A stretch of DNA of 64,000 nt from Anaerolineaceae bacterium. Its GTDB lineage: Bacteria > Chloroflexota > Anaerolineae > Anaerolineales > Anaerolineaceae. The notes beneath the pieces were generated by a model. The model had not been told where the DNA came from, made no database searches, and saw only the letters and a list, made by a program, of their open reading frames with translations. Each line of letters begins with the position of its first letter. Positions within the stretch are counted from its first letter, which is position 1. The stretch covers positions 19,759 through 83,758 of the forward strand of contig DAIOEK010000007.1 in the NCBI GenBank assembly GCA_036746315.1, given 5' to 3'. Shown piece by piece: positions 1 to 64,000 of this stretch. A program made the position numbers and the translations under genes.

Positions 1-328
1 TTTTCGCGGCGGGGATGGTTTTAGTCAGGCTTTTCAAAGAGGTGAACTGATTTTGGTAGAAACTGAGAATGTGCGGGGCAATATCCTTCTTTTCGACGCC
101 AATCTGCGGATAGAATATCTCATCGAAAGTTGTTTCGAGGGTCTTGTCGGCATCATCATTGAGCATCATGGCTTTGGTGCCTGCCATGAGTGCAGGCAGC
201 AGGCGTTCGGGCGGGCAGAATTCCGCCAGGGTTTTGCTCAGGAGCGAATAATAGCCCGGGGCAAAAGTATCCATGTTGTTTTCCAGCAGTGTGTCATCCA
301 GATCGATCAGTAAGTGTTTTATCTTCAT
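1..328 (-). CDS. HAD-superfamily hydrolase, N-terminal part (C-terminus lies beyond the window start)
   Basis: Manual minus-strand translation from the ATG at 328-326 gives MKIKHLLIDLDDTLLENNMDTFAPGYY..., which contains HAD motif I (DxDxT). The frame stays open to position 1. It is absent from the ORF track because there is no stop in the window. Confidence 0.6.
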   Translation of the reverse strand, partial: MKIKHLLIDLDDTLLENNMDTFAPGYYSLLSKTLAEFCPPERLLPALMAGTKAMMLNDDADKTLETTFDEIFYPQIGVEKKDIAPHILSFYQNQFTSLKSLTKTIPAAK

Positions 329-427
329 TGTTACCTCGCATTTATCATTACGTTCATATAATCAAAACCACGGCTTTCCTGCCGTGGTTTGAATAAACTG
401 GAGGAAAACTGTATCTCTCCCGGTGCA

Positions 428-985
428 TTACACGCGGGTTACGTAAGCTCCGGTGCGGGTATCCACCCGGATGGTATCCCCTTCCACCACAAAATAGGGA
501 GTGCTGACTTCCAAACCGGTTTCGGTTTTGACCTTTTTGGTCACGCCGGTGGCAGTATCGCCCTTGACGGCATTTTCCGCTTCGACCACTTTGAGATCCA
601 CGGAGGTGGGAAGGTCGATATCGATGGGTTCGCTTTCAAAGAAGGTCAGTTTTACTTCCATGCCTTCCTTGAGGTAGCCGGCGGCTTCGCCGATCACCGT
701 GGAAGGAATGGCGGGCTGTTCGAAGGTCTCCATATCCATGAAAACGTAATTATCACCATCCGCATACAGATACTGCAAATTGTGAAAGTCCAGGCGGATA
801 TCCTGAACGCGGTCGCCGGATTGGAAGGTCTTTTCCAGGGTGGTGCCGGTACGAATATTGCGGGCTTTGATACGGATGGATGCGTTGCCGCGCCCGGATT
901 TGTTGTGTGAGTAATCCAATACTTTATAAAGGGTATTGTCCAGAATAAAGGTGGTCCCTTTGCGCAGTTCATTTACGTCAATCAT
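428..985 (-). CDS. efp: Translation elongation factor P
   Basis: The 185-aa ORF (MIDVNELRKGTTFILDNTLYKVLDYSHNKSGRGNASIRIKARNIRTG...) has the typical EF-P length and the KPGKG-like loop region (SGRGNA). Confidence 0.95.
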   Translation of the reverse strand: MIDVNELRKGTTFILDNTLYKVLDYSHNKSGRGNASIRIKARNIRTGTTLEKTFQSGDRVQDIRLDFHNLQYLYADGDNYVFMDMETFEQPAIPSTVIGEAAGYLKEGMEVKLTFFESEPIDIDLPTSVDLKVVEAENAVKGDTATGVTKKVKTETGLEVSTPYFVVEGDTIRVDTRTGAYVTRV

Positions 986-1300
986 GTTTGCTTTTCTTCC
1001 TCGTTCTTGATTTTTTCCAAGGGTTGATTATATCCTGCCTGAAGGTGGGTGGCAAGGCGTAAATTTCGCGCTCCAGGGCGATTGCATCTTATTTTTTATC
1101 GGATTTACAATGGTTTTTGCCCATCCCCCGACTTTCCGCTTCGGGAAGGGGAAAAGAACTTTTTTGTAGAGATATTGTGCCCCAAGGCACAATATCTCTG
1201 CTTTTTCCATTTCCCTGCATTGGGGCGGGGTTAGGGGAATTAGAAAAATAAATTTAGATGCGATTACCCTGTTACGCATTCCATTGTTGGACGGATTGCT

Positions 1301-1798
1301 TCAAGCCTGGTGATGTGAATCGGGAACGTTACTTTCGCGGAGCAGTTCCACAGCGTGGGTGAGAACGTGGATGATGTAGCCCAGGTTTTCCACGGCGGCT
1401 TTGGGACTGCCCGGCAGGTTGATGATTATGGTCTGCTGCCGAATTCCGGCAATGGCGCGGGAGAGCATGGCGTGCTGGGTGATTTGCAGGCTGTTCCAGC
1501 GCATGGCTTCCGCCAGCCCGGGCGCCTGCCGCTCCACCACCTGTTGGGTGGCTTCCGGGGTGACATCCCGGGGGGCAAAGCCGGTACCGCCGGTGGTCAG
1601 AATGACATCCACGACACCCAAGTCGCACCACTGGACGAGCATCTCTTTGATTTTTTCGACCTCATCCGGCACCAGCGCAGTGGCAATGACTTCATGCCCG
1701 GCATCGACGACGGATTTGCACAGTGCGGGACCGGAAAGGTCTTCCCGGATGCCAGCATAAGAGCGATCCGACACCGTCAGCACTGCGAAGCGGAGCAT
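1301..1798 (-). CDS. MogA/MoaB-family molybdenum cofactor biosynthesis protein
   Basis: 165 aa. The MoCF_biosynth signature is present: LTVSDR...ILTTGGTGFAPRDVTPEA...LPGSPKA. Confidence 0.85.
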   Translation of the reverse strand: MLRFAVLTVSDRSYAGIREDLSGPALCKSVVDAGHEVIATALVPDEVEKIKEMLVQWCDLGVVDVILTTGGTGFAPRDVTPEATQQVVERQAPGLAEAMRWNSLQITQHAMLSRAIAGIRQQTIIINLPGSPKAAVENLGYIIHVLTHAVELLRESNVPDSHHQA

Positions 1799-2238
1799 GA
1801 TTTCCCTTTCTCCTTGGCTGCTACAAACACATCCATCTTTTCCCAGCCGAGTCTGCGATAGTAATCCACCAGGTCGGGATGTTCACTGTTCATCATCAGG
1901 TAGATCTTCAATGCGCCTTTTGCCCAGATGCGTTTTTCAACCTCCGCCATCAATGCCGCAGCAATGCCCTGTCTGCGGTATTCCTGCCTGACGGCAAGGT
2001 GGTAGATCATGGCTCGCCTGCCATCGAAACCGCCGATGACCGTGCCGATGATTGCGCCATCCATTTCGGCAACCAGAAACAGGTCGGGATCACGCTCGAG
2101 CTTCTTGCAGGTTTCAGCCTCGGTATCGGATGGGCTGAACCTGACCCCGCCTTTCGCGGTCTTCCATATCTCGGCTGCCGCGGGATAATCCTGCGGGAAA
2201 ATGAACTCCCTGATCCGCCAGGAAGATGGGATCGTCAT
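1777..2238 (-). CDS. GNAT-family N-acetyltransferase
   Basis: Internal ATG (MTIPSSWRIREF...) chosen because the longer ORF would overlap the upstream gene, whose stop is at 2243-2245. The acetyl-CoA motif YHLAVRQEYRRQGIAAALM is present. Confidence 0.8.
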   Translation of the reverse strand: MTIPSSWRIREFIFPQDYPAAAEIWKTAKGGVRFSPSDTEAETCKKLERDPDLFLVAEMDGAIIGTVIGGFDGRRAMIYHLAVRQEYRRQGIAAALMAEVEKRIWAKGALKIYLMMNSEHPDLVDYYRRLGWEKMDVFVAAKEKGKSCSASQC

Positions 2239-2242
2239 ATTG

Positions 2243-3985
2243 CTACTCTTCGCCGGTAAGAGACTTCCAGGCGCCATGAATGCCGTTGGATGTGACGCCA
2301 AAATAGAACCGGAAGTGGTCATCCGTACGCTGCACCAGGTCGTAGACATTCATCTGACCCTGCTTGTATTTGTGCAGCAAACCGTAATCTCCCTGCCATT
2401 GCACCTGCAATTTTTCACCCATCGATTCCATCTCGTCATAGCGCTTGATGGCATAATGCCAGAGGCGGCGGGCGGAAGAGTGGGTTACATTTTTAACAAT
2501 GTTCCCATTGCGCAGGTCGCGCATGGTGTAATAGCGGGTTCCGCTGCGTTCTTCGACACTGATGATTTCCACACCGGTGCGGGGATTGGCGGTGGGCTGG
2601 GCGGTTTTGGTCTCTGCCAGAACGTTCTCATCCGAAATAATCGGTTCTTCCGCTTCAGGTTTCCCCTGCACAGGCTGGGAAGTTCCTTTTTGGCTGCGCA
2701 GTACCAGGTTGACGATCTCATCACGTACCGCCAGCCCTGTCTCGGCTTCATCGCGCACGTAGATTTTGTTTTCATCCAGGGCGTAGGGCGGGTCATCTCC
2801 GCGCGGCACCAGGACCCGCAGGATCTTCTTGCCCCGATAATCGCTCACCTCATAGGTGCAGTGAATGGGCGGGCTGACGCGGTTGGTAATCTCCTTTTCG
2901 AGCTGCGCGGTGGAAAGGTCGGTATCCTTCACCCCGGTGGGCAGCTTTTTGGGGTCCGAACCGACACCCACATAGAGCGTCCCGCCGTTGGTGTTGGCAA
3001 AAGCGCAAATATCCGAAATGACCGCATATTGCTTTCCACCCCTCACTTCCATGCTCTCGTGGAATTCCTGGATGATGTTCGAACCTTCTTCAAGGGCAGC
3101 CTGGATGAAATCGTAAGCCGGCTCTTCCTTCAGGCGATAGGGACGGGTGCGGGCGTAATCGTTGTGACCGAACAGGTCGCGGATGGCTTCGAAAGTTGGC
3201 TCGGGCAGCAGGAATTCGGTGGTGCGGTCGCCGACGCCCAGGTTCTTTTTGCGCAGCGGATCAAGGATCAGGCGGTGGCAATCGGAGCCTTGAATGCAGT
3301 GCATACGGCGGGGATATTCCGGCTTGGTGCCGTTGAAGAAACCGGCGGTGGAGCGACCGCCCTTGACTTCCAGGTCGGTGACCTCCATTGCATCCAGATT
3401 GGGGTCTTGCGTATAGGCAATGCGGGTTTGTCCGCCGAATGAGAAGCCTTTCATGGCGACGCCATTGGCAGAGTTGGCATGCGCGGCGATGGTGATGCCG
3501 CCCATCTCCTTGATCATGCGATAGGCGGTGAGAACGTCACTGGTGGCGCCCACGGTCGCCGAGCCTTCATCCAGATGTTCGGATGGAATGTTGAGATTCA
3601 GCAGCAGATGTTCAATATCCCGCAGCGGAGTGGCGGGGGAGAAGATGCCGATAATATGAAAGCCAAAAGTGGCGGTAAATTCAAAACCGGGCAGCAGTTT
3701 GATCTGCTGCAACAGGCGGCGGTACTCATTCAGCTTTGCTCTTTCATCGGGCATCAGACGGTTGAGCCGTTCGAGCAGCGTAAGCTGTTCGATCTCCTCC
3801 ATCATGTTGCGGTAACCGGCTATCGTGTTGTGGTCGGTAAATGCCAGAATGTCCACACCGCGCGCCTCGGCACGCTGCAAAACATCCAGATAGGTTGCAT
3901 TTTCCTGCTGGAAATCAACGGAAGCAGGCGTGTGAATATGCAGGTCTACGTTGTACCAATGCAGGCTGTTCGATTTTTTCCCCAA
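2243..3985 (-). CDS. PHP-domain phosphoesterase fused to an AlbA_2/Schlafen-like putative DNA-binding domain, with an uncharacterised C-terminal region
   Basis: The N-terminus [16 protein letters not shown]...[12 protein letters not shown]...AAHANS...GSDCHRL is a PHP His/Asp metal-ligand pattern. The middle, [36 protein letters not shown], resembles the AlbA_2 (divergent AAA_4) domain. I do not recognise the last ~150 aa. Confidence 0.6.
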
Positions 3986-4006
3986 GCTGTTCTCCTCAAT
4001 CTGCTA

Positions 4007-4378
4007 TCACGCGGATAGCGCTTTCTTAATCATCTTAATCAAATCATCAGGCATGTATGGTTTCATGAGGAAGTCATCGGCGCCCAGGCGCAGGCAGAGG
4101 TCTTTATAGTCTGACCCGGATGACATGATGATGCGGATATTGCCAAGCTTATCGTCGGCGCGGATGGATTGCAGGATCTCCATCCCGTCGGCATCCCTCA
4201 GATTGACATCCATCAGAATCACCTGCGGCGAGATTTGCCGGATGGTATCCAGGAGTGGGGTGTCAGAAGGGTGGACATAGGAGGTAACACGGCAGCCTTC
4301 CATCTCCAACAGGGTCTTCAACAACCCGATCATGGTCTTGTCGTCTTCCACAATAAAAACATGCGTATCGGTTAACAT
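4007..4378 (-). CDS. Stand-alone response regulator receiver (CheY-like)
   Basis: 123 aa: FIVEDDKTMIGLL...ILMDVNLRDADG...MSSGS...KPY. Receiver acidic pocket, phospho-Asp and conserved Lys are present, and there is no output domain. Confidence 0.85.
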   Translation of the reverse strand: MLTDTHVFIVEDDKTMIGLLKTLLEMEGCRVTSYVHPSDTPLLDTIRQISPQVILMDVNLRDADGMEILQSIRADDKLGNIRIIMSSGSDYKDLCLRLGADDFLMKPYMPDDLIKMIKKALSA

Positions 4379-4385
4379 GGATGTT

Positions 4386-6968
4386 CTATTTATTCCCCTT
4401 GGTATCAGATGTTTTGATTTTTGTTTTCGACTTGCTCTTTTTCATGAGTGCAGCCTTGATGACGTCATCCATACTATCTGCCGGAATGAATTTTATCGTA
4501 TTTCGCACCTCTTCTGGCAGGTCATCCAGATCGATTTCATTACGGCGGGGCAGAATGATTTTCTTCAGCCCGGCGCGATGCGCAGCCAGCACTTTCTCTT
4601 TGATTCCGCCCACCGGTAGAACCTGTCCGCGCAGGGTGATCTCGCCGGTCATGGCAACTTCGGGGTTGACCTGCTGCCCGGTGATCAATGAGATCAGCGC
4701 AGTTGCCATGGTGACACCGGCAGAGGGACCATCCTTGGGCTGGGCGCCGGCCGGCACGTGTAGATGGATGTCGTGTTTGTCGAAATAATCATCCGGGATA
4801 TTGTACTCCGCCGCCTTCGAACGCACATAGGATAAAGCCGCCCGCGCAGATTCCTGCATCACGTTGCCGAGCGAGCCGGTCATCTGAAAACCCTTCGAGC
4901 CAGCCATCTTGGTGGCTTCAATGAAGAGAATATCCCCGCCAACCGGCGTCCACGCCAGCCCGGTGGCGACACCCGGCAGCATGGTGCGCAGAAGGATCTC
5001 TTCCGTGCCGTGATAAGTGGGCTTGCCCAAAAGTTCCTTCACTACCCGCGGGTTGACGGTGATGCTCTTCTTTTTGCCCTCGGCAAGCTGGGTGACAAAT
5101 TTGCGGCAAATACCGCCAATTTCGCGCTCCAGGTTGCGTACGCCAGCTTCGCGGGTGTAGGATTGAATGATCTCGCGAATGCCATCATCGGCAAAAGAGA
5201 TCTCCTTGGTTTTCAAACCGTTCTCGCGGATCTGGCGCGGAATGAGATATTGCCTGGCGATCGCCAGTTTTTCACCCTCGGTGTAACCGGAAAGCTCAAT
5301 GATCTCCATGCGGTCCAGCAAAGGCGCCGGAACGGTTTCGAGCGTGTTGGCGGTGGTGATGAACATCACCTGCGAGAGGTCGTAGGCAACCTCTAGATAG
5401 TTGTCGCGGAATTCGGAGTTCTGCTCCGGGTCGAGCACTTCCAACAGTGCGGAAGCCGGGTCGCCGTGAAAGTCGTGGCTTAGCTTATCCACTTCGTCAA
5501 GCATAAAGATCGGGTTGCGGCTTTCGGCGCGGCGGATGGTTTGCAGGATGCGCCCCGGCATGGCGCCGATGTAGGTCCGGCGGTGACCGCGGATCTCCGC
5601 TTCATCCCTGACGCCGCCCAGCGAAACACGGATGAATTTTCTGCCCATGGCGCGGGCGATGGACTGTCCGAGTGATGTTTTGCCCACACCCGGAGGACCC
5701 ACAAAGCACAGAATGACCCCCTCACGCATTTTGCGGATGTAATCCTTGCTCTGGCTGCGGGCAATGTCGTCGGTGCGTTCCTCGCGCAGCTTGCGTACCG
5801 CCAGAAATTCCAATATCCTTTCCTTGATATCCTGCAGCCCGTAATGGTCTTCGTCGAGTACCTTGCGGGCGTGGGCAATATCGAGGTTATCCTGTGTACC
5901 GGTTTTCCAGGGCAGCGAAACCAGCCAGTCGAGATAGGTGCGAATTACCCCATACTCCGCTGCCGCAGTCGGCAGGCGGGATAGCCGTTCCAGTTCACGC
6001 TCAGCCTGTTTGGCTGCCTCTTCGGGCATTTTGGCAAGCTCGATCTTCTTGCGGAATTCTTCGACGTCGGCGGTGGTTTCATCGGTGTCGCCCAGTTCCT
6101 TCTGGATGGCTTTCATCTGCTCGCGCAGAAAATATTCGCGCTGCATTTTCTCAATCTCTGAGCGGGCTTCGTTCTGGATCTTTTGACCCAGTTCCAATAC
6201 TTCCCCTTCGCGGACGAGGATGCCGACCAGTTTGTGCAGCTTTTCGCTGGCTGAATCGATTTCCAGAATGGATTGGGCTTCCTCTGCATCCATGCGCTGG
6301 AAATTGGCGATGGAATACACCGTTTGCAGCGGGTCTTCCAGCGAGGCGATGGTGGCAACCAGCTCGCGCGGGATCGAAGGGATCATTTCCGCGATGTGCT
6401 CGAACTGGTCACGGGCATTGCGTGCCAGCGCCTCCACCTCCAGCCCGGTTTCGGCTTTTTCAGGGTGCAGTTTGATCTTTGCCTTGAGGAAAGGCTCCTG
6501 CTGGGTGAATTCCACAATTTTGAAACGGGCAATGCCCTGCATCAGCAGGCGGATGGTGCCATCGGGGGCGCGGAAGAGCCGGTTGACCACGGCGATGGTG
6601 CCAACCTGGTAAAGCTCATCCGGGCCGGGGTTCTCAATATCTGCATCGCGGGAGGTGATGAGACCGATCAGCCGGTCACCGGCGATGATGTCATCCACCA
6701 GCCGGATGGAGCGGGGCTGACCGATGGTGAGGGGAACGGTCGTTTCAGGGTAGACGACCACGCCACGGAGGGGCAAAATGGGCAGTTCTTCGGGCAGTTT
6801 CGAAAGGCGCTCGTCATCAGACGTGCCTGTTTTACCTTCTTCATCCAATGCAATCGGGTTGTCGGCTATTTGTCCTGAAAGGATCAGGTATTCTTCCATT
6901 GTTTTTTGATCTTCTTCTATCCAATCAATAAGATCGTTTGCGATTTCATTCCAACGAGATGCGGCCAT
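4386..6968 (-). CDS. lon: ATP-dependent Lon protease
   Basis: 860 aa with a LON N-domain, Walker [10 protein letters not shown], and the catalytic Ser context [15 protein letters not shown]. Confidence 0.97.
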
Positions 6969-6971
6969 GTT

Positions 6972-7385
6972 TCACTCTTTTATCTGAATAATGGTAGGTT
7001 GTATTTTGGGCAGATGAATATTCAAGAATCCGTCACGGTATTCGGCGGTCACCTGGTCGGCATCCACCGGGGAGGGAAGCTCCACGGCGGTTTTGAAATC
7101 TCCAAACATGATTTCCATCTGGTGGAAGGATCGCCGCAGGGGCATATCCGGGCGGCTGCCTGAAATGGTGAGGATATTATTCTCTAGGCTGACACAAAAT
7201 TCTTCTTTGTTCATTCCGGCAATCTCCACCCGGATGATGAATTTCTCATCCGTTTCATACAGATCGGTGGGGGGCTGCCAGGTGTGGGGACGGCGAACGG
7301 AGACGCGCCAGGTAATGACGCCCGATGGTTGGTCGGCTTCATCTCCGGAAGGGTTTGCAGGGTATTGATTATTCTCTTGATCCAT
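6972..7385 (-). CDS. Hsp20/alpha-crystallin small heat-shock protein
   Basis: 137 aa with an alpha-crystallin domain (PPTDLYETDEKFIIRVEIAGMNKEEFCVSLENNILTISGSR...AEYRDGFLNIHLPK). It ends 4 nt upstream of the lon start. Confidence 0.9.
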   Translation of the reverse strand: MDQENNQYPANPSGDEADQPSGVITWRVSVRRPHTWQPPTDLYETDEKFIIRVEIAGMNKEEFCVSLENNILTISGSRPDMPLRRSFHQMEIMFGDFKTAVELPSPVDADQVTAEYRDGFLNIHLPKIQPTIIQIKE

Positions 7386-7578
7386 GAAGGTTATCCTTGG
7401 TTGTATATATGGTTGTCACTTTAATTATATGTCCAGATGTTGGAATAACGTAAGAATAGTAGGAGGTATTTGCAAAATTTGCATGAACCGCTCCTCCAAC
7501 TTCCATGACGAACGGGAAGGTGCGCATGGTAGGGCAGCCTAGTTGCAGGCAGCAGCCGATAAAAGCCCGCAGACGCAG

Positions 7579-8565
7579 TTACGGCTGTGCCAACAAACCT
7601 TTGGCGATTTGCATGAAATCGATCTGATTGGTTCGTTGCAATTTTTCAATCCATTCCGGCTTGATATGATCCGCGCCGCAATATGCACCGCATAATGCAC
7701 CGACAATCGCTCCGTTGGTGTCGGCGTCGTCCCCCAAATTAATGGCGGAAAGTAATCCCGGCTCGAATTCGCCGTTCGCAGCGTAGAATACGCCGAGCGA
7801 CAGCGGAATTGATTCGTAGCTTTTCATGCCTGCCCCGATCAGTTGATACAACCGATGGCTGATTTCATCCACCGGAGCCCAACGATATTCGTCGACCACT
7901 TTCACGGCAAGACCGATACGGGCGGAAACGGAGGGGGCCGGGATATCAAACCCCGCCTTCTCTCCTTCAGTTGCGCCGAGCAGGGCTGCCTCGAGGACCG
8001 CACGCACCGTGCATTCTCCCTGGATGGCGGTGGCAATGGCTGCTGCAACAGCGGCTGCCGAGGCAAGCCCGGGCTTGCTGCCGTGCGATACGGAAGCCGA
8101 TTCGATTGCCGCCCGAATCGCTTTTGCGACATCGGCATGATGGAAAATGCCGACCGGCGCCACCCGCATTGCCGCTCCATTTGTATCCCCGATTTTCCCG
8201 TTTTCACGCGGATCCTGATCATTTACGATAGCTTCCAAAAACCGGCGGGTGGAAGGGCCGATGACGGTGGTGTTCAGCATGTCCGCTTCGATTGCCCATT
8301 TTTTCATTTTTTGTATGAACAGCGTTTGATCGAACCGACCGGCTTGCAGCAGAACATCGGCAATGATCAAACTCTCTTCCGTATCATCTGTTATCGTTCC
8401 CTGTGCCAAATTCCCGTGTTGGATTTGCTCCTGATCGGGGGGCAGGAAATCGGTGATTCTGCCATAAATTCTTTTTATCTGCCCTGGTGACATAAAAGAT
8501 GCCGGCATCCCCATTGCGTCGCCAATTGCTGAACCGATCAGGCATCCCAAAGCTCGTTTAATCAT
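7579..8565 (-). CDS. ADP-ribosylglycohydrolase family protein
   Basis: MIKRALGCLIGSAIGDAMGMP...GDDADTNGAIVGALCGAY are the family-typical N- and C-terminal metal-binding motifs. The start at 8565 is preferred over 8589 because it has a GGGAAG-like RBS. Confidence 0.8.
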   Translation of the reverse strand: MIKRALGCLIGSAIGDAMGMPASFMSPGQIKRIYGRITDFLPPDQEQIQHGNLAQGTITDDTEESLIIADVLLQAGRFDQTLFIQKMKKWAIEADMLNTTVIGPSTRRFLEAIVNDQDPRENGKIGDTNGAAMRVAPVGIFHHADVAKAIRAAIESASVSHGSKPGLASAAAVAAAIATAIQGECTVRAVLEAALLGATEGEKAGFDIPAPSVSARIGLAVKVVDEYRWAPVDEISHRLYQLIGAGMKSYESIPLSLGVFYAANGEFEPGLLSAINLGDDADTNGAIVGALCGAYCGADHIKPEWIEKLQRTNQIDFMQIAKGLLAQP

Positions 8566-8731
8566 GGTTGCGCTTCCCTGGTGATTCATGATGTTGGTTT
8601 CGGGAAATGTTCAAAATGAGGTTCACATTCAAGTGATAAGAAAATTTTACCCTTAAATATGCCGAAGGGTTGGTCTTTATGGATTTTTTAGCAAAATATT
8701 GGCAGACGGAGGAAAACAACAAACTTATAAA

Positions 8732-8779
8732 ATGGCGCCCCAGGAGAGACTCGAACTCTCAACCATCGGATTAGAAGTC
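8732..8779. repeat. Direct repeat (att-like): duplicated 3' portion of tRNA-Arg(TCT), identical to 16802-16849
   Basis: The 48 nt atggcgccccaggagagactcgaactctcaaccatcggattagaagtc occur identically at both positions. The flanking bases differ. Confidence 0.9.
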
Positions 8780-8829
8780 GCACGTCACCGCCACGCAGCC
8801 GATTTACGCACGAATTGGAGGTGATTGAC

Positions 8830-9762
8830 ATGATAGAAACTCAGCAAGTACAGCGGACGGCCATCGGGCAGGCGTCATTCCTTGGGGTTGCGGTTGAAGC
8901 GTTCATGTTTGACCGTAGGGCTGCTGGGGTGCGTGGTTCCACGCTTAAATTTTACCAGCATAAGCTGCAGACGTTCATTGATTTTCTGGACCAAAGGGAA
9001 CTGCGATACCTGGAACAGTTACAGCCGACAGATATCCGTGAATTTCTGGTGAGCCTGGAAGGGACACACACACCCGGCGGGATTCACGCATTTTACCGCT
9101 GCATCCGGGCATTGTTGCGCTGGTGTGAAGATGAGGAAATCCTACCAGCCGGAACATGGCAGAACCCGATCAAGCGTGTAAAAGCACCCAGGGTCGATAT
9201 AGAGCCATTACAGCCGATTCCCTTAGAGGATGTACGCAAGGTACTCGATACCTGCAACACGAAGCTATTTACCGACCTGAGAGACGCGGCAATCTTCTTA
9301 TGCCTGTTAGATTCAGCGGTAAGGGCTTCTGAGCTGCTTGCGCTGAATACCGACGACGTGGATCTACTTTCAGGGTCCGTACTCATTCGCAAAAGCAAAA
9401 GCAGAAAACCCAGGACAACTTACATAGGTAAAAACGCCAGAAAGGCGCTGAGAGCGTATTTGCGCGCCAGAACGGACACAGACGCGGCATTATTCGTCAA
9501 TCGGACCGGTGAACGCCTGGAATATGATAGCTTGCGCCAGGTGCTTGCCAGACGCTGCAAGCGGGCAGGGATCAAGGTATGGCTGCCTCATTCATGGCGC
9601 CGGGCTGCTGCCTTATCCTTGCTACGCGCCGGGGTGGATGTTTACACTTTGCAGCATATCATGGGTCACAGCGATTTACAGGTACTGCAAAGATACCTGA
9701 AGGTTGACAACAACGATGCCGCGACCGCGCATGCCCGCTGCAGTCCCGGGGATAGGTTGTAA
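8830..9762 (+). CDS. Tyrosine recombinase / phage integrase
   Basis: GGAGGTG RBS 6 nt upstream of the ATG at 8830. Catalytic pattern: R (DSAVRASEL), HSWRR, GHSD, LQRYL (Tyr). It lies next to the att repeat. Confidence 0.9.
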   Translation: MIETQQVQRTAIGQASFLGVAVEAFMFDRRAAGVRGSTLKFYQHKLQTFIDFLDQRELRYLEQLQPTDIREFLVSLEGTHTPGGIHAFYRCIRALLRWCEDEEILPAGTWQNPIKRVKAPRVDIEPLQPIPLEDVRKVLDTCNTKLFTDLRDAAIFLCLLDSAVRASELLALNTDDVDLLSGSVLIRKSKSRKPRTTYIGKNARKALRAYLRARTDTDAALFVNRTGERLEYDSLRQVLARRCKRAGIKVWLPHSWRRAAALSLLRAGVDVYTLQHIMGHSDLQVLQRYLKVDNNDAATAHARCSPGDRL

Positions 9763-9802
9763 AATTCAATGGCTGAAATTAGATTTTTTAAGATTCGAGA
9801 TA

Positions 9803-9831
9803 TTGACAAGCGATTAACAATTCCGTATAAT
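9803..9831 (+). promoter_or_regulatory. Consensus sigma-70-type promoter (TTGACA-17 nt-TATAAT)
   Basis: TTGACA at 9803-9808, a 17-nt spacer, and TATAAT at 9826-9831, in the int-RHH intergenic region. Confidence 0.6.
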
Positions 9832-9855
9832 AAGATAGAACTAACATTCTATGGT

Positions 9856-9895
9856 CAGAGACGCACGTTTTATTTTTGCGTCTCTGATTTTAATT
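9856..9895 (+). terminator. Terminator-like hairpin (10-bp stem) with a T-rich tail in the leader of the RHH gene
   Basis: cagagacgca (9856-9865) pairs with tgcgtctctg (9877-9886) and is followed by attttaattt. Confidence 0.5.
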
Positions 9896-9913
9896 TAACC
9901 ACCAGGAGAGAAG

Positions 9914-10087
9914 ATGATGAATAAGAACAAAAAAACAAAGCTTATCATGTTGCGAGCGACGCCAGATGATCGTAGCACCTTGGAGAGCCTGGCGGCTGCA
10001 GAAGGGAGAAGCCTATCAAACATGATTCGCGAGCTTATCCGGCGCGCTGCAGTAATGCGCGGCATCTGCCCGGCGGGTACCGCTTGA
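9914..10087 (+). CDS. Ribbon-helix-helix (CopG/Arc-like) small DNA-binding protein
   Basis: Manual translation gives MMNKNKKTKLIMLRATPDDRSTLESLAAAEGRSLSNMIRELIRRAAVMRGICPAGTA (57 aa, below the ORF-track cutoff). It has a GGAGAG RBS and a beta-strand then helix-helix pattern typical of RHH. Confidence 0.6.
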   Translation: MMNKNKKTKLIMLRATPDDRSTLESLAAAEGRSLSNMIRELIRRAAVMRGICPAGTA

Positions 10088-10141
10088 GCTGGGTATGGGG
10101 GTTATGGTTGGCGTTTCGAGAACGCCGGAAAGAAGGGAGCG

Positions 10142-10939
10142 ATGAAACGTTCAGCGATTTTATTCTTAGGATTGTGCGTAGTAATCGGACTGATAATAGC
10201 GGCACGTCCGCAGATAAGGATGCAAAAAATGATCGATTTCACAGCTAACGGGCAACAAATTGATTTCAGCCTGGCAACAAAAAACATTCCGCAATATACC
10301 CTGGCTTTCAGGTTCCGGGCAGATTCGTTCGGGCATGTCACCGACCCGACCCTGGGTAAGTGGGGCGTGCCGCTTATGCTTGGCGACGTATCGACCGTGA
10401 CGTTTATAGCAAATAACGCAACCACAGTGAAAAATATTCTGTTCTCCCAGACATTCTCAACAACGTCAGGCGCATGGAGAACAAACAGCGCACCGCCTAT
10501 CGGGTCCTATGAGCAAGTGGTTATCACTTATGACGCAACCAGCACCGGCAACGATCCGGTTATTTACATAAACGGGGCAGCCGTTGCGACTACAGAAATT
10601 CAAACGCCGTCTGGGAGCGCTGATACCAGCTTGAGTGGTATAACCATTGGTTCGGATGGAACAAAATCATTTGACGGCGTCCTGCTTGACGTCCGCGTCT
10701 ACAACCGCATCCTGTCAGCGCAAGAAGTATCTGAATTATGGCAGATGGCTTGTGTAACCAGCAACGATTGGGGGCTTGTGTTCCATGCGAACCTGGACGG
10801 TGCAGCGGGAATACCTGATTTTCAGACGCCTTTGGCAGCTGAAAACATCCTTGTGGATCGAATTGGTGGCGCAACGGGCGTACCTACTGGCGGTCCCGTC
10901 GGGGCGTCGGATGTAATAATGACCTGGGGCGGCTGGTAA
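10142..10939 (+). CDS. Membrane-anchored LamG (concanavalin A-like lectin, Laminin_G_3) domain protein
   Basis: N-terminal hydrophobic segment AILFLGLCVVIGLIIA. The C-terminal signature FDGVLLDVRVYNRILSAQEVSELW is typical of Laminin_G_3 domains. Confidence 0.7.
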   Translation: MKRSAILFLGLCVVIGLIIAARPQIRMQKMIDFTANGQQIDFSLATKNIPQYTLAFRFRADSFGHVTDPTLGKWGVPLMLGDVSTVTFIANNATTVKNILFSQTFSTTSGAWRTNSAPPIGSYEQVVITYDATSTGNDPVIYINGAAVATTEIQTPSGSADTSLSGITIGSDGTKSFDGVLLDVRVYNRILSAQEVSELWQMACVTSNDWGLVFHANLDGAAGIPDFQTPLAAENILVDRIGGATGVPTGGPVGASDVIMTWGGW

Positions 10940-11030
10940 GAGCAATACTGATTTGGATTTAATAAAAATGGAGGTGTCAAGATGTTTAACTTAATGTTAT
11001 CGACTCGCGCCGGGGTGGGCGTCGAGCATC

Positions 11031-11639
11031 ATGGCAGACGGGGTGAATATCACCCGCCGTCGCAGAAAGCGATCGATTATGGATGCTGGAACGATTTTAA
11101 ACGCACTATCCCAGCGGCAAACTGGGACAGGCACGAACACGGCGGGAAACTTTCGACAAACTTATTATAACGAAAATTTCCAAAATTACAATCCTGAAAT
11201 ACTTCCGCACGATAACGCCGCTGAGCAGGCAGTCATAGGTGCGGTCCTCATCCTGGGGGCGATCCCACAGGGTCTAAGCCTACGCCCGGATTACTTTTAC
11301 CGGGAGCAACACCGCATAGTTTGGCATTGCTTAGAAATGCTGAGCGCGCGCGGTGAGACTATTGACATTCTCAGCGTACAAAGAGAGCTGGCGAGGATGA
11401 AGCGCACCATAGCGCCTTCGTTCTTGACTAGCTGCCTGTTATACAGCAATCCCCCCGCAATAGATCCATTTACCTGGGTTACTCCCCAGGAATACGCGAA
11501 AGAGTGTGCTGATCGCGTTCTGGCAGCTTTCCGGCAACGGCGGCATGCTATTCAGATCGACGCGATTCTGCAAGCGGTGTGGAAGGGTCGGTACACCGAA
11601 GCAATCCGGATGCTGCAGGACATTGTTGGGGGTGCATAA
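11031..11639 (+). CDS. DnaB-helicase N-terminal-domain protein (start uncertain)
   Basis: LPHDNAAEQAVIGAVLILGAIPQG...FYREQHRIVWHCLEMLSARGETIDILSVQRELAR matches the DnaB N-terminal domain pattern (P.. .EAE..vlG..l...F....h..if....l...g.piD). There is no ATPase domain in this ORF. Confidence 0.65.
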   Translation: MADGVNITRRRRKRSIMDAGTILNALSQRQTGTGTNTAGNFRQTYYNENFQNYNPEILPHDNAAEQAVIGAVLILGAIPQGLSLRPDYFYREQHRIVWHCLEMLSARGETIDILSVQRELARMKRTIAPSFLTSCLLYSNPPAIDPFTWVTPQEYAKECADRVLAAFRQRRHAIQIDAILQAVWKGRYTEAIRMLQDIVGGA

Positions 11640-12685
11640 TGGCAGATACATGGAAACTATACACCCTGGAAGATGCTTTCAAACCACGCCCGCCCGCTGA
11701 GTACGCGGTAGCAAACCTAATCCGGCTGCCCTCACTAGGTATGTTTTATGGTCCCCCAGGCTGCTTAAAATCCATGCTTCTGGCAGATATGGCAGTCTGC
11801 ATTTCCGGGGGTATTGATTGGCTGCAACCAGCTGCATGGCAGCCGGGATCAAAACCGCGCACGGTGCTGCCATGCCCGGTCCTATGGCTTGACCTGGATA
11901 ATGGCAAAGACACCACAGAAGACCGTTTTAAGGCACTTGCAACCGGTCACAAGGTAGATCCAGGCGCCGCCCTGTTCTATTACACCATGCCATCACCCTG
12001 GCCACGTCTGATTGATGAAGCACAAGCAAACGAGCTGAAAGACCGCATATTCCTAACCCAGGCAAGAGTAGTGATCATCGACAACCTGGCAAGAGTATCT
12101 GCGGGCGTGGACGAAAACACGCGCCAGATGGACGACGTTATGAATAACTTGCGGCAAATATCAGAAGCAACCAGAACCGCCATAATCTTGATACACCATA
12201 GCAGCAAAGACCGGGGAACCGGGGGAAGAGCAGGGGACAGACTGCGCGGACATTCAAGCATTGAAGCTGCCCTGGATCTGGCTATCAGCGTAGAACGGGA
12301 AGAGTACAGCAGCAAAATCAACCTGATCACAACTAAGAGCCGTCATGGCGAAATACCACCATTCGCGGCTGAATGGACCTACAAAAAAGAAGCAGATGAT
12401 ACTCTGATCGAGGGTGCATTCTACGGTCTGGCAGCGGATGACGATAAATCAGATCACGCACTTGACCGCGTTATTTTATCCAGCGTAGATGGTACATGGA
12501 CCAATAAAACCAATTTGCGGAAATTAGTCAAAGAAGAACTGCCCGACATAGGCAATCACCGCATCGAGAGCCGGATATCTTTCCTGGCAGCTGCAGGAAA
12601 ACTGGCAGAGAAACCAGGCAATATAACCAATGAGAAGCTATACCGTCATCCGTCTTCCGGCGTCTTCCAATCGTCTTCCGGATGA
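11639..12685 (+). CDS. RecA-fold replicative ATPase (AAA_25/RepA-like), putative element replicase
   Basis: The ATG overlaps the upstream stop (TAATG). Walker A-like GPPGCLKS, Walker B VVIIDNLARV, and IILIHHSSKD are present. Confidence 0.6.
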   Translation: MADTWKLYTLEDAFKPRPPAEYAVANLIRLPSLGMFYGPPGCLKSMLLADMAVCISGGIDWLQPAAWQPGSKPRTVLPCPVLWLDLDNGKDTTEDRFKALATGHKVDPGAALFYYTMPSPWPRLIDEAQANELKDRIFLTQARVVIIDNLARVSAGVDENTRQMDDVMNNLRQISEATRTAIILIHHSSKDRGTGGRAGDRLRGHSSIEAALDLAISVEREEYSSKINLITTKSRHGEIPPFAAEWTYKKEADDTLIEGAFYGLAADDDKSDHALDRVILSSVDGTWTNKTNLRKLVKEELPDIGNHRIESRISFLAAAGKLAEKPGNITNEKLYRHPSSGVFQSSSG

Positions 12686-12731
12686 CAACCGAAACCGTCA
12701 TCCGTCTTCCCCCCCTTTTAAGGGGAAGACG
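12643..12731. repeat. Iteron cluster (CGTCTTCC x4 direct + 1 inverted) with an embedded hairpin; candidate replication origin
   Basis: cgtcttcc occurs at 12651, 12661, 12672 and 12703, and the inverted ggaagacg at 12724. ccgtcatc occurs at 12643 and 12695. The stem ccgtcttcccc/ggggaagacgg spans 12702-12732. Confidence 0.5.
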
Positions 12732-12769
12732 GTGGACGACGAAATCAGAGAACTTAGGGAGTGTGGATC

Positions 12770-12979
12770 ATGGGAAAAATGAGCTATTTACCTATCAAAG
12801 AAAAGGGCTTGTATCCTCTAGAAATAGTACAGGGGATTCACCGTCCTCTGTATATTTCAAGCGCTGCAGCGGCGTTCAGGCGGGTTATTCGTGCTTGGTG
12901 GGAGCGTACAACGCCGGGGATCTGCCACTATAACGAGCTGCTAATCTCAGAGTCCTCTGTACTTTGGGGGCAGGAATGA
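12770..12979 (+). CDS. Hypothetical small protein (element)
   Basis: ORF with a GGGAG RBS upstream. No recognisable motif. Confidence 0.3.
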   Translation: MGKMSYLPIKEKGLYPLEIVQGIHRPLYISSAAAAFRRVIRAWWERTTPGICHYNELLISESSVLWGQE

Positions 12980-13386
12980 CAGCGAAAGTAACCAAAGCAT
13001 GCGGGGCAGAAGCAGCGGTCCGGGCGTTATCCAGGGGTGAACCGTTTACCGGGTTGGCTGCCCGTGAACTGTGCGAGGTGATCCAGACGTTCGAGGATGA
13101 AGGGCGTCTGGAGATCATGAAGCATAACGCATATCGGGGGCAGGCGACGGCAAATCTATTCTGGCAGGCAATCCAGAAGGCAGCGGACGAAGGCGACTTG
13201 CAGCGGCTAGATGAATATGTCAAGCGGTTTGGCTGGCTGCTGGGTGTGGTGACGCGGTTATGGCAGGCTGAAGCGATAGAAGAGAAGGCGGCTAAGGGCA
13301 ACAGTACTGAGGTCGATGCAATCCTGGCAGAATACAGGGACGCTGATACAGCAGAAGGGACGGGCGAAGATGCACCAAATAATTAA
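12976..13386 (+). CDS. Hypothetical protein; its position immediately upstream of the TerL-like gene would fit a small terminase subunit
   Basis: 136 aa, helical and charged. The 3' end overlaps the next gene's start. The assignment rests on synteny only. Confidence 0.3.
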   Translation: MTAKVTKACGAEAAVRALSRGEPFTGLAARELCEVIQTFEDEGRLEIMKHNAYRGQATANLFWQAIQKAADEGDLQRLDEYVKRFGWLLGVVTRLWQAEAIEEKAAKGNSTEVDAILAEYRDADTAEGTGEDAPNN

Positions 13387-15037
13387 CTTTGCCAAAGGTG
13401 AGCTGGGAATAAAGCTGCACCCAGGGCAGGCACGGGAATTGTCTGCCTACTATGAGAGCGGGCTGCCTGATTGGTTGAACCTATCCGGGCGGCGGTCGGG
13501 TAAGTCTTTGCTTGCGGACGTGATCGCGTGTTATGAAGCGTTGGTCCCGGATTTCAGCGCGTATATCAGACCGGAAGAGCCGCGCCATATCATCATTGTT
13601 GCGAACCGGTTAGATAATGCCAGGCTGCATATCGACAATATCAGCAAGATGTTATCCCGGCGGTTCAAGTCTAAGATCACGAATGTTACCCAGGACAGGA
13701 TCGAGCTATCCAACGGGGCGGTAATCCTGTGCTTGCCGGCAAGCGCACGGGCAGGGCGCGGGTACACCGCAAGCTGCGTGATATTTGATGAGCTGGCACA
13801 TTTCGTCGATAGTGACGGAAATCAGAGCGCGGACGCGGTTTACAATGCGTTTTCGCCGACTGTGGCAACGTTCGGGGACGCGGCGCGGATTGTGATAACC
13901 ACGACGCCATTTACACGAACCGGGATTGTATTCTCGCTATTTGACCGGATAAACAGCGGTGAACTGGCAGATCAGATCTATTTGACGCATTGTACCACCC
14001 AGGAAATGAATCCGAAGGTCGGGGAAGGTACCATAAAGCGGGCGTTGAAACGGGATGAGGAATCAGCGCGGACAGAATACTTTGCAGAATTTCGCGACCC
14101 GTTGGAAGCGTTCCTTAATCCGCTTGCGATTGACCGGGCGGTCGATGAACACCTGGCAGAGCTTCACCATGCAGAGCCGGGCAAGCAGTACATTATGGCG
14201 ATTGACCCGGCGATCATGCGGGATAACTTTGCTTTTGCGGTGATGCACACAGAGAAGGGCGTGCATATTGTGGACATGGTCCGCGCACTTAAGGCGCCGG
14301 TGGACCCGAACGAAGCGGAAGATTTACTCTTCCTGCTGAATAAGAATTTTCACCCGTTGAGAATCCTTTGCGATAATCCCAGCCTGGTACAGCGATTACG
14401 CAGCAAGCTGCCGAACCTGGAATACAAACCATTCACCCGACCGATGAAACTTGAAATCTATGGCAGCCTGAAAGAAGCGATCAACCTCGAAAACTTCCAG
14501 ATGTATAAGCAGCAGGACGCCATAGATGAACTGAAGGCGCTGCAGATCCGCAACGGGGTTGATATCGCGGCACCAAAAAGCGGCCGGATTACACACGACG
14601 ACCTGTGCGACGTCCTGGCATTGTGTGTCAATGGCTTGGTAAAACGGGCTGGGGTTGGTGAAGTGGAATATGCACCAAATTTTATTTTCGGTACTGTGGC
14701 GGGGCAAGAAACTTATGAAGATTGGTTATGGCGTAAGCAGAACACCGCCGAACACCCGCCGGGTGTCACCTGGCAGAACTGTAAGAACCGTCACCGGGGT
14801 TGCGACGCATGCGAACGGGAAACCGCGCACATGGTGGACCCTGAGACGGGGATCTGGATCGGGGACAATCAGCCGGTTGACGTCCCGGATGGCGCGCATG
14901 TTTCTGTCATTGATGGGGACCTGCTAACCAGCCTAATTACAAGAAACATAGAAAGGGAATACAACAAAGAAATTAGAGATCAAAAAATCCTAGACTTATT
15001 TTACAAAGGTGCAAACTTGCACCGGAAAGGCTACTAA
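13370..15037 (+). CDS. Phage terminase large subunit-like protein
   Basis: Walker A-like LSGRRSGKS, Walker B CVIFDELAHF, ITTTP coupling-like motif, and C-terminal acidic residues (AIDPA..., THDDLCDV) consistent with the RNaseH-like nuclease. Confidence 0.55.
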   Translation: MHQIINFAKGELGIKLHPGQARELSAYYESGLPDWLNLSGRRSGKSLLADVIACYEALVPDFSAYIRPEEPRHIIIVANRLDNARLHIDNISKMLSRRFKSKITNVTQDRIELSNGAVILCLPASARAGRGYTASCVIFDELAHFVDSDGNQSADAVYNAFSPTVATFGDAARIVITTTPFTRTGIVFSLFDRINSGELADQIYLTHCTTQEMNPKVGEGTIKRALKRDEESARTEYFAEFRDPLEAFLNPLAIDRAVDEHLAELHHAEPGKQYIMAIDPAIMRDNFAFAVMHTEKGVHIVDMVRALKAPVDPNEAEDLLFLLNKNFHPLRILCDNPSLVQRLRSKLPNLEYKPFTRPMKLEIYGSLKEAINLENFQMYKQQDAIDELKALQIRNGVDIAAPKSGRITHDDLCDVLALCVNGLVKRAGVGEVEYAPNFIFGTVAGQETYEDWLWRKQNTAEHPPGVTWQNCKNRHRGCDACERETAHMVDPETGIWIGDNQPVDVPDGAHVSVIDGDLLTSLITRNIEREYNKEIRDQKILDLFYKGANLHRKGY

Positions 15038-15039
15038 TT

Positions 15040-15762
15040 ATGACCGCATGGATAGATCAACTAATTAGCATTAGAGCGTTAAGAGAAGAACTGGCAAAGT
15101 ATGGCGGGATGATGGACCCTTATGCCCGTTCGGTAATTACCCGTGAAATAGCATCGAAAGTGGACGCGGTAAGACCAGCGGCAGTTAATGGCGCATTAGC
15201 AGACTGGCGCGGTACGATCCAGAAATACCAGGATGCCCGGGCAAAATTCGAGCAGGCACGGCAAAAAGAAGCGGACAGCTACGACGCCGGAAAACTGGCA
15301 GGGGAAATCAACCTGCTACAGACCATGATCGGGCTGAATAGCAAGCAGGCATCCCCATTCAAGAAGCAGCCGGATGGACTGCAGAAAATCTACCAGGACG
15401 CGGCGAACAGCGCGGATAAACACCGCAGACGTGCCGCGGCTGAGCTATTTGCAGCGATGGACGGCGGCAAAGACCTAGCGATGGTCGAATTGGTCCGCAA
15501 GGCAAAAAACGACCTGGCAACCATGCTTGACACGCCGGAAGTGAAGCAGGCAGCGCAAGGGGTCATTGATGGATTGAATGAACTGGAAAGCTGCAGGGAA
15601 TACGTCACGAATGTTGCCGATATTCTGGGCGAAAGCAGGGATCAGATATTTGTACACGGTGCTTTACGTGAAGAATTAAACAGGGTCCGTGTTATGCCCG
15701 ATGGAAACGTGGAAATCAAAGAGGTTAATAATGGACGATCAATGGCAGAAACTCAAAACTAA
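15040..15762 (+). CDS. Hypothetical helical protein (element)
   Basis: 240-aa ORF starting 3 nt after the TerL-like stop. No motif recognised. Confidence 0.4.
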   Translation: MTAWIDQLISIRALREELAKYGGMMDPYARSVITREIASKVDAVRPAAVNGALADWRGTIQKYQDARAKFEQARQKEADSYDAGKLAGEINLLQTMIGLNSKQASPFKKQPDGLQKIYQDAANSADKHRRRAAAELFAAMDGGKDLAMVELVRKAKNDLATMLDTPEVKQAAQGVIDGLNELESCREYVTNVADILGESRDQIFVHGALREELNRVRVMPDGNVEIKEVNNGRSMAETQN

Positions 15763-15988
15763 GAAGCCGAAATTCCAGACACCTGCCTGGGTGAAAACAA
15801 TCAGCGGGTTGGCTTCCATTTATTCACGGCAAAACCATCGGGACGAGATCAAAATACCCGATACCAAACAAAGCGCGCCTTATGAGGATAATAATACCCG
15901 CTGGTATAACTTCCTGCGCAAGCATGGTTATTCTGAGGAAGAAATCGACGCGGTGAAAAGTCGACGGGAAAAACCATTATTCGGGTAA
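15731..15988 (+). CDS. Hypothetical small protein (element)
   Basis: ORF MDDQWQKLKTKKPKF... overlapping the previous gene's end. Confidence 0.3.
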   Translation: MDDQWQKLKTKKPKFQTPAWVKTISGLASIYSRQNHRDEIKIPDTKQSAPYEDNNTRWYNFLRKHGYSEEEIDAVKSRREKPLFG

Positions 15989-16186
15989 AAAAATAATGGC
16001 AGGTATTGACAACCGGCGTATAATAGATATAGAACGATCCTGGCAAGTGCGAGAACACCTGCCAGGACCTAACCAAAACGCCGGGATAAGCGGCGAATGG
16101 CTAACCTGATTATATCATAGCAGCCACCTTAAACCGCTTGTCCATTCAGACAGGCGGTTTGTGTTTAACCAAAAGGAGGCTATGCA

Positions 16187-16465
16187 ATGAGTAACAAGGT
16201 TCTAGATCGGGAACTGGTAGAGCCGATGGTATCGGTAGAATTTATCGAGAATATCATCTGCTGCTGGGGCGGGGATTGTCTCACCTCTGCCCTGGAAGAT
16301 CGACCGCAAGAACAGCGGTTATTAAATTCCATTGTGCTGGGGTACATGGTACAGATCAACGCGCTGCAGAATGGCGGCAAGGTTGAGAAGTGCCTGGCAG
16401 AATGGATCAAGGACGAAATGCCCGAAGCGATCAACACCATGAGCGCGCTGGGCTTTCAATGGTGA
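16187..16465 (+). CDS. Hypothetical protein (element)
   Basis: AAGGAGG RBS 7 nt upstream of the ATG. 92 aa. Confidence 0.45.
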   Translation: MSNKVLDRELVEPMVSVEFIENIICCWGGDCLTSALEDRPQEQRLLNSIVLGYMVQINALQNGGKVEKCLAEWIKDEMPEAINTMSALGFQW

Positions 16466-16481
16466 GGGGAAGGAGCAGAAA

Positions 16482-16682
16482 ATGGCTGAGCATAATCCTT
16501 GTGAATCGGTTGCCAGGAAGATGATCCGGGTATATGACGAGATCACCAATATCACCGAAAAGATAAACATCCTCACGGAAGAGATCGAAGAACTGGAAGA
16601 AGAGAAAAGCGTCCATGAGCTGCAATTCGAGCAATTAGGGCATTTACTGATATCTTTTGACGAAGAAGAAGGGAAAATGTAA
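16482..16682 (+). CDS. Hypothetical coiled-coil small protein (element)
   Basis: 66 aa with an acidic heptad-like stretch, ITEKINILTEEIEELEEEK. Confidence 0.35.
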   Translation: MAEHNPCESVARKMIRVYDEITNITEKINILTEEIEELEEEKSVHELQFEQLGHLLISFDEEEGKM

Positions 16683-16802
16683 TGACAAAATCAAAAAATG
16701 ATGTACAATGGATTATAGGTAAAGCATTTTAATTGCAAAAGCGTACACGGCATATATGGCGGTGACGACATGGCAGGGGCAGCATATACGGGGGTAGAAT
16801 CA

Positions 16803-16878
16803 TGGCGCCCCAGGAGAGACTCGAACTCTCAACCATCGGATTAGAAGTCCGGTGCTCTATCCATTGAGCTACTGGGGC
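16803..16878 (-). tRNA. tRNA-Arg (anticodon TCT), CCA encoded
   Basis: The reverse complement GCCCCAGTAGCTCAATGGATAGAGCACCGGACTTCTAATCCGATGGTTGAGAGTTCGAGTCTCTCCTGGGGCGCCA folds as a cloverleaf. Acceptor GCCCCAG/CTGGGGC, anticodon stem CCGGA/TCCGA with loop CTTCTAA, T-arm GAGAG-TTCGAGT-CTCTC. Confidence 0.9.
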
Positions 16879-16894
16879 AATGGCAACAATCTTA

Positions 16895-17329
16895 TCACAA
16901 ATTCGTGGGGCGAATGCCCATAAAGATCCGTGAACCGGAGAGCAGCCGTAGAATGGTATCCCCCGGCTTGCCGATCATGGCGCCCAACTCTTCGGCGTTG
17001 AGCGGGGTATTTCCGTTGGAGAGGAAGATGCGGAAGACGTTATCCACCACGCTATGGTTCTCCTCCACAAAGCCTTCCAGTCGGGAGCAATGCAGCATGA
17101 GCTTTTGCTGAATACCATCCACCTGGTGTACTTCCGCTGTGATGGGGTCGATGTGGTCGATCAATTCCCCTTCCGCGGCCGAGGCAAAAAGCTGGCGGTG
17201 TTCGGGGCAAAGGTAATCCAGCAGGAAAACCCGCCAGTTGTTGTCATGTTCTTTCCACCAGTCGAAATCGATGTGGAAGGGGGTATTGAGGGTTGGTTTT
17301 ACAAGAGAAAATTGAGGCTTGTTTTCCAT
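16895..17329 (-). CDS. Hypothetical protein
   Basis: 144-aa ORF whose start codon directly abuts the upstream gene's stop codon. No motif recognised. Confidence 0.5.
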   Translation of the reverse strand: MENKPQFSLVKPTLNTPFHIDFDWWKEHDNNWRVFLLDYLCPEHRQLFASAAEGELIDHIDPITAEVHQVDGIQQKLMLHCSRLEGFVEENHSVVDNVFRIFLSNGNTPLNAEELGAMIGKPGDTILRLLSGSRIFMGIRPTNL

Positions 17330-18913
17330 CTATGTCTCCTGCATGCCCGTATCAGCCAGTCGATAGTAAAGGTCACCGACGTGTTTGAATGCCGGTGAAT
17401 TCACCAGTACAGAGAAGACAATTTCAGGCGTGCAGCGACGATAGATATTGGCTGCAGCATAAAGTTCCTGGGCGTGGACATGTCCCTGTGGGTTTAGTTT
17501 GGTTAGTTCCTGAGCGCATTGAATGATGATGTTTTCCCAATGGGGGCGTTTTGCTTTTTGGGCTTCCCAGTATTTATCCAGGTTGGCAACGTCGGGTACC
17601 ACGGTTGCCATACGTTCGTCATAGGTGGTGTTTACCTGTTGTTTCAGTAAAGCAAATACAATCCCTCCGTCTGCGCCGACCAAGATGGTGCGCAGCCATT
17701 CCTTGCTCTTTTTTTTCTCGACGTTGATCACCACCTCACCCCGGGCATTGGCTTTATGGATGGTAATGATGCTGCCGGGGAGGACGCCATTTTGTGCGTA
17801 CCATTCTTCCAGACCGACAACGTACCGATTGGGGCGCACCACCCATCCGGGAATCTGGGTCTGGGTTTCCGCATCGATAAATGAGAACTGGATGCGGGGG
17901 GATTCCAGTGCGGTGGGGAAGAGCTTTCGGGTGCGGCTGGATAGTGGCAGTGAACCAGCCCGCCAGTGTGGGTATGTCAGCACAACTTCCACCTGTTCCT
18001 TTTTTTCGTATTCAAAACAGGCGGTGCAGTATTCGTCATCCAGCGCTTTCTCGAGATCAGAAAGCTGCGGGGTAAAGTTCTCCCGGTTCACTTCCTGTGG
18101 CTGGAATTGCAAGTTAAGCGGCGTCTGGCGGACGTTTTCAGGTTCCAGGCGTTCCAGGTACCAGAGCACATCCCCCGAAGCGCCCACTTCGTCAAAGCGC
18201 GGGTCCTCCTGCAGAGCGAGGTTGAGCGAAAACTCGGTGAGTTTTTCGTTGACGCCCGGCGGAAGGTCCAACTGTTCCATGAGCTGATTGGTGGAAAGAG
18301 GCACACCGGCAGCCATATCCAACACTGCTTCGGCGAGATTCAGCTGACCGATGTTGATATCCACGAACAGGGCACGCGGGAACCATGCACCGGTGATGAG
18401 GGCGAGGTTCGGGTCGGAAGCCAGTAATTCTTCCAGTGCAATTTCCAGTTTTTCACCGTAGGATTCCAGTATCTGATCCAGTTGCGAGTCCTGCGGTTCT
18501 TCCGTGACTGCCGGGGTGTTCAGTTCGTGGTCTTCCAGATCCAACGCAAAACTGCGGATATCGTTTTTGTCGAATTCAACTTCCATAACTTTAAAGGACG
18601 CGACTTCAGGATTCTTGCCATCCCGTACTGATTTCACCTTGCCCTGTGACCAGCCAAGCGCGGGGAATTGAACCTGCTCACCCGGTTCGTAATGGTCTTT
18701 GGGTAAATATACCCGTCCATTTTTCAATTGTTTCTGTTGAAAGGATTTCTTTTCCTGCTCAAGCCTGTTTTGAATCACGGCTTTGAGGAGTTCCTGCGTT
18801 GTCTGGGGGGTTTCTAGTTCGAATAGGTGATTGTTGATAAAATCCAGGTCATTCTGTGAAAACTGATACTCTTCCCATTGTTCTGCCTGGAGTAATGCTG
18901 GGGCACCTGTCAT
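17330..18913 (-). CDS. Hypothetical protein (527 aa)
   Basis: Long ORF with normal composition. All overlapping antisense ORFs are shorter and compositionally skewed. No motif recognised. Confidence 0.55.
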   Translation of the reverse strand: MTGAPALLQAEQWEEYQFSQNDLDFINNHLFELETPQTTQELLKAVIQNRLEQEKKSFQQKQLKNGRVYLPKDHYEPGEQVQFPALGWSQGKVKSVRDGKNPEVASFKVMEVEFDKNDIRSFALDLEDHELNTPAVTEEPQDSQLDQILESYGEKLEIALEELLASDPNLALITGAWFPRALFVDINIGQLNLAEAVLDMAAGVPLSTNQLMEQLDLPPGVNEKLTEFSLNLALQEDPRFDEVGASGDVLWYLERLEPENVRQTPLNLQFQPQEVNRENFTPQLSDLEKALDDEYCTACFEYEKKEQVEVVLTYPHWRAGSLPLSSRTRKLFPTALESPRIQFSFIDAETQTQIPGWVVRPNRYVVGLEEWYAQNGVLPGSIITIHKANARGEVVINVEKKKSKEWLRTILVGADGGIVFALLKQQVNTTYDERMATVVPDVANLDKYWEAQKAKRPHWENIIIQCAQELTKLNPQGHVHAQELYAAANIYRRCTPEIVFSVLVNSPAFKHVGDLYYRLADTGMQET

Positions 18914-19095
18914 ACCTTGCCTCTTCTTCTGATTTAAAAATAGCCCTGTAATTATACCTTAGGGTTAATCGCAGCACAAGAAAAAGCGAAGAACGAAGAA
19001 AGTCATAAGAATCCCGGTATGACAGGTGACGGAAGTCCGCCGACACGGCTGCCCTGGAAGATATATAATATATTCAAATACCCACGGAGAGGACA

Positions 19096-19611
19096 ATGTA
19101 CCCAAAAGACGCAAAGCAACCCAATTATCGCGGCATCACCGTCGTTGCTGAAGCCAGCTCAATTGAGAAGTGGCGCAAGCAGGTGATTGCCGGACAACCG
19201 GAGACCGGCAGGTCTTACGCGTTGATCAGTGATGAGGGCTCGTACATGCCGGGCGGGGAAGGCACCGCCCCCACGCCGCTCACCTACTTCGTTTCAGGGA
19301 TGGCACTCTGACTGATCTCTCACGTTTCGCAGGTTGCGAAAAAAAAGAAGTTATCCATCCAAAACGAACATGTGATAGTGACGGCTCATTTTCATGAGCA
19401 TGGTTCCGTGCTGAAAGGCGATGCAGAAGGTTTTTGCGATGGCTTCGACATAGAGATCAAACTCGATACCGAAGAGGATGACGACATCATCGCCACGCTA
19501 ATCCGGGTGGCGCGCAAGATGTGCTTTACCGAAAAAGTGCTGACCGGTTCGGTGCCCGTGCATGTAACGCAGACCATCAACCAACAGCCGTTCGTCATCG
19601 ACGAGGCATAA
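19096..19611 (+). CDS. OsmC/Ohr-family peroxiredoxin-like protein with an in-frame TGA at 19309-19311 (candidate selenocysteine; alternatively a pseudogene)
   Basis: ORFs 19096-19311 and 19372-19611 are in the same frame. The joined read is ...GGEGTAPTPLTYFVSGMAL[TGA]LISHVSQVA...RVARKMCFTEKVL. The TGA sits where OsmC/Ohr proteins carry the first conserved Cys, and the second conserved Cys is retained. Confidence 0.55.
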
Positions 19612-19633
19612 ACATAAGACAACAGCCGACTAA

Positions 19634-19662
19634 AAAACCACCGCTTTTTGAGCGGTGGTTTT
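19634..19662. terminator. Bidirectional intrinsic terminator hairpin between convergent genes
   Basis: aaaaccaccgc-tttttga-gcggtggtttt, with A-run and T-run flanks. Confidence 0.7.
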
Positions 19663-19682
19663 GATATTCCTGCGGGTTCGGA

Positions 19683-20408
19683 TTATACCAGAACCTCTTC
19701 GGGAACGCGCATCACTTCGTTCGCCTTGACAACGGAATCGGGGACGTTGAAGTCCAGTTCCGTACCGGTCATCTGGCGGACGTAGTTCTTGACGACCTTG
19801 TCCCAGTATTTCTTGGTGACGTAGTAAACGCGGGCGCCACCCAGTTCGTGCTGGTATTCAGGCCACGGGTAAGAAGGCTGAGCCATACCGAGACCCCAGC
19901 GCATCCAACCGTTGTAGCTTTCGTAGGTTGCCCACCATTCCTTGTTGCCCAGCATCTCGAAGCCGTAGTAGGCTTTGGCGTAGTACATGACTGCGCCAAT
20001 GCGTCCACCGCGGACCAGCGCCATGGTGTGGAGGCTGATGTTGATGTCTTCGCTGACCAGGCGGCCATTGGCGAAGCCAGCCCACAACCCATCGATCAAA
20101 CCGACGAGGGTGTAAGGGTCCTTGAGGCGTTTGCGGTACCAACCCAGAATTTCAGCGTACACACGGGCACCCACGATATCGTAGAAGTCGTGGTCGGCTT
20201 CCATGACGCGCTTCATGTAATCCATCATCATGGGGGCTTCTTCCATTTTGGCTTCGCGGATATACAGGGTGCGACCGTCTTTCAATTTCACCATGGCGCC
20301 CGGCCAGGGTTTGAGGTCCATGGCAGGAGCCTGGAGCAGGGGTTCGATCTCGCGAACGTCGATCGTCAGTTGCTCTTCAGATACTTTCTCGGGGGGTTCA
20401 ATTCTCAC
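19683..20408 (-). CDS. Conserved hypothetical protein (possibly acyltransferase-fold), last gene of the decarboxylase cluster
   Basis: 241-aa ORF, 48 nt downstream of the cyclase gene on the same strand. No confident motif. Confidence 0.45.
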   Translation of the reverse strand: MRIEPPEKVSEEQLTIDVREIEPLLQAPAMDLKPWPGAMVKLKDGRTLYIREAKMEEAPMMMDYMKRVMEADHDFYDIVGARVYAEILGWYRKRLKDPYTLVGLIDGLWAGFANGRLVSEDINISLHTMALVRGGRIGAVMYYAKAYYGFEMLGNKEWWATYESYNGWMRWGLGMAQPSYPWPEYQHELGGARVYYVTKKYWDKVVKNYVRQMTGTELDFNVPDSVVKANEVMRVPEEVLV

Positions 20409-20456
20409 AGCAAGTCTCCTTTAAATAAAGTTAGATAAGAATAATTTTTCGCACGA

Positions 20457-21329
20457 CTAGATTTTGGACAGCTTGTTTAACCGCTCCACATGGGTCGGGT
20501 CGTACGCATCACCGAATTTGGTCTTGGGCATGGTTGCAGCCTTGGCCATCAGTTTGTCATAGTCATCATCTTCCACGAAGGCAACTGCACGACCGATGGA
20601 GGATTCGCCCTCGACGAAGCGCCAGGGGAAGAAGCCGACTTTAACGCGGCGGTTCAGCAGCAGGTCGATTTGACCGCCGAAGCATTCGGCATGGATGATG
20701 GATTCGGGGAAGAGGTCGATGTGCATCAATTGATATTTCTCATCATCGAACACTTCTTCCAGGGTCTTGTTGTACATCTTCTTGAATACTTTTTGTGCCT
20801 GGGCTGCCTGGCGGGGCATCCAGGTGCGGATGATGGTGTTCATGGGATGGTCAGCAGATCCGCAATCAACAGCGATCCAGCGTAGTTTCTTTTTCTTAGC
20901 CCAATCCGCGAATTCCTGTCCTGGACCCGGATGTTTCACCATGTAGCGGACTTCATCCGCGGTGGGGTGATCCCATCCGAAATGATGGTAACCGGTATGG
21001 ATGACGAGAATATCGCCTTCTTTAACTTCGACACGGTCTTCGATCATTTTGCTGGTGTACACCTGGTAATCACCGACAGCATCGGTCAGGTCGACAACAG
21101 CTGCATCATGCACAAGGTAATCCATGTCGAGGTCGGCAATGTCTTTTCCGGCGGTGTAGAAGTGGATTTCACCATCCAGGTGGGTGCCCAGGTGGTTGGA
21201 GTGGGTGAGCAGCTGGCCATTGGCGCCGTTGGGGGCAAGGCGTTTGAAGTACTTAATTTGTAAAGGCTCATAGGTTGGCCAAGCGGGGGTGGCGATGCCT
21301 AAAGGGATGGTTAGATCGATTAGTTTCAT
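20457..21329 (-). CDS. Putative cyclase / kynurenine-formamidase-like metal hydrolase
   Basis: THSNHLGTHLDGEIHF matches the HxGTHxDxPxH-type motif of the 'putative cyclase' family. Confidence 0.65.
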   Translation of the reverse strand: MKLIDLTIPLGIATPAWPTYEPLQIKYFKRLAPNGANGQLLTHSNHLGTHLDGEIHFYTAGKDIADLDMDYLVHDAAVVDLTDAVGDYQVYTSKMIEDRVEVKEGDILVIHTGYHHFGWDHPTADEVRYMVKHPGPGQEFADWAKKKKLRWIAVDCGSADHPMNTIIRTWMPRQAAQAQKVFKKMYNKTLEEVFDDEKYQLMHIDLFPESIIHAECFGGQIDLLLNRRVKVGFFPWRFVEGESSIGRAVAFVEDDDYDKLMAKAATMPKTKFGDAYDPTHVERLNKLSKI

Positions 21330-21432
21330 GGTTATTCTCCTTTTGTATGTATAAATACTTACTGGATGTTACCTGAACTTTAATTTATAAAATCGAAGCT
21401 AATAATTTCATCAGCTTCGATTAATTATAAGA

Positions 21433-22557
21433 CTAAACTCCACCTACAAGAAATGCGAGTAGAAGCCCTCCGGCTACAACGCTGCCGAGCTGACCCGCAA
21501 CATTCGCACCCATTGCATGCATGAGGAGGAAGTTGCTGGGATCCGCTTCCTGTCCAACCCGCTGAACTACACGGGCTGCCATTGGGAATGCGCTAATTCC
21601 AGCAGACCCAATGAGGGGGTTGAATTTCTTGCCTGATAGAACGTAGAGCAGCTTCGCAAAAAGTACACCACCAGCCATATCAAAAACGAATGCCAGTAAT
21701 CCAAGACCGATAACACCGAATGTTTCCACACGGACAAAGCTTTCTGCCTGCATTGAGACACCGATGCACAAGCCAAGTAATAGAGTTGTGATATTGGCAA
21801 TTTCGTTTTCTGCGGCACTTGCCAGGCGATCGACAACACCGCTCTCGCGTAACAAGTTACCAAACATAATTGTTGAGATCAAAGCGGAAGCTGCCGGTGC
21901 AATGAGAGAAACAACAACCGAAGCCGCGATCGGGAAGATAATTCTGACAGTTTTTGATACTTTCCGCTCAGAATAGGGCATATGAGTGGCACGTTCTGCC
22001 TTGGTTGTTAACAGCTTCATTACTGGAGGCTGGATGATGGGAACCAGCGACATATAACTATATGCCGCAACAGCAATTGGCGCGAGGAACCTCGGAGAGA
22101 GGGTTTTTGCAACAACAATTGATGTCGGTCCATCCATAGTGCCGATTGCTGCGATGGCGCCAGCGTCTTTAATCTCATATCCGAGGAAGAGGGCAACCAT
22201 CAGGGTTACGAAGATACCGATGTGACCAGATGCTCCCAGGAAAACCATTTTTGGGTTTTCATACAAGGGACCAAAATCGCACATTGCGCCCACCCCGATG
22301 AATAGGAGCAGAGGCAAAAGTTCTGTATCTATGCCCGCTTTGTAGATGATGGTAATGAACCCATGTTCACCGAAAATCTCAGTTAAGGGCAGGTTGGTGA
22401 TGATAGCCCCAAAACCGATAGGCAGGAGTAGTACGGGTTCATACTCTTTTACAATGGCCAGATAGATCAGAATTGCTCCAATAACAATCATTACCAATTC
22501 TTGCCAGGTAAACATGCTGGGAGCTTCTATGAGGAAATACAATTTGGATAGGTCCAT
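21433..22557 (-). CDS. Na+-transporting decarboxylase beta subunit (OadB/MmdB/GcdB family)
   Basis: 374-aa polytopic membrane protein. Its sequence is characteristic of the family, and the adjacent biotin carrier, OadG-like and carboxyltransferase genes support the call. Confidence 0.85.
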   Translation of the reverse strand: MDLSKLYFLIEAPSMFTWQELVMIVIGAILIYLAIVKEYEPVLLLPIGFGAIITNLPLTEIFGEHGFITIIYKAGIDTELLPLLLFIGVGAMCDFGPLYENPKMVFLGASGHIGIFVTLMVALFLGYEIKDAGAIAAIGTMDGPTSIVVAKTLSPRFLAPIAVAAYSYMSLVPIIQPPVMKLLTTKAERATHMPYSERKVSKTVRIIFPIAASVVVSLIAPAASALISTIMFGNLLRESGVVDRLASAAENEIANITTLLLGLCIGVSMQAESFVRVETFGVIGLGLLAFVFDMAGGVLFAKLLYVLSGKKFNPLIGSAGISAFPMAARVVQRVGQEADPSNFLLMHAMGANVAGQLGSVVAGGLLLAFLVGGV

Positions 22558-22567
22558 AGTATACCTC

Positions 22568-23011
22568 TTAGTCGATCTGGACCAGAATTTCGTTGAATTT
22601 TACCTTTTGCCCAGCTACAACACTCACACCAGAAACCACGCCATCTTTTGGACTGCGAATAGCGTTTCTCATCTTCATTGCTTCGAGGCTGACAACTTCC
22701 TGTCCTTTTGTTACGCTATCGCCTACTTTTACCAGTACATCCAGAATAGTACCGGGCATGGGTGCGATCACTTCATTACCGGAACCAGATGGTGCAACCG
22801 GAGCAGCAGCGCGAACAACAGGAGCAGCAGCTGGCTTTGCCGATACTGCCGGGCGATCAGCTTTTACTGCTGGTTTGGGCATCGAGACCGAAGCGGGCAT
22901 TTCAACCGAGTATTTGACACCATCGACGATAACATCTACTAATGATCCGGTAGTATCGCCAACTTCAACCTCATATTTTTTTCCATTTACGATCAAGTTT
23001 TGTTTTGTCAT
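22568..23011 (-). CDS. Biotin carboxyl carrier subunit (decarboxylase gamma-type)
   Basis: Ala/Pro linker followed by the biotinylation motif VVSLEAMKMRNAI. Confidence 0.85.
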   Translation of the reverse strand: MTKQNLIVNGKKYEVEVGDTTGSLVDVIVDGVKYSVEMPASVSMPKPAVKADRPAVSAKPAAAPVVRAAAPVAPSGSGNEVIAPMPGTILDVLVKVGDSVTKGQEVVSLEAMKMRNAIRSPKDGVVSGVSVVAGQKVKFNEILVQID

Positions 23012-23026
23012 TTGACCACCTGAATC

Positions 23027-23350
23027 TTATTTTTTTCTTCTATTATGGGCAGTAATCAGTCTTGAACTCCACCAGGCGCTACGATTTTCTTGTAGACTCT
23101 CCCCCAATCCTTCATATGGTTGGGTTTGCGCCAATTGAAGAGCAACTGCTATTGCTGCCACGATTGAATTATCGTCAGAGGGTGTTACTTTCACAGGAGC
23201 AATCTCCTGTTCCTCTTTTTCTTCTTTTTGCGACTTATCAGGGAAGATTGCCTGCAACCCGACAAGCAGGAAATAGAAAATTGCGCAGACTATAAACAGG
23301 ACTATAATCCCGACCACACTGATGTACAGTCCCTGTTGAATTGGATTCAA
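23027..23350 (-). CDS. OadG-like small membrane subunit of the Na+-pumping decarboxylase
   Basis: 107 aa with an N-terminal TM (GLYISVVGIIVLFIVCAIFYFLLVGL) followed by a charged tail. Its position between the alpha and biotin-carrier genes fits. Confidence 0.65.
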   Translation of the reverse strand: MNPIQQGLYISVVGIIVLFIVCAIFYFLLVGLQAIFPDKSQKEEKEEQEIAPVKVTPSDDNSIVAAIAVALQLAQTQPYEGLGESLQENRSAWWSSRLITAHNRRKK

Positions 23351-23377
23351 TTTACACCTCCTCTTAAGCTAATTATT

Positions 23378-24934
23378 TTACAGCGGGATACTGCCGTGTT
23401 TTCTAGAGGGCAGGGTAGCTTGCTTATCCTTCAACAATTCCAGGGCTGCGATCAGGCGTTGGCGGGTTTCAGAGGGTAGAATCACATCATCAATATGTCC
23501 TGCTGAGGCGGCTGCGTATGGATTTGCGAACTTGTCTCGGTATTCCTGAACCAGGCGAGCCCGTTCTTCATCTGGATTGGCAGCTTCTTTTAGTTCTTTG
23601 CGTTTAAGAATATTAACCGCACCTTCAGCACCCATGACAGCGATTTCAGAGGATGGCCAAGCGTAAACCAGGTCAGCGCGCAGGTATTTTGATCCCATCA
23701 CGATCATGGCGCCACCATAGCCCTTACGGGTGATGACTGTAATCTTGGGAACAGATGCTTCTGCATAAGCGTATAGAATTTTCGCGCCATGCCGAATAAT
23801 TCCACCATGTTCCTGTGCAACTCCGGGCAGGAAGCCGGGTGAGTCACTGAATGTAACAATGGGCAGATTGAATGCATCGCAGAACCGTACAAAGCGGGCG
23901 ATTTTGTCTGAAGCATTGATGTCGATGGAGCCAGCCATAACAGCGGGTTGCTGGCAAACTACACCAACAGACTGACCATGCAGACGGGCAAAACCGATGA
24001 TTGCGTTCTGGGCGAATGCTGCTGACACTTCATAAAAGCTATCCAGATCAAATACACGGGAAATGACATCGTGCATATCGAAAGAAGTGCTTGGATCAGC
24101 CGGGACGATGGTGTTCAGTTCAGGATCGGCGCGGTTGGGGTCATCGTCACTTGCATAGGAAGGTCCAGCTTCAGTATTGTTGGAGGGGATGTAGGATAGG
24201 ATCTTCCGGATCGCATCGAATGCATCCTGCTCACTATCCACTGCGAAGTGTGCCACACCACTAATTGAGCTGTGCGCATCTGCACCACCCAACTGTTCAC
24301 TATCAATCTCTTCACCGGTAACGGCTTTAATAACCTGAGGACCAGTGATGTACATATTTCCCATACCACGGACCATGATAATAAAGTCTTGAATGGCGGG
24401 TGAATAAACTGCACCACCGGCGCAGGGTCCCATGATGACACTAATTTGAGGAATGACACCTGATGACTGAACGTTGCGGTAGAAGACTTCACCGTAAGCT
24501 TCCAGACTCCAGATACCTTCTTGAATCCGGGCGCCGCCACCATCATTAATGCCGATGACGGGAATACCAGCAGTTGCTGCCAAATCCATAACTTTAGAGA
24601 TCTTTTTGCCAGCAACTTCGCCGAATGACCCACCCATAACGGTGAAATCCTGGGCATAAACACAAACGCGGCGGCCGTCGATTTTTCCGAAACCAGCCAC
24701 CACGCCATCGCCCAAATATCGATCCTTATCCAGGTCAAAATCGGTGAAGCGGTGCTCCATGAAGGGTTCAACTTCCTGGAAGGATCCGGCATCGAGCATC
24801 TGCGTAATCCTTTCGCGAGCAGTCATTTTCCCTTTTTCATGCTGAGCGTCGATGCGCTTCTGCCCGCCGCCTTCAGCGAGTTTGGCACGCATCTCTTTCA
24901 ATTTCTTGATCATGTCTTCTGAGGACGATCCCAT
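23378..24934 (-). CDS. Acyl-CoA carboxyltransferase (methylmalonyl-CoA decarboxylase alpha / PccB-like)
   Basis: MTARERI..LLD.GSF.E...DGVVAGFGKIDGRRVCVYAQDFTVMGGS... is the typical carboxyl_trans domain. The start was moved to MGSSSED because GGAGG lies within the longer ORF, 8 nt upstream. Confidence 0.9.
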   Translation of the reverse strand: MGSSSEDMIKKLKEMRAKLAEGGGQKRIDAQHEKGKMTARERITQMLDAGSFQEVEPFMEHRFTDFDLDKDRYLGDGVVAGFGKIDGRRVCVYAQDFTVMGGSFGEVAGKKISKVMDLAATAGIPVIGINDGGGARIQEGIWSLEAYGEVFYRNVQSSGVIPQISVIMGPCAGGAVYSPAIQDFIIMVRGMGNMYITGPQVIKAVTGEEIDSEQLGGADAHSSISGVAHFAVDSEQDAFDAIRKILSYIPSNNTEAGPSYASDDDPNRADPELNTIVPADPSTSFDMHDVISRVFDLDSFYEVSAAFAQNAIIGFARLHGQSVGVVCQQPAVMAGSIDINASDKIARFVRFCDAFNLPIVTFSDSPGFLPGVAQEHGGIIRHGAKILYAYAEASVPKITVITRKGYGGAMIVMGSKYLRADLVYAWPSSEIAVMGAEGAVNILKRKELKEAANPDEERARLVQEYRDKFANPYAAASAGHIDDVILPSETRQRLIAALELLKDKQATLPSRKHGSIPL

Positions 24935-25088
24935 ATAATGAACCTCCATTTAGTTAGTAATTACTTTTAGTCTATCCAATTTGCTGCTGACAAATCAAGT
25001 GATAGTGTTCAGCTACCCTGCTGATATTGTCATGATTTATTAAGAAGAGTGTACCGGGCTAAGCCGATACACTCTCACTACTCGAAAC

Positions 25089-27443
25089 TTAAATCTTGCC
25101 TGCTTCTTCCATTGCCAGATAAATCTTTTCTGCTGATAACGGAGGATTGGAAACGCGGACACCGACGGCATCATAGATGGCATTTGCCAAAACGCCAATC
25201 GTCGGGGTCATGGGGTGTTCGCCGATACCGCGGGCGCCCCAGGGTCCGTCATCCTGTGCTGTTTCTACAAAGATGGCTTTGTTTACCTTGGGCAGGTCTG
25301 CGGTGGTTGCAATACGGTAATCCACAAAACTGGGGTTCTTCATTACCCCGTTGACCAGCTTCATCTCTTCGAAGATGGCTGAGCTCATACCCTGGATGAA
25401 ACCGCCTTCGATCTGGGCTCGCACCAGATCGGGGTTGATGGCTTTACCGACATCGAATGCGGAAACCGCCTTGAGGATCTCGATCTGCCCGGTGAGGGTG
25501 TCGATCTCCAGGTCGATGCCCTGGCAGCCGGTGGTGTAATGGACGACAGCACGCTCACCCTGACCGGTATCCTTGTCCAGCCCGGTGACGTAGGTGGGCA
25601 TGAAGCTGCCGCGTCCCAGGATGGGACCGCCGATCCAGCCCTTGTCGTCTTCGCGGGAAATGCCGTATACCACCATATTCTTCAGCGGGATGGTGTTTTC
25701 GGATTTGAGCGAGATGACCACACCTTCTTTGATATCCAGATCAGCCGGGTTTTCATTCCAGGCTTCGCCGACCAGCTCGAGGATGTTCTTACGCGCGTCT
25801 TCCGCCGCGCGGCGCACCGCATTCCCCATGCTCCAGGTGAGGCGGGAGGCAACCGTCTGCCACTCGTAGGGGCTGTAGCGGGTATCCACCGGACCTTCGA
25901 TCTTGACCATTTCGTAGGAAACGCCCAACGCCTCGGCAGCGATCTGCGCCATGGCGGTGAAAGTACCCTGTCCGATCTCCTGTCCGCCCACGGAAACGGT
26001 TACGGAACCGTCTTCATTCAAACGGACTTCAGAACTGGAACCGGCATTCGGGGGCATGGAGGGAGCTTTCCAAACAATGCCGATGCCCTTGCCGCGTTTC
26101 TTATGGGGAGCACTGGCGGGTTCCTGCACGCCAATCTTGATCTCTTTCGAAACCACATCGATGCATTCCTGCAAACCCACCGGGTGCATCTTCATGCCGG
26201 TAACGTTGAAATCACCGCCCTGGATGGCATTCTTCTTCAGGAATTCGCTCTTGCTCATGCCGATCTTTTCGGCCAGCATGTCCATGACCTGGATGATGCC
26301 CGCATGCAATTCGGACATACCGAAGCCGCGATAGGCACCGCCGATGGGGTGGTTGGTGTAGATGCACATGGCGTCGGTCTTGACGTTGGGGATATCGAAC
26401 GGACCGGATGAGTTGTAGCCGCCGGCGCGGGTGATATTTACACCATATTCCGTGGAGGCGCCGCCATCCCAGTATTGGGTGTTTTCCATGGCGAGCACGT
26501 TGCCCTGGGCATCGCATCCGATCTTGAGGTTGATGATCAAGCCCTGACGGACGAAATTGGTGAAGAACTCTTCCTCGCGGGTGAGGCGGACTTTCACCGG
26601 TCTGCCGCCAGCTTTGGATGCCAGCGCAACGGCGACATTTTCCATCGTCACTCCGGCTTTGCAGCCGAAACCGCCGCCCACGTAGGGGGCGATCACGCGG
26701 ACTTTGCTTTCAGAGATGTCCAGTGCCTTGGCGAATGAATTCCGCTGCGCAAAGGGTGATTGGGATGACGCCCACACGGTTACATCGCCATCCGATTCAA
26801 CCTGCGCCACGGCGATATGCGGTTCGATGGGCACGTGCTGAACGTGCGGGATGCGGAATTTCTTTTCAATGATGGTGGTGCATTTCTTGAAGCCTTCTTC
26901 CACGTTCCCCTTGCGGATCTTGAAGTGGTTGGCGATGTTTGTGCCTGGGATGGGGAAGATGAAATTGGGGCACTCATAGTTGCCCAGATCGGGGTGGAGC
27001 AGCGGGGCGTCTTTGGATGCGCCGAATTCCGCATCAAATACCGCCGGCAGCGGATCGATATCCACTTCGATCAGGTCGATCGCTTTTTCGGCGATCTCTT
27101 CAGATGTGGCAGCCACGGCAGCGATCGCTTCTCCAATGAAGCGTACGCGGTCGATGGCAAAAATGGTCTTGTCTTTCAGGTACAGACCTACCAGGTTGGG
27201 AAAGTCTTTACCGGTAACGACAACTTTCACACCGGGCAGCGCTTGGGCTTTGGAAATATCTATCCGCTTGATAACGCCATGCGCCACCGGGCTTCTTTTT
27301 ACCCGACCAAACAAAAGGGCATTGCCGAATGGAATGTCATCTGTATAGTGGGCACTCCCGGTCACTTTTTCTAGCACATCCAAACGTCTTACGCTTTTAC
27401 CGACCGGGCTAAATGTTCCGAGATTTTTATCAGCTTGAGCCAT
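25089..27443 (-). CDS. Molybdopterin-binding large subunit of a xanthine dehydrogenase-family hydroxylase
   Basis: ~784 aa with Ald_Xan_dh_C-type sequence (GGAYRGFGMSE, GGGFGCK). AGGAG RBS upstream of the ATG at 27443. Confidence 0.85.
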   Translation of the reverse strand: MAQADKNLGTFSPVGKSVRRLDVLEKVTGSAHYTDDIPFGNALLFGRVKRSPVAHGVIKRIDISKAQALPGVKVVVTGKDFPNLVGLYLKDKTIFAIDRVRFIGEAIAAVAATSEEIAEKAIDLIEVDIDPLPAVFDAEFGASKDAPLLHPDLGNYECPNFIFPIPGTNIANHFKIRKGNVEEGFKKCTTIIEKKFRIPHVQHVPIEPHIAVAQVESDGDVTVWASSQSPFAQRNSFAKALDISESKVRVIAPYVGGGFGCKAGVTMENVAVALASKAGGRPVKVRLTREEEFFTNFVRQGLIINLKIGCDAQGNVLAMENTQYWDGGASTEYGVNITRAGGYNSSGPFDIPNVKTDAMCIYTNHPIGGAYRGFGMSELHAGIIQVMDMLAEKIGMSKSEFLKKNAIQGGDFNVTGMKMHPVGLQECIDVVSKEIKIGVQEPASAPHKKRGKGIGIVWKAPSMPPNAGSSSEVRLNEDGSVTVSVGGQEIGQGTFTAMAQIAAEALGVSYEMVKIEGPVDTRYSPYEWQTVASRLTWSMGNAVRRAAEDARKNILELVGEAWNENPADLDIKEGVVISLKSENTIPLKNMVVYGISREDDKGWIGGPILGRGSFMPTYVTGLDKDTGQGERAVVHYTTGCQGIDLEIDTLTGQIEILKAVSAFDVGKAINPDLVRAQIEGGFIQGMSSAIFEEMKLVNGVMKNPSFVDYRIATTADLPKVNKAIFVETAQDDGPWGARGIGEHPMTPTIGVLANAIYDAVGVRVSNPPLSAEKIYLAMEEAGKI

Positions 27444-27476
27444 ATGCAGTCTCCTATTCTCCAATCGGATTTGGCA

Positions 27477-27944
27477 TTATGACCGCTTGGCGGCTTCTTG
27501 AACGGATTCGATGATCCGGGAATAACCAGTGCAGCGGCACAAATTACCAACCAGCGCTTCGACAACATCCGCTTCGCTGGGGTTGGGATTGCGGTTAAGT
27601 AACGCGCGAGCTGAGATCAGCATGCCAGGCGTGCAGAAACCGCACTGAACACCGCCTTTTTCGATGATGGTTTCCTGAACGATATCCAGTTTGCCATCTT
27701 TCGCCAGACCTTCCACGGTGACGATGTCTTTACCTTCAGCTTCGACAGCCAGCATCATACAACTGTTCACCGGCTCACCATCCACCAAAACGGTGCAGGC
27801 GCCGCATTCACCGGCAGTGCATCCGTTCTTGGTACCGGTCAGGGAAAGAACTTCGCGCAGCATGGTGAGGAGGGTCATATTGGAGGGAACGGTTATTACT
27901 TCGTTCTCTCCATTCACAGTACAGGTAATTTGATGAAAACTCAT
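27477..27944 (-). CDS. [2Fe-2S]-binding small subunit of the molybdenum hydroxylase
   Basis: The Cys patterns GCTAGECGACTV and CGFCTPG...CRCTGY are present. Confidence 0.9.
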   Translation of the reverse strand: MSFHQITCTVNGENEVITVPSNMTLLTMLREVLSLTGTKNGCTAGECGACTVLVDGEPVNSCMMLAVEAEGKDIVTVEGLAKDGKLDIVQETIIEKGGVQCGFCTPGMLISARALLNRNPNPSEADVVEALVGNLCRCTGYSRIIESVQEAAKRS

Positions 27945-27966
27945 AATTGCCTCCGAATGAATACCA

Positions 27967-28857
27967 CTAACCCAATTTCTTCAGGGTATCTTCAACAGCC
28001 CGCTTGATCAGATTGCGAACCATGAATTTCCGGTAAGAAGCGCTGCCGCGAACGTCATCAATGGGGGTAACGCTGTCCATGGCAACCTGGGCGGCTTCAG
28101 CAACGGCTTCGGCTGCCACTGGTTTGGATGCCAGGACTTCTTCCGCTTTGACCGGTACGAAGGGCGTGGGTGCAACGGAAGCGATCGCCAGAGAGAAGCG
28201 GTAACCGGATTTTGCAGAGGAATCTTTTACGCCTAAAGCGGTTACGCCTACAATTGCCAGGTCGCTTAAACGGTTGCGACCTAATTTAATGTATTTACCG
28301 GCATGTCCGGCGGGGGGGACGGGCAGCGTAATGGATAGCACGATATCGCCGGGTTTGAGCACATTCTTGCCAGGCCCGGCGAAGAATTCGCGCACCGCTA
28401 CCGTTTTAGCGCCATCCACACCGTGGATGTTCAACACACCGTTGTAGACAAGTGTGGCGCCGATAGTATCGCCGGCAGGGGAAGCATTGCAAATATTGCC
28501 GATAATGGTTGCGCGATTGCGCAACTGGTAGCTCGCCACTGACTTGATCGCCTCAACAAGCACCGGATAATATTTGTTGGCTTCTGGAAGGGCGGAAACG
28601 CGGTTCATGGGAACAGCGGCGCCGATGGTTAAACCGGCTTTGGCATCGAAGCTCAAAACCTTGGTTCCTTCCAATGCTTTAATATCAACCAGGTATTTGG
28701 GGGTAAAGAAGCCGTCGCGCATGCGGACAAATGTGTCTGTACCGCCCGAGAATGGACGGGCCTCAGCAGCGTGACTAGCCAAAAATTGGCTGGCTTCGGC
28801 GAGAGTGGCTGGCCTGACGTAGTCAAATTCAGGTAACCCTGGATGCGCAGAGATCAT
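27967..28857 (-). CDS. FAD-binding medium subunit of the molybdenum hydroxylase (CoxM/XdhB-like)
   Basis: 296 aa with FAD_binding_5-type motifs (GGTD, ATIGGNICNASPAGD). Confidence 0.85.
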   Translation of the reverse strand: MISAHPGLPEFDYVRPATLAEASQFLASHAAEARPFSGGTDTFVRMRDGFFTPKYLVDIKALEGTKVLSFDAKAGLTIGAAVPMNRVSALPEANKYYPVLVEAIKSVASYQLRNRATIIGNICNASPAGDTIGATLVYNGVLNIHGVDGAKTVAVREFFAGPGKNVLKPGDIVLSITLPVPPAGHAGKYIKLGRNRLSDLAIVGVTALGVKDSSAKSGYRFSLAIASVAPTPFVPVKAEEVLASKPVAAEAVAEAAQVAMDSVTPIDDVRGSASYRKFMVRNLIKRAVEDTLKKLG

Positions 28858-29154
28858 AGATATTCACATCCTCTCTTTCATAATAGATTTAAAAGATCGT
28901 CGTTGCCTTACACTTTATCTGGTCGCGAGACACAGAATTTGAACAAATTATATGTGCCAGGAGGGTTAAATCACAATTCCTGCACGTGACCGATCATCAC
29001 CTGCCTTTCTGGAGTGGATTAGCTTTCAGAAGAAAAAATCTTGACGAATACAAGGTAAATCCTATTATGAAGATTTCACAGTCAAAGGTCAAGTATCAGG
29101 ATGTCAGACAAATGCTGATTTTTGTCATAATATTTTCCACTATAATCAAACATC

Positions 29155-30027
29155 ATGTCCTCTTTTTCTCAACCGCAAAATATGATCCAAGCCTTTCAGA
29201 TTGGAGCGGGTGTAAATGCTCCGGCAGACACTGGCGACCATCTTTACATACAAGGGGTCACTTCACAGGGCGTTTTTCTGAAATCAGGTGCCGGCAGGGT
29301 CATCTTCCTCACCTCATCTCCATTTCGAGGTCCGTTAACGGTCAATTTTCCTGAACTGCCGGCCGCGGTGTTTGAACCCGGTCGGAATGTGCCTTACCAG
29401 GAAGGGGAGGTTGTTCTGGAGAACGGCCGCGTCATCTGCTGGCGGGATGCCCCCATCTGGCAGCCTGCCCCGGCGAGCCAGCCCAAACCGGTTCCACGCG
29501 AACTGATCGGACGGGTGTGCGACCTGCTTATCCGGCAGCACGGGGAAGGTTCCCTGGCAGGGATGCTTCCATCACTTTTACGGCGCGCACCTGCGCCGAA
29601 CTGGCTGGATGAGAGATTTGCCCGACTGATCGGGAACTCCGCACCGGTGGCGGAAGAGCAGCTTGCCCGGTTGATCGGATATGGCAGGGGGCTGACGCCC
29701 TCGGGGGATGATTTTGTGTGCGGGATGGGGTTGGGATGGTCGCGCTATGGCATCGGCTCCGTAGAGCTTGTGAAGCCCGCGGGGTGGCAGGAACGTTTGA
29801 TGCAGAAAGCCTTTGCCGATACCACACTGGTCAGCGCCAATATCCTCGTCTGGTCGCTGCGGGGACAGTCGGATGAACGCATTATCAGCGCGCTGGATGA
29901 GTTGTTTGGTGAGAATGGTGACCCTCAGAAAATCGCCCGCGGGTTGTCATCTTGGGGCAGTTCTTCAGGGGTGGATACTTTTACCGGGTTGGTGTATTGG
30001 CTGTTTCTGGCAGATTACCTGGTGTAA
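29155..30027 (+). CDS. DUF2877/AllH-like protein (tentative)
   Basis: LIGYGRGLTPSGDDFVCGM...SSGVD resembles the GxGxGLTPxGDD signature I associate with DUF2877. It is divergent from the hydroxylase operon. Confidence 0.4.
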   Translation: MSSFSQPQNMIQAFQIGAGVNAPADTGDHLYIQGVTSQGVFLKSGAGRVIFLTSSPFRGPLTVNFPELPAAVFEPGRNVPYQEGEVVLENGRVICWRDAPIWQPAPASQPKPVPRELIGRVCDLLIRQHGEGSLAGMLPSLLRRAPAPNWLDERFARLIGNSAPVAEEQLARLIGYGRGLTPSGDDFVCGMGLGWSRYGIGSVELVKPAGWQERLMQKAFADTTLVSANILVWSLRGQSDERIISALDELFGENGDPQKIARGLSSWGSSSGVDTFTGLVYWLFLADYLV

Positions 30028-30032
30028 TTCGA

Positions 30033-31433
30033 TCAGGGATACACTTTTTCGAGCCAGTCAATCGGCTGCACCTGCACCCCGCCTGCCCATACTTCGAAGT
30101 GAAGATGTGCACCGGTTACCCGACCGGTGCCGCCCACCAGACCGATGATATCGCCGGGTTGGACCATGTCGCCTTCCTTGACATAGATGGCTGACTGGTG
30201 CCAGTAACCGGTATAGATTCCCCAACCATGATCGATGATGGTGGCGTTGCCACGCACGGTTTTCTCTCCGGCAAAGACCACCCGTCCGGCAGCAGGGGCA
30301 AGGATCTGAACACCATCGCCCCCGCAGAAATCCACCCCGGTGTGGAAGTTATCGTAAGGTCCGCCGTTGTATGACCGGCGGTTGCCATATTTGGAATTCA
30401 AACACTCCTGATAACTGTATGGCGAGGGACTTATCCATTTGCCATCCCACAGTTTTTCCGGCGTGTACTGGCTGGTGACGCCGGTCAACCATTCCAGTTC
30501 GGGTTCGGTGACAGCCGGGTCGATAAAGCTGTATTCCACCACCAGCACCGGATCCTGGCTGTAATAGCCATCCTGGATGACCACCATTTTTTCCGCCTGC
30601 ACTTTGGTGCCGTCTGCCGTGGTGGCAGTGATCAGCAGCGGATAGATGCCCGGCTCCTGCATGGCGTAAATGCCCTGCAGGCTGATGTCGGTGCCCTCTC
30701 CATCGGAGAAGAATGCCAGGTCGTGCCCTGTCAACGAGCCGCCATAAACCGTATCGGGCTGACTTTTTATCTTGATCACGGTGGTTTTACCCTGCACCAT
30801 CGGCAGCGGGCTGATCTCGATCTGATCGAACGGAGAGACCGGCAGCACGGAGGGGTGATCGCCGGCGGACGGCAGGGAGTAAGTTTCACCTGGCAGCAGG
30901 TCCCAATCCCCCTGAAGGTCGTTTTGACTTTTGATCGTCCAGGGCGAGGCGCCGGCGAGAATGGCGTATTCCAGCATCGACATGCCGTTGGATGCCATAC
31001 CGCGCTGGGGTTCCTGCTCTGCATCCGCCGGCTGGGGAATGACCAGATTGACCCCGGCATAGAGTTCCGCCGGTGAAGTGAGATGATTTAACTTCACCAG
31101 CAAATCCAGCGCGACGTTGTTTTGCGAGCTTAATTGTTGGAGCGTATCTCCAAAACCGACCGTTTGGGTGACGAGATACCCTTCCACACCCTGCAAACCG
31201 GGAATTACCAGTTCATCGCCAATTTTCAGATTGTTGGCATTCTCGATTTGATTTGCGCTAATTAAATCGTTCGCAGAAATGCCAAATCTCGAAGCGATCA
31301 GGGTGAGGTTATCCCCTGACTGAACAATGTAGATCGGCCCGGCGGGAGTTTCATCCTGAGCGGGAGTGTTGTATTGCGGCACCACCAGACTGAATACCAA
31401 TCCGAGGATGATGATAAAGCGAATTCTATTCAT
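30033..31433 (-). CDS. Secreted LysM-domain M23 metallopeptidase
   Basis: Signal-like N-terminus MNRIRFIIILGLVFSL. LysM motif YIVQSGDNLTLIASRFGISANDLISAN. M23 motifs HTGVDF and GAHLHFEV. Confidence 0.85.
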   Translation of the reverse strand: MNRIRFIIILGLVFSLVVPQYNTPAQDETPAGPIYIVQSGDNLTLIASRFGISANDLISANQIENANNLKIGDELVIPGLQGVEGYLVTQTVGFGDTLQQLSSQNNVALDLLVKLNHLTSPAELYAGVNLVIPQPADAEQEPQRGMASNGMSMLEYAILAGASPWTIKSQNDLQGDWDLLPGETYSLPSAGDHPSVLPVSPFDQIEISPLPMVQGKTTVIKIKSQPDTVYGGSLTGHDLAFFSDGEGTDISLQGIYAMQEPGIYPLLITATTADGTKVQAEKMVVIQDGYYSQDPVLVVEYSFIDPAVTEPELEWLTGVTSQYTPEKLWDGKWISPSPYSYQECLNSKYGNRRSYNGGPYDNFHTGVDFCGGDGVQILAPAAGRVVFAGEKTVRGNATIIDHGWGIYTGYWHQSAIYVKEGDMVQPGDIIGLVGGTGRVTGAHLHFEVWAGGVQVQPIDWLEKVYP

Positions 31434-31818
31434 ATTGCAATTCCAATCGGTCTCCGATGCTGAAGTCACTCAATCTGTCCGGGTGTGCTTCCACGACACT
31501 CAGTGCAGGTTTTTGCGGAGCATAGTACAAGCGCCAGGCTTTCGCCAGTGCGGTGTCTACCACCACCAGATTCTCATCCAGCCAGATTACAGCAATATTA
31601 AAATTCATGAACAGCATATGGATCGACGCATTCAGGCGCGATGGCTGATCCATTTTCAACAGGATGCCGGACTGCTTTTCAATATCGCGCTGAAACATCA
31701 TCCCCATTAATCGGGATGAAAAATCATCGCATATCCTGAGTTGAATGGGTTGGATGGCTGGGTTTGAAGGGTTGAATATTCTGGCTGTCTTCATCATACA
31801 AATTCGGACGACAACCAT
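31426..31818 (-). CDS. DUF192-like protein (start uncertain)
   Basis: ~125 aa. The pattern ...RLMGMMFQ...GILL...IHMLFMNFNIAVIWLD... resembles DUF192. It overlaps the M23 gene's start by 8 nt. Confidence 0.45.
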   Translation of the reverse strand: MVVVRICMMKTARIFNPSNPAIQPIQLRICDDFSSRLMGMMFQRDIEKQSGILLKMDQPSRLNASIHMLFMNFNIAVIWLDENLVVVDTALAKAWRLYYAPQKPALSVVEAHPDRLSDFSIGDRLELQYE

Positions 31819-31857
31819 TGTCGTCCGAGAAAATTAATCGAAAAGAAGATCAAATAA

Positions 31858-32247
31858 TTACTTTCGCTGATTGATAACTTTATCCACGCTGTCCAGCAGT
31901 TCCTGCGGGCGGAAGGGTTTGGAGATGTAATCATCCACCTTGGCAATGTGCAACCCAAGGACTTTATCTATGGATTGCGCCTTGGCGGTGATCACAATGA
32001 CCGGGATGGATTTGGTGGCATCATCGGCTTTCAACTGCTGGTATACATCCCAGCCGTCCAGGTCGGGCATCATCAGGTCCAACAGGATCAGATCCGGCGG
32101 TTCCTGATGAACCACATCCAGCCCCTTTCTACCTCCGTGCGCACCTTTAATAGAAAATCCATGGCGACTCAGGATCATTTCCACCAAATCGATCATCTCC
32201 GGATCGTCTTCGATATATACAATCTTCTTTGAGGGACTGGCATCCAT
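31858..32247 (-). CDS. Stand-alone response regulator receiver (CheY-like)
   Basis: IVYIEDDPEM...LILLDLMMPDLDGW...VIVITAK...KPF. Confidence 0.85.
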   Translation of the reverse strand: MDASPSKKIVYIEDDPEMIDLVEMILSRHGFSIKGAHGGRKGLDVVHQEPPDLILLDLMMPDLDGWDVYQQLKADDATKSIPVIVITAKAQSIDKVLGLHIAKVDDYISKPFRPQELLDSVDKVINQRK

Positions 32248-32310
32248 AGATTTCCTCCTTATAATAAATAAAGTTTACCACATGCTTTCTTAAACGCAAC
32301 CGGAGGGACG

Positions 32311-33075
32311 ATGAAAATTACAACATGGAATGTGAACGGATACCGCGCGGTTACCGGGAAAGGTTTTTTTGATTGGTTGAATAAAGCACAGCCGGATATT
32401 CTTTGCCTGCAGGAAATCAAGAGCAAGCCCGAGCAATTGAAACCGGAGCAATTGAATGTGCCCGGTTATGAGATCATCTGGAATCCGGCTCAACGCCCTG
32501 GTTACAGCGGGGTAGCCACCTTCTTTAAAAATACCCCGGAGAATATTACCTACGGGCTGGGGATCGAAAAGTTCGATGTGGAAGGTCGTGTGATCCAGAG
32601 CACACATTCCGGCTTTACCCTGTTCAATATCTACTTCCCCAACGGGCAGCGCGGCAGGGACCGGGTGGAATACAAGCTGGAATTCTACGATGAACTGCTG
32701 AAAATCTATCGAGACCTGGTTGCAAACGGCGAACAGGTGGTGATTACCGGCGACTTCAATACGGCGCACAATGAGATCGATCTGGCAAATCCCAAACAGA
32801 ACCAGCAAACATCCGGCTTTTTACCCGAAGAACGCGCCAAGGTGGATGAGTATGTCGAGCATGGAATGGTGGATATGTTCCGCCAACTGTATCCCGACAA
32901 AGTGCAATACACCTGGTGGACGTACATCACCAACGCCCGGGCGCGAAATGTCGGCTGGCGGCTGGATTACTACATGGTCTCTCCGAACATCATCGACCGC
33001 ATTGCGGATGTGCAAATTCATGATGATGTGATGGGCTCGGATCACTGCCCGGTGTCTTTGATCTTAAAGGAATAA
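32311..33075 (+). CDS. xth: Exodeoxyribonuclease III
   Basis: MKITTWNVNGYRA...CLQE...GDFN...GSDHCPV are EEP-family motifs, and the length is 254 aa. Confidence 0.92.
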   Translation: MKITTWNVNGYRAVTGKGFFDWLNKAQPDILCLQEIKSKPEQLKPEQLNVPGYEIIWNPAQRPGYSGVATFFKNTPENITYGLGIEKFDVEGRVIQSTHSGFTLFNIYFPNGQRGRDRVEYKLEFYDELLKIYRDLVANGEQVVITGDFNTAHNEIDLANPKQNQQTSGFLPEERAKVDEYVEHGMVDMFRQLYPDKVQYTWWTYITNARARNVGWRLDYYMVSPNIIDRIADVQIHDDVMGSDHCPVSLILKE

Positions 33076-33079
33076 AAAA

Positions 33080-33097
33080 AGCTGCCTTCGGGCAGCT
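33080..33097. terminator. Hairpin terminator between convergent xth and flp genes
   Basis: agctgcc-ttcg-ggcagct, preceded by an A-run. Confidence 0.55.
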
Positions 33098-33125
33098 TCA
33101 AGATGAAACGGAAATAATGAATAAG

Positions 33126-33269
33126 CTAAATTAATGGAATGATGTTGCTATAAACGTTGCCGATGGTTGGTCCCAGGAGAGCAAGGATGACGATGACTGC
33201 CAGGGCAACCATGACCATGATCAACGCATATTCTACTAATCCCTGCCCTCGCTCCTTTCTCAGTTTCAT
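33126..33269 (-). CDS. flp: Flp/Fap-family pilin (type IVb tight-adherence pilin prepeptide)
   Basis: Manual translation gives MKLRKERGQGLVEYALIMVMVALAVIVILALLGPTIGNVYSNIIPLI (47 aa, below the track cutoff), with the G/xxEY processing motif. AGGAGG RBS 8 nt upstream. Confidence 0.75.
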   Translation of the reverse strand: MKLRKERGQGLVEYALIMVMVALAVIVILALLGPTIGNVYSNIIPLI

Positions 33270-33382
33270 TCGATTTCACCTCCTGTGAATTAAATATATG
33301 CATCCGAAGCTACACGATTTCTACATAGATTATTACCCGTGAAATCGAAGACTGCAATAGGTAAATCTTATCAATTCCTTAA

Positions 33383-33420
33383 CAAAATATCACGAAGAGG
33401 GAAATCTTCGTGATATTTTG
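33383..33420 (-). terminator. Intrinsic terminator downstream of gcvPB
   Basis: A 15-16 bp stem, caaaatatcacgaaga/tcttcgtgatattttg, with a T-rich tail on the minus strand. Confidence 0.7.
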
Positions 33421-33437
33421 TTCTCAACGTTATTTTG

Positions 33438-34901
33438 TTATTCGTCGTCCGGTCGCCAGCAGCACAAAACGAGATCCCTGGCTGCTTTCACCTCGTCCAG
33501 CCGCCCAACCGGGGTATGGTGGGGAGCAGATTTCAAAAGCTCCGGCTGCTGGTGCGCTTCTTCGGCGATCTTCAGCATTGCATCCGCAAAGGCATCCAGG
33601 GTTTGTTTGCTTTCCGTTTCGGTCGGCTCGATCATCAGGGCTTCCTTGACAATCAGCGGGAAGTAATTGGTCGGCGGATGGAAGTTGTAATCCATCAGCC
33701 TTTTGGCAATATCCAGGGCATGGATTTCCGGGGCGTCGTCCCAGTGACCTTCGAGGACAAATTCGTGCATGCAGATCCGGTCGTAAGGCAGCGTATAAGC
33801 GTTGCGCACCCTGGCGAGCAGATAGTTGGCGTTCAAAACGGCATATTCTGCAATCTTGCGCAACCCATCTGCACCATGCATCAGGATGTACGTGTAGGCG
33901 CGGATCAGCATACCGAAATGACCGTTGAAGGCTTTCATGCGCCCGATGGATTTGGGCGGGCTATAAAACCCGTACAATGGGGCGGTTTCTTCGTCCCCGG
34001 CATCCAGAATTGCCACCAGTGGCGAGGGAAGGTAGTCGACCAGATGGGCAGCCACCGCCACCGGACCGGAGCCCGGGCCGCCGCCGCCGTGCGGGGTGGA
34101 GAAAGTCTTGTGCAGGTTGAAGTGCATAATGTCGAAGCCCAGGTCGCCCGGGCGTACAATCCCCAGCAGGGCGTTGAGGTTGGCGCCGTCGCCATACAAC
34201 AATCCGCCGGCTTGGTGCACAATCTGGATCACTTTTTCCACGTTCTCGTCGAACAATCCGAGCGTGTTGGGGTTGGTGAGCATCATGCCCACCAGCGTGT
34301 CGTCGCAGGCTGCCTGCAGCGCATCGAGGTTGACATTTCCGCGGCTGTCGGATGGGATGCCGACCACTTCCAGACCACTCATGCTAGAGGTGGCCGGATT
34401 GGTGCCGTGTGCCGAATCGGGGATCAGTATTTTGTTTCTCTTCACATCGCCGCGGGAATGATGGTAGGCGCGCATGATCAAAACGCCGACCAATTCTCCC
34501 TGGGCGCCGGCAGCGGGCTGCAGGGTGATACCGGCAAATCCGCTGATCTCTTTCAAAAGTTCCTGAAGCTGGTACATCAACAGCAGGTTGCCCTGAACCG
34601 TTTCCACCGGCTGCAGGGGATGCGAAAGGGCGAAGCCCGACAGGCGGGCGGTCACTTCGTTCACCTTGGGGTTGTACTTCATGGTGCACGAACCGAGCGG
34701 GTAGTAGCCTCCATCCACGCTGTAGTTCAGCTTGGAAAGATTGGTAAAGTGGCGTACCGCATCCAGTTCTGACAGTTCCGGCAGGGGAAGGTCGCCGCGC
34801 AGCAATTCCACCGGCAGCGCGGAGAGGGGGACATCCGGCTCGGGGAAGCGAACCCCCTGGCGTCCGCTGGAGGAGATTTCATAAATGGTAGGTTCAATCA
34901 T
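33438..34901 (-). CDS. gcvPB: Glycine dehydrogenase (aminomethyl-transferring) subunit 2
   Basis: MIEPTIYEISSSGR... start with a GGAGGAGG RBS. PLP-Lys context FNLHKTFSTPHGGGGPG. Confidence 0.93.
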   Translation of the reverse strand: MIEPTIYEISSSGRQGVRFPEPDVPLSALPVELLRGDLPLPELSELDAVRHFTNLSKLNYSVDGGYYPLGSCTMKYNPKVNEVTARLSGFALSHPLQPVETVQGNLLLMYQLQELLKEISGFAGITLQPAAGAQGELVGVLIMRAYHHSRGDVKRNKILIPDSAHGTNPATSSMSGLEVVGIPSDSRGNVNLDALQAACDDTLVGMMLTNPNTLGLFDENVEKVIQIVHQAGGLLYGDGANLNALLGIVRPGDLGFDIMHFNLHKTFSTPHGGGGPGSGPVAVAAHLVDYLPSPLVAILDAGDEETAPLYGFYSPPKSIGRMKAFNGHFGMLIRAYTYILMHGADGLRKIAEYAVLNANYLLARVRNAYTLPYDRICMHEFVLEGHWDDAPEIHALDIAKRLMDYNFHPPTNYFPLIVKEALMIEPTETESKQTLDAFADAMLKIAEEAHQQPELLKSAPHHTPVGRLDEVKAARDLVLCCWRPDDE

Positions 34902-36246
34902 GGTTGCCCTCCTCCAGAATTTCACACAATACATCGATTTCATTTTTGCTGTTCATTTCGGTCACCGCGATCAACAGGTAATTCTTCATGCCAGGGTAGA
35001 TCTCTCCCAGGTCCAGACCACCCAGAATCCCATGATCGAGCAGATGGGCGTTCAATTCCGCTGCAGGAACCGGGCAGCAAACGGCAAATTCATTGAAGAA
35101 GGGTTGGGTGCTGCAAATCGAATATCCCGGGATTTTGCTGATCTGCTCCGCGGCATAATGGGCTTTGTGGTAGCTCAACTCGGCCACTTTCTTCAAGCCG
35201 GATTTGCCCAACAGGCTGAGGTAGACGGTGGCGGCAAGCGCCAGCAAGCCCTGATTGGTGCAGATGTTGGATGTGGCTTTTTCCCGGCGGATATGCTGTT
35301 CGCGGGCAGTCAGGGTCAACACGTACGCGCGTTTGCCTTCCGCGTCGGTCGTCTCGCCGACCAGGCGGCCGGATATCTTGCGGATGTATTCTTTTTTGGT
35401 GGCAAACAAACCGAGATAGGGTCCGCCGAACGACAGGGGGATGCCCAGAGGCTGCCCTTCTCCGATGGCGATGTCGGCGCCCATTTCACCGGGCGATTTG
35501 AACAGGGCAAGGGAGATGGGGTTGACCGCAACAGCCACCAAAGCGCCAACCTCGTGCGCCTTCTGGATTAGTTGCGCGTAGTCATAGATATTTCCAAGGA
35601 AATCCGGATACTGAACGATCACCAGGGCAGTCTGGTCATCCAATTGCGCGATCAGCGGGGCGGGGTCTCCGGTGGGGATGCCGTCGATACGATCGCCGGT
35701 CAGTTGCAGATCAGCGTAACCCTGGGTGTAGGTGCGGATTGTCTGCCGGTACATCGGGTGCAGCGTGGGCGAGAGGATAACCCTGGGGCGTTTGCCGCGG
35801 AAGTGGTGATAAGCCATGATCACCGCCTCTGCACTGGCAGTGGCGCCATCGTAATGCGATGCATTGCAGGCTTCCATGCCGGTCAGGGAAGCGATCAGGC
35901 TTTGATATTCGAAGATCACCTGCAGGGTTCCCTGCGAAATCTCGGGCTGGTAGGGTGTGTAGGCGGTATAGAATTCCCCTCTGCGGAGGATCATATCCAC
36001 GGCAGCCGGGATGTAATGATTATATGCCCCGGCACCGAGAAACGAAACCAGATTTTCCGAAGTCTCGTTTGCCGCTGCAAGATTCTGCAATTCAGCCATG
36101 ACCTCCATTTCGGTCATGGCGGGGGGGAGATTAAGCCTGGGGAAGCGATATTTGGCCGGGACGGACTTAAACAAGTCATCCAGGGATTTGATCCCGACCG
36201 CATCCAGCATCTCCCTGGTCTCAGAATCGGTATGTGGGATGAACAT
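34894..36246 (-). CDS. gcvPA: Glycine dehydrogenase (aminomethyl-transferring) subunit 1
   Basis: MFIPHTDSETREMLDAVGI... is the typical GcvPA N-terminus. The start lies 1 nt after the gcvH stop. Confidence 0.93.
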   Translation of the reverse strand: MFIPHTDSETREMLDAVGIKSLDDLFKSVPAKYRFPRLNLPPAMTEMEVMAELQNLAAANETSENLVSFLGAGAYNHYIPAAVDMILRRGEFYTAYTPYQPEISQGTLQVIFEYQSLIASLTGMEACNASHYDGATASAEAVIMAYHHFRGKRPRVILSPTLHPMYRQTIRTYTQGYADLQLTGDRIDGIPTGDPAPLIAQLDDQTALVIVQYPDFLGNIYDYAQLIQKAHEVGALVAVAVNPISLALFKSPGEMGADIAIGEGQPLGIPLSFGGPYLGLFATKKEYIRKISGRLVGETTDAEGKRAYVLTLTAREQHIRREKATSNICTNQGLLALAATVYLSLLGKSGLKKVAELSYHKAHYAAEQISKIPGYSICSTQPFFNEFAVCCPVPAAELNAHLLDHGILGGLDLGEIYPGMKNYLLIAVTEMNSKNEIDVLCEILEEGNHD

Positions 36247-36247
36247 A

Positions 36248-36640
36248 TTAATGCTCGCGGGACTTGCAATATGCCTCGTAGGCAGAGGCATCCATCAGGT
36301 CGTTCAGTTCGGCGGGGTCGGATAATTCGACTTTGATCATCCATGCACCGTCGTATGGCTCACTGTTCACCTTTTCAGGCGCATCTGCCAAGGCTTCGTT
36401 GATGCCAACCACTTTGCCGCTCACCGGAGCATTCACATCAGAGGCAGCTTTCACCGATTCAACGGTGGCAAATGGTTTTGCTTGCTTGATCTCATCGCCT
36501 TCGCCGACCGTGATTTCAACGAATACAACATCCGAGAGTTGTTCCTGGGCGAAATCACTCACTCCGATTGTGGCAACATTGCCATCCACTTTTACCCATT
36601 CATCTGTCTTGGCAAACTTTAAACCTGCGGGAATATTCAT
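36248..36640 (-). CDS. gcvH: Glycine cleavage system H protein
   Basis: 130 aa: KFAKTDEWVKVDG...ATVESVKAASDV (lipoyl-Lys motif). Confidence 0.95.
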   Translation of the reverse strand: MNIPAGLKFAKTDEWVKVDGNVATIGVSDFAQEQLSDVVFVEITVGEGDEIKQAKPFATVESVKAASDVNAPVSGKVVGINEALADAPEKVNSEPYDGAWMIKVELSDPAELNDLMDASAYEAYCKSREH

Positions 36641-36674
36641 TACTTGCCTCCGTAATAGTGTGAATTAAATTAGC

Positions 36675-36860
36675 AGGCACACGGTAACAACCGTGTGCCT
36701 CTGTTATTAACCTGAGAGATTCGCCTTAACAATAAGGTTTGCCCCTTCGGTACCTGCAAGCTTTCCAGAAAGCATGATCTCGGGTCCTTCTACCTGAGAG
36801 TTTCATCCAATACGGATTTGCCCCTTCGGTGCCTGGGTGAACCAGTCCTCTTCCCAAAGA
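36675..36860 (-). promoter_or_regulatory. Tandem glycine riboswitch (two aptamers) plus expression-platform hairpin, in the gcvH leader
   Basis: The minus strand reads GGGAAGAGGACUGG..CACCGAAGGGGCAA..CUCUCAGGUAGAAGGAC, then CUGGAAAG..UACCGAAGGGGCAA..CUCUCAGGUUAA. The hairpin aggcacacgg/ccgtgtgcct follows at 36675-36700. Confidence 0.9.
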
Positions 36861-36999
36861 TAAAATCATTCTACGGGCTAAGAGAATTAATGTCAAGCAA
36901 GCATAAAGTGCACAGCACTCATTTTTCGTTCAATGCAAATCCTTGACCCGATTTTCTTCATCCACTACAATCCAACTATCTTATTTACCCGGGGTGTCA

Positions 37000-37911
37000 A
37001 TGAAATACACCATTATTCTTAATCCCATTTCCGGCAGAGGAAATGGCGAAAAATCCCTCCCTAGAATCAGGCAGTATTTTGACGATCATCAACTGGACTA
37101 TGAAGTGGTTGTCACTGAATTTCCCGGGCAGGCAATGGATATTGCCATGCAGAAAGCCGGAAATGATGTTGTTGTGGTCTCGGCGGGTGGTGACGGCACC
37201 GCCAATGAAGTGATCAACGGCTTGATGCAGGCTCACAACCAACACGGCTTGGATGTGAGCATGGGGGTCATTCCGGTGGGGCGCGGAAACGACTTCGCCT
37301 TTTCGATGGGCATTCCTGTTGAATTGGAAGAGAGCCTTTCATTTCTCACCGGACACGAACCCCGATCCATCGATCTGGGCATGGTGCATGGCGACAACTT
37401 CCCCGACGGCCGTTATTTCGGCAATGGCGTGGGCATAGGCTTCGATGCCGTGGTCGGCTTCGAGGCATTGAAGATGAAAAGGCTGAAAGGGTTTGCTTCT
37501 TACCTGGTGGCGGCATTGAAGACCATTTTCATTTTTTACAAGGCACCCAAAGTGCAGGTGAAAATGGATGAGGGAGATGTGATTGCTTCGGTGCTGATGG
37601 TGTCGATCATGAATGGCATTCGCATGGGCGGCGGCTTCTTTATGGCGCCGCAGGGAAATCCGCACGATAATCATTTCGACCTGTGCTGCGTGGATAAGGT
37701 ATCCAAGCTGGGCACCTTCCCATTGATCAGCCTGTTTATGAAAGGTTCCCAGGCTGGGCATCCGGCGGTTCGTTTCTTTGAGAGCAAAAACGTGGTGATC
37801 ACTGCCCTGGAAGGCACTCTTCCGGCGCATGCAGATGGAGAGACGGTCTGCACCGCGGGTAGTGAAGTAAGCGTGAAGATCGTCCCAGACGCGCTGCGGC
37901 TGGTCTGCTAG
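37000..37911 (+). CDS. Diacylglycerol/lipid kinase family protein (YegS/BmrU-like)
   Basis: MKYTIILNPISGRGNG...VVVVSAGGDGTANEVINGL is the DAGK catalytic-domain signature. Confidence 0.85.
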   Translation: MKYTIILNPISGRGNGEKSLPRIRQYFDDHQLDYEVVVTEFPGQAMDIAMQKAGNDVVVVSAGGDGTANEVINGLMQAHNQHGLDVSMGVIPVGRGNDFAFSMGIPVELEESLSFLTGHEPRSIDLGMVHGDNFPDGRYFGNGVGIGFDAVVGFEALKMKRLKGFASYLVAALKTIFIFYKAPKVQVKMDEGDVIASVLMVSIMNGIRMGGGFFMAPQGNPHDNHFDLCCVDKVSKLGTFPLISLFMKGSQAGHPAVRFFESKNVVITALEGTLPAHADGETVCTAGSEVSVKIVPDALRLVC

Positions 37912-37921
37912 GTAGGTTAAC

Positions 37922-38596
37922 ATGACATTTGCAACGCGTATGATCAACGGAACCATCAGGGGGGTGACACGCACCATCTGCCGGGTGGATGCGGATGAGT
38001 TGTACAAAGTTCCGCAACGTGGTCCGCTGATCCTGGCGGTGAATCATGTCAATTTTCTCGATGCGCCGCTGCTTTATACGCACTTGCTCCCCAGACCCAT
38101 CACTGCACTGGTAAAAAAGGAAACCTGGGATAACCTGTTTCTGGGAGCATTGTTCTCCATGTGGAAAGCCATCCCCATCCGGCGCGGAGAAGTGGATCTG
38201 ACTGCGTTCAAACTGGCCAAGGAAGCGCTGGCTGAACGACAGATACTGGTGGTTGCTCCTGAAGGAACGCGCAGCAAAACCGGATATTTGCAGCGCGGCA
38301 AACCGGGGTTCAGTCTACTGGCATCGGAATCACGGTCGCCCATCCAGCCCATGGCGTTTTACGGCGGGGAATTGATCTGGGATAATATGCAGCATCTGGT
38401 GCGCACGGATTTCCACGTGCATGTGGGCGGGATTTACCGGTTGAAGAGTGGGATCGACATCCGCGACAGGCAGGTCAGGCAGGGCGTGACCGATGAAGTA
38501 ATGCGGCTGATCGCGGCCCTGCTGCCTGAAAAATACCGCGGGGAGTACGGCAATATCAAGATGGAATCGCTGGAATACCTTGAACCAGTGTCGTAA
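37922..38596 (+). CDS. plsC: 1-acyl-sn-glycerol-3-phosphate acyltransferase
   Basis: HX4D motif NHVNFLDAP and APEGTRS motif. Confidence 0.85.
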   Translation: MTFATRMINGTIRGVTRTICRVDADELYKVPQRGPLILAVNHVNFLDAPLLYTHLLPRPITALVKKETWDNLFLGALFSMWKAIPIRRGEVDLTAFKLAKEALAERQILVVAPEGTRSKTGYLQRGKPGFSLLASESRSPIQPMAFYGGELIWDNMQHLVRTDFHVHVGGIYRLKSGIDIRDRQVRQGVTDEVMRLIAALLPEKYRGEYGNIKMESLEYLEPVS

Positions 38597-38712
38597 GCTT
38601 TGTCGCCGTGAAGAAAGCTGATCAGCAACTTTTTTTGCTGTTCATCATCCAAATTTACTTTTTCCAATACTTCAAGAAAACGCCTCCACCACATGGGGGC
38701 CAAAATTTTTAA

Positions 38713-38927
38713 GCGGGAGAGCGATAACATCCCCGTATGGGGGCGAGGATTTGAACCTGGCTAAATACCCGACGCGGGTGAAAATAAAATAACCTCCACG
38801 ATAAGTGAAGGTTATTCTCTGCGGAGAGCGATAACATCCCCGTATGGGGGCGAGGATTTGAACCTGGCTAAATACCTGACGCGGGTGAAAATAAAATAAC
38901 CTCCACGATAAGTGAAGGTTATTCTCT
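38713..38927. repeat. Two tandem ~107-bp units (38713-38820, 38821-38927), each a degenerate tRNA-Asp 3' fragment plus a terminator-like hairpin
   Basis: The units differ by one substitution and one 1-nt indel. Each begins gcgg(g)agagcga...ggatttgaacc, paralleling the tRNA-Asp 3' end gcgggagcgacgggatttgaacc. Hairpins aataacctccac/gtgaaggttatt lie at 38788-38816 and 38895-38923. Confidence 0.85.
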
Positions 38928-38928
38928 G

Positions 38929-39002
38929 CGGGAGCGACGGGATTTGAACCCGCGATCTCGGCCTTGACAGGGCCGCATGTTAAACCGCTACACCACGCCC
39001 CC
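38929..39002 (-). tRNA. tRNA-Asp (anticodon GTC), CCA not encoded
   Basis: The reverse complement GGGGGCGTGGTGTAGCGGTTTAACATGCGGCCCTGTCAAGGCCGAGATCGCGGGTTCAAATCCCGTCGCTCCCG has anticodon stem CGGCC/GGCCG with loop CTGTCAA, and T-arm GCGGG-TTCAAAT-CCCGT (terminal G-T wobble pair). Confidence 0.85.
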
Positions 39003-39053
39003 GAACGGAGGATATATTATCATGACCCTATTATGGCGTCAAGGAATTGGCAT

Positions 39054-39506
39054 CTATAAATCGAAAATCCATCCGTCCGTGACCCGATCCCACGAGACCA
39101 GTTCCTGTGGATCGAACCACATGGCAATCTCCGCCTCGGCGTTTTCCACACTGTCACTGGCGTGGGTCAGGTTGCGGCTGGTGATCAGCCCCAGGTCGTG
39201 ACGGACTGTTCCCGGCGCGGCATTCAACGGATTCGTGGCGCCCATCGTCTGACGGATGGCTGCAATCGCTTCTGGACCTTCCCATACCATCGCCATCACC
39301 GGCGACGCGGTGATGTAACGGATCAGCCCGGCATAAAACGGCTTTCCCTGATGTACGGCATAATGTCTTTCGGCAAGGGATTTATCGACTTGCAGGAATT
39401 TGGCTGCGACCAGTTTCAAACCGCGTGTTTCCATGCGCTTGATAATTTCGCCAACCAATCCACGCTGAACACCATCCGGTTTGATTAAGACAAGCGAGCG
39501 TTCCAA
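39054..39506 (-). CDS. ndk: Nucleoside diphosphate kinase
   Basis: MERSLVLIKPDGVQRGLVGEII...RNLTHASDS (active-site His). Confidence 0.95.
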   Translation of the reverse strand: MERSLVLIKPDGVQRGLVGEIIKRMETRGLKLVAAKFLQVDKSLAERHYAVHQGKPFYAGLIRYITASPVMAMVWEGPEAIAAIRQTMGATNPLNAAPGTVRHDLGLITSRNLTHASDSVENAEAEIAMWFDPQELVSWDRVTDGWIFDL

Positions 39507-39530
39507 AGTTGCACCTCTGCTGACTGTGAT

Positions 39531-39560
39531 AATAAAAACTCGGGGTAAGGATACCCCGAG
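39531..39560 (-). terminator. Intrinsic terminator downstream of the TPR gene
   Basis: ctcggggta-agga-taccccgag, followed on the minus strand by TTTTT. Confidence 0.7.
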
Positions 39561-39587
39561 TAGTATAACATAACTCTATCTGCGGAC

Positions 39588-42500
39588 TTATTGCAGGTAT
39601 TCTTCTGCCTTCGTATAGGCATCAAGCGCTTCTTGAAGATCCCCATTCCGTCCGTGTGCATCACCCAGAATTACCCAAAGGTTGAAATCGGTGGGGTTAT
39701 CGTGAATGGCTGCATCGACGACCTGGATCACCTCATGCAGCTTTTGTTCAGATGCCACCAGGGAGGTCAGTGCGGGAAGGGCGTTGTCAATATCCCCGGC
39801 ATCGAGCGCTGAAAGGGCCTGGTCGAAAATGACCTGGTAATCGCCGGTGGGGATCGCTGCAACTTTACGGGCAGGCACTTTCTCGGCTGCCTGCGGGATT
39901 TCTGCCACCGGTACCGCCTGGGGCGCTTCTTGGGGCTCCGGCTCTGCCTCGCCGACAGGTTCTGATTGTGGTTCTTCCACCAGTTCCGGTGCGCTTTGTT
40001 CCACAGGCTCCGGTTCGGGTTCCGCGGCAGGTTCCACCTCGGCTTCGGTTTCCGCAACCGGCTCTTCCGCCGGGGTCATAATTTCTTCGAGGGCGGCAGA
40101 TACTTCAGCCTCTGTTTCGGCAGAAACATCGGCTGTTTCAGCAGCGGGCTCCTCCGCGAAACCTTCCATATCGTTTCTGCTAAGCGATTCGGTCACGCCG
40201 GCATTGGCTGCCCGTTCGGCAAATAATGGAATGCCGATTGCAGCAGCCGCGGCGGCGGCTCCGGCGTCTTTCAAGATCGATTCTGGGGATTCAGTTTCAC
40301 CTGCCTCACCCGGTTGTGCTGCTTCGGCGGCGGGTTCTTCTGTGATCGCCAATTCGCCAACAGTTTCTTCCGTTTCCATGGCGGGTGTTTCTTCCACCAC
40401 TGCGGCGGCGGTTTCCGCCATCGACGGCATTTCTTCCACTGTTTCTTCGGATGCGGGCGCCGGTGTCTCGGCAATCGCTTCCGGTTCAGTTTCAGCGCTG
40501 GTCACCGCTGCCGGTGTGGGCGCTTCTTTTTCGTCCTGCAGCCACTCGGGTAATTCTCCTGTCGTGGCCAGGGCGCCGGGCTCTTCACCCGTCTCCACGC
40601 TTCCCTGAATGTCATCCATCCAATCCGGTACGCCGGTTTCCGTGCTGCTTTCGGCAGCTTCGGTAATATCCAGTCCGTCAAGCCAGCTTGGAACATCGGC
40701 GGAGATCACCGGTTCCGGCGCCGGTTCGGCCGGAGGCAGGGGCGATTCGGGCGGCGGAGCAGAGTAGCCCTTCAGCCAGTCGGGGAATTCATCCGCGCCC
40801 GTGGCGGCTGCCATCTCGACCGGGCTGGTGCCTTCCGATGAGTCGATTTCTTTCAGCCATTCCGGCAATTCTTCTGCGGCTTCTTCAGCGTCGGGAGGAA
40901 GAATGGAGGTGGTGGGTTTGTCTTCGGCTGTCTCTACTGCCTGTGTTTCTTCTTCCTCAATAAACAGGCTGGGTTCAGGTGTAATTTCAGGTTCTGGCGC
41001 AACGGGTTCTTCTTCAGCCTGTGCCGGTATTTCCGGCATGACAGCTGCCGGTGCGCTTTCTCCCATGATGGGTTTTTCATCCTGGTCGAGCAGATGCAGC
41101 CAATCGGGCATTTGCTCCACCTCTTCACGTTCGTCTTCCGGTAAGACCGCGGTGCGGACTTTGTCTTCGGTTTCTTTCTTTACTACCACGGGGGCAACTT
41201 CCTGTTGAATGTCTGCCAGCCAGTCTGGCATCTTTTCTTTTTCTTCAGGCGTAAGCGCCACCGTTACCACTTCGTTGTTGCTGGATGTGGGTTCCACCGG
41301 GGGGATGGGGATCTGTGCCTGCGGCGGCTGGGTGGTTGTTTCACCCGCCGATGGCATCTCCTGGAGCCAATCGGGAACATCTTCCGGTGAAAGGATGCTG
41401 GTGCCTCCCGCAATCGGGAAGCCTTCATCCATCACCTGGTCAGGCTGCCATTCTTCACCCTTCTCTGCCTGGCTGGTTTCAATGTCCGGCGAAATTTCCT
41501 GCAGCCAATCCGGTATTTCCGCCGGGGAAAGTGCCTGTTCTTCGGCGGAGAGTTCCAAAACCTGGGTATACACCGGGGCGACTTCCGCCGGTTTTTCCTG
41601 CGGCGGTTCCGCTTCCGGTTCGATAGCTTTCTCTTCTATCAGCGCAGGCTCAGCGTGCGCGGGTTTTTCAGTATCAGATTTCTGATCCAGACCGCTCAGC
41701 CATTCGGTGAAGGATGCTTCATCAGAAGCCGGAGGCTGTGCTGTACTTTCCGCCGCATCGCCGGGAGCCATGGATTGCAGCCAATCGGGGATCTCACCAG
41801 GCGTAATTTCGCCTTCCTGGGCTGGCTCATCATCCACCTTGATCACTTGCGCCGGAGGGGTATCTTCCGTAATTGTGCCGGCGGATGCCCATCCGGTGGA
41901 TTTGAGGAAATCGGGGATATCGGCATCCTTTTCAGGCTTGGCTCCCTCGGATTCCTGCAGCCACGATGGCAGCGTTTCATCCACCGGCTCAGTCACGACC
42001 GGCTGGGTGGAGGATGTACCGCCTTCCGCGGACTGTTCCTGGGGCAGGGACGCCGCATCCAGGATTTTGGTAAAGCCCTGTGCGCCCAGGTCGGCAATAC
42101 CTGCCATATCGTTTGCCAGCCAGTCGGGTGCGGCTTCTTCGCCGCCCGAACCTTCGCCGGCGTGAGATTGCGAATCATAGAAGAATTTTTCAATGAAAAT
42201 GGCGTCATCCGGAATCTGATCGACTGTCAGATTGGAACCCAGTACGGTTTCTTCATATGGGTCGAGCGCCACCAGTTTTTTGTGATAGAAATCCGCCTCT
42301 TTCATCTTTCCCTGGGAGAGCAGGATCTCCACCATCAAGAGGTTGGTATCGTAGCAGAAGGGCAGTTTTTCCAGGATCTTCTGTGCCAGGGTGATGGCTT
42401 CATTTACCATGCCCGAGAGATAATACATGCGGGCAAGCAATACTTCCAGGTCCGGGCGGTCGGGGGTCTCATGCAAGATGGATTTGATCTCTGCGATTGC

Positions 42501-42944
42501 CTGGCGGTTTTGATTGCCGCGCGCATACATCCGGCAGAGTGCACCCCTGGTCAGGCGGATCTTTTGCGGTTCCTGTCCATCCCTTTTGCCGTAGAGGTGT
42601 TTGAGCTCATCCTGGATAGCCTGATTGGAGGGCTGAACTTCAAAAGCCCGCTCCATGTGCCAGATTGCTGCATCGAGGTCACCTTCTTCTCCGCGGATGA
42701 TGCTCATCCCCACATGGGTGACAAAATCGTCCGGCACCACTGCCAGAACGCGCTGGAATAGGTCGATGGCTTCCTTGTGGCGGTGCGCTTCCAGATAGGC
42801 TTTACCCAACAGACGATAAGTATCCAGATGTTTCGGATACGTCTGCAGGATATACTGGCAGTGTGCTACAGCTTCATCCGTAAGACCGCGGTCGATCAGA
42901 CCGCCAATCTCACGATTATAGGCTCGCAAGGTAATTTTAGGCAT
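39588..42944 (-). CDS. Large acidic TPR-repeat protein with a central array of ~14 'PDWL' motifs
   Basis: 1118 aa with TPR-like helices at the N-terminus (first ~250 aa) and C-terminus (last ~70 aa). The centre and C-terminal half are Glu/Ala/Pro-rich, with repeated [IVMLF]P[DES]W[LM] motifs. Confidence 0.75.
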   Translation of the reverse strand: MPKITLRAYNREIGGLIDRGLTDEAVAHCQYILQTYPKHLDTYRLLGKAYLEAHRHKEAIDLFQRVLAVVPDDFVTHVGMSIIRGEEGDLDAAIWHMERAFEVQPSNQAIQDELKHLYGKRDGQEPQKIRLTRGALCRMYARGNQNRQAIAEIKSILHETPDRPDLEVLLARMYYLSGMVNEAITLAQKILEKLPFCYDTNLLMVEILLSQGKMKEADFYHKKLVALDPYEETVLGSNLTVDQIPDDAIFIEKFFYDSQSHAGEGSGGEEAAPDWLANDMAGIADLGAQGFTKILDAASLPQEQSAEGGTSSTQPVVTEPVDETLPSWLQESEGAKPEKDADIPDFLKSTGWASAGTITEDTPPAQVIKVDDEPAQEGEITPGEIPDWLQSMAPGDAAESTAQPPASDEASFTEWLSGLDQKSDTEKPAHAEPALIEEKAIEPEAEPPQEKPAEVAPVYTQVLELSAEEQALSPAEIPDWLQEISPDIETSQAEKGEEWQPDQVMDEGFPIAGGTSILSPEDVPDWLQEMPSAGETTTQPPQAQIPIPPVEPTSSNNEVVTVALTPEEKEKMPDWLADIQQEVAPVVVKKETEDKVRTAVLPEDEREEVEQMPDWLHLLDQDEKPIMGESAPAAVMPEIPAQAEEEPVAPEPEITPEPSLFIEEEETQAVETAEDKPTTSILPPDAEEAAEELPEWLKEIDSSEGTSPVEMAAATGADEFPDWLKGYSAPPPESPLPPAEPAPEPVISADVPSWLDGLDITEAAESSTETGVPDWMDDIQGSVETGEEPGALATTGELPEWLQDEKEAPTPAAVTSAETEPEAIAETPAPASEETVEEMPSMAETAAAVVEETPAMETEETVGELAITEEPAAEAAQPGEAGETESPESILKDAGAAAAAAAIGIPLFAERAANAGVTESLSRNDMEGFAEEPAAETADVSAETEAEVSAALEEIMTPAEEPVAETEAEVEPAAEPEPEPVEQSAPELVEEPQSEPVGEAEPEPQEAPQAVPVAEIPQAAEKVPARKVAAIPTGDYQVIFDQALSALDAGDIDNALPALTSLVASEQKLHEVIQVVDAAIHDNPTDFNLWVILGDAHGRNGDLQEALDAYTKAEEYLQ

Positions 42945-43003
42945 ATTCAGGATACCTCCCTTGAATAGTATGCAGCATTATCCACCAATATGCAAGTATT
43001 GTA

Positions 43004-43037
43004 CCGAAAGAAAAGTCCCTTCCGCAGAAGGGACTTT
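43004..43037 (-). terminator. Intrinsic terminator downstream of rpoD
   Basis: aaagtcccttc-cgca-gaagggacttt, followed on the minus strand by TTTTCTTT. Confidence 0.7.
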
Positions 43038-43047
43038 ATTGTATGCA

Positions 43048-44265
43048 TCATTCTCCGAGATAATCCCTTAGCTTGCGCCGGATGGTCGGATGCCGCAGAC
43101 GGCTCAATGCCTGGGCTTCGATCTGCCTGACGCGTTCGCGGGTTACGCCCATTTTGCGTCCGACTTCCTCGAGTGTATATGCCTGACCATCCAACAAACC
43201 GTAGCGCAGCTGCAAAATTCGCACTTCACGCGGGGGCAGGCTGTTCAACACTTCTTCAAGATGCTCGCGCAGCAGGTTGTAGGTGGCGCTTTCATCCGGC
43301 GGAGGCGCCTGATCGTCTTCGATGAAGTCACCCAGAACGGAATCTTCTTCATCATCGGTGGGCGTTTCCAGGGATAATGGACGCCGGGCTACCTGGATCA
43401 TGTTCTCCACTTTTTTGGGCGGTACATCCAGAGCGATTGCCAGCTCATCCACAGATGGTTCACGTCCCAGCTTTTGGGTGAGTTGGTGCTGTACGCGCAG
43501 CAGCTTGTTGATCTGATCGCCCATGTGCACGGGCACGCGGATGGTGCGACCCTGGTCGGCGATGGCGCGCGTGACCGCCTGGCGGATCCACCAGGTGGCG
43601 TAGGTGGAGAATTTATGTCCGCGCCGGTAATCGAACTTTTTTGTCGCACGGATGAGACCGATATTCCCCTCCTGGATCAAATCCAGAAAAGGCACCCCGC
43701 GCCCCATGTATTTTTTCGCCACGGAAATGACCAACCGGCTGTTGGCGGTGATCAGGTGTTCGCGTGCACCCCAGCCGTCTTCGATCAGGTGGCGCAGTTC
43801 GTTGCGGCGCTTGCCATTGGTGCTGCCGCGGGCAAGCTCCTCGCGGGAGGTGCGTCCGCGTTCGATCCGCTGGGCAAGAGTGACCTCTTCTTCGGCGTTT
43901 AATAAAGGAACGCGGCTGACTTCTTTTAGATAAAGCCCAATGGTGTCGTTGGTGTCGATGTTGGCCAGGTCATCCATTACGTTCGCCTGGCGCTCTTCCA
44001 GTTCGTCCTCTTCCTCGGGGATCAATTCTTCGTCGCTTGGGCCTTCAATGGAGGCAAGATCCTCGATATATGGGATACCCGCACTCAATAAGGCCGCAAA
44101 GGCTTCTTCCAGTTGCTCCACATCCTGTTCGGCTTCCGGAAAAAAGTGCAGAATATCATCTATGGTGACGTAAGATTTTTGTCTGCCCAGTTCGATCAAT
44201 CGCGCTATGGCAGAGTATTCGTCTTCGTCTTCTTCTGCTACGTTCAGTACAATATCATCCATCAA
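43048..44265 (-). CDS. rpoD: Primary-type RNA polymerase sigma-70 factor
   Basis: Acidic region 1; region 2 FSTYATWWIRQAVTRAIADQGRTIRVPVHM; region 4 REVRILQLRYGL...TLEEVG...VTRERVRQIE. Confidence 0.93.
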   Translation of the reverse strand: MMDDIVLNVAEEDEDEYSAIARLIELGRQKSYVTIDDILHFFPEAEQDVEQLEEAFAALLSAGIPYIEDLASIEGPSDEELIPEEEDELEERQANVMDDLANIDTNDTIGLYLKEVSRVPLLNAEEEVTLAQRIERGRTSREELARGSTNGKRRNELRHLIEDGWGAREHLITANSRLVISVAKKYMGRGVPFLDLIQEGNIGLIRATKKFDYRRGHKFSTYATWWIRQAVTRAIADQGRTIRVPVHMGDQINKLLRVQHQLTQKLGREPSVDELAIALDVPPKKVENMIQVARRPLSLETPTDDEEDSVLGDFIEDDQAPPPDESATYNLLREHLEEVLNSLPPREVRILQLRYGLLDGQAYTLEEVGRKMGVTRERVRQIEAQALSRLRHPTIRRKLRDYLGE

Positions 44266-44757
44266 TTGTCTACCTGTTTTTTAAGCGGCAGAACTCAACC
44301 GCATGATTTTTTTCACGCGTTATCAGGTTATCTGATGTAAGAGTCTGCCGCGGGTGGGCTTTTCAAAAGCTATATCAGAATAACCTTTTTTATTTTTATT
44401 TTCAATACCCGTACGAGTTAAAAAGTGATTAGAACCGTAACGATTTTTCCAATTGCGGGTTTTCTTTTGAAGCTCAATAATCCTTTACAAAACGAATTGC
44501 CATCGCTGTGATACCACAATCCTGGCAATCAAAATTCAATATGGAGCGCAAAAACGTCGACCAATTTCCGACTTGTAAATTTATACAGTTCCTTTTTCAA
44601 GATTTCAAGTCCCAATTTGGGTTCTAATGTGATACTAATGAAGAAATCAGGAAATAGCTCATTTCTTTGTCATATATGGGTTTTTGCCTTCAGATCAATT
44701 AATCGGATTTTCATTTTTGACTTATAATTTAGGACAAATTTCGGATGAGGAGAATGT

Positions 44758-47076
44758 ATGAACATCTTTGATTTAAGTCGTCATGGTTTGAATTCATTTG
44801 AGTCAATAGCAATTTACGCTGTCCTGGTTGTGGCTTTCATCAGCCTGATCTACGCGTGGCTGCTAAAGAACATCGTACTCAAGAAAGACATGGGTACGGA
44901 AAAGATGCAGGAAGTCTGGAACGCCATCCGGGTTGGCGCAGACAGCTACCTGAACCGTCAGCTCAAGACAATTCTGCCCGCCATCGTGCTGCTGGCAGTT
45001 GCCCTGTTCTTGAGCGTGTATATCGTTCCGCCTTCCCTGGAGGCGACGGAAGAATTCCCGCAGAATACGCAGATCATCATCGCAGTCGGACGCACCATTG
45101 CTTTCATCCTGGGTGCTTCCTTCTCCCTGGTAGTTGGTCAGCTGGGCATGCGCATGGCGATCCAGGCGAATGTCCGTTCAGCATCAGCTGCCCGCCGCGG
45201 ATTTAATGAATCCCTCTCCATTGCTTATTATGCCGGTACCGTGACCGGTATGCTTACCGATGGTCTCGGCTTGCTCGGCGGTACGTTGATCTTCATTATT
45301 TTCGGTAAAGCCGCCCCGGATGCCCTGTTGGGCTTTGGCTTCGGTGGCACGCTGCTGGCGCTGTTCATGCGTGTGGGCGGCGGTATATACACCAAGGCTG
45401 CCGATGTCGGCGCCGACCTGGTAGGTAAAGTCGAAAAAGATATTCCTGAAGATGATCCGCGCAACGCGGCTGTGGTAGCTGACCTGGTGGGTGACAACGT
45501 GGGTGACTGCGCCGGTATGGCGGCCGACATCTTCGAGAGCTACGAAGTCACCATCGTTTCCGCTTTGATCCTGGGTCTGTCTTTGCTGGCTGCGGATCCG
45601 ACCCATAGTTTGAAATGGATTGTTTATCCGCTCATCATCCGTGGTATCGGCGTGATCAGCTCCATTCTGGGCACCTTCACCGTGCCCATTTGGGAGAAAA
45701 TCCCGGTCAAATTCCTGCGCGCGCATGATGCCGAGGAATCCATGTTCCGGTCTTATGAAGTATCCTCCGTCAACACGGTATTGTGGGCTTTCGTTGTCGC
45801 CATCTGGTATGCCCATGACTGGCGCCTGGGCATGCTGACCACGATCGGTGTCGGTCTGGCAGTTGCCTTCAACCCGTTGACCTCCTACTTCACTTCCACT
45901 CGCAAGACCCCGGTGAAAGAGATTGTCAAATCTTCAGATACCGGCTCCGCCACCCTGATCCTTTCCGGTCTTTCGGTTGGTATGGAATCCTCGGTGTGGG
46001 CATTGGTGGTGATCGCTATCAGCTTCATCCTCAGCCTGGCGCTCTACCAGGGCGACGGCTCCATGTATGTTCTGTATGCCGTGGCCATGGTCGGTATCGG
46101 TATGCTCAGCCACACCGGTAACAACGTGGCAATGGACTCTTACGGTCCCATCTCCGATAACGCGAATGGTATCGGCGAAATGTCCTGGCATGGCATGGAA
46201 GATGAGAGCACCCTCAAGGCTCGCCAGATCATGGCTGACCTGGATGCAGTTGGCAACACCACCAAAGCCATCACCAAGGGCGTGGCGATTGCCTCCGCCG
46301 TGATTGCAGCAGTCTCCCTGTTTGCCTCCTTCATCACCGATGTCAGCCGCGTTCAGGTCCAGATGCAGCTTGCCAATGTGATGGATGCCATCCGTATCTC
46401 GGATACCAAGGTGTTCGTCGGCTTCCTGCTTGGCGGCGCACTGCCCTGGCTGTTCAGCTCCCTTTCCATCAAAGCAGTCTCCCGCGCTGCGGCTGAGATC
46501 GTGCTTGAGGTCCGCAATCAGTTCAAGATCAAAGGCATCATGGAAGGCACTGTCAAGCCGGATTATGCCCGTGTAGTGAGCATTTCCACCTCTTCGGCCC
46601 AGAAGGAACTCATTCCTTTGGCCGCGATCTCCGTCGCTCTGCCGCTGCTGGTGGGTCTGGTACTACAGGTCGAAGCCCTGGGCGGTTTCCTGGCTGGCGT
46701 GATCCTCTCCGGTCAGTTACTCGCAGTGTTCATGTCCAATGCCGGCGGCGCCTGGGATAATGCCAAGAAAGCCATCGAAGATGAACCCCGCGATCTGGCT
46801 GCCAATACCGGTAAAGGTTCCGAACGTCACAAAGCCGGTGTGGTGGGCGATACGGTAGGTGATCCGCTCAAGGATACTGCCGGTCCGGCGCTGAACCCGA
46901 TGATCAAAGTGGTGAACATGGTCTCATTGCTGGCTGCCCCCGTGATCGTGAAATATCCGCTCTCCGGAACGAACGGTATGAACTTTGGCGTCCTGGTTGC
47001 CGCAGTCATCCTGGCTGGTCTGGTTGTCTGGGGCATTACCCAGAGCAAGAAAAAAGCACCTGAAATGCAGGCATAA
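44758..47076 (+). CDS. hppA: Membrane-bound ion-translocating pyrophosphatase (K+-independent-type signature)
   Basis: 772 aa with GGGIYTKAADVGADLVGKVE, DNVGDCAGMAADIFESY, and the GNTTKAITKG motif. Confidence 0.93.
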   Translation: MNIFDLSRHGLNSFESIAIYAVLVVAFISLIYAWLLKNIVLKKDMGTEKMQEVWNAIRVGADSYLNRQLKTILPAIVLLAVALFLSVYIVPPSLEATEEFPQNTQIIIAVGRTIAFILGASFSLVVGQLGMRMAIQANVRSASAARRGFNESLSIAYYAGTVTGMLTDGLGLLGGTLIFIIFGKAAPDALLGFGFGGTLLALFMRVGGGIYTKAADVGADLVGKVEKDIPEDDPRNAAVVADLVGDNVGDCAGMAADIFESYEVTIVSALILGLSLLAADPTHSLKWIVYPLIIRGIGVISSILGTFTVPIWEKIPVKFLRAHDAEESMFRSYEVSSVNTVLWAFVVAIWYAHDWRLGMLTTIGVGLAVAFNPLTSYFTSTRKTPVKEIVKSSDTGSATLILSGLSVGMESSVWALVVIAISFILSLALYQGDGSMYVLYAVAMVGIGMLSHTGNNVAMDSYGPISDNANGIGEMSWHGMEDESTLKARQIMADLDAVGNTTKAITKGVAIASAVIAAVSLFASFITDVSRVQVQMQLANVMDAIRISDTKVFVGFLLGGALPWLFSSLSIKAVSRAAAEIVLEVRNQFKIKGIMEGTVKPDYARVVSISTSSAQKELIPLAAISVALPLLVGLVLQVEALGGFLAGVILSGQLLAVFMSNAGGAWDNAKKAIEDEPRDLAANTGKGSERHKAGVVGDTVGDPLKDTAGPALNPMIKVVNMVSLLAAPVIVKYPLSGTNGMNFGVLVAAVILAGLVVWGITQSKKKAPEMQA

Positions 47077-47096
47077 TCTGCCGGTTGTGAATTAAT

Positions 47097-47130
47097 AAAA
47101 CAAGGCTGACGTTGTCGTCAGCCTTGTTTT
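47097..47130. terminator. Bidirectional terminator hairpin after hppA (overlaps the 3' end of the convergent gene)
   Basis: aaaacaaggctgacg-ttgt-cgtcagccttgtttt, followed by a T-run. Confidence 0.75.
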
Positions 47131-48407
47131 TTGTCTCTTGCAGTCAGGTTGCCAATGGTGAACATCACCAGCAACAACAACTGGGGCACCAGCGGAAGAT
47201 AATATCTTTGAAAGCCGATGTTCAGAAAAGCTCCGAAAAAGATGACATGAAGGGTAAGGATGAATGCCATTACAACTTGCGGTGAATACCAGGAAAGCTG
47301 TTTTTTTGCCAGTTGAACGGCGGCGATCACCAGCGAGGCAAGCACGGCTGTAAACAGGATTCCCCCCCACACCCAGCCAGAAAATAGATGGTGGAAAAGG
47401 CTGTGCTGGTAGTGGGCAATGGAAAAAGATAACTCTTGCGCATAGTTGCCTACATCGTAGAATGCCGGTGGAGCGATGAACACCTGGGCCAGGATGCCAG
47501 CCAGCCGCGCGGGAACGCCGGGCAGCGCCAATCCGCTGCCTGCCTCCAGCAGCGTGGAAAACTGCGAACGGCTGAAGAGCAGCCGTTCGTGCAGCATCAT
47601 GCCGCCCACCTGCAGCGGATTTTTCCAGGCGACGGGGTTGAGAATGCAGGCAAAGAGGATGATGGCGAGGGCAGGAAGGAGGATGGATGCAGCCAGCCCC
47701 TTCCAGCGGGCGTCCTTCCATCCGCGAGCCGCGTAAATTATCATCACCGCAGCGATCAGCGGAAGACCGGTCTGCTTGGTTTGAAAAACCAGACCCAGCA
47801 GGCAGGCGACCAGCATCAGGTTCTTGAACGAGTAAGGTCTAAAGATAGCCCACAGGATGAACAGATAGAGCGCAAGTAGCAGGGGCTCCGCCATCGCCCG
47901 GCGGGTGTGCAGCAGCAAACCGGCTTGCAGGGCAAGTATCGCTGCCCCGGCAAGGCTGACCGGCAGCGAGGCGAATCTGCGCAGGGTGCGGAAGAAGGCG
48001 TACAGGGCGGGGATCATCCAGATCGACACCGCCAGCCTGGCGATCAGCAACTGGTCCGCCGAAGGCAGCGCTCCGGCGAGGTTGTTCTCCTCCCAGCCGG
48101 CGGACCAATCCCAATCAGAAGCCAGTGGCGTCTGACCGGTCAGCAGGTATCCGAAACCGATCATAGTCCTTGCCAGGGGTGCATCGATCAGCCGGTAATG
48201 TTGCCGAAGTTCGTCGTCGGGATGGGTTGAATAGGCGAGTTCAGCAGGGCGCTGCAATGTGGTTTTCACATCTCCGCTCATCCAGATCTGGGTGGCTTCA
48301 TCCGGGTGAAAGGGGATGCCTGGGATGCCGCAAAAGAAAAAAACGGCATAAGCGATCATCCCGATCAGCAGCAAAGCCGGGCGAAGGAATTTTTGCGAAG
48401 GCATCAT
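47118..48407 (-). CDS. Polytopic membrane protein, GT-C-fold glycosyltransferase-like (GT39/ArnT-like)
   Basis: 429 aa with multiple hydrophobic segments. The acidic motif FHPDEATQ lies directly after the first TM. Confidence 0.55.
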   Translation of the reverse strand: MMPSQKFLRPALLLIGMIAYAVFFFCGIPGIPFHPDEATQIWMSGDVKTTLQRPAELAYSTHPDDELRQHYRLIDAPLARTMIGFGYLLTGQTPLASDWDWSAGWEENNLAGALPSADQLLIARLAVSIWMIPALYAFFRTLRRFASLPVSLAGAAILALQAGLLLHTRRAMAEPLLLALYLFILWAIFRPYSFKNLMLVACLLGLVFQTKQTGLPLIAAVMIIYAARGWKDARWKGLAASILLPALAIILFACILNPVAWKNPLQVGGMMLHERLLFSRSQFSTLLEAGSGLALPGVPARLAGILAQVFIAPPAFYDVGNYAQELSFSIAHYQHSLFHHLFSGWVWGGILFTAVLASLVIAAVQLAKKQLSWYSPQVVMAFILTLHVIFFGAFLNIGFQRYYLPLVPQLLLLVMFTIGNLTARDKKQG

Positions 48408-48504
48408 TTTAAAATTGTAATGCGGATTGGTGGATTACGCATCTTTCACTTCACAAGTATCCCCCGTATGGGATTTGTCAGTGAAATAATTGCAGTTAGA
48501 ATTA

Positions 48505-50115
48505 ATGGTGCTGATGAGAATGCGAATTGTTGTTTCCGGCAATAAGCTTCCCCTGGTGGTCATCCTGCTGCATGCGGCGGGGATCCTGTTGCGTTGGTAT
48601 TGGATCCTGCTCGGCAGGTTCCCCTTCAACAGTGACGAAGCGGTAGTGGGGCTGATGGCAAACCATGTTTTGCATGGTGAAATTCCCACCTTCTTTTACG
48701 GACAGTCATACATGGGCAGCCTGGATGCCATCTGGGTATCCCTGTTCTTCAGGCTGTTCGGTGCCACTGTCATCAGCCTGCGGGCAGCCCAGACCGTATT
48801 GTGGATTGCCCTGTTGTTCTCTGTGTTCTTTCTTGCCCGGGAAGTATTTAATTCCGCCAGAGCCGGCTGGATAGCCCTGGCATTTCTCGCTTTTCCGCCG
48901 GTGAACTTGCTGTTGTATTCCACGGTGACGCTGGGCGGGTACTTGGAGGCGTTGATCATCGGCGTGTGGACCGTCATCCTGGCGCATCAAATCCGGCGCG
49001 GTCACCACGCTCCAATGCTGCAATTCTTCCTGCTGGGCTTGTGGACGGGCTTCGGGTTGTGGGTATTCGGATTTTCGCTGCTATTCAGCCTGCCAGCCTG
49101 TTTGTTCGCTCTCTGGTGGGGCGTGGTCAGGACGGCGGATTGCCGCCAACGCCTGCCGCGCACGGCTGTTTTTGCCGCAGGCTTGTTGATCGGCGCCGTA
49201 CCGTGGTGGCTGTTCGCCCTGCAATACGGCTTCCACACCCTGCTGCTGGAACTGGGGGGCAGTGCGATTGCCGTGGAACAGGGCGGCTGGCTGTCCGGAA
49301 CGCTTACCCACCTGTTCAGCTTCTTCTTTTTGGGCCTTCCGGCGGCGCTGGGTTTCCGCCCGCCCTGGTCGGCTGATTGGCTGGTATTGCCCTTGATCCC
49401 GTTTGTGCTGATCGCCTGGGTCTGGATGCTGTGGCGGGACAGGAACCATCCTGGCCGGGCAGGCAGGGTGTTGCTTTATGCGCCGCTGGGACTGTTGCTG
49501 CTGGTGTTTGTTTTTACCCCCTTTGGTGTGGATCCTTCCGGCAGGTACTTTCTGCCGTTCTGCATCCTGCTGCCCGTTTTGGCTGGCGGTGTATTCATCC
49601 ATCTCGCGGGCAGAAAACGCAATCTCTTCCTGGCGGGGATGGCACTGATCCTGATCTTTCAGGCTGCCGGTATCTTCCAGGCGGAAAAACTCTCGGCGGA
49701 TGGATTTACTACGCAGTTTGCCCCGCACACCGGGATCGACCAGGCACGGATGGGCGAGGTGCAGCAATTTTTGCTGGCGCATGGCGAGACAAGGGGTTAT
49801 ACCACCTACTGGGTATCCTATCCGCTGGCATTTCTTTCCGACGAAGCGTTGATTTTTACCCCGCGTCTGCCCTACCATCAGGATTTCCGCTACACTTCAC
49901 GCGATGATCGCTATCAGCCTTACCAGCGCGCGCTGGCTGATGCCGAAACCACGGCGCTGGTCACGTATCAATTTCCGGCGCTGGATGCACGTATCCGCGA
50001 GTTACTGCGTGGGAAACAGATCACCTGGCAGGAAGAATCCATCGCTGATTATCGGATCTTTTATGATCTCAGCGCAAGAATCGAAACAGAAGACCTCAAC
50101 TTTCCGGTAGAATAA
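48505..50115 (+). CDS. GT-C-fold glycosyltransferase (GT39/83 PMT_2-like); start uncertain (the track ORF begins at 48490 with TTG)
   Basis: FNSDEAVVGLMANHVLHGEIPTFFYGQSYMGSLDA is typical of ArnT/PMT_2-like proteins. The protein is polytopic. Confidence 0.65.
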   Translation: MVLMRMRIVVSGNKLPLVVILLHAAGILLRWYWILLGRFPFNSDEAVVGLMANHVLHGEIPTFFYGQSYMGSLDAIWVSLFFRLFGATVISLRAAQTVLWIALLFSVFFLAREVFNSARAGWIALAFLAFPPVNLLLYSTVTLGGYLEALIIGVWTVILAHQIRRGHHAPMLQFFLLGLWTGFGLWVFGFSLLFSLPACLFALWWGVVRTADCRQRLPRTAVFAAGLLIGAVPWWLFALQYGFHTLLLELGGSAIAVEQGGWLSGTLTHLFSFFFLGLPAALGFRPPWSADWLVLPLIPFVLIAWVWMLWRDRNHPGRAGRVLLYAPLGLLLLVFVFTPFGVDPSGRYFLPFCILLPVLAGGVFIHLAGRKRNLFLAGMALILIFQAAGIFQAEKLSADGFTTQFAPHTGIDQARMGEVQQFLLAHGETRGYTTYWVSYPLAFLSDEALIFTPRLPYHQDFRYTSRDDRYQPYQRALADAETTALVTYQFPALDARIRELLRGKQITWQEESIADYRIFYDLSARIETEDLNFPVE

Positions 50116-50119
50116 AATC

Positions 50120-51634
50120 ATGACCACCCAACGCTCCAGCGCAGATAAATACTTTGCCTACTTCCTGCCGACCGTGATCTTTCTTAGCGTTTTTGCCGGT
50201 TGTATTGCCATGGGCCCCTACCTGTTCAATTCGGATGGCGACCTGGGCAGGCACATCACCCTGGGGCGGATCATCCTGGAACGGGGCAGCATTCCCACGC
50301 TGGATGAGCTTTCGCATACCCGCCTGGGCGATCCTTTCTCCCCGCACGAGTGGATCGCCGAGGTGATTTTTGCGCTGGCATATACCTGGTTCGGTCTCTC
50401 GGGAGTGGTGTTGGTGACCGGTGCCGTTCTGGGGCTGGTTTTCTGGCTGCTCACCTACCGTGTGCTGAAAATATCCGCGTCCACCCCCATCACCTTGATC
50501 CTGATCGTAATCGGGCTGGCAGCCTCCCGCATCCACTGGCTGGCGCGTCCGCACATCTTTACCTATATTTTTCTATTGTTGATGGTGGAATTGGTGCAGA
50601 GCCGGATGCGCTTCCGTTGGAAGCTGCTCTGCTATGCCATTTTGCAATTGCTGTGGGTCAATACCCACGGGGCATTTGTCAGCGGGCTGGCGGTGCTGGG
50701 GATGTTCCTCGTTGGCGATGCGGTCGATGCCCTGCGGCAAAAACAAAATCCGCTGCAGGCGCCTCCGGTGCGGGAAAACCTTGCCCTATTTTTCCTTGGT
50801 CTGGCGCTCAGCCTGATCAACCCGGATGGCATCCAGATCTGGGCAACCATCTACGGTTTTTTGAGCAGCCGCTACCTGGTCAGCCATACTGCCGAATATC
50901 AGCCGCCGAACTTGCTGCAAACCGGTGTGCTACCCTTCACCATCATGCTGGCATTGGGGCTGGTCTGCGCGGTGATTGCCTTTCGCCGGCTTGCCCTGCG
51001 CAAGATTTTGTTGCTGATCTTTTTCGGGATTTTCGGCATCACCAGCGGCAGGAACATTCCCCTCTATATCCTGCTTGCCCTGCCGATTCTGGCAGAAGGG
51101 TTTGCCCCGCTGCTTCCCCGTTTTCGTATGCAGTTGGACGCACAGTTGGGTGGACTGGATCAACCGGCGCAAAGTTCTCCGCTGAACCTGGCGGTTTTTC
51201 TAAGTGTTTTGTTTGTGCTCTCGTTTGGATTTGGCGGTCTGATCTACCGGCTGCAGCCGGGGTTGAGCAGCCGCAACGAGCTTTCGCCGCAGAAATTCCC
51301 GGTGGAAGCGGTAACCTGGCTGGAGACGCATCCGCAGCAGGGCAATGTGTTCAACGATTTCATGTGGGGCGGGTACCTGCTTTTCAGGTCCTATCCCGAC
51401 ATCAAGGTCTTCATAGACGGGCAGACCGATTTCTATGGAGAGGCGTTGACCCGCGACTATGAGTCCATTATCAACGCCTGGGATGGCTGGCAGACGAAGC
51501 TGGCTTCCTACCGGGTGGATTGGGTGCTGGTGCGCACAGATTCACCGCTCTGGCGTGCGATCCTCGCCGACCCGCTCGCCTGGCAGCCGGTTTACAGCGA
51601 TGATACAGCCGGCATCGCCCGGCGGATCGATTAA
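50120..51634 (+). CDS. Polytopic membrane protein, GT-C-like
   Basis: 504 aa and multi-TM. FNSDGDLGRH lies after TM1. It starts 5 nt after the previous gene. Confidence 0.5.
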   Translation: MTTQRSSADKYFAYFLPTVIFLSVFAGCIAMGPYLFNSDGDLGRHITLGRIILERGSIPTLDELSHTRLGDPFSPHEWIAEVIFALAYTWFGLSGVVLVTGAVLGLVFWLLTYRVLKISASTPITLILIVIGLAASRIHWLARPHIFTYIFLLLMVELVQSRMRFRWKLLCYAILQLLWVNTHGAFVSGLAVLGMFLVGDAVDALRQKQNPLQAPPVRENLALFFLGLALSLINPDGIQIWATIYGFLSSRYLVSHTAEYQPPNLLQTGVLPFTIMLALGLVCAVIAFRRLALRKILLLIFFGIFGITSGRNIPLYILLALPILAEGFAPLLPRFRMQLDAQLGGLDQPAQSSPLNLAVFLSVLFVLSFGFGGLIYRLQPGLSSRNELSPQKFPVEAVTWLETHPQQGNVFNDFMWGGYLLFRSYPDIKVFIDGQTDFYGEALTRDYESIINAWDGWQTKLASYRVDWVLVRTDSPLWRAILADPLAWQPVYSDDTAGIARRID

Positions 51635-52398
51635 TCCGCCTCCATATCCTTCAGAAAGGGTTTCTCCCGGCGGATCGACCGCACCGTTTCCATATTCACA
51701 TCCAGGGTATATACCCCCTCTTTTTCTGTTGCCTGAAAAATCACATCCCCCCACGGGGAGATGACGACGCTGTTCCCGCCAAACAGGGTCTTATAGATCA
51801 TGCCGGTACAGTTGCAGCCCACCACCCAGGCGAGATTCTCGATGGCCCGGGCTTTCAGCAGGGTCAACCAGTGGTCGAGCCTTACCTGCGGCCATTCCGC
51901 GGGGATGATAAACATCTCAGCGCCCTGGGCGGTCATCTTGCGGAATTGCTCGGGGAAGCGCAGATCGTAGCAGACTGCGAATCCGAGCTTTGCCGGGGAC
52001 GTGGAAGCCACACACAGTTCGCTGCCGGGTGAGAAGAAAAGGTGCTCCTTCATCGGCTGGAACAGGTGCTTTTTGCGGTATGCTGCCAGCAGAGTGCCGT
52101 CATTGTGGATGTAAGCCATGGTATTGTAGCGGGCATCCGCCACGCTTTCGACGTAGGTGCCGATGATCCCCACCTTGTACTGCACAGCAATCCCCGCCAG
52201 CGTATCTTTCAACTGCGGCAGGTGGAATTGCCCGCCTGCCAGAATGGAGCTCTTGTGATAGCCATGCAGGCACAGTTCGGGCAAAATGAGCAGCTGCGAC
52301 TGTTCACGGGCAGCCGTTTCTGCATACCTGCGGATGCGTTCCAGATTTTGGCCGGGATCGCCGAAGGCAATGGCATATTGGGCAAGCGATATTCTCAC
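51631..52398 (-). CDS. Carbon-nitrogen hydrolase (nitrilase-superfamily amidohydrolase)
   Basis: GTG start with a GAGGAGAG RBS (V/MRISLAQYAI...). Catalytic triad context: LILPELCLHGY (Glu), the Lys region, and AVCYDLRFPE (Cys). Confidence 0.85.
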   Translation of the reverse strand: MRISLAQYAIAFGDPGQNLERIRRYAETAAREQSQLLILPELCLHGYHKSSILAGGQFHLPQLKDTLAGIAVQYKVGIIGTYVESVADARYNTMAYIHNDGTLLAAYRKKHLFQPMKEHLFFSPGSELCVASTSPAKLGFAVCYDLRFPEQFRKMTAQGAEMFIIPAEWPQVRLDHWLTLLKARAIENLAWVVGCNCTGMIYKTLFGGNSVVISPWGDVIFQATEKEGVYTLDVNMETVRSIRREKPFLKDMEAD

Positions 52399-52480
52399 GG
52401 TAACTCTCCTCACAAGCGTGTTAATTGACCCTGTATTTAATTGCGTGTACAATACCTGAAACTAACTTTTCCATTATCCC

Positions 52481-53725
52481 ATGATCAATCCATCCAAATC
52501 AAGAATTCAGATACTTCAGCTTATCTTTGTCGTTTTGACCGCCATCATCATCCCGGTGGGGTTGACCTATTTCAATTATCAATTCTCGGTGCAGAATCCC
52601 GGTGGGAACGATTTTCTAGCCCGCTGGAACGGTGCGCATGAATGGCTGGTCAATGGCAACAACCCCTATACGGATGAAGTCAGCCTGGTAGCGCAGAAAT
52701 ACATCTACGGCAGGGCGGCTGATCCAAAGGCGGGCGAGGATATTGCTCATTTTGTCTACCCGTTATATTCAATGATTTTCTTTGCGCCGTTCGGGTTGAT
52801 GGACTATACCTTTGCGCGGGCGCTATTTATGACCGTGCTGGAAATTTGTTTGGTGCTGATCGCGCTGGTATCTTTTAAGATTACCGGTTGGAAGGTCAAA
52901 AAGCTAGGATTGGTCGGCGTATTGCTCTTCAGTGTGTTCTGGTATTGCGCCGTCCGTGGGGTGATCCTGGGTCAGTATGCGGTAATCAACGCGCTGTTGA
53001 TGCTGCTGGGCATCTGGGCGGTGAAGGAAAAGCAGGATATCGCCGCAGGGATTGTCCTGATCCTTTCCACTTCCAAACCGCAAATGAGTTATCTGCTGGT
53101 GATCTACATCTTTCTTTGGGCGATATTTTCCCGGCGCATCAAACTTATCGTCAGCATGGTCGTCACCACGCTGGTATTGTTCGGCGTAACCAGCATTTTG
53201 CTGCCGACCTGGGTCATGGACTGGCTGCGTCAACTGGTCAATTATCCCAGCTACACCGACCGGATCGGCTCGACGCTTTCCATTCTTGCCGGGTTGGCAC
53301 CGGGGATTATGAAGCCGGTCAATATCTTTCTGCACGGCGCATTTTACCTGTACCTGGTGGTGGAGTGGTTCCGCAGCCGGGGCAAAGGGGAAAATGGCTT
53401 CCTCTGGACGGCTTTCCTGACACTGGTGATCACCAATCTGGTTGCTTATCGCACCGCCACCCCGCATTACGTGGCGCTCATCGCGCCCCTGTTTTTGGTC
53501 AGTCGTGTACTGGATGAAAGGTGGGGCTCCGCCGGCAGCTGGGTATCGCGGATCATGTATCTGGTGTTGTTCGTCGGGTTGTGGGGGTTGTTTGTGGCAA
53601 CCGTAGAGGGCGTGGATGAACAGGCGGTTATGTATCCGCCGGTTCCGCTTCTGCTGTTGTTCTTCCTGTGGTGGATGCGCTTTTGGATGATGCGTCCGCT
53701 CAAAACGTTCTTCGATTCACCCTGA
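52481..53725 (+). CDS. GT87/DUF2029-like polytopic glycosyltransferase
   Basis: NPGGNDFLARWNGAHEWLVNGNNPY after TM1 resembles DUF2029 mannosyltransferase-like proteins. Multi-TM. Confidence 0.55.
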   Translation: MINPSKSRIQILQLIFVVLTAIIIPVGLTYFNYQFSVQNPGGNDFLARWNGAHEWLVNGNNPYTDEVSLVAQKYIYGRAADPKAGEDIAHFVYPLYSMIFFAPFGLMDYTFARALFMTVLEICLVLIALVSFKITGWKVKKLGLVGVLLFSVFWYCAVRGVILGQYAVINALLMLLGIWAVKEKQDIAAGIVLILSTSKPQMSYLLVIYIFLWAIFSRRIKLIVSMVVTTLVLFGVTSILLPTWVMDWLRQLVNYPSYTDRIGSTLSILAGLAPGIMKPVNIFLHGAFYLYLVVEWFRSRGKGENGFLWTAFLTLVITNLVAYRTATPHYVALIAPLFLVSRVLDERWGSAGSWVSRIMYLVLFVGLWGLFVATVEGVDEQAVMYPPVPLLLLFFLWWMRFWMMRPLKTFFDSP

Positions 53726-53765
53726 GCAACACCCATCCCCGGGAAACATTCACGGACAAGGCATC

Positions 53766-55259
53766 TTGGAAAAGACGGATCGAAAACCCATCGTCATTCT
53801 GATCATTCTGTTGCTGGCGGGCATCCTCCGGCTGCTTTTTGCATCTGCGCGGGGGATCTGGTACGACGATGCTTTCAGCATTTTGCTCTCCGAACAGGGG
53901 CTGGGGAATATCATCCGTGGAACCGCGGCGGATACCATGCCGCCATTCTATTACTTTTTGCTGCATTTCTGGATGCTGCTTTCACCGGGCATCCTTTTCA
54001 TCCGGCTGCTGAACATCCTGCTCAGCCTGGTGGTGGTCTGCCTTGTTTACCGCATGGGAGTGGAGATCGCCGGACAGTCTGCCGGGTGGATAGCCGCCGG
54101 TCTGACGGCCGTGGCGCCGCTGCAGATCTATCACGCGCAGGAAGTGCGCATGTACGTTCTGCTGGAGCTGTTCCTGGTGGTCTACGCCTGGATGTGCCTC
54201 CGTTTGTTCAGCCAGCCGCAAAAACAGACCTGGAGCTGGGGGATGCTGGTGCTGGCAGGCGCCGGGGCGTTTTACAGCCACAATCTGGCGATATTCACCC
54301 TGGCGGTTCCCGACCTGATATTGCTGGTTCAACGCAAATGGCGTCTCCTGCTGCAACTGGTTGCCGCGCAGTTCATCATGCTGGTGCTGTTCCTGCCCTG
54401 GTTGTTCTTCGTCCCCGGGCAGATTGAAAAGATCCAGACCGCCTTTTGGACGCCCCGTCCGGGACTGGTGGAGATCGTCCAATCGGTTGGCAACCTGTAC
54501 GGATATCTTCCGCAGCCGGTGATCGTGACTGCGCTGATTCTGATCCTTGCCGTCCAGGCACTGGGATTGCTCGGTTTGCAGCTCTGGCGCAACCGCTCCG
54601 CTGAGATGGCCCTGCCCCTGCTGGGATGGATCGTCCTCCCGCCGCTGCTGCTCTTTGCGGCATCTTACCTGATGCGACCGGTGTACGTGCCGAGGGCGTT
54701 TATCGCCAGCGGTATTTTTGTGTATCTTCTGGCAGGATTTTTATCAGCCCGCATCCTGGCTGCCGTTCCCCGGCGGAACATTTTCCAGGCGTTGGTTGTT
54801 CCCATCCTCTTTGCCCTGTCGGCTGTGGTTTCCCTGCCCGGTATGTATTCGTTCGATACTTTTCCGCGTTCACCCTTTCGACAGGCGGCGGAAACGCTGG
54901 TTGGTCAATGCGACCCCGCGGATTGTATGGTGGTGCACGACAACAAGCTCAGTTACTTCCCGATGGCGATCTATCAACCACATCTATCGCAGGCATATCT
55001 GCCCGACGAACCGGGAACGCATAATGACACACTGGCAAAAGCCAGTCAGGTGGCAATCGGGCGTTTGGCATCCGAAACGGCGCTGGCGGCAGCGGATAAC
55101 AGGCGCGAGGTTTATCTGGTCATCTTCGAGCGTGCCATCGGTGAGTACCAGGCGCTTGGTTTGGAAACTGCACCCTCGTTGGGGGTGTTGAAAACAGCAT
55201 ATACTTTGCTGGGGCAATCTACCATGGGAGATCTGGTGATCTACCACTTCGGAAAATGA
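53766..55259 (+). CDS. GT-C-fold glycosyltransferase (GT39/PMT_2-like), TTG start
   Basis: ILRLLFASARGIWYDDAFSILLSEQG...PPFYYFLLHFW has a PMT_2-like N-terminus. Polytopic with a soluble C-terminal domain. Confidence 0.6.
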   Translation: MEKTDRKPIVILIILLLAGILRLLFASARGIWYDDAFSILLSEQGLGNIIRGTAADTMPPFYYFLLHFWMLLSPGILFIRLLNILLSLVVVCLVYRMGVEIAGQSAGWIAAGLTAVAPLQIYHAQEVRMYVLLELFLVVYAWMCLRLFSQPQKQTWSWGMLVLAGAGAFYSHNLAIFTLAVPDLILLVQRKWRLLLQLVAAQFIMLVLFLPWLFFVPGQIEKIQTAFWTPRPGLVEIVQSVGNLYGYLPQPVIVTALILILAVQALGLLGLQLWRNRSAEMALPLLGWIVLPPLLLFAASYLMRPVYVPRAFIASGIFVYLLAGFLSARILAAVPRRNIFQALVVPILFALSAVVSLPGMYSFDTFPRSPFRQAAETLVGQCDPADCMVVHDNKLSYFPMAIYQPHLSQAYLPDEPGTHNDTLAKASQVAIGRLASETALAAADNRREVYLVIFERAIGEYQALGLETAPSLGVLKTAYTLLGQSTMGDLVIYHFGK

Positions 55260-56845
55260 AAAAGACTGCGATTGTGCTGTTCGTACTGGGCGTGATCTGG
55301 GGCGGTATTTTGCTGTGGCTGAAACCATATACCGGCTATATGGATGCGGATTATTATTATTCACTGGGGCGGAATCTGTTCCTAGGCAGGGGCTTTGTTG
55401 ATTTCCAATTATGGAATTATTTGTCCGATCCAGGCGGACTGCCCGCACCTGCCGCCGCGTACTGGATGCCGGCGGCTGCAATTTTCTCCTGGCTCGGCAT
55501 GCTGATCGCCGGCAGCGATTCCCTGCTGGCAGCCCGGCTGCCGTTTGTCTTGTTATTTGCGCTTTCATCCGTGGCGGTCGCGGGGGTTAGCTTCGCGATA
55601 TTCAAGAACCGCATCTATGCCCTGACCAGTGGTTGCCTGGTGCTGCTTTCCGGCTACTACCTGAAGTTCGTCACCGAACCGGATGGCTTCGCCCTGCTCT
55701 TCCTCTGCGGTGCGATCATCGCCTACCTGATCCACCAGCGATCCAGCCTCCAACCCATATTGCTGGCGGTGGGATTGGGCATTATCAGCGGCGTCATCCA
55801 GATGACCCGTGCGGATGGGTTGATCTGGTTTGCGCTGTGCGGGCTTTTCCTGCTGTTCCATCTGGCAGCCCTGCGCCGGGTGGGCAGCGATAATTCGGTT
55901 ATGCCATTGGTTCGCGGTTTGCTGGTCTTTGCTGCCGGACATCTGCTGGTCAGCGGAGGGTGGTATCTGCGTAATCTGCATGTATACGGCAGCCTGTTCC
56001 CGCCCGGCGGCGTAGGCGGATTATGGCTGACCCGCTATGAAGACCTCTTCCTGTATCCGCCGCAGCAGTTGAACCTGGCGCACTGGATGTCCGTTGGATG
56101 GGCTGGGATCATTTTTGACCGGTTGAAATCGCTGGGCTTGAATCTGCTCTCGCTGGTTGCGGTGGGCGGGCTCTTGTTCCTGGCGCCGGGGATCTATGCC
56201 GGGGTGAGGCATTTTCCCGATCGAGTGCAGCGCATTTACTGGCTGACCGGATTGGGAGCCGTGCTGGTGATGATGTCGCTGGTTTTCCCTTATGCCGGTT
56301 CACGCGGCGGATTTTTGCACTCCCTGGCGATCATCCAGCCATTCCTGTGGATCGTCGCCCCATCCGGTTTGTCGCACCTCGTACAGGGTCGGCAGACAAG
56401 GCAGCCCCGTCCGGGGTATTCGCAGGTGCAGGTCTGTGCCGGGATGATCGTCATTGTGACCGCTGCCAGTTTCTTCCTGGTCTGGAACGAAACCCGTCAG
56501 CCGGCAGCCATCACACAGGCAAATCTCTGGCAGGAATATCGAACGGTGGACCAATACCTGCAAAAGATGGGTGCACCGGATGGCGCCGGGGTGATGGTCG
56601 CCAATCCACCGGCTTATTATGCGGCAACCATGCGCCCGGCGGTAATGCTCCCCACCGGAGACCCGCGGGAAATCTATCCCATCGGCAGGCTGTTTGAAGT
56701 TCAATACGTCATTCTCGATGCCAACCCTGCGCAGGCTTACCAGTCCCTGTGGAACGGATTGCAGGAGGGCTCGCTCCCCGCGCAGCCGTTGGGGCAGGCA
56801 GCCGGTATGCAGATATTCCAATTCGATGCGGAAGAGATGCCATGA
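55256..56845 (+). CDS. Polytopic membrane protein, GT-C-like
   Basis: ATGA start/stop overlap with the previous gene. YMDADYYYSLGRN lies after TM1. Multi-TM with a soluble C-terminus. Confidence 0.5.
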   Translation: MKKTAIVLFVLGVIWGGILLWLKPYTGYMDADYYYSLGRNLFLGRGFVDFQLWNYLSDPGGLPAPAAAYWMPAAAIFSWLGMLIAGSDSLLAARLPFVLLFALSSVAVAGVSFAIFKNRIYALTSGCLVLLSGYYLKFVTEPDGFALLFLCGAIIAYLIHQRSSLQPILLAVGLGIISGVIQMTRADGLIWFALCGLFLLFHLAALRRVGSDNSVMPLVRGLLVFAAGHLLVSGGWYLRNLHVYGSLFPPGGVGGLWLTRYEDLFLYPPQQLNLAHWMSVGWAGIIFDRLKSLGLNLLSLVAVGGLLFLAPGIYAGVRHFPDRVQRIYWLTGLGAVLVMMSLVFPYAGSRGGFLHSLAIIQPFLWIVAPSGLSHLVQGRQTRQPRPGYSQVQVCAGMIVIVTAASFFLVWNETRQPAAITQANLWQEYRTVDQYLQKMGAPDGAGVMVANPPAYYAATMRPAVMLPTGDPREIYPIGRLFEVQYVILDANPAQAYQSLWNGLQEGSLPAQPLGQAAGMQIFQFDAEEMP

Positions 56846-58278
56846 AGCATTGGAAAGCCTTGCTGATCATTTTTGTAGCCGCCGCTATGCTGGCGTTGGG
56901 TTACCTGCTTTCCAGTTCGCGGCAATACCGTGTTGGTTTTCCCCTGGATGATGCCTGGATTCATCAAACGTTCGCGCGCAACCTGGCGGAACATGGCGAT
57001 TGGGATTACAACCCCGGTGAGCCGTCCGCCGGTTCCACCTCGCCGTTTTGGACCCTGCTGCTGGCTGTTGGCTGCCGCCTGGGGATCGACCATCTGGTCT
57101 GGGCATACCTGCTGGGGGTGATGGCGCTGTCTGCCACGGGATACACGGCTTACCGCTACCTGTGCTCCTGTGGGATGGGTATGTGGCGCAGCCTGATCAT
57201 CTCCGGGTTGATCTTTGCCGAGTGGCATCTGGTCTGGTCACAGGTCTCGGGGATGGAAATCCTGCTGCTGGTGTTGCTGGCGTTGCTTGTGACCGTGGAG
57301 GCGCTGCGCGGGCATCCGCGTTGGTGGCTGTTGGGGTTGTTGCTCGGTGTGGCTGTGTGGACCAGACCGGATGGCATTACCCTGCTGGCGCCGGTATTAT
57401 GGGTTTGGTTCTTGGATCATCGAGCCGACCGTCCGTTGAAAAGTCTGGCGGCGTTGCTGCTTCCGGTGACCGTCTTCACTGGTTTGTATCTCTATCTGAA
57501 TAATCATTTATCCGGTGGGCTGCTGCCCAATACTTTTTCCGCCAAACAGCAGGAGTACCTGGCGTTGCTTTCGCAGCCCTTCCCGGGGCGTACCTGGAAC
57601 ATGCTCAAAACCATCCTCGCCGGACCGGGCATCCTCTGGCTGCCTGGCTTTCTGGCTGGCATGGTGCTTTCCATTCAGCGGAGGAAAATATCCGCCCTGG
57701 CGCCCTATTTGTGGGTCGCCGGATACATCTTCATGTATGCGGTTCGTCTGCCGGTCAGTTACCAGCATGCACGCTATTTGATGCCGGTGCTGGCGGTGTT
57801 CATGCTCTTTTCCGTGCAGCCGCTCATTGACCTGTCCCGGCGCATCAAAGCCGGAAACACGCAGTTCATTGTCAGCCGGGTATATGCGGTCACCCTTATT
57901 CTGGTGACGCTGCTGTTCCTGGCGATCGGCGCAGGGGCATATGCCCGCGATACGGCGATCATCGAGCAGGAGATGGTCGATACCGCTGTCTGGATCGATG
58001 CCAACACGCCTGCCGATACCCTGATCGCAGCGCACGATATCGGTGCGCTGGGGTATTTCGGCAACCGCAGGATTCTAGACCTGGCTGGGTTGGTCACCCC
58101 GCAGGTCATCCCCTTCATCCGTGACAGCGAACAGCTTTCATCCTATATCCGGGAGCAAGACGCAGACTATCTGGTCATATTCCCGAATTGGTATACGCCG
58201 CCGTTGAGCGTGAACGGGAAGGTGGTTTATCCATCCGGTGAGATCGGCAACCACATGCAGGTCATCAAACTCGAATGA
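56842..58278 (+). CDS. Polytopic membrane protein, GT-C-like
   Basis: ATGA overlap with the previous gene (start MKHWKALLIIF...). FPLDDAWIHQTFARN lies after TM1. Confidence 0.5.
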   Translation: MKHWKALLIIFVAAAMLALGYLLSSSRQYRVGFPLDDAWIHQTFARNLAEHGDWDYNPGEPSAGSTSPFWTLLLAVGCRLGIDHLVWAYLLGVMALSATGYTAYRYLCSCGMGMWRSLIISGLIFAEWHLVWSQVSGMEILLLVLLALLVTVEALRGHPRWWLLGLLLGVAVWTRPDGITLLAPVLWVWFLDHRADRPLKSLAALLLPVTVFTGLYLYLNNHLSGGLLPNTFSAKQQEYLALLSQPFPGRTWNMLKTILAGPGILWLPGFLAGMVLSIQRRKISALAPYLWVAGYIFMYAVRLPVSYQHARYLMPVLAVFMLFSVQPLIDLSRRIKAGNTQFIVSRVYAVTLILVTLLFLAIGAGAYARDTAIIEQEMVDTAVWIDANTPADTLIAAHDIGALGYFGNRRILDLAGLVTPQVIPFIRDSEQLSSYIREQDADYLVIFPNWYTPPLSVNGKVVYPSGEIGNHMQVIKLE

Positions 58279-58376
58279 TTATGCAGGTTGTCTATAACAT
58301 TTGTTAAGAATTGGGTATAATTTATGGGATAGATATTTGAGCGGTCGCCTTGAAGACCAGAGCCAGGAGCGGGACA

Positions 58377-59447
58377 ATGATGCTGAAAAATGCAAATGAT
58401 CAAGCCAATCCAGTGGATGAGTTTCAGAGCGAGATCAATACGGAATTCGAACAGACCAACCGGTCCATCCGGGAGATCAATGTTCTGCTCGAACAGAGCC
58501 AGGCCGAATTGAATCGCATCACCCAGAAAAACACCGCCATTACCGCCCAGCTTCAACAGGCTCAGGCTTCCATGGAATCGCTTCCGCGGCAGGAAATCCG
58601 CTCCATGTATGATTCCGCTCTGGATGCCCAGCAGCGCCTGCTGGTGATGCGCGGTCAGATCGAGAAGCTTCAGGCTGACCAGCTTTCCCTCAAAAAATAT
58701 TTGAGCTTTCTGGATAGGACCAAGCGGATGCTCGAGGGCGGGAATATTAAGAAGACAAGTAAAAGTGGGAGCGCTGCTGAAACCGTCCAGATGCTGATCA
58801 ACGCCCAGGAGGTGGAACGTAAACGCCTTTCCCGCCAGATGCACGATGGACCCGCCCAGGCAATGTCTAATTTTATTCTGCAAACTGAAATTGCCATGCG
58901 GCTGTTCGATGTGGATCAAAATCGTGCCAAGGATGAGTTAACCAACCTGAAGAATTCAGCCATGATGACCTTTCAGAAGGTGCGCAATTTCATCTTCGAA
59001 CTCGCCCCCATGATGCTGGACGATCTGGGTCTGGTGCCTACGGTGAAGCGGTTCGTTGATTCATACAAAGAGCAGACCGGGCTGGACGTGGACCTGGTCA
59101 TCACCGGGTCTGAATTGCGCATGGCGAATTACCTTGAGGTGATGATCTTCCGCTCACTACAGGAATTGCTGAATAATGCCGCCCGGCACAGCCAGGCCAG
59201 CAAAGTGAAAGTGTCGCTCAATATCGATAACGATACCATCCGGGTAAGTGTGGATGATAACGGCAAGGGGTTCCCGGTTGAGGAATTGGAAGCCGATGCC
59301 AATTGGGGCATCAAGCTCACCCGGGAGAGAGTTGAGATGATTGGCGGACGTACCGAGATTGACAGCGTTCCCAATCAGGGAACCCGGATTACATTTGAAA
59401 TGCCAATGGTAAAGGCTGCTGAACCTGCTGCTACTGCTGCCGCCTGA
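58377..59447 (+). CDS. Cytoplasmic HisKA_3-type sensor histidine kinase (DegS/NarX-like), no adjacent response regulator
   Basis: Coiled-coil N-terminus. H-box [18 protein letters not shown]-box [12 protein letters not shown], and G-boxes DDNGKGF and [14 protein letters not shown]. Confidence 0.85.
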
Positions 59448-59484
59448 TCCGTTTTGCACTTATTCTTTTTCAGGAGATTCATAT

Positions 59485-60654
59485 ATGTCGAAGACAATTG
59501 GTATTCTTACCGGTGGGGGAGATGTGCCTGGCCTCAATCCCTGCATGAAAAGTGTTGTATTGAATTGCATCGAGTCAGGGTATCGGGTGTTGGGCATACG
59601 CCGCGGATGGGCTGGTTTGCTGATGTACAACCTGGATGAACCATCCACCCATGATTACTATATCCGCCCGCTGGATCGGGAAGATGTGCGTACTATTGAT
59701 CGTTCCGGTGGTACGTTTTTACACACCTCCCGTACCAATCCGCAGAATGTGAAACCGGGTAGGGCGCCTGACTTTTTGAAGAATTCCAGTTACGGCAAAG
59801 TAGTTGGGGAAGATGGTACCCTGGATTACACATCTTATGTACTCAAGGTCATCGATCACCTCGGCATCGATTACCTGGTGACCATTGGCGGTGACGACAC
59901 CCTCAGCTATACCGCCCGCCTGCATAAGGAAAATTTCCCGGTGGTTGCCATCCCCAAGACGATGGATAACGATGTCTACGGCACCGATTACTGCATCGGT
60001 TTTTCGACTGCGGTAACCCGCTCGGTTGAATTTATCACCAACATGCGTACCTCCATCGGTTCGCATGAACGCATTGGCGTGGTCGAGCTGTTCGGTCGGA
60101 ACTCGGGCGAAACAAGTTTGATCTCAGCCTACCTGGGTTATGTAGACCGGGCCATCATTCCTGAAATCCCCTTCGATGCGGAAAGATTGTGCAATTACCT
60201 GATGGAAGATAAACGCAACAATCCATCCAATTACGCCATTATGACGATCTCTGAAGGCGCCATCATGCAGGGTGGCGAGGTGGTGGAAGGCGGAGAAGCC
60301 GATGCCTACGGTCACAAGAAGCTGGGCGGTGTCGGTCAGATGCTTTCGGATGAGATCAAACGCCGCACCGGTCAGGATATCATGTACCAGCAGATCGGTT
60401 ATCTGATGCGCTCGGGCGCCCCGGATTCCCTCGACCGCATGGTGGCAATGTCTTTTGGCAACCTGGCAAGCCAGCTGATTCGCCGCGGCGAAACCGGCAA
60501 GATGATCGCCCTGCACGGCGGGAAGTACACTACCGTCCCCGTGGATATTATTATGACAGGCAAAAAACGAGTGGATGTTCCCAGCTTCTATGATGCTGAG
60601 CATTATCTGCCGAGAGTGAAAGACTTCATGGGCGTTCCCATGTTCTTGAGCTAA
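59485..60654 (+). CDS. pfk: 6-phosphofructokinase with PPi-dependent-type signature residues
   Basis: [31 protein letters not shown] and IGYLMRSG are present. Confidence 0.88.
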
Positions 60655-60675
60655 TCCTATTCAGGAGTGATGATT

Positions 60676-62097
60676 ATGAATCAACAGATCGTAAACGAAG
60701 TGCTTCAGGCGGTGGATAATTCCATCTCCTATCAGGACGGAAAAGTCACAGTTAATGACGAAAAAGTATTCCGCTCCAAGGTAAACCGGCTGGCGGAGAT
60801 CTCCGCCCTCGATGGTGGAGAAAAAGCCGGCTGGGCGCGCTATTTCGTCCGCGCGGGTGCGCAGGCGATTGGTGTGTATCCGGCGTCCATTCATGAACTG
60901 TACATGGCGCGGGGCAGGGAGAGCATCAAGGAACATTTTACCGTTCCGGCGATGAACCTGCGGGTGTTGTCTTTTGAAGCTGCCAAGGCTGTCTTTCGTG
61001 CGGCGGAGAAGATCAACGCCGGCGCCATGATCTTTGAGATCGCCCGTTCCGAGATGAACTACACCGACCAGCGTCCGGCAGAGTACACCACCTCCATTCT
61101 GTCTGCGGCTGTACAGGAAGGTTACACGGGTCCGGTGTTCATCCAGGGCGACCACTTCCAGGTGTCGATGAAGAAGTACAATGCCGATCCCAATACCGAG
61201 ATCGAGGCATTGAAGGCGCACATCCGTGAAGCGGTGGCGGCTGGCTTCTTGAATATCGATGTGGATACCTCCACGATGGTCGATCTTTCCAAGACGACCG
61301 TGCCCGAACAGCAGGTGCTCAATACCGAATTGTCATCCCTGCTGACCGCCTATATTCGTCAGGTGGAGCCCAAGGGCGTCACCATCTCGGTCGGTGGTGA
61401 GATCGGTGAGGTCGGTGGTCACAACTCCACCGAAGAGGAACTGTGCGCCTACCTGAGCGGTTTCCAGAAAGACCTGGCGCAGAAGGGGAAAAACTTGGTG
61501 GGGTTGAGCAAGATCAGCATCCAAACCGGTACCTCTCACGGTGGTGTGGTGCTGCCGGATGGCTCGATTGCCCAGGTATCTGTTGATTTCGATACCATGC
61601 TCAAACTCAGCCGCATGTCCCGCAAGGAGTTCGGTCTGGGCGGCGCGGTACAACATGGCGCCAGCACACTGCCGGAAAACGCCTTCGGCAAATTCGTCGA
61701 AGCCGAAGCCTGCGAGATTCACCTGGCAACCAATTTCATGAACATCTTCTTTGAACTGATCCCGCAGGGTTTGAAGAAAGAAATGTATGCCTACCTGGAT
61801 CAGAACAATGCGGCTGATCGCAAACCGGATATGACCGACGAGCAGTTCTATTACAAGTCCCGCAAGTCAGCCGTCGGTCCGTTCAAGAAACAAAGCTGGA
61901 ATCTCCCCGCTGCGGAAAAAGCCAAGATCGCGGCAGCATGGGAAGACCAGTTCACCAAGCTCTTCCACCTGCTCAACCTGAAGGATACCAAGGCGCAGGT
62001 TAACCAGTGGATCAAGCACCCCATGGTCGAAGTCAAAGCCAAAGACTTCCTCGGTGAAGAAGCCGCGGCCGAAGATGTGAAAGACCTGGCTGACTAA
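60676..62097 (+). CDS. fba: Class II fructose/ketose-bisphosphate aldolase family protein (long form)
   Basis: FTVPAMNLR...FEIARSE...PVFIQGDHFQ...TSHGG fits class II aldolase motifs. The start was chosen 8 nt after AGGAG. Confidence 0.7.
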   Translation: MNQQIVNEVLQAVDNSISYQDGKVTVNDEKVFRSKVNRLAEISALDGGEKAGWARYFVRAGAQAIGVYPASIHELYMARGRESIKEHFTVPAMNLRVLSFEAAKAVFRAAEKINAGAMIFEIARSEMNYTDQRPAEYTTSILSAAVQEGYTGPVFIQGDHFQVSMKKYNADPNTEIEALKAHIREAVAAGFLNIDVDTSTMVDLSKTTVPEQQVLNTELSSLLTAYIRQVEPKGVTISVGGEIGEVGGHNSTEEELCAYLSGFQKDLAQKGKNLVGLSKISIQTGTSHGGVVLPDGSIAQVSVDFDTMLKLSRMSRKEFGLGGAVQHGASTLPENAFGKFVEAEACEIHLATNFMNIFFELIPQGLKKEMYAYLDQNNAADRKPDMTDEQFYYKSRKSAVGPFKKQSWNLPAAEKAKIAAAWEDQFTKLFHLLNLKDTKAQVNQWIKHPMVEVKAKDFLGEEAAAEDVKDLAD

Positions 62098-62117
62098 GCC
62101 CCGATTTTATCCGTACT

Positions 62118-62156
62118 AAAGCGGTAAGCGATCCCAATCGCTTACCGCTTTATTTC
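62118..62156 (+). terminator. Intrinsic terminator after the aldolase gene
   Basis: A 15-bp stem, aaagcggtaagcgat/atcgcttaccgcttt, with loop ccca, followed by tattt. Confidence 0.8.
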
Positions 62157-62169
62157 AGGAGGATTGCCC

Positions 62170-62661
62170 ATGGAGCAGGGAGTTGATCGCGCAAAGTATT
62201 CTGTCGTTCCCCGGAATTTGATTTTTGTTTTTCATGGCGGGAATGTATTGTTGCTGCAGGGCGCCAGGGATAAACGTCTGTGGGCGGGGTTGTATAACGG
62301 TGTCGGCGGGCATCTCGAGCCGGGAGAGGATGAGCAATCAGCCGCTGTGCGGGAGCTCCATGAGGAAACCGGGATCTCCGGCGCATCTCTGCATCTGGCC
62401 GGGGTCATCCACGTGAACACCGGAGAAGACATCGGTGTGTTAATCACGGTTTATCGGGCGGATGTCCGCGATGCGCAGGTTGTATCCTCACGGGAAGGGG
62501 ACTTGCACTGGATTCCCGTGGAAAAGATTCAGGATTATCCGCTGGTCAGTGATCTGTATCCGTTGATTCCGCGGGTGGCGGTTTGGAAGCCCGGTGATGT
62601 CGTATTCAGCGGGTTATCGCAAAAAGTGGGGGATAGGTGGGTAATTCAGTTCTCCGATTGA
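62170..62661 (+). CDS. NUDIX hydrolase
   Basis: Nudix box GGHLEPGEDEQSAAVRELHEETGI. GGAGG RBS 7 nt upstream of the ATG at 62170. Confidence 0.88.
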   Translation: MEQGVDRAKYSVVPRNLIFVFHGGNVLLLQGARDKRLWAGLYNGVGGHLEPGEDEQSAAVRELHEETGISGASLHLAGVIHVNTGEDIGVLITVYRADVRDAQVVSSREGDLHWIPVEKIQDYPLVSDLYPLIPRVAVWKPGDVVFSGLSQKVGDRWVIQFSD

Positions 62662-63224
62662 GCCGGGGACTTTTTTTCATAGAAAACCAGCAACGTATTG
62701 CTGTATTTTCGCTCATCGATCACTTCAAAATGCACCAGCTCCAAGTCTTTGTATTCCCGCGGATGGATCTGAACCACGATCCAGCCATTCTCCGCCAGCC
62801 AGCCCGGATTTTCATCCAATAGCTGCATTGCCTGGATCCACATCTCCTTGTATTGCGGCGGTGCGATGTAAATGTAGTCGAATTCCTGGTCAGGTCTTCC
62901 ACGCAGCAGGGCAAAGGCGTCGCCCTTGATGACCCTGGCAAGTTCTTCCAGCCGGGTATGCGCCAGGTTCTCGCGAATGGTTTGGATGGCGTTGCGGTTG
63001 TTATCCGACAGCTTGGCAAATCTTGCGCCGCGGCTGAGTGCTTCCAGAGACACCGAACCTGTTCCGGCAAAGAGGTCCCAAATGGAAGCCTGGCAGATAT
63101 CGGAGCCGATGATATTGAACAGCGCCTCTTTTACCATGTCGGTGATCGGACGGGTTGAATCGCCCGGTACATCCTTTAATTTCATCCCTCTGGCCTTGCC
63201 GCTGATAATTCGTAATTCACCCAT
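62646..63224 (-). CDS. rsmD: 16S rRNA (guanine966-N2)-methyltransferase RsmD-like
   Basis: LRIISGKARGMKLK...TRPITDMVKEALFNII...DLFAGTGSVSLEALSRGA...IYIAPPQY. Confidence 0.85.
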   Translation of the reverse strand: MGELRIISGKARGMKLKDVPGDSTRPITDMVKEALFNIIGSDICQASIWDLFAGTGSVSLEALSRGARFAKLSDNNRNAIQTIRENLAHTRLEELARVIKGDAFALLRGRPDQEFDYIYIAPPQYKEMWIQAMQLLDENPGWLAENGWIVVQIHPREYKDLELVHFEVIDERKYSNTLLVFYEKKSPAQSEN

Positions 63225-63236
63225 GATTTTTTCGCC

Positions 63237-64000
63237 CTAACCTTTCCGGGCAGCTTCGCTGGCGGCGTGGATGTTCACTTCGGGGGTTGTGGTCATCAAG
63301 ACGCAGCCGGTGCCCAGAATGAAATGTCTTCCGCCGCTCTGTGCGATGGCATCTAGGGCTTGTTCACGCACCTGTTGCGGTGTGCCCAGCAGCATCACAG
63401 CGTCGCGGCTCAAACCGCCGCAGGCGCTGCCGGAGAAAGATTGCAATCCACTGGCGATCGATACACCGGTCTCCCGGTCGTGCCAGTTGAGAATTTGCGC
63501 GGGGTAATCCGCCACCGCCGAAAAATGTACCGTGTCGCCATGCAGATGCATCACGTTCATCCAGCCGAAATCACAGGCAGCCAGAATTTCGAGGTCGTCT
63601 TTTCTCGAGAACGCGCTGAACTCGTCTGCACTGAGCAGGGCGGGTTGGGCATGCTGTACCGCGTAGAAAATACCATCCACTGGAATATCGCGCAGCGCTT
63701 CCACGAATTTCAGGGTTGTCTCCAGGATGGTATGCAGTCCCGCGCGTAATTGCCCGGGGTGGTGGCGCAGATGGTCGAGCAGGGTGTTTTGTCCTGCCAG
63801 GTTCTTTGCCTGTGAGAGCGGATTGAAAATGGTCTGGATGATGGGGGTATGCGCCGGCAGGTTTTTGCGGATCAGTTTGACGGCTTCGAGTGTGTCCTGC
63901 AGAACGCCGGCGTGCGGATCCAGGGGCGTCAATTTCTCCCAATCCTCCGGCAGGTGGACGACCCGTTGCGTATAGTCACGGGTGCCTTCCGGGTTTCCCT
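63237..64000 (-). CDS. Uroporphyrinogen decarboxylase (URO-D) family / MtaA-like methyltransferase family protein, partial (N-terminus beyond the window end)
   Basis: The frame stays open to position 64000 (…GNPEGTRDYTQRVVHLPEDWEKLTPLD…). The C-terminal GGRHFILGTGCVL pattern resembles URO-D family ends. Confidence 0.5.
   Translation of the reverse strand, partial: GNPEGTRDYTQRVVHLPEDWEKLTPLDPHAGVLQDTLEAVKLIRKNLPAHTPIIQTIFNPLSQAKNLAGQNTLLDHLRHHPGQLRAGLHTILETTLKFVEALRDIPVDGIFYAVQHAQPALLSADEFSAFSRKDDLEILAACDFGWMNVMHLHGDTVHFSAVADYPAQILNWHDRETGVSIASGLQSFSGSACGGLSRDAVMLLGTPQQVREQALDAIAQSGGRHFILGTGCVLMTTTPEVNIHAASEAARKG

Follow-up and report, generated by a model that had tools for sequence, protein, structure and literature searches.

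The element studied here lies at positions 8732-16849 of a 64,000-nucleotide stretch (contig DAIOEK010000007.1, GenBank assembly GCA_036746315.1, positions 19,759 to 83,758) from an Anaerolineaceae bacterium, hereafter called the window. Repeat analysis revealed one 48-nt direct repeat of 100% identity at 8732-8779 and 16802-16849 (spacing 8070), which was by far the longest repeat in the region 7500-18000. ARAGORN predicted a tRNA-Arg(TCT) at 16803-16878 on the minus strand, also detected with Rfam (71.7 bits), and the repeat covers this tRNA from the anticodon stem to the encoded CCA, plus one base. All genes between the repeats are on the plus strand, and the features are as follows.

8732-8779: attL, 48-bp copy of the 3′ part of tRNA-Arg
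8815-9762 (+): tyrosine integrase (probable start 8830, 310 aa)
9803-9831 (+): sigma-70 consensus promoter, TTGACA-17-TATAAT
9854-9888 (+): hairpin with a 12-bp stem in the leader of the RHH gene
9914-10087 (+): 57-aa ribbon-helix-helix (RHH, Arc/CopG-like) regulator
10142-10939 (+): LamG-domain protein with an N-terminal hydrophobic segment, variable accessory cassette
11031-11639 (+): DnaB N-terminal-domain (DnaB_N) protein
11639-12685 (+): AAA_25 RecA-fold ATPase (replicative helicase-like)
12644-12738: iteron-like repeats, putative origin of replication
12682-12933 (+): small ORF of 83 aa, unknown function
12976-13386 (+): o140, conserved 136-aa protein, predicted four-helix, overlapping the TerL start; candidate small-terminase analogue
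13370-15037 (+): large terminase subunit (TerL), ATPase plus nuclease
15040-15762 (+): o240, conserved 240-aa protein, predicted all-alpha, directly after TerL; candidate scaffold or capsid-size factor
15731-15988 (+): 85-aa ORF, unknown function
16187-16465 (+): 92-aa ORF, unknown function, variable
16482-16682 (+): 66-aa coiled-coil ORF, last gene before att
16802-16849: attR, 48-bp repeat inside the intact tRNA
16803-16878 (-): tRNA-Arg(TCT), integration target

Profile searches supported all domain assignments of the first-pass annotation, i.e. the integrase (PF00589, 5e-32; phrog_1, 2e-41), the RHH protein (phrog_3431 Arc-like, 2e-10; PF01402, 9e-5), LamG (PF13385, 4e-13), DnaB_N (PF00772, 9e-13), AAA_25 (PF13481, 1e-29; phrog_906 and phrog_19) and TerL (PF03237, 4e-7; PF03354; phrog_2, 1.8e-25). 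Only small corrections were made: TerL most likely starts at 13370 (MHQIINF, as in its homologues), the integrase at 8830, the 310-aa product of which is on record, and the AAA_25 gene at 11639. The promoter matched the consensus at 12 of 12 positions, and the hairpin had a fold energy of -19.6 kcal/mol (z = -3.2). Four direct and one inverted copies of the iteron-like repeat CGTCTTCC were located at 12650-12735, from which the origin function is inferred. The ORFs at 12976-13386, 15040-15762, 15731-15988, 16187-16465 and 16482-16682 had no significant hit in Pfam, PHROGs or PADLOC, and no family hit was found for the small ORF at 12682-12933.

Integration site and circular form

To verify that the repeats are the mobile boundaries, metagenome contigs of the same species were examined. 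Two of them (L059 and L060) carry the empty site, in which 80/80 nt of the left flank and 80/80 nt of the right flank are separated by a single att copy. In addition, a circular contig of 7,962 bp (L066), with a 30-nt terminal overlap (k-1), joins the right end of the element to its left end through att, and it is 99.9% identical to window 12770-16849. In this contig the exact product of the 66-aa ORF is followed by attP and the integrase. It was also noticed that its attP carries two substitutions that are compensatory in the T-stem of the tRNA. These results show that the element integrates through its tyrosine integrase into the 3′ half of tRNA-Arg(TCT), that it is absent from some strains, and that it also exists as a circle joined at attP. 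The possibility raised in the first-pass annotation that the 48-bp repeats might not be the mobile boundaries was therefore not borne out.

Comparison with the near-identical elements L001 and L066 indicated where the element varies. The region of the promoter is replaced in both, and the LamG protein is only 34% identical in L001, while neighboring genes are 91-99% identical. The small ORF at 12682-12933, called as 69 aa in L001, is conserved only in the loci L001 and L002. The 85-aa ORF is called in L001 and L066, whereas the 92-aa ORF had no BLAST match in L001 but is called as a 92-aa gene in L066.

A family of TerL-carrying elements in Anaerolineae

About 100 relatives of this TerL (41-59% identity) were found in elements of 7.1-8.5 kb, circular or integrated, and those with a named host are from Pelolinea, Longilinea, Anaerolineaceae and Chloroflexota genomes, in agreement with the first-pass annotation, which considered the host Chloroflexota-like. 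Further circular contigs were 7,077, 7,415, 7,976 and 8,540 bp, and an independent integrated member of 8,517 bp, bounded by 54-bp repeats in tRNA-Leu, carries an RHH protein, an HTH_17 protein, a DnaG-type primase, AAA_25 and an integrase. Over 58 loci, TerL was present in 58, o140 in 45, a replicase in 40 and o240 in 39. RHH homologues occurred in 8 loci, and LamG was absent from most members. The layout noted previously (integrase, regulator, replicase with origin, and packaging gene) recurs across the family, but its hallmark is the triad o140-TerL-o240, since integrases (tyrosine, serine or none) and replicase types (Prim-Pol/VapE, Prim-Pol/D5_N and DnaG primase plus AAA_25) are swapped between members or absent.

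The TerL is genuine and looks intact. Its best match among the phage records searched was the annotated terL of Synechococcus phage S-CBS4 (29% identity over the ~400 aligned residues, E 2e-48). Walker A (GRRSGKS), Walker B (D158-E159) and the nuclease residues (D297, D353 and H427-D428-D429) are invariant in 32 sequences; the phrog_2 alignment reaches residue 448, and there was a weak PDB profile match to TerL nuclease domains (5m1f). An extra C-terminal His/Cys cluster was present in the long subfamily.

o140 was represented by 148 clusters among 1.84 billion representatives. AlphaFold predicted with confidence a four-helix protein (pLDDT 88.5), but no Pfam, PHROGs, PDB or fold match was obtained, and o140 showed no sequence or fold similarity to any TerS. 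Only its position is TerS-like, since an outgroup TerL (31% identity) is preceded, in the same overlapping position, by a recognized TerS (phrog_2538, 1e-10). o240 was predicted to be all-helical (pLDDT 78), again with no fold or sequence match and no similarity to any scaffold. No capsid, portal, tail or lysis gene was found in the element by Pfam, PHROGs or fold search, no virion gene was found in the variable genes of the other members, and the predicted o240 and o140 structures are not HK97, portal or jelly-roll folds. The conserved unknown ORFs are thus not capsid, portal or tail remnants, the other possibility raised in the first-pass annotation.

Possible life cycle and alternative readings

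Based on these observations, we consider it most likely, although with only moderate confidence, that the element belongs to an undescribed family of 7-8.5 kb phage-satellite-like elements of Anaerolineae, which bring their own terminase and borrow procapsids and tails from a helper. In this inferred life cycle, 1) the RHH protein, expressed from the consensus promoter, keeps the element quiescent, 2) the element excises on infection or induction of a helper tailed phage, 3) it replicates from the iteron region using its DnaB_N and AAA_25 proteins, 4) its own TerL, probably guided by o140 acting as a small-subunit analogue, cuts the DNA and pumps it into procapsids supplied by the helper, which also supplies portal, tail and lysis functions, and 5) o240 most plausibly acts on the helper's capsid assembly as a scaffold-like or size-redirecting factor, or alternatively couples TerL to the foreign portal. 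These roles of o140 and o240 are inferred only and are not supported by homology. The tight size range of the family, kept despite swaps of integrase and replicase, fits a packaging-capacity constraint, and the replicase types appear to be those usual in PICI and P4-like satellites. However, without virome or read data no helper phage was identified and there is no evidence of encapsidation, so that the satellite nature remains unproven; no phage hallmark gene lies elsewhere in the window, although this is a weak test, and close family members were absent from the IMG/VR scan. Docking of a foreign TerL on the portal of a helper would also be a demanding requirement.

It is possible, but unlikely, that the element is an integrative or episomal plasmid-like element in which the TerL-type ATPase-nuclease has been recruited for a job other than capsid packaging, such as resolving replication concatemers or processing DNA for another transfer route, with no helper phage involved. 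Several circular members (L024, L035 and L040) lack any integrase and carry only a replicase, the triad and small ORFs, AAA_25 and Prim-Pol replicases are of plasmid type, and the absence of detected virion genes and the lack of detection in IMG/VR are in line with this. On the other hand, TerL proteins with both ATPase and nuclease motifs intact appear to be known only as capsid-packaging enzymes, and both domains are conserved here. Moreover, the closest relatives are phage terL genes and a distant mini-element of 8.1 kb (L011) that pairs TerL with an HK97 capsid gene, and no conjugation or mobilization gene was found.

Less probable still is an autonomous miniature virus with unrecognizable structural proteins, for which o240, the ~100-aa proteins or LamG would be candidates. 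Circular genomes in a narrow 7-8.5 kb range were recovered from many metagenomes, roughly a fifth of the element (o240 and the three small ORFs up to 16682) has no annotation, and o240 is conserved and sits where the capsid gene sits in L011. However, TerL motors generally work on portal-containing HK97-fold capsids, neither a portal nor an HK97 fold was found, o240 is predicted to be all-helical, LamG and the small ORFs are not conserved across the family, no lysis genes were found, and about 2 kb of unassigned coding cannot hold portal, capsid and tail. A related and equally doubtful reading is that of a self-sufficient minimal virus or transfer vehicle, in which a Duplodnaviria-type terminase motor is coupled to a non-HK97 shell built from o240 and the small unknown proteins, or in which TerL drives a capsid-independent DNA-export route; either way, the universal link between TerL, portal and HK97 capsid would be broken. 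Finally, a decayed prophage, suggested by the integrase next to a tRNA att site and the phage-type TerL, is rejected, because the same compact gene set and size recur in about 100 TerL lineages, complete circular genomes exist, the element excises precisely and circularizes, the TerL catalytic residues are invariant, and no pseudogene-like capsid or tail fragments were found in the window.

Comparison with known satellites and terminases

Among Caudoviricetes terminases (e.g. those of Synechococcus phage S-CBS4 and Thermus phage Riverbug, and T4 gp17), homologous ATPase and nuclease domains with catalytic motifs are found, and in S-CBS4 a small gene likewise overlaps the TerL start, but the phage genes sit next to portal and capsid genes in genomes of 34-69 kb, which is not the case here.

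Capsid-forming PICIs (cfPICI) have a similar integrative layout of integrase, regulator and primase/replicase, and among the known satellite families terL is listed only as a cfPICI core gene, setting cfPICI apart from PICI (PMC10085698). However, cfPICIs also encode the major capsid protein, portal, protease, head-tail adaptor and connector, and TerS, and take only tails from the helper, whereas none of these genes was found here; they are also probably larger and mainly known from Proteobacteria and Firmicutes. L011 is nearer to cfPICI logic than the window element is. PICIs and SaPIs share an integrase at an att site, a small repressor-type regulator, a replication module with an origin, a packaging-specificity module and accessory cargo at a variable spot, and some redirect capsid size with small helical proteins. 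They redirect the helper's TerL with their own TerS or Rpp and do not carry TerL, they are typically larger (probably about 10-15 kb), and o140 and o240 show no homology to TerS, CpmA/B or Ccm.

P4-like satellites, of proteobacterial hosts, are likewise integrative with a primase-helicase replicase, but P4 uses the helper's terminase through shared cos sites and has no TerL. P4 Sid, probably an all-helical external scaffold of ~240 aa that shrinks the helper capsid, resembles o240 in size and composition; however, no Sid, Psu, Delta or Epsilon homologue was detected in the Pfam and PHROGs scans, although P4 Sid itself was not compared directly with o240. PICMIs of Vibrionaceae are comparably minimal, being very small satellites with reduced gene content and no capsid-remodelling genes, which package their own DNA (PMC10803314), but they belong to a different phylum and probably carry no TerL, whereas here 2.9 kb of 8 kb is spent on the o140-TerL-o240 module, which includes two new protein families genetically tied to a terminase.

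Known satellites take over helper packaging by supplying a small terminase or redirector, by sharing cos sites, or by building the whole capsid plus terminase, and TerL without capsid genes does not appear to be known from any of them. A family that carries only the terminase motor and two unknown partners would be a fourth way, and it would be the first satellite-like lineage in Chloroflexota, a phylum abundant in digesters, sludge and sediments for which almost no phage biology is known.

Gene content of the element

One outstanding repeat was found in the region, with two 48-nt copies at 100% identity spaced 8070 nt apart. ARAGORN and Rfam both placed a tRNA-Arg(TCT) over the right copy, which is therefore the tRNA from the anticodon stem through the encoded CCA. 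All genes between the repeats are on the + strand, and searches of Pfam and PHROGs confirmed each of the domains called in the first-pass annotation.

Features of the element (window coordinates)
8732-8779, left copy of the 48-nt direct repeat
8815-9762, + strand, tyrosine integrase (PF00589, 5e-32)
9803-9831, promoter matching the consensus at 12 of 12 positions, with a hairpin behind it (-19.6 kcal/mol, z = -3.2)
9914-10087, + strand, Arc/CopG-like RHH protein (phrog_3431, 2e-10)
10142-10939, + strand, LamG protein (PF13385, 4e-13)
11031-11639, + strand, DnaB_N protein (PF00772, 9e-13)
11639-12685, + strand, AAA_25 ATPase (1e-29)
12650-12735, motif CGTCTTCC, occurring four times directly and once inverted
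13370-15037, + strand, TerL (PF03237, 4e-7; phrog_2, 1.8e-25)
16802-16849, right copy of the 48-nt direct repeat
16803-16878, - strand, tRNA-Arg(TCT)

The remaining ORFs had no significant hit in Pfam, PHROGs or PADLOC, and a PADLOC search of 10 element proteins revealed no defence cargo. Elsewhere in the window, a glycine riboswitch (Rfam RF00504, 51.8 bits) was located at 36773-36865 and a tRNA-Asp(GTC) at 38928-39002, both on the minus strand.

Empty site and circular form

The exact product of the right-flank gene (144 aa) was looked up, and contigs from several sequencing runs were returned, whereas the same look-up for the left-flank gene found nothing. In two of these contigs, L059 (SRR9860463) and L060 (SRR9674393), the right-flank gene is followed by the tRNA and then directly by the ADP-ribosylglycohydrolase and HSP20 genes, which lie left of the element in the window. 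At the nucleotide level, the junction consists of 80/80 nt of the left flank, one 48-bp att copy, and 80/80 nt of the right flank, and is thus the empty site. Another contig, L063, showed the occupied right junction.

A look-up of the last element gene (66 aa) returned contig L066 (SRR27686863, 7,992 bp), in which the gene order is DnaB_N, AAA_25, o140 (a conserved gene overlapping the TerL start), TerL, o240 (a conserved gene directly after TerL), three small ORFs, and then the integrase, RHH and LamG genes. It has a 30-nt terminal overlap, which is k-1 for that assembler, and is therefore a closed circle of 7,962 bp. Its two alignments to the window (12770-16849 at 99.9% and 8732-9799 at 97.8%) overlap exactly on the 48-bp att, indicating that this is the attP form. 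It was also noticed that the att of L066 (5765-5812) differs from that of the window by two substitutions, GAGAG..CTCTC to GAGCG..CGCTC, which are compensatory in the tRNA T-stem; the element-borne tRNA segment therefore seems to be kept functional. In contrast, the ends of contig L001, which carries a closely related element, are de Bruijn breaks at att and are not evidence of a circle.

Comparison of these elements (window 9763-10939; L001 1014-2187; L066 6796-7963) revealed that the promoter, RHH and LamG block is a swapped cassette. Between elements that are otherwise 91-99% identical, LamG is only 34% identical, RHH is 82% identical, and the promoter region does not align. It is possible that this block is an immunity or accessory hot spot.

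Related elements and their core proteins

About 100 homologues of the TerL were found at 41-59% identity; almost all are unnamed, and many lie on contigs of 7-9 kb. Exact-product look-ups for the window TerL and o240 found nothing, and a genome scan with the single TerL sequence also found nothing, whereas an alignment-based scan gave 4 loci. Named hosts are Pelolinea, Longilinea, Anaerolineaceae and Chloroflexota, and the sample names point to digesters, fermenters, sludge and sediments. Terminal k-mer overlaps marked four further contigs as circular genomes.

Circular lengths of further members
L024, 7,077 bp
L040, 7,415 bp
L035, 7,976 bp
L004, 8,540 bp (the overlap lies inside a gene)

In addition, L008, from an Anaerolineaceae genome, is an independent integrated member with 54-bp perfect repeats 8,517 bp apart, the second being inside tRNA-Leu(TAG). 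It carries an RHH protein, an HTH_17 protein, a DnaG-type primase, AAA_25, o140, TerL, o240, a pentapeptide-repeat protein and a tyrosine integrase. The pentapeptide-repeat gene (L008 12562-13476, minus strand) is on the opposite strand and looks like an accessory gene at the spot where the window element has small unknown ORFs. A Longilinea member uses a serine recombinase and a Prim-Pol/D5_N replicase, whereas L024, L035 and L040 have no integrase at all. The contigs L033, L043 and L028 (Ga0255341_1004059, Ga0255347_1003527) and L032 are longer than one unit and repeat with a 7.8 kb period, the copies being 76-100% identical; they could be tandem arrays, concatemers or assembly walk-arounds of strain variants. 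Clustering of the ORFs of 58 loci gave four core families, namely TerL (58 loci), o140 (45), replicase (40) and o240 (39), while everything else is variable.

The TerL is a genuine large terminase. Its best match among the phage records searched is the annotated terL of Synechococcus siphophage S-CBS4 (29% identity over the ~400 aligned residues, E 2e-48), followed by that of Thermus phage Riverbug. Walker A (GRRSGKS), Walker B (D158-E159) and the nuclease acidic residues (D297, D353, H427-D428-D429) are invariant across 32 sequences. A conserved His/Cys cluster (H480, C489, C496, C499; TerL residues about 480-499, window 14750-14870) lies after the nuclease domain in the long TerL subfamily but is lacking in the ~500-aa subfamily, and may be a zinc-binding tail relevant to portal docking.

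The o140 protein forms 148 clusters in a library of 1.84 billion proteins and is confidently predicted (pLDDT 88.5) to fold into four helices. Searches of Pfam and PHROGs with 26 members and a PDB profile search gave nothing, the best Foldseek match of the model had an E value of 0.64, and hhalign against S-CBS4 gp011, Riverbug TerS and the TerS of L072 (an outgroup whose TerL is 31% identical) gave probabilities below 1%. The only support for a small-terminase role is position, in that o140 overlaps the TerL start and the same position in L072 holds a recognised TerS (phrog_2538, 1e-10). The contexts of the distant TerL relatives L071 and L072 were otherwise not informative; in L071, a 500-kb Nanoarchaeota contig, a TerL-like protein (613 aa, 28% identity) sits between a 1,368-aa LamG protein and a protein of more than 3,500 aa (3952-21842).

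The o240 protein is predicted to be all-helical (pLDDT 78), although the alignment used was shallow since the homologue searches returned only 1 and 3 proteins. The predicted fold is not an HK97, portal or jelly-roll fold, and no match was found by a PDB profile search, by Foldseek against PDB and BFVD, or by hhalign against the capsid protein of L011. A scaffold-like or portal-coupling role is inferred from composition and position only. L011 (IMG/VR 3300033153_012167) is a distant relative, a circle of 8,117 bp whose TerL is 27% identical; it carries an HK97 major capsid gene (PF05065, 8e-36) shortly after TerL, separated from it by a 117-aa ORF, and a ParB-like gene, but no recognisable portal. 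Mini-elements that pair a TerL with part of a head module therefore exist beyond this family.

Possible life cycle and comparison with known satellites

The element integrates site-specifically in tRNA-Arg, is precisely absent in some strains, has a circular form, and carries a conserved and apparently active terminase. By inference, the RHH protein would act in repression, a helper would trigger excision, replication would start from the iteron region, and the roughly 8 kb DNA would be packaged by o140 and TerL into helper procapsids, with o240 acting on assembly. The family keeps to 7.1-8.5 kb while exchanging integrases and replicases, which fits a capacity constraint. The satellite reading, which we favour with moderate confidence, rests on one argument, namely that TerL motors, as far as is established, act only on portal-bearing procapsids, and no capsid or portal gene was found here by Pfam, PHROGs or fold searches. 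A helper phage was sought in the window by tblastn with portal, capsid and TerL queries, but only the element's own TerL was found; this test is weak. Alternatively, it is possible, though unlikely, that the element is plasmid-like with an exapted TerL, and still less likely that it is an autonomous virus with unrecognised structural proteins. A decayed prophage is very improbable, being contradicted by the family's compact, complete and circular genomes.

We regard the element as representing a terminase-carrying, capsid-less satellite-like family in a new phylum; no study linking Anaerolineae with phage satellites was found in the literature searched. Among the satellite families in the survey PMC10085698, terL is listed only as a cfPICI core gene that distinguishes cfPICI from PICI. 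However, cfPICIs also carry capsid, portal, adaptor and connector genes, which were searched for here and not found, so the element is not a cfPICI. It is not a PICI or a P4-like satellite either, since those carry no TerL and their marker genes were not found here by Pfam, PHROGs or fold searches. PICMIs share the minimalism (PMC10803314), but probably carry no TerL.

Follow-up and report, generated by a model that had tools for sequence, protein, structure and literature searches.

Organization of the locus

The window (the whole stretch of 64,000 nucleotides analysed here) carries, at 19096-19611, two open reading frames that belong to a single frame: one of 71 aa at 19096-19311 and one at 19372-19611. 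On re-translation from the ATG at 19096, the frame meets the TGA at 19309-19311 as its sole stop codon before the TAA at 19609-19611, in agreement with the initial annotation, which had described one frame split by nothing but this codon. The read-through product has 171 residues. The TGA stands in the context ...PTPLTYFVSGMAL[TGA]LISHVSQVAKKKK..., and the segment ...ARKMCFTEKVL... is intact further on. The features of the locus are collected in Table 1.

Table 1. Features of the OsmC locus; positions are counted from the first nucleotide of the window.
Feature	Position	Strand	Description and basis
OsmC-related selenoprotein gene (predicted), complete	19096..19611	+	171 residues; Sec = codon 72; TAA stop 19609-19611
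UGA codon 72, predicted Sec, at the peroxidatic (first) Cys position	19309..19311	+	Alignment to 3cje, 3eer, 4noz and Cys-form homologues
SECIS hairpin (predicted)	19325..19341	+	Conserved 6-bp stem, 19326-19331 with 19335-19340; apical loop GGU 19332-19334
Cys114 codon (EGFCDGF)	19435..19437	+	Alignment and translations; extra Cys of the close clade
Cys143 codon (RKMCFTE), second (resolving) Cys position of the OsmC/Ohr fold	19522..19524	+	Alignment
Shine-Dalgarno-like GGAGAGG	19086..19092	+	Just 5' of the ATG; read from the sequence
Promoter-like site CCGACA, 18-nt spacer, TATAAT	19040..19069	+	Consensus scan, 10/12 matches; weak
Intrinsic-terminator-like hairpin and T run	19640..19663	+	Terminator scan; 29 nt past the stop codon

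In the consensus scan, promoter-like sites are about as frequent in this region as in shuffled sequence. The terminator-like hairpin is bidirectional and common to the gene and to a convergent gene at 19683-20408 (minus strand, 241 aa); its position would place the end of the transcript beyond the full read-through frame. The other immediate neighbours, both on the minus strand, are 17330-18913 (527 aa) and 16895-17329 (144 aa). No Pfam match at E ≤ 0.001 was obtained for any of the three. A comparison with two homologous loci (L005 and L007) revealed that the neighbours are not kept across species; hence, the gene context gives no hint of function.

An OsmC-fold protein with the TGA at the first redox position

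For the family searches, the read-through protein was used with a Cys in place of the TGA. It matches the Pfam family OsmC (PF02566) with 44.5 bits, against a gathering threshold of 27.5, over model positions 1-99 of 100. The NCBIfam model NF041052.1 ("OsmC_like_Se", "OsmC-related (seleno)protein") is matched with 123.3 bits (the curated cut-off is 95) over positions 6-143 of 144. Full-length homologues of 161-179 aa, sharing 50-75% identity, were found by protein search. The protein is an OsmC-family member of normal length, as first proposed. The model of the Ohr subfamily, TIGR03561, was not reached (23.4 bits vs. 88.85), nor was the Vibrio Ohr equivalog model (34.4 vs. 240).

In the alignments from a PDB sequence search with the OsmC-like 3cje and two Ohr proteins (3eer and 4noz), the first Cys of all three falls in the TGA column, and their second Cys is matched by Cys143. 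Among the Cys-form homologues, the TGA column is an invariant Cys (C72), and Cys143 is invariant across both homologue alignments (A1 and A3). The alignment with Cys-containing orthologues thus agrees in the U/C column, and the TGA is not displaced from the conserved Cys. Two claims of the initial annotation, that the TGA falls at the first catalytic Cys and that the second one (ARKMCFTEKVL) is intact, are borne out by these alignments.

The nearest solved relative is 3cje, an uncharacterised OsmC-like protein of Jannaschia with 24% identity; its redox motif is CxxT, while the window protein reads U-L-I-S (UxxS). The Glu of the Ohr catalytic triad (NPEQLF) pairs with a Leu in the window protein (TPLTYF). 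Arg12 is invariant, and the Arg of the Ohr triad could not be placed in the alignment. A third, YhfA-type subfamily keeps both Cys without the Arg and Glu and is biochemically uncharacterised (PMC8945050); judging from these residues, the family of the window protein resembles this third branch. With the Ohr subfamily model not reached, the triad Glu missing and the YhfA-like branch uncharacterised, both a peroxidase function and the substrate are uncertain. An additional residue, Cys114 (EGFCDGF), is kept in the close clade, in the Sec and Cys forms alike, and distant Cys-form homologues have EGEAQxF instead. It may serve as a second resolving residue or otherwise participate in the chemistry.

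A structural model was computed with AlphaFold2 from a 72-sequence alignment for the closest natural Cys-form homologue (P0003, 70% identical), with a pLDDT of 87.5 and a pTM of 0.82. This model is structurally closest to 3cje (E 3e-11, TM 0.79), and the next matches include many entries of the Ohr, OsmC and YhfA types. The long helix 62-84 holds the first redox residue, and the second is found where helices 130-143 and 145-150 meet, an arrangement also seen in OsmC and Ohr. The fold is shared with the Ohr/OsmC thiol peroxidases (3eer, 4noz, 1zb8, 1nye), in which the redox residues likewise lie on helix 1 and helix 2. Compared with these enzymes, the window protein would carry a Sec where they have the peroxidatic Cys, and its N-terminus is ~30 residues longer. 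The product is probably dimeric.

Conservation of the TGA and of the downstream frame

A scan of one genome per species yielded 80 loci, nearly all from Anaerolineaceae, Anaerolinea, Bellilinea or Leptolinea MAGs; one locus (L072) is from the cultured Bellilinea caldifistulae GOMI-1, which shares the TGA and the hairpin. Codon 72 was extracted by script, and four loci missed by the pattern (three genome loci and the metagenome contig L003, cut at the TGA) were resolved separately. In the 80 species-representative genomes, the codon is TGA in 71 and TGC or TGT in nine. The predicted Sec form is the rule in Anaerolineaceae, at about 89% of the species representatives.

The protein databases reflect the same situation. 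Full-length homologues with a Cys at the codon-72 column are present, and many fragments end exactly at ...G(M/V/I)AL or begin right after it. Two entries (P0001 and P0002) are called as full-length proteins with a Trp in this column. Their genes give a different product under translation table 11; hence, their codon is TGA as well.

The frame 3' of the TGA is open for 94-101 codons in 70 of 71 TGA forms, a set made up here of 68 genome loci, the window, L005 and L007. Pairwise mismatches at codon positions 1, 2 and 3 amount to 0.28, 0.19 and 0.58 downstream of the TGA and to 0.18, 0.14 and 0.58 upstream of it. The downstream frame thus bears the signature of translated sequence under purifying selection. 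The best species-representative match of the window protein is at 80-82% identity only, which indicates that the window's species is absent from that collection. Near-identical copies of the gene, with 95.6-99.9% nucleotide identity, were found in several independent metagenome samples (L001-L004); samples with near-identical contigs include SRR9674389, SRR9860463, SRR9674393 and SRR9590233.

The hairpin downstream of the TGA

Thirteen nucleotides past the TGA lies a hairpin, TTTCGCA-GGT-TGCGAAA (19325-19341), which forms the core of the predicted minimum-free-energy fold. The surrounding 71-nt stretch folds no better than its shuffles (z = -0.67), and a loose scan of the window returned 15 in-frame TGAs with some hairpin behind them. 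In a single sequence, the hairpin is therefore unremarkable, and its significance rests wholly on the comparison with other genomes. A search against Rfam gave no SECIS match, either in the whole window at gathering thresholds or in 19200-19450 at E ≤ 10.

For the comparison, 70 distinct TGA-form sequences (alignment A2) were used, with positions counted from the T of the TGA. Positions +20 to +26 (CGCAGGT) and +28 to +30 (GCG) are invariant. The four-fold sites +21 and +30 never vary; +12 is randomised (T 21, A 15, G 15, C 19). The three inner pairs of the stem are invariant, and two outer pairs covary: the first is G-C in 57 sequences, U-A in eight and A-U in five, the second U-A in 40, U-G in 24 and A-U in six, and neither pair is broken in any of the 70. 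The covariation score of 0.196 (0.072 in shuffles) was reached by none of 500 shuffles and is above every slid control. The residue following ...QVA varies between K, T, I, A and S, such that pairing is maintained with the S/T codon (first base) and with the V/I/L/M codon before it (wobble base). As read from the alignment, the base-pair compensations are made at the cost of amino-acid changes. In the nine Cys forms, the same stretch is spelled ATC ACC CAG GTG GCC AAC, and the hairpin is abolished.

In the published description of bacterial SECIS elements (PMC1088965), a stem-loop lies shortly 3' of the UGA, and G is among the first nucleotides of its apical loop; the predicted hairpin agrees with this description. 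Its interpretation as a bacterial SECIS, put forward in the initial annotation, is supported by the covariation, the frozen synonymous sites and the loss of the structure in the Cys forms. The same annotation counted seven base pairs. The position, the sequence and the 13-nt spacing are as it gave them, but the conserved stem has six pairs: the seventh, U-A (19325-19341), exists in the window and in only 24 of the 70 distinct TGA-form sequences.

The SECIS of E. coli fdhF likewise lies in coding sequence directly 3' of the UGA, and its apex, GCAGGU, is identical. The GGU is found at +22-24 in fdhF and at +24-26 in the window hairpin, i.e., 2 nt further from the UGA. The apical loop consists of three nucleotides, GGU, closed by an A-U pair in the window, against GGUC in fdhF. 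The 6-bp stem of the window also differs from fdhF in showing no evident bulged U, and the lower stem is not conserved.

Selenocysteine machinery

No tRNA-Sec was detected in the 64-kb window, and SelA, SelB and SelD are missing among its 40 Pfam-annotated ORFs. The window and 88 homologue loci (~0.97 Mb) were also searched with ARAGORN and, using SelA, SelB and SelD of E. coli as queries, with tblastn; neither search returned anything, which implies that the sel genes are unlinked to the OsmC gene. SelB has been reported in Anaerolineales single-cell genomes and in Anaerolinea thermophila UNI-1 (PMC4959059), and the Chloroflexi have been counted among the selenoprotein-containing phyla (PMC1794560). 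A study on the selenoproteomes of methanogenic communities (PMC11025550) names neither OsmC nor Anaerolineae. We infer the capacity of the organism to decode Sec from the conservation pattern together with this literature; a TGA and a hairpin conserved in this way would be inexplicable in a lineage without Sec decoding.

Alternative readings of the TGA

The locus very probably represents one functional gene for an OsmC-fold redox protein in which codon 72 is recoded as selenocysteine. The initial annotation had kept a pseudogene as the alternative, that is, a dead or dying gene in which a Cys codon (TGC or TGT) has mutated to TGA. Such a change takes a single base, and two of the TGA-form homologues do contain one frameshift each within the gene (L080, ~6071-6099; L087, ~6354-6386). 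Both copies come from long-read MAGs, where single-base indel errors of the assembly could plausibly account for the frameshifts; the other possibility is that the gene is truly decaying in these lineages. The identical TGA is present in 71 of 80 species. The codons behind it are open in all TGA forms but one and diverge mostly at third positions, the downstream catalytic Cys143 is invariant, and the covarying hairpin goes with the TGA and is gone in the Cys forms. By this comparative evidence, a pseudogene is very improbable and effectively excluded. A gene inherited as a selenoprotein gene by an organism that has since lost Sec decoding, with translation ending at codon 72, is improbable too. 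The sel genes and tRNA-Sec were indeed not found in the window, but a 64-kb stretch out of a genome of several megabases would be expected to miss four or five genes that are unlinked. Moreover, the window copy is intact, with an open frame, all of the invariant residues and a terminator past the full ORF; its hairpin is perfect and has even an extra base pair, and the near-identical copies come from independent metagenome samples.

Almost no credence can be given to the UGA being read as a standard amino acid (e.g., Trp, as in genetic codes 4 or 25), or to two separate genes, the second one starting from the GTG at 19372. Some public automatic gene calls do put a W in this place (P0001 and P0002). 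However, TGA is an ordinary stop in this DNA, ending 15 of the 56 long ORFs of the window, and several of these TGA-ending ORFs give full-length domain matches (e.g., GcvPA and sigma-70). The column is a Cys in all non-TGA homologues, at a catalytic position. As for two genes, the 20 codons between the TGA and the GTG at 19372 are conserved as protein and lie inside the OsmC domain, and neither half alone is predicted to form the OsmC fold.

Proposed mechanism

In the selenoprotein reading, a ribosome arriving at UGA72 would meet the GGU-loop hairpin (stem 19326-19340) 14 nt downstream, bound by SelB with GTP and Sec-tRNA(Sec). SelB would then deliver Sec at UGA72 in place of termination. This recoding step is deduced from the anatomy of the locus and from the E. 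coli paradigm.

In the folded protein, Sec72 would be located on the long first helix, at the peroxidatic Cys site of Ohr/OsmC, and Cys143, on the second helix, at the resolving site. The selenolate of Sec72 may attack a hydroperoxide or another oxidised substrate. The resulting selenenic acid would be resolved by Cys143 to a selenenylsulfide, which could be re-reduced by a cellular thiol or lipoyl system. A related thiol-selenol exchange is an alternative to such a peroxidase cycle. These catalytic roles of Sec72 and Cys143 are assigned by position only. To our knowledge, there is no experimental demonstration of Sec in any OsmC-like protein.

Other features of the window

Two further places in the window resemble a TGA-interrupted gene. 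An ORF of 137 aa is followed in frame by a TGA and an ORF of 860 aa (4386-7385, minus strand), which mimics a 1000-codon interrupted ORF. It consists of an HSP20 gene (6972-7385, minus strand) that ends in TGA and of a Lon protease gene (4386-6968, minus strand), in the same frame, whose ATG comes one codon later. The other place is a TGA at 10085 with a 9-bp hairpin behind it. Here, a small ribbon-helix-helix-like gene ends; the hairpin is intergenic, and a ribosome-binding site and the ATG of the next gene come after it. Both candidates are adjacent ordinary genes, and no other selenoprotein gene was identified in the window.

An integrative element of 8,070 bp (8732-16849) is bounded at each end by a perfect 48-bp direct repeat, at 8732-8779 and at 16802-16849; the latter copy is the 3' part of a tRNA-Arg(TCT) gene (16803-16878, minus strand). 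Besides a tyrosine integrase (8815-9762) and a small ribbon-helix-helix-like protein, the element codes for a secreted Laminin_G_3 protein (10142-10939), an AAA_25 protein (11579-12685) and a protein similar to terminase large subunits (13316-15037). Where the AAA_25 gene ends, still within the element, 12630-12710 holds two 29-nt direct repeats 52 nt apart (ATGAGAAGCTATACCGTCATCCGTCTTCC; the second copy is 86% identical), which could be iterons or duplicated gene starts. In two metagenome contigs from other samples (L002 and L003), the element is missing, and position 8779 is joined straight to 16802, with 98-99.9% identity. From its gene content, it looks like a small phage-like or satellite-like island that is polymorphic in the population.

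The similarity to a Leptolinea MAG contig (L009) changes sharply along the window. The genes downstream of the OsmC gene (19683-25562) share 93.5% nucleotide identity with this contig, against only ~78% at 16797-18984 and 4846-7471. For the OsmC gene itself, no blastn alignment to the contig was obtained at E ≤ 1e-20, though the proteins are 80% identical. The break coincides with the OsmC gene and its terminator and may mark the edge of a recombined or transferred segment.

A glycine riboswitch (RF00504, 51.8 bits; 36773-36865, minus strand) precedes gcvH (36248-36640), gcvPA (34894-36291) and gcvPB (33438-34943), which is the textbook arrangement of a glycine-cleavage operon (33438-36865, minus strand). 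The window also encodes, on the minus strand, a three-subunit molybdenum hydroxylase of the xanthine dehydrogenase family, with MoCoBD (25089-27464), 2Fe-2S (27477-27944) and FAD (27967-28857) subunits, adjoined by an AllH-like gene (29155-30027). Some molybdenum hydroxylases of this family use a labile selenium cofactor.

Comparison with known OsmC-like selenoproteins

OsmC-like selenoproteins were predicted in 2005 from the Sargasso Sea metagenome, as a family with a UxxT motif assigned to COG1765 (Zhang, Fomenko and Gladyshev; PMC1088965). The initial annotation correctly referred to predictions of such proteins in marine metagenome surveys. As far as can be compared by the published description, the two groups are alike in belonging to the OsmC superfamily (PF02566; COG1765 for the published family), in having a predicted Sec at the first redox Cys and in a downstream predicted SECIS with an apical G. 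They differ in that the Sargasso Sea family is marine and UxxT, and the window protein is UxxS and from Anaerolineaceae. OsmC-like selenoproteins are also listed in current reviews (PMC9312934 and PMC13188914).

How familiar these proteins are had been understated: a curated model, NF041052, exists, and the window protein passes it. The name of this model already allows for Sec, and Anaerolineales homologues bear it in NCBI records (P0062). The window protein is a further member of this family, with no difference of substance. The OsmC gene has therefore been identified correctly, as a genuine and ordinary selenoprotein gene of a kind already known. No new question is opened by it, as catalogues have included OsmC-like selenoproteins with their SECIS elements since 2005 and the family model is curated. 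The present results go modestly beyond this catalogue, in that the Sec form is the rule in Anaerolineaceae and the covariation record of its SECIS is unusually clean.

For annotation, the value is practical. Standard gene callers split the gene in two (Logan, JGI, ENA) or mistranslate the TGA as Trp; when the fragments are joined, a single intact redox enzyme is obtained. For a bacterial SECIS that lies within coding sequence, the set of 80 species is, moreover, an unusually clean natural experiment: synonymous sites are frozen, amino-acid replacements maintain the pairing, and the hairpin is lost wherever Sec has reverted to Cys.

More tentatively, the Sec-containing OsmC-related protein could be the main selenoprotein of the class, and in some members the only one, and the identity of its SECIS apex with that of fdhF could mean that the recognition code of SelB is conserved between Chloroflexota and Proteobacteria; both are conceivable, and we would not count on either. 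If the protein were indeed the main or only selenoprotein, this would explain why SelB has been reported in organisms without an annotated selenoenzyme, such as Anaerolinea thermophila UNI-1.
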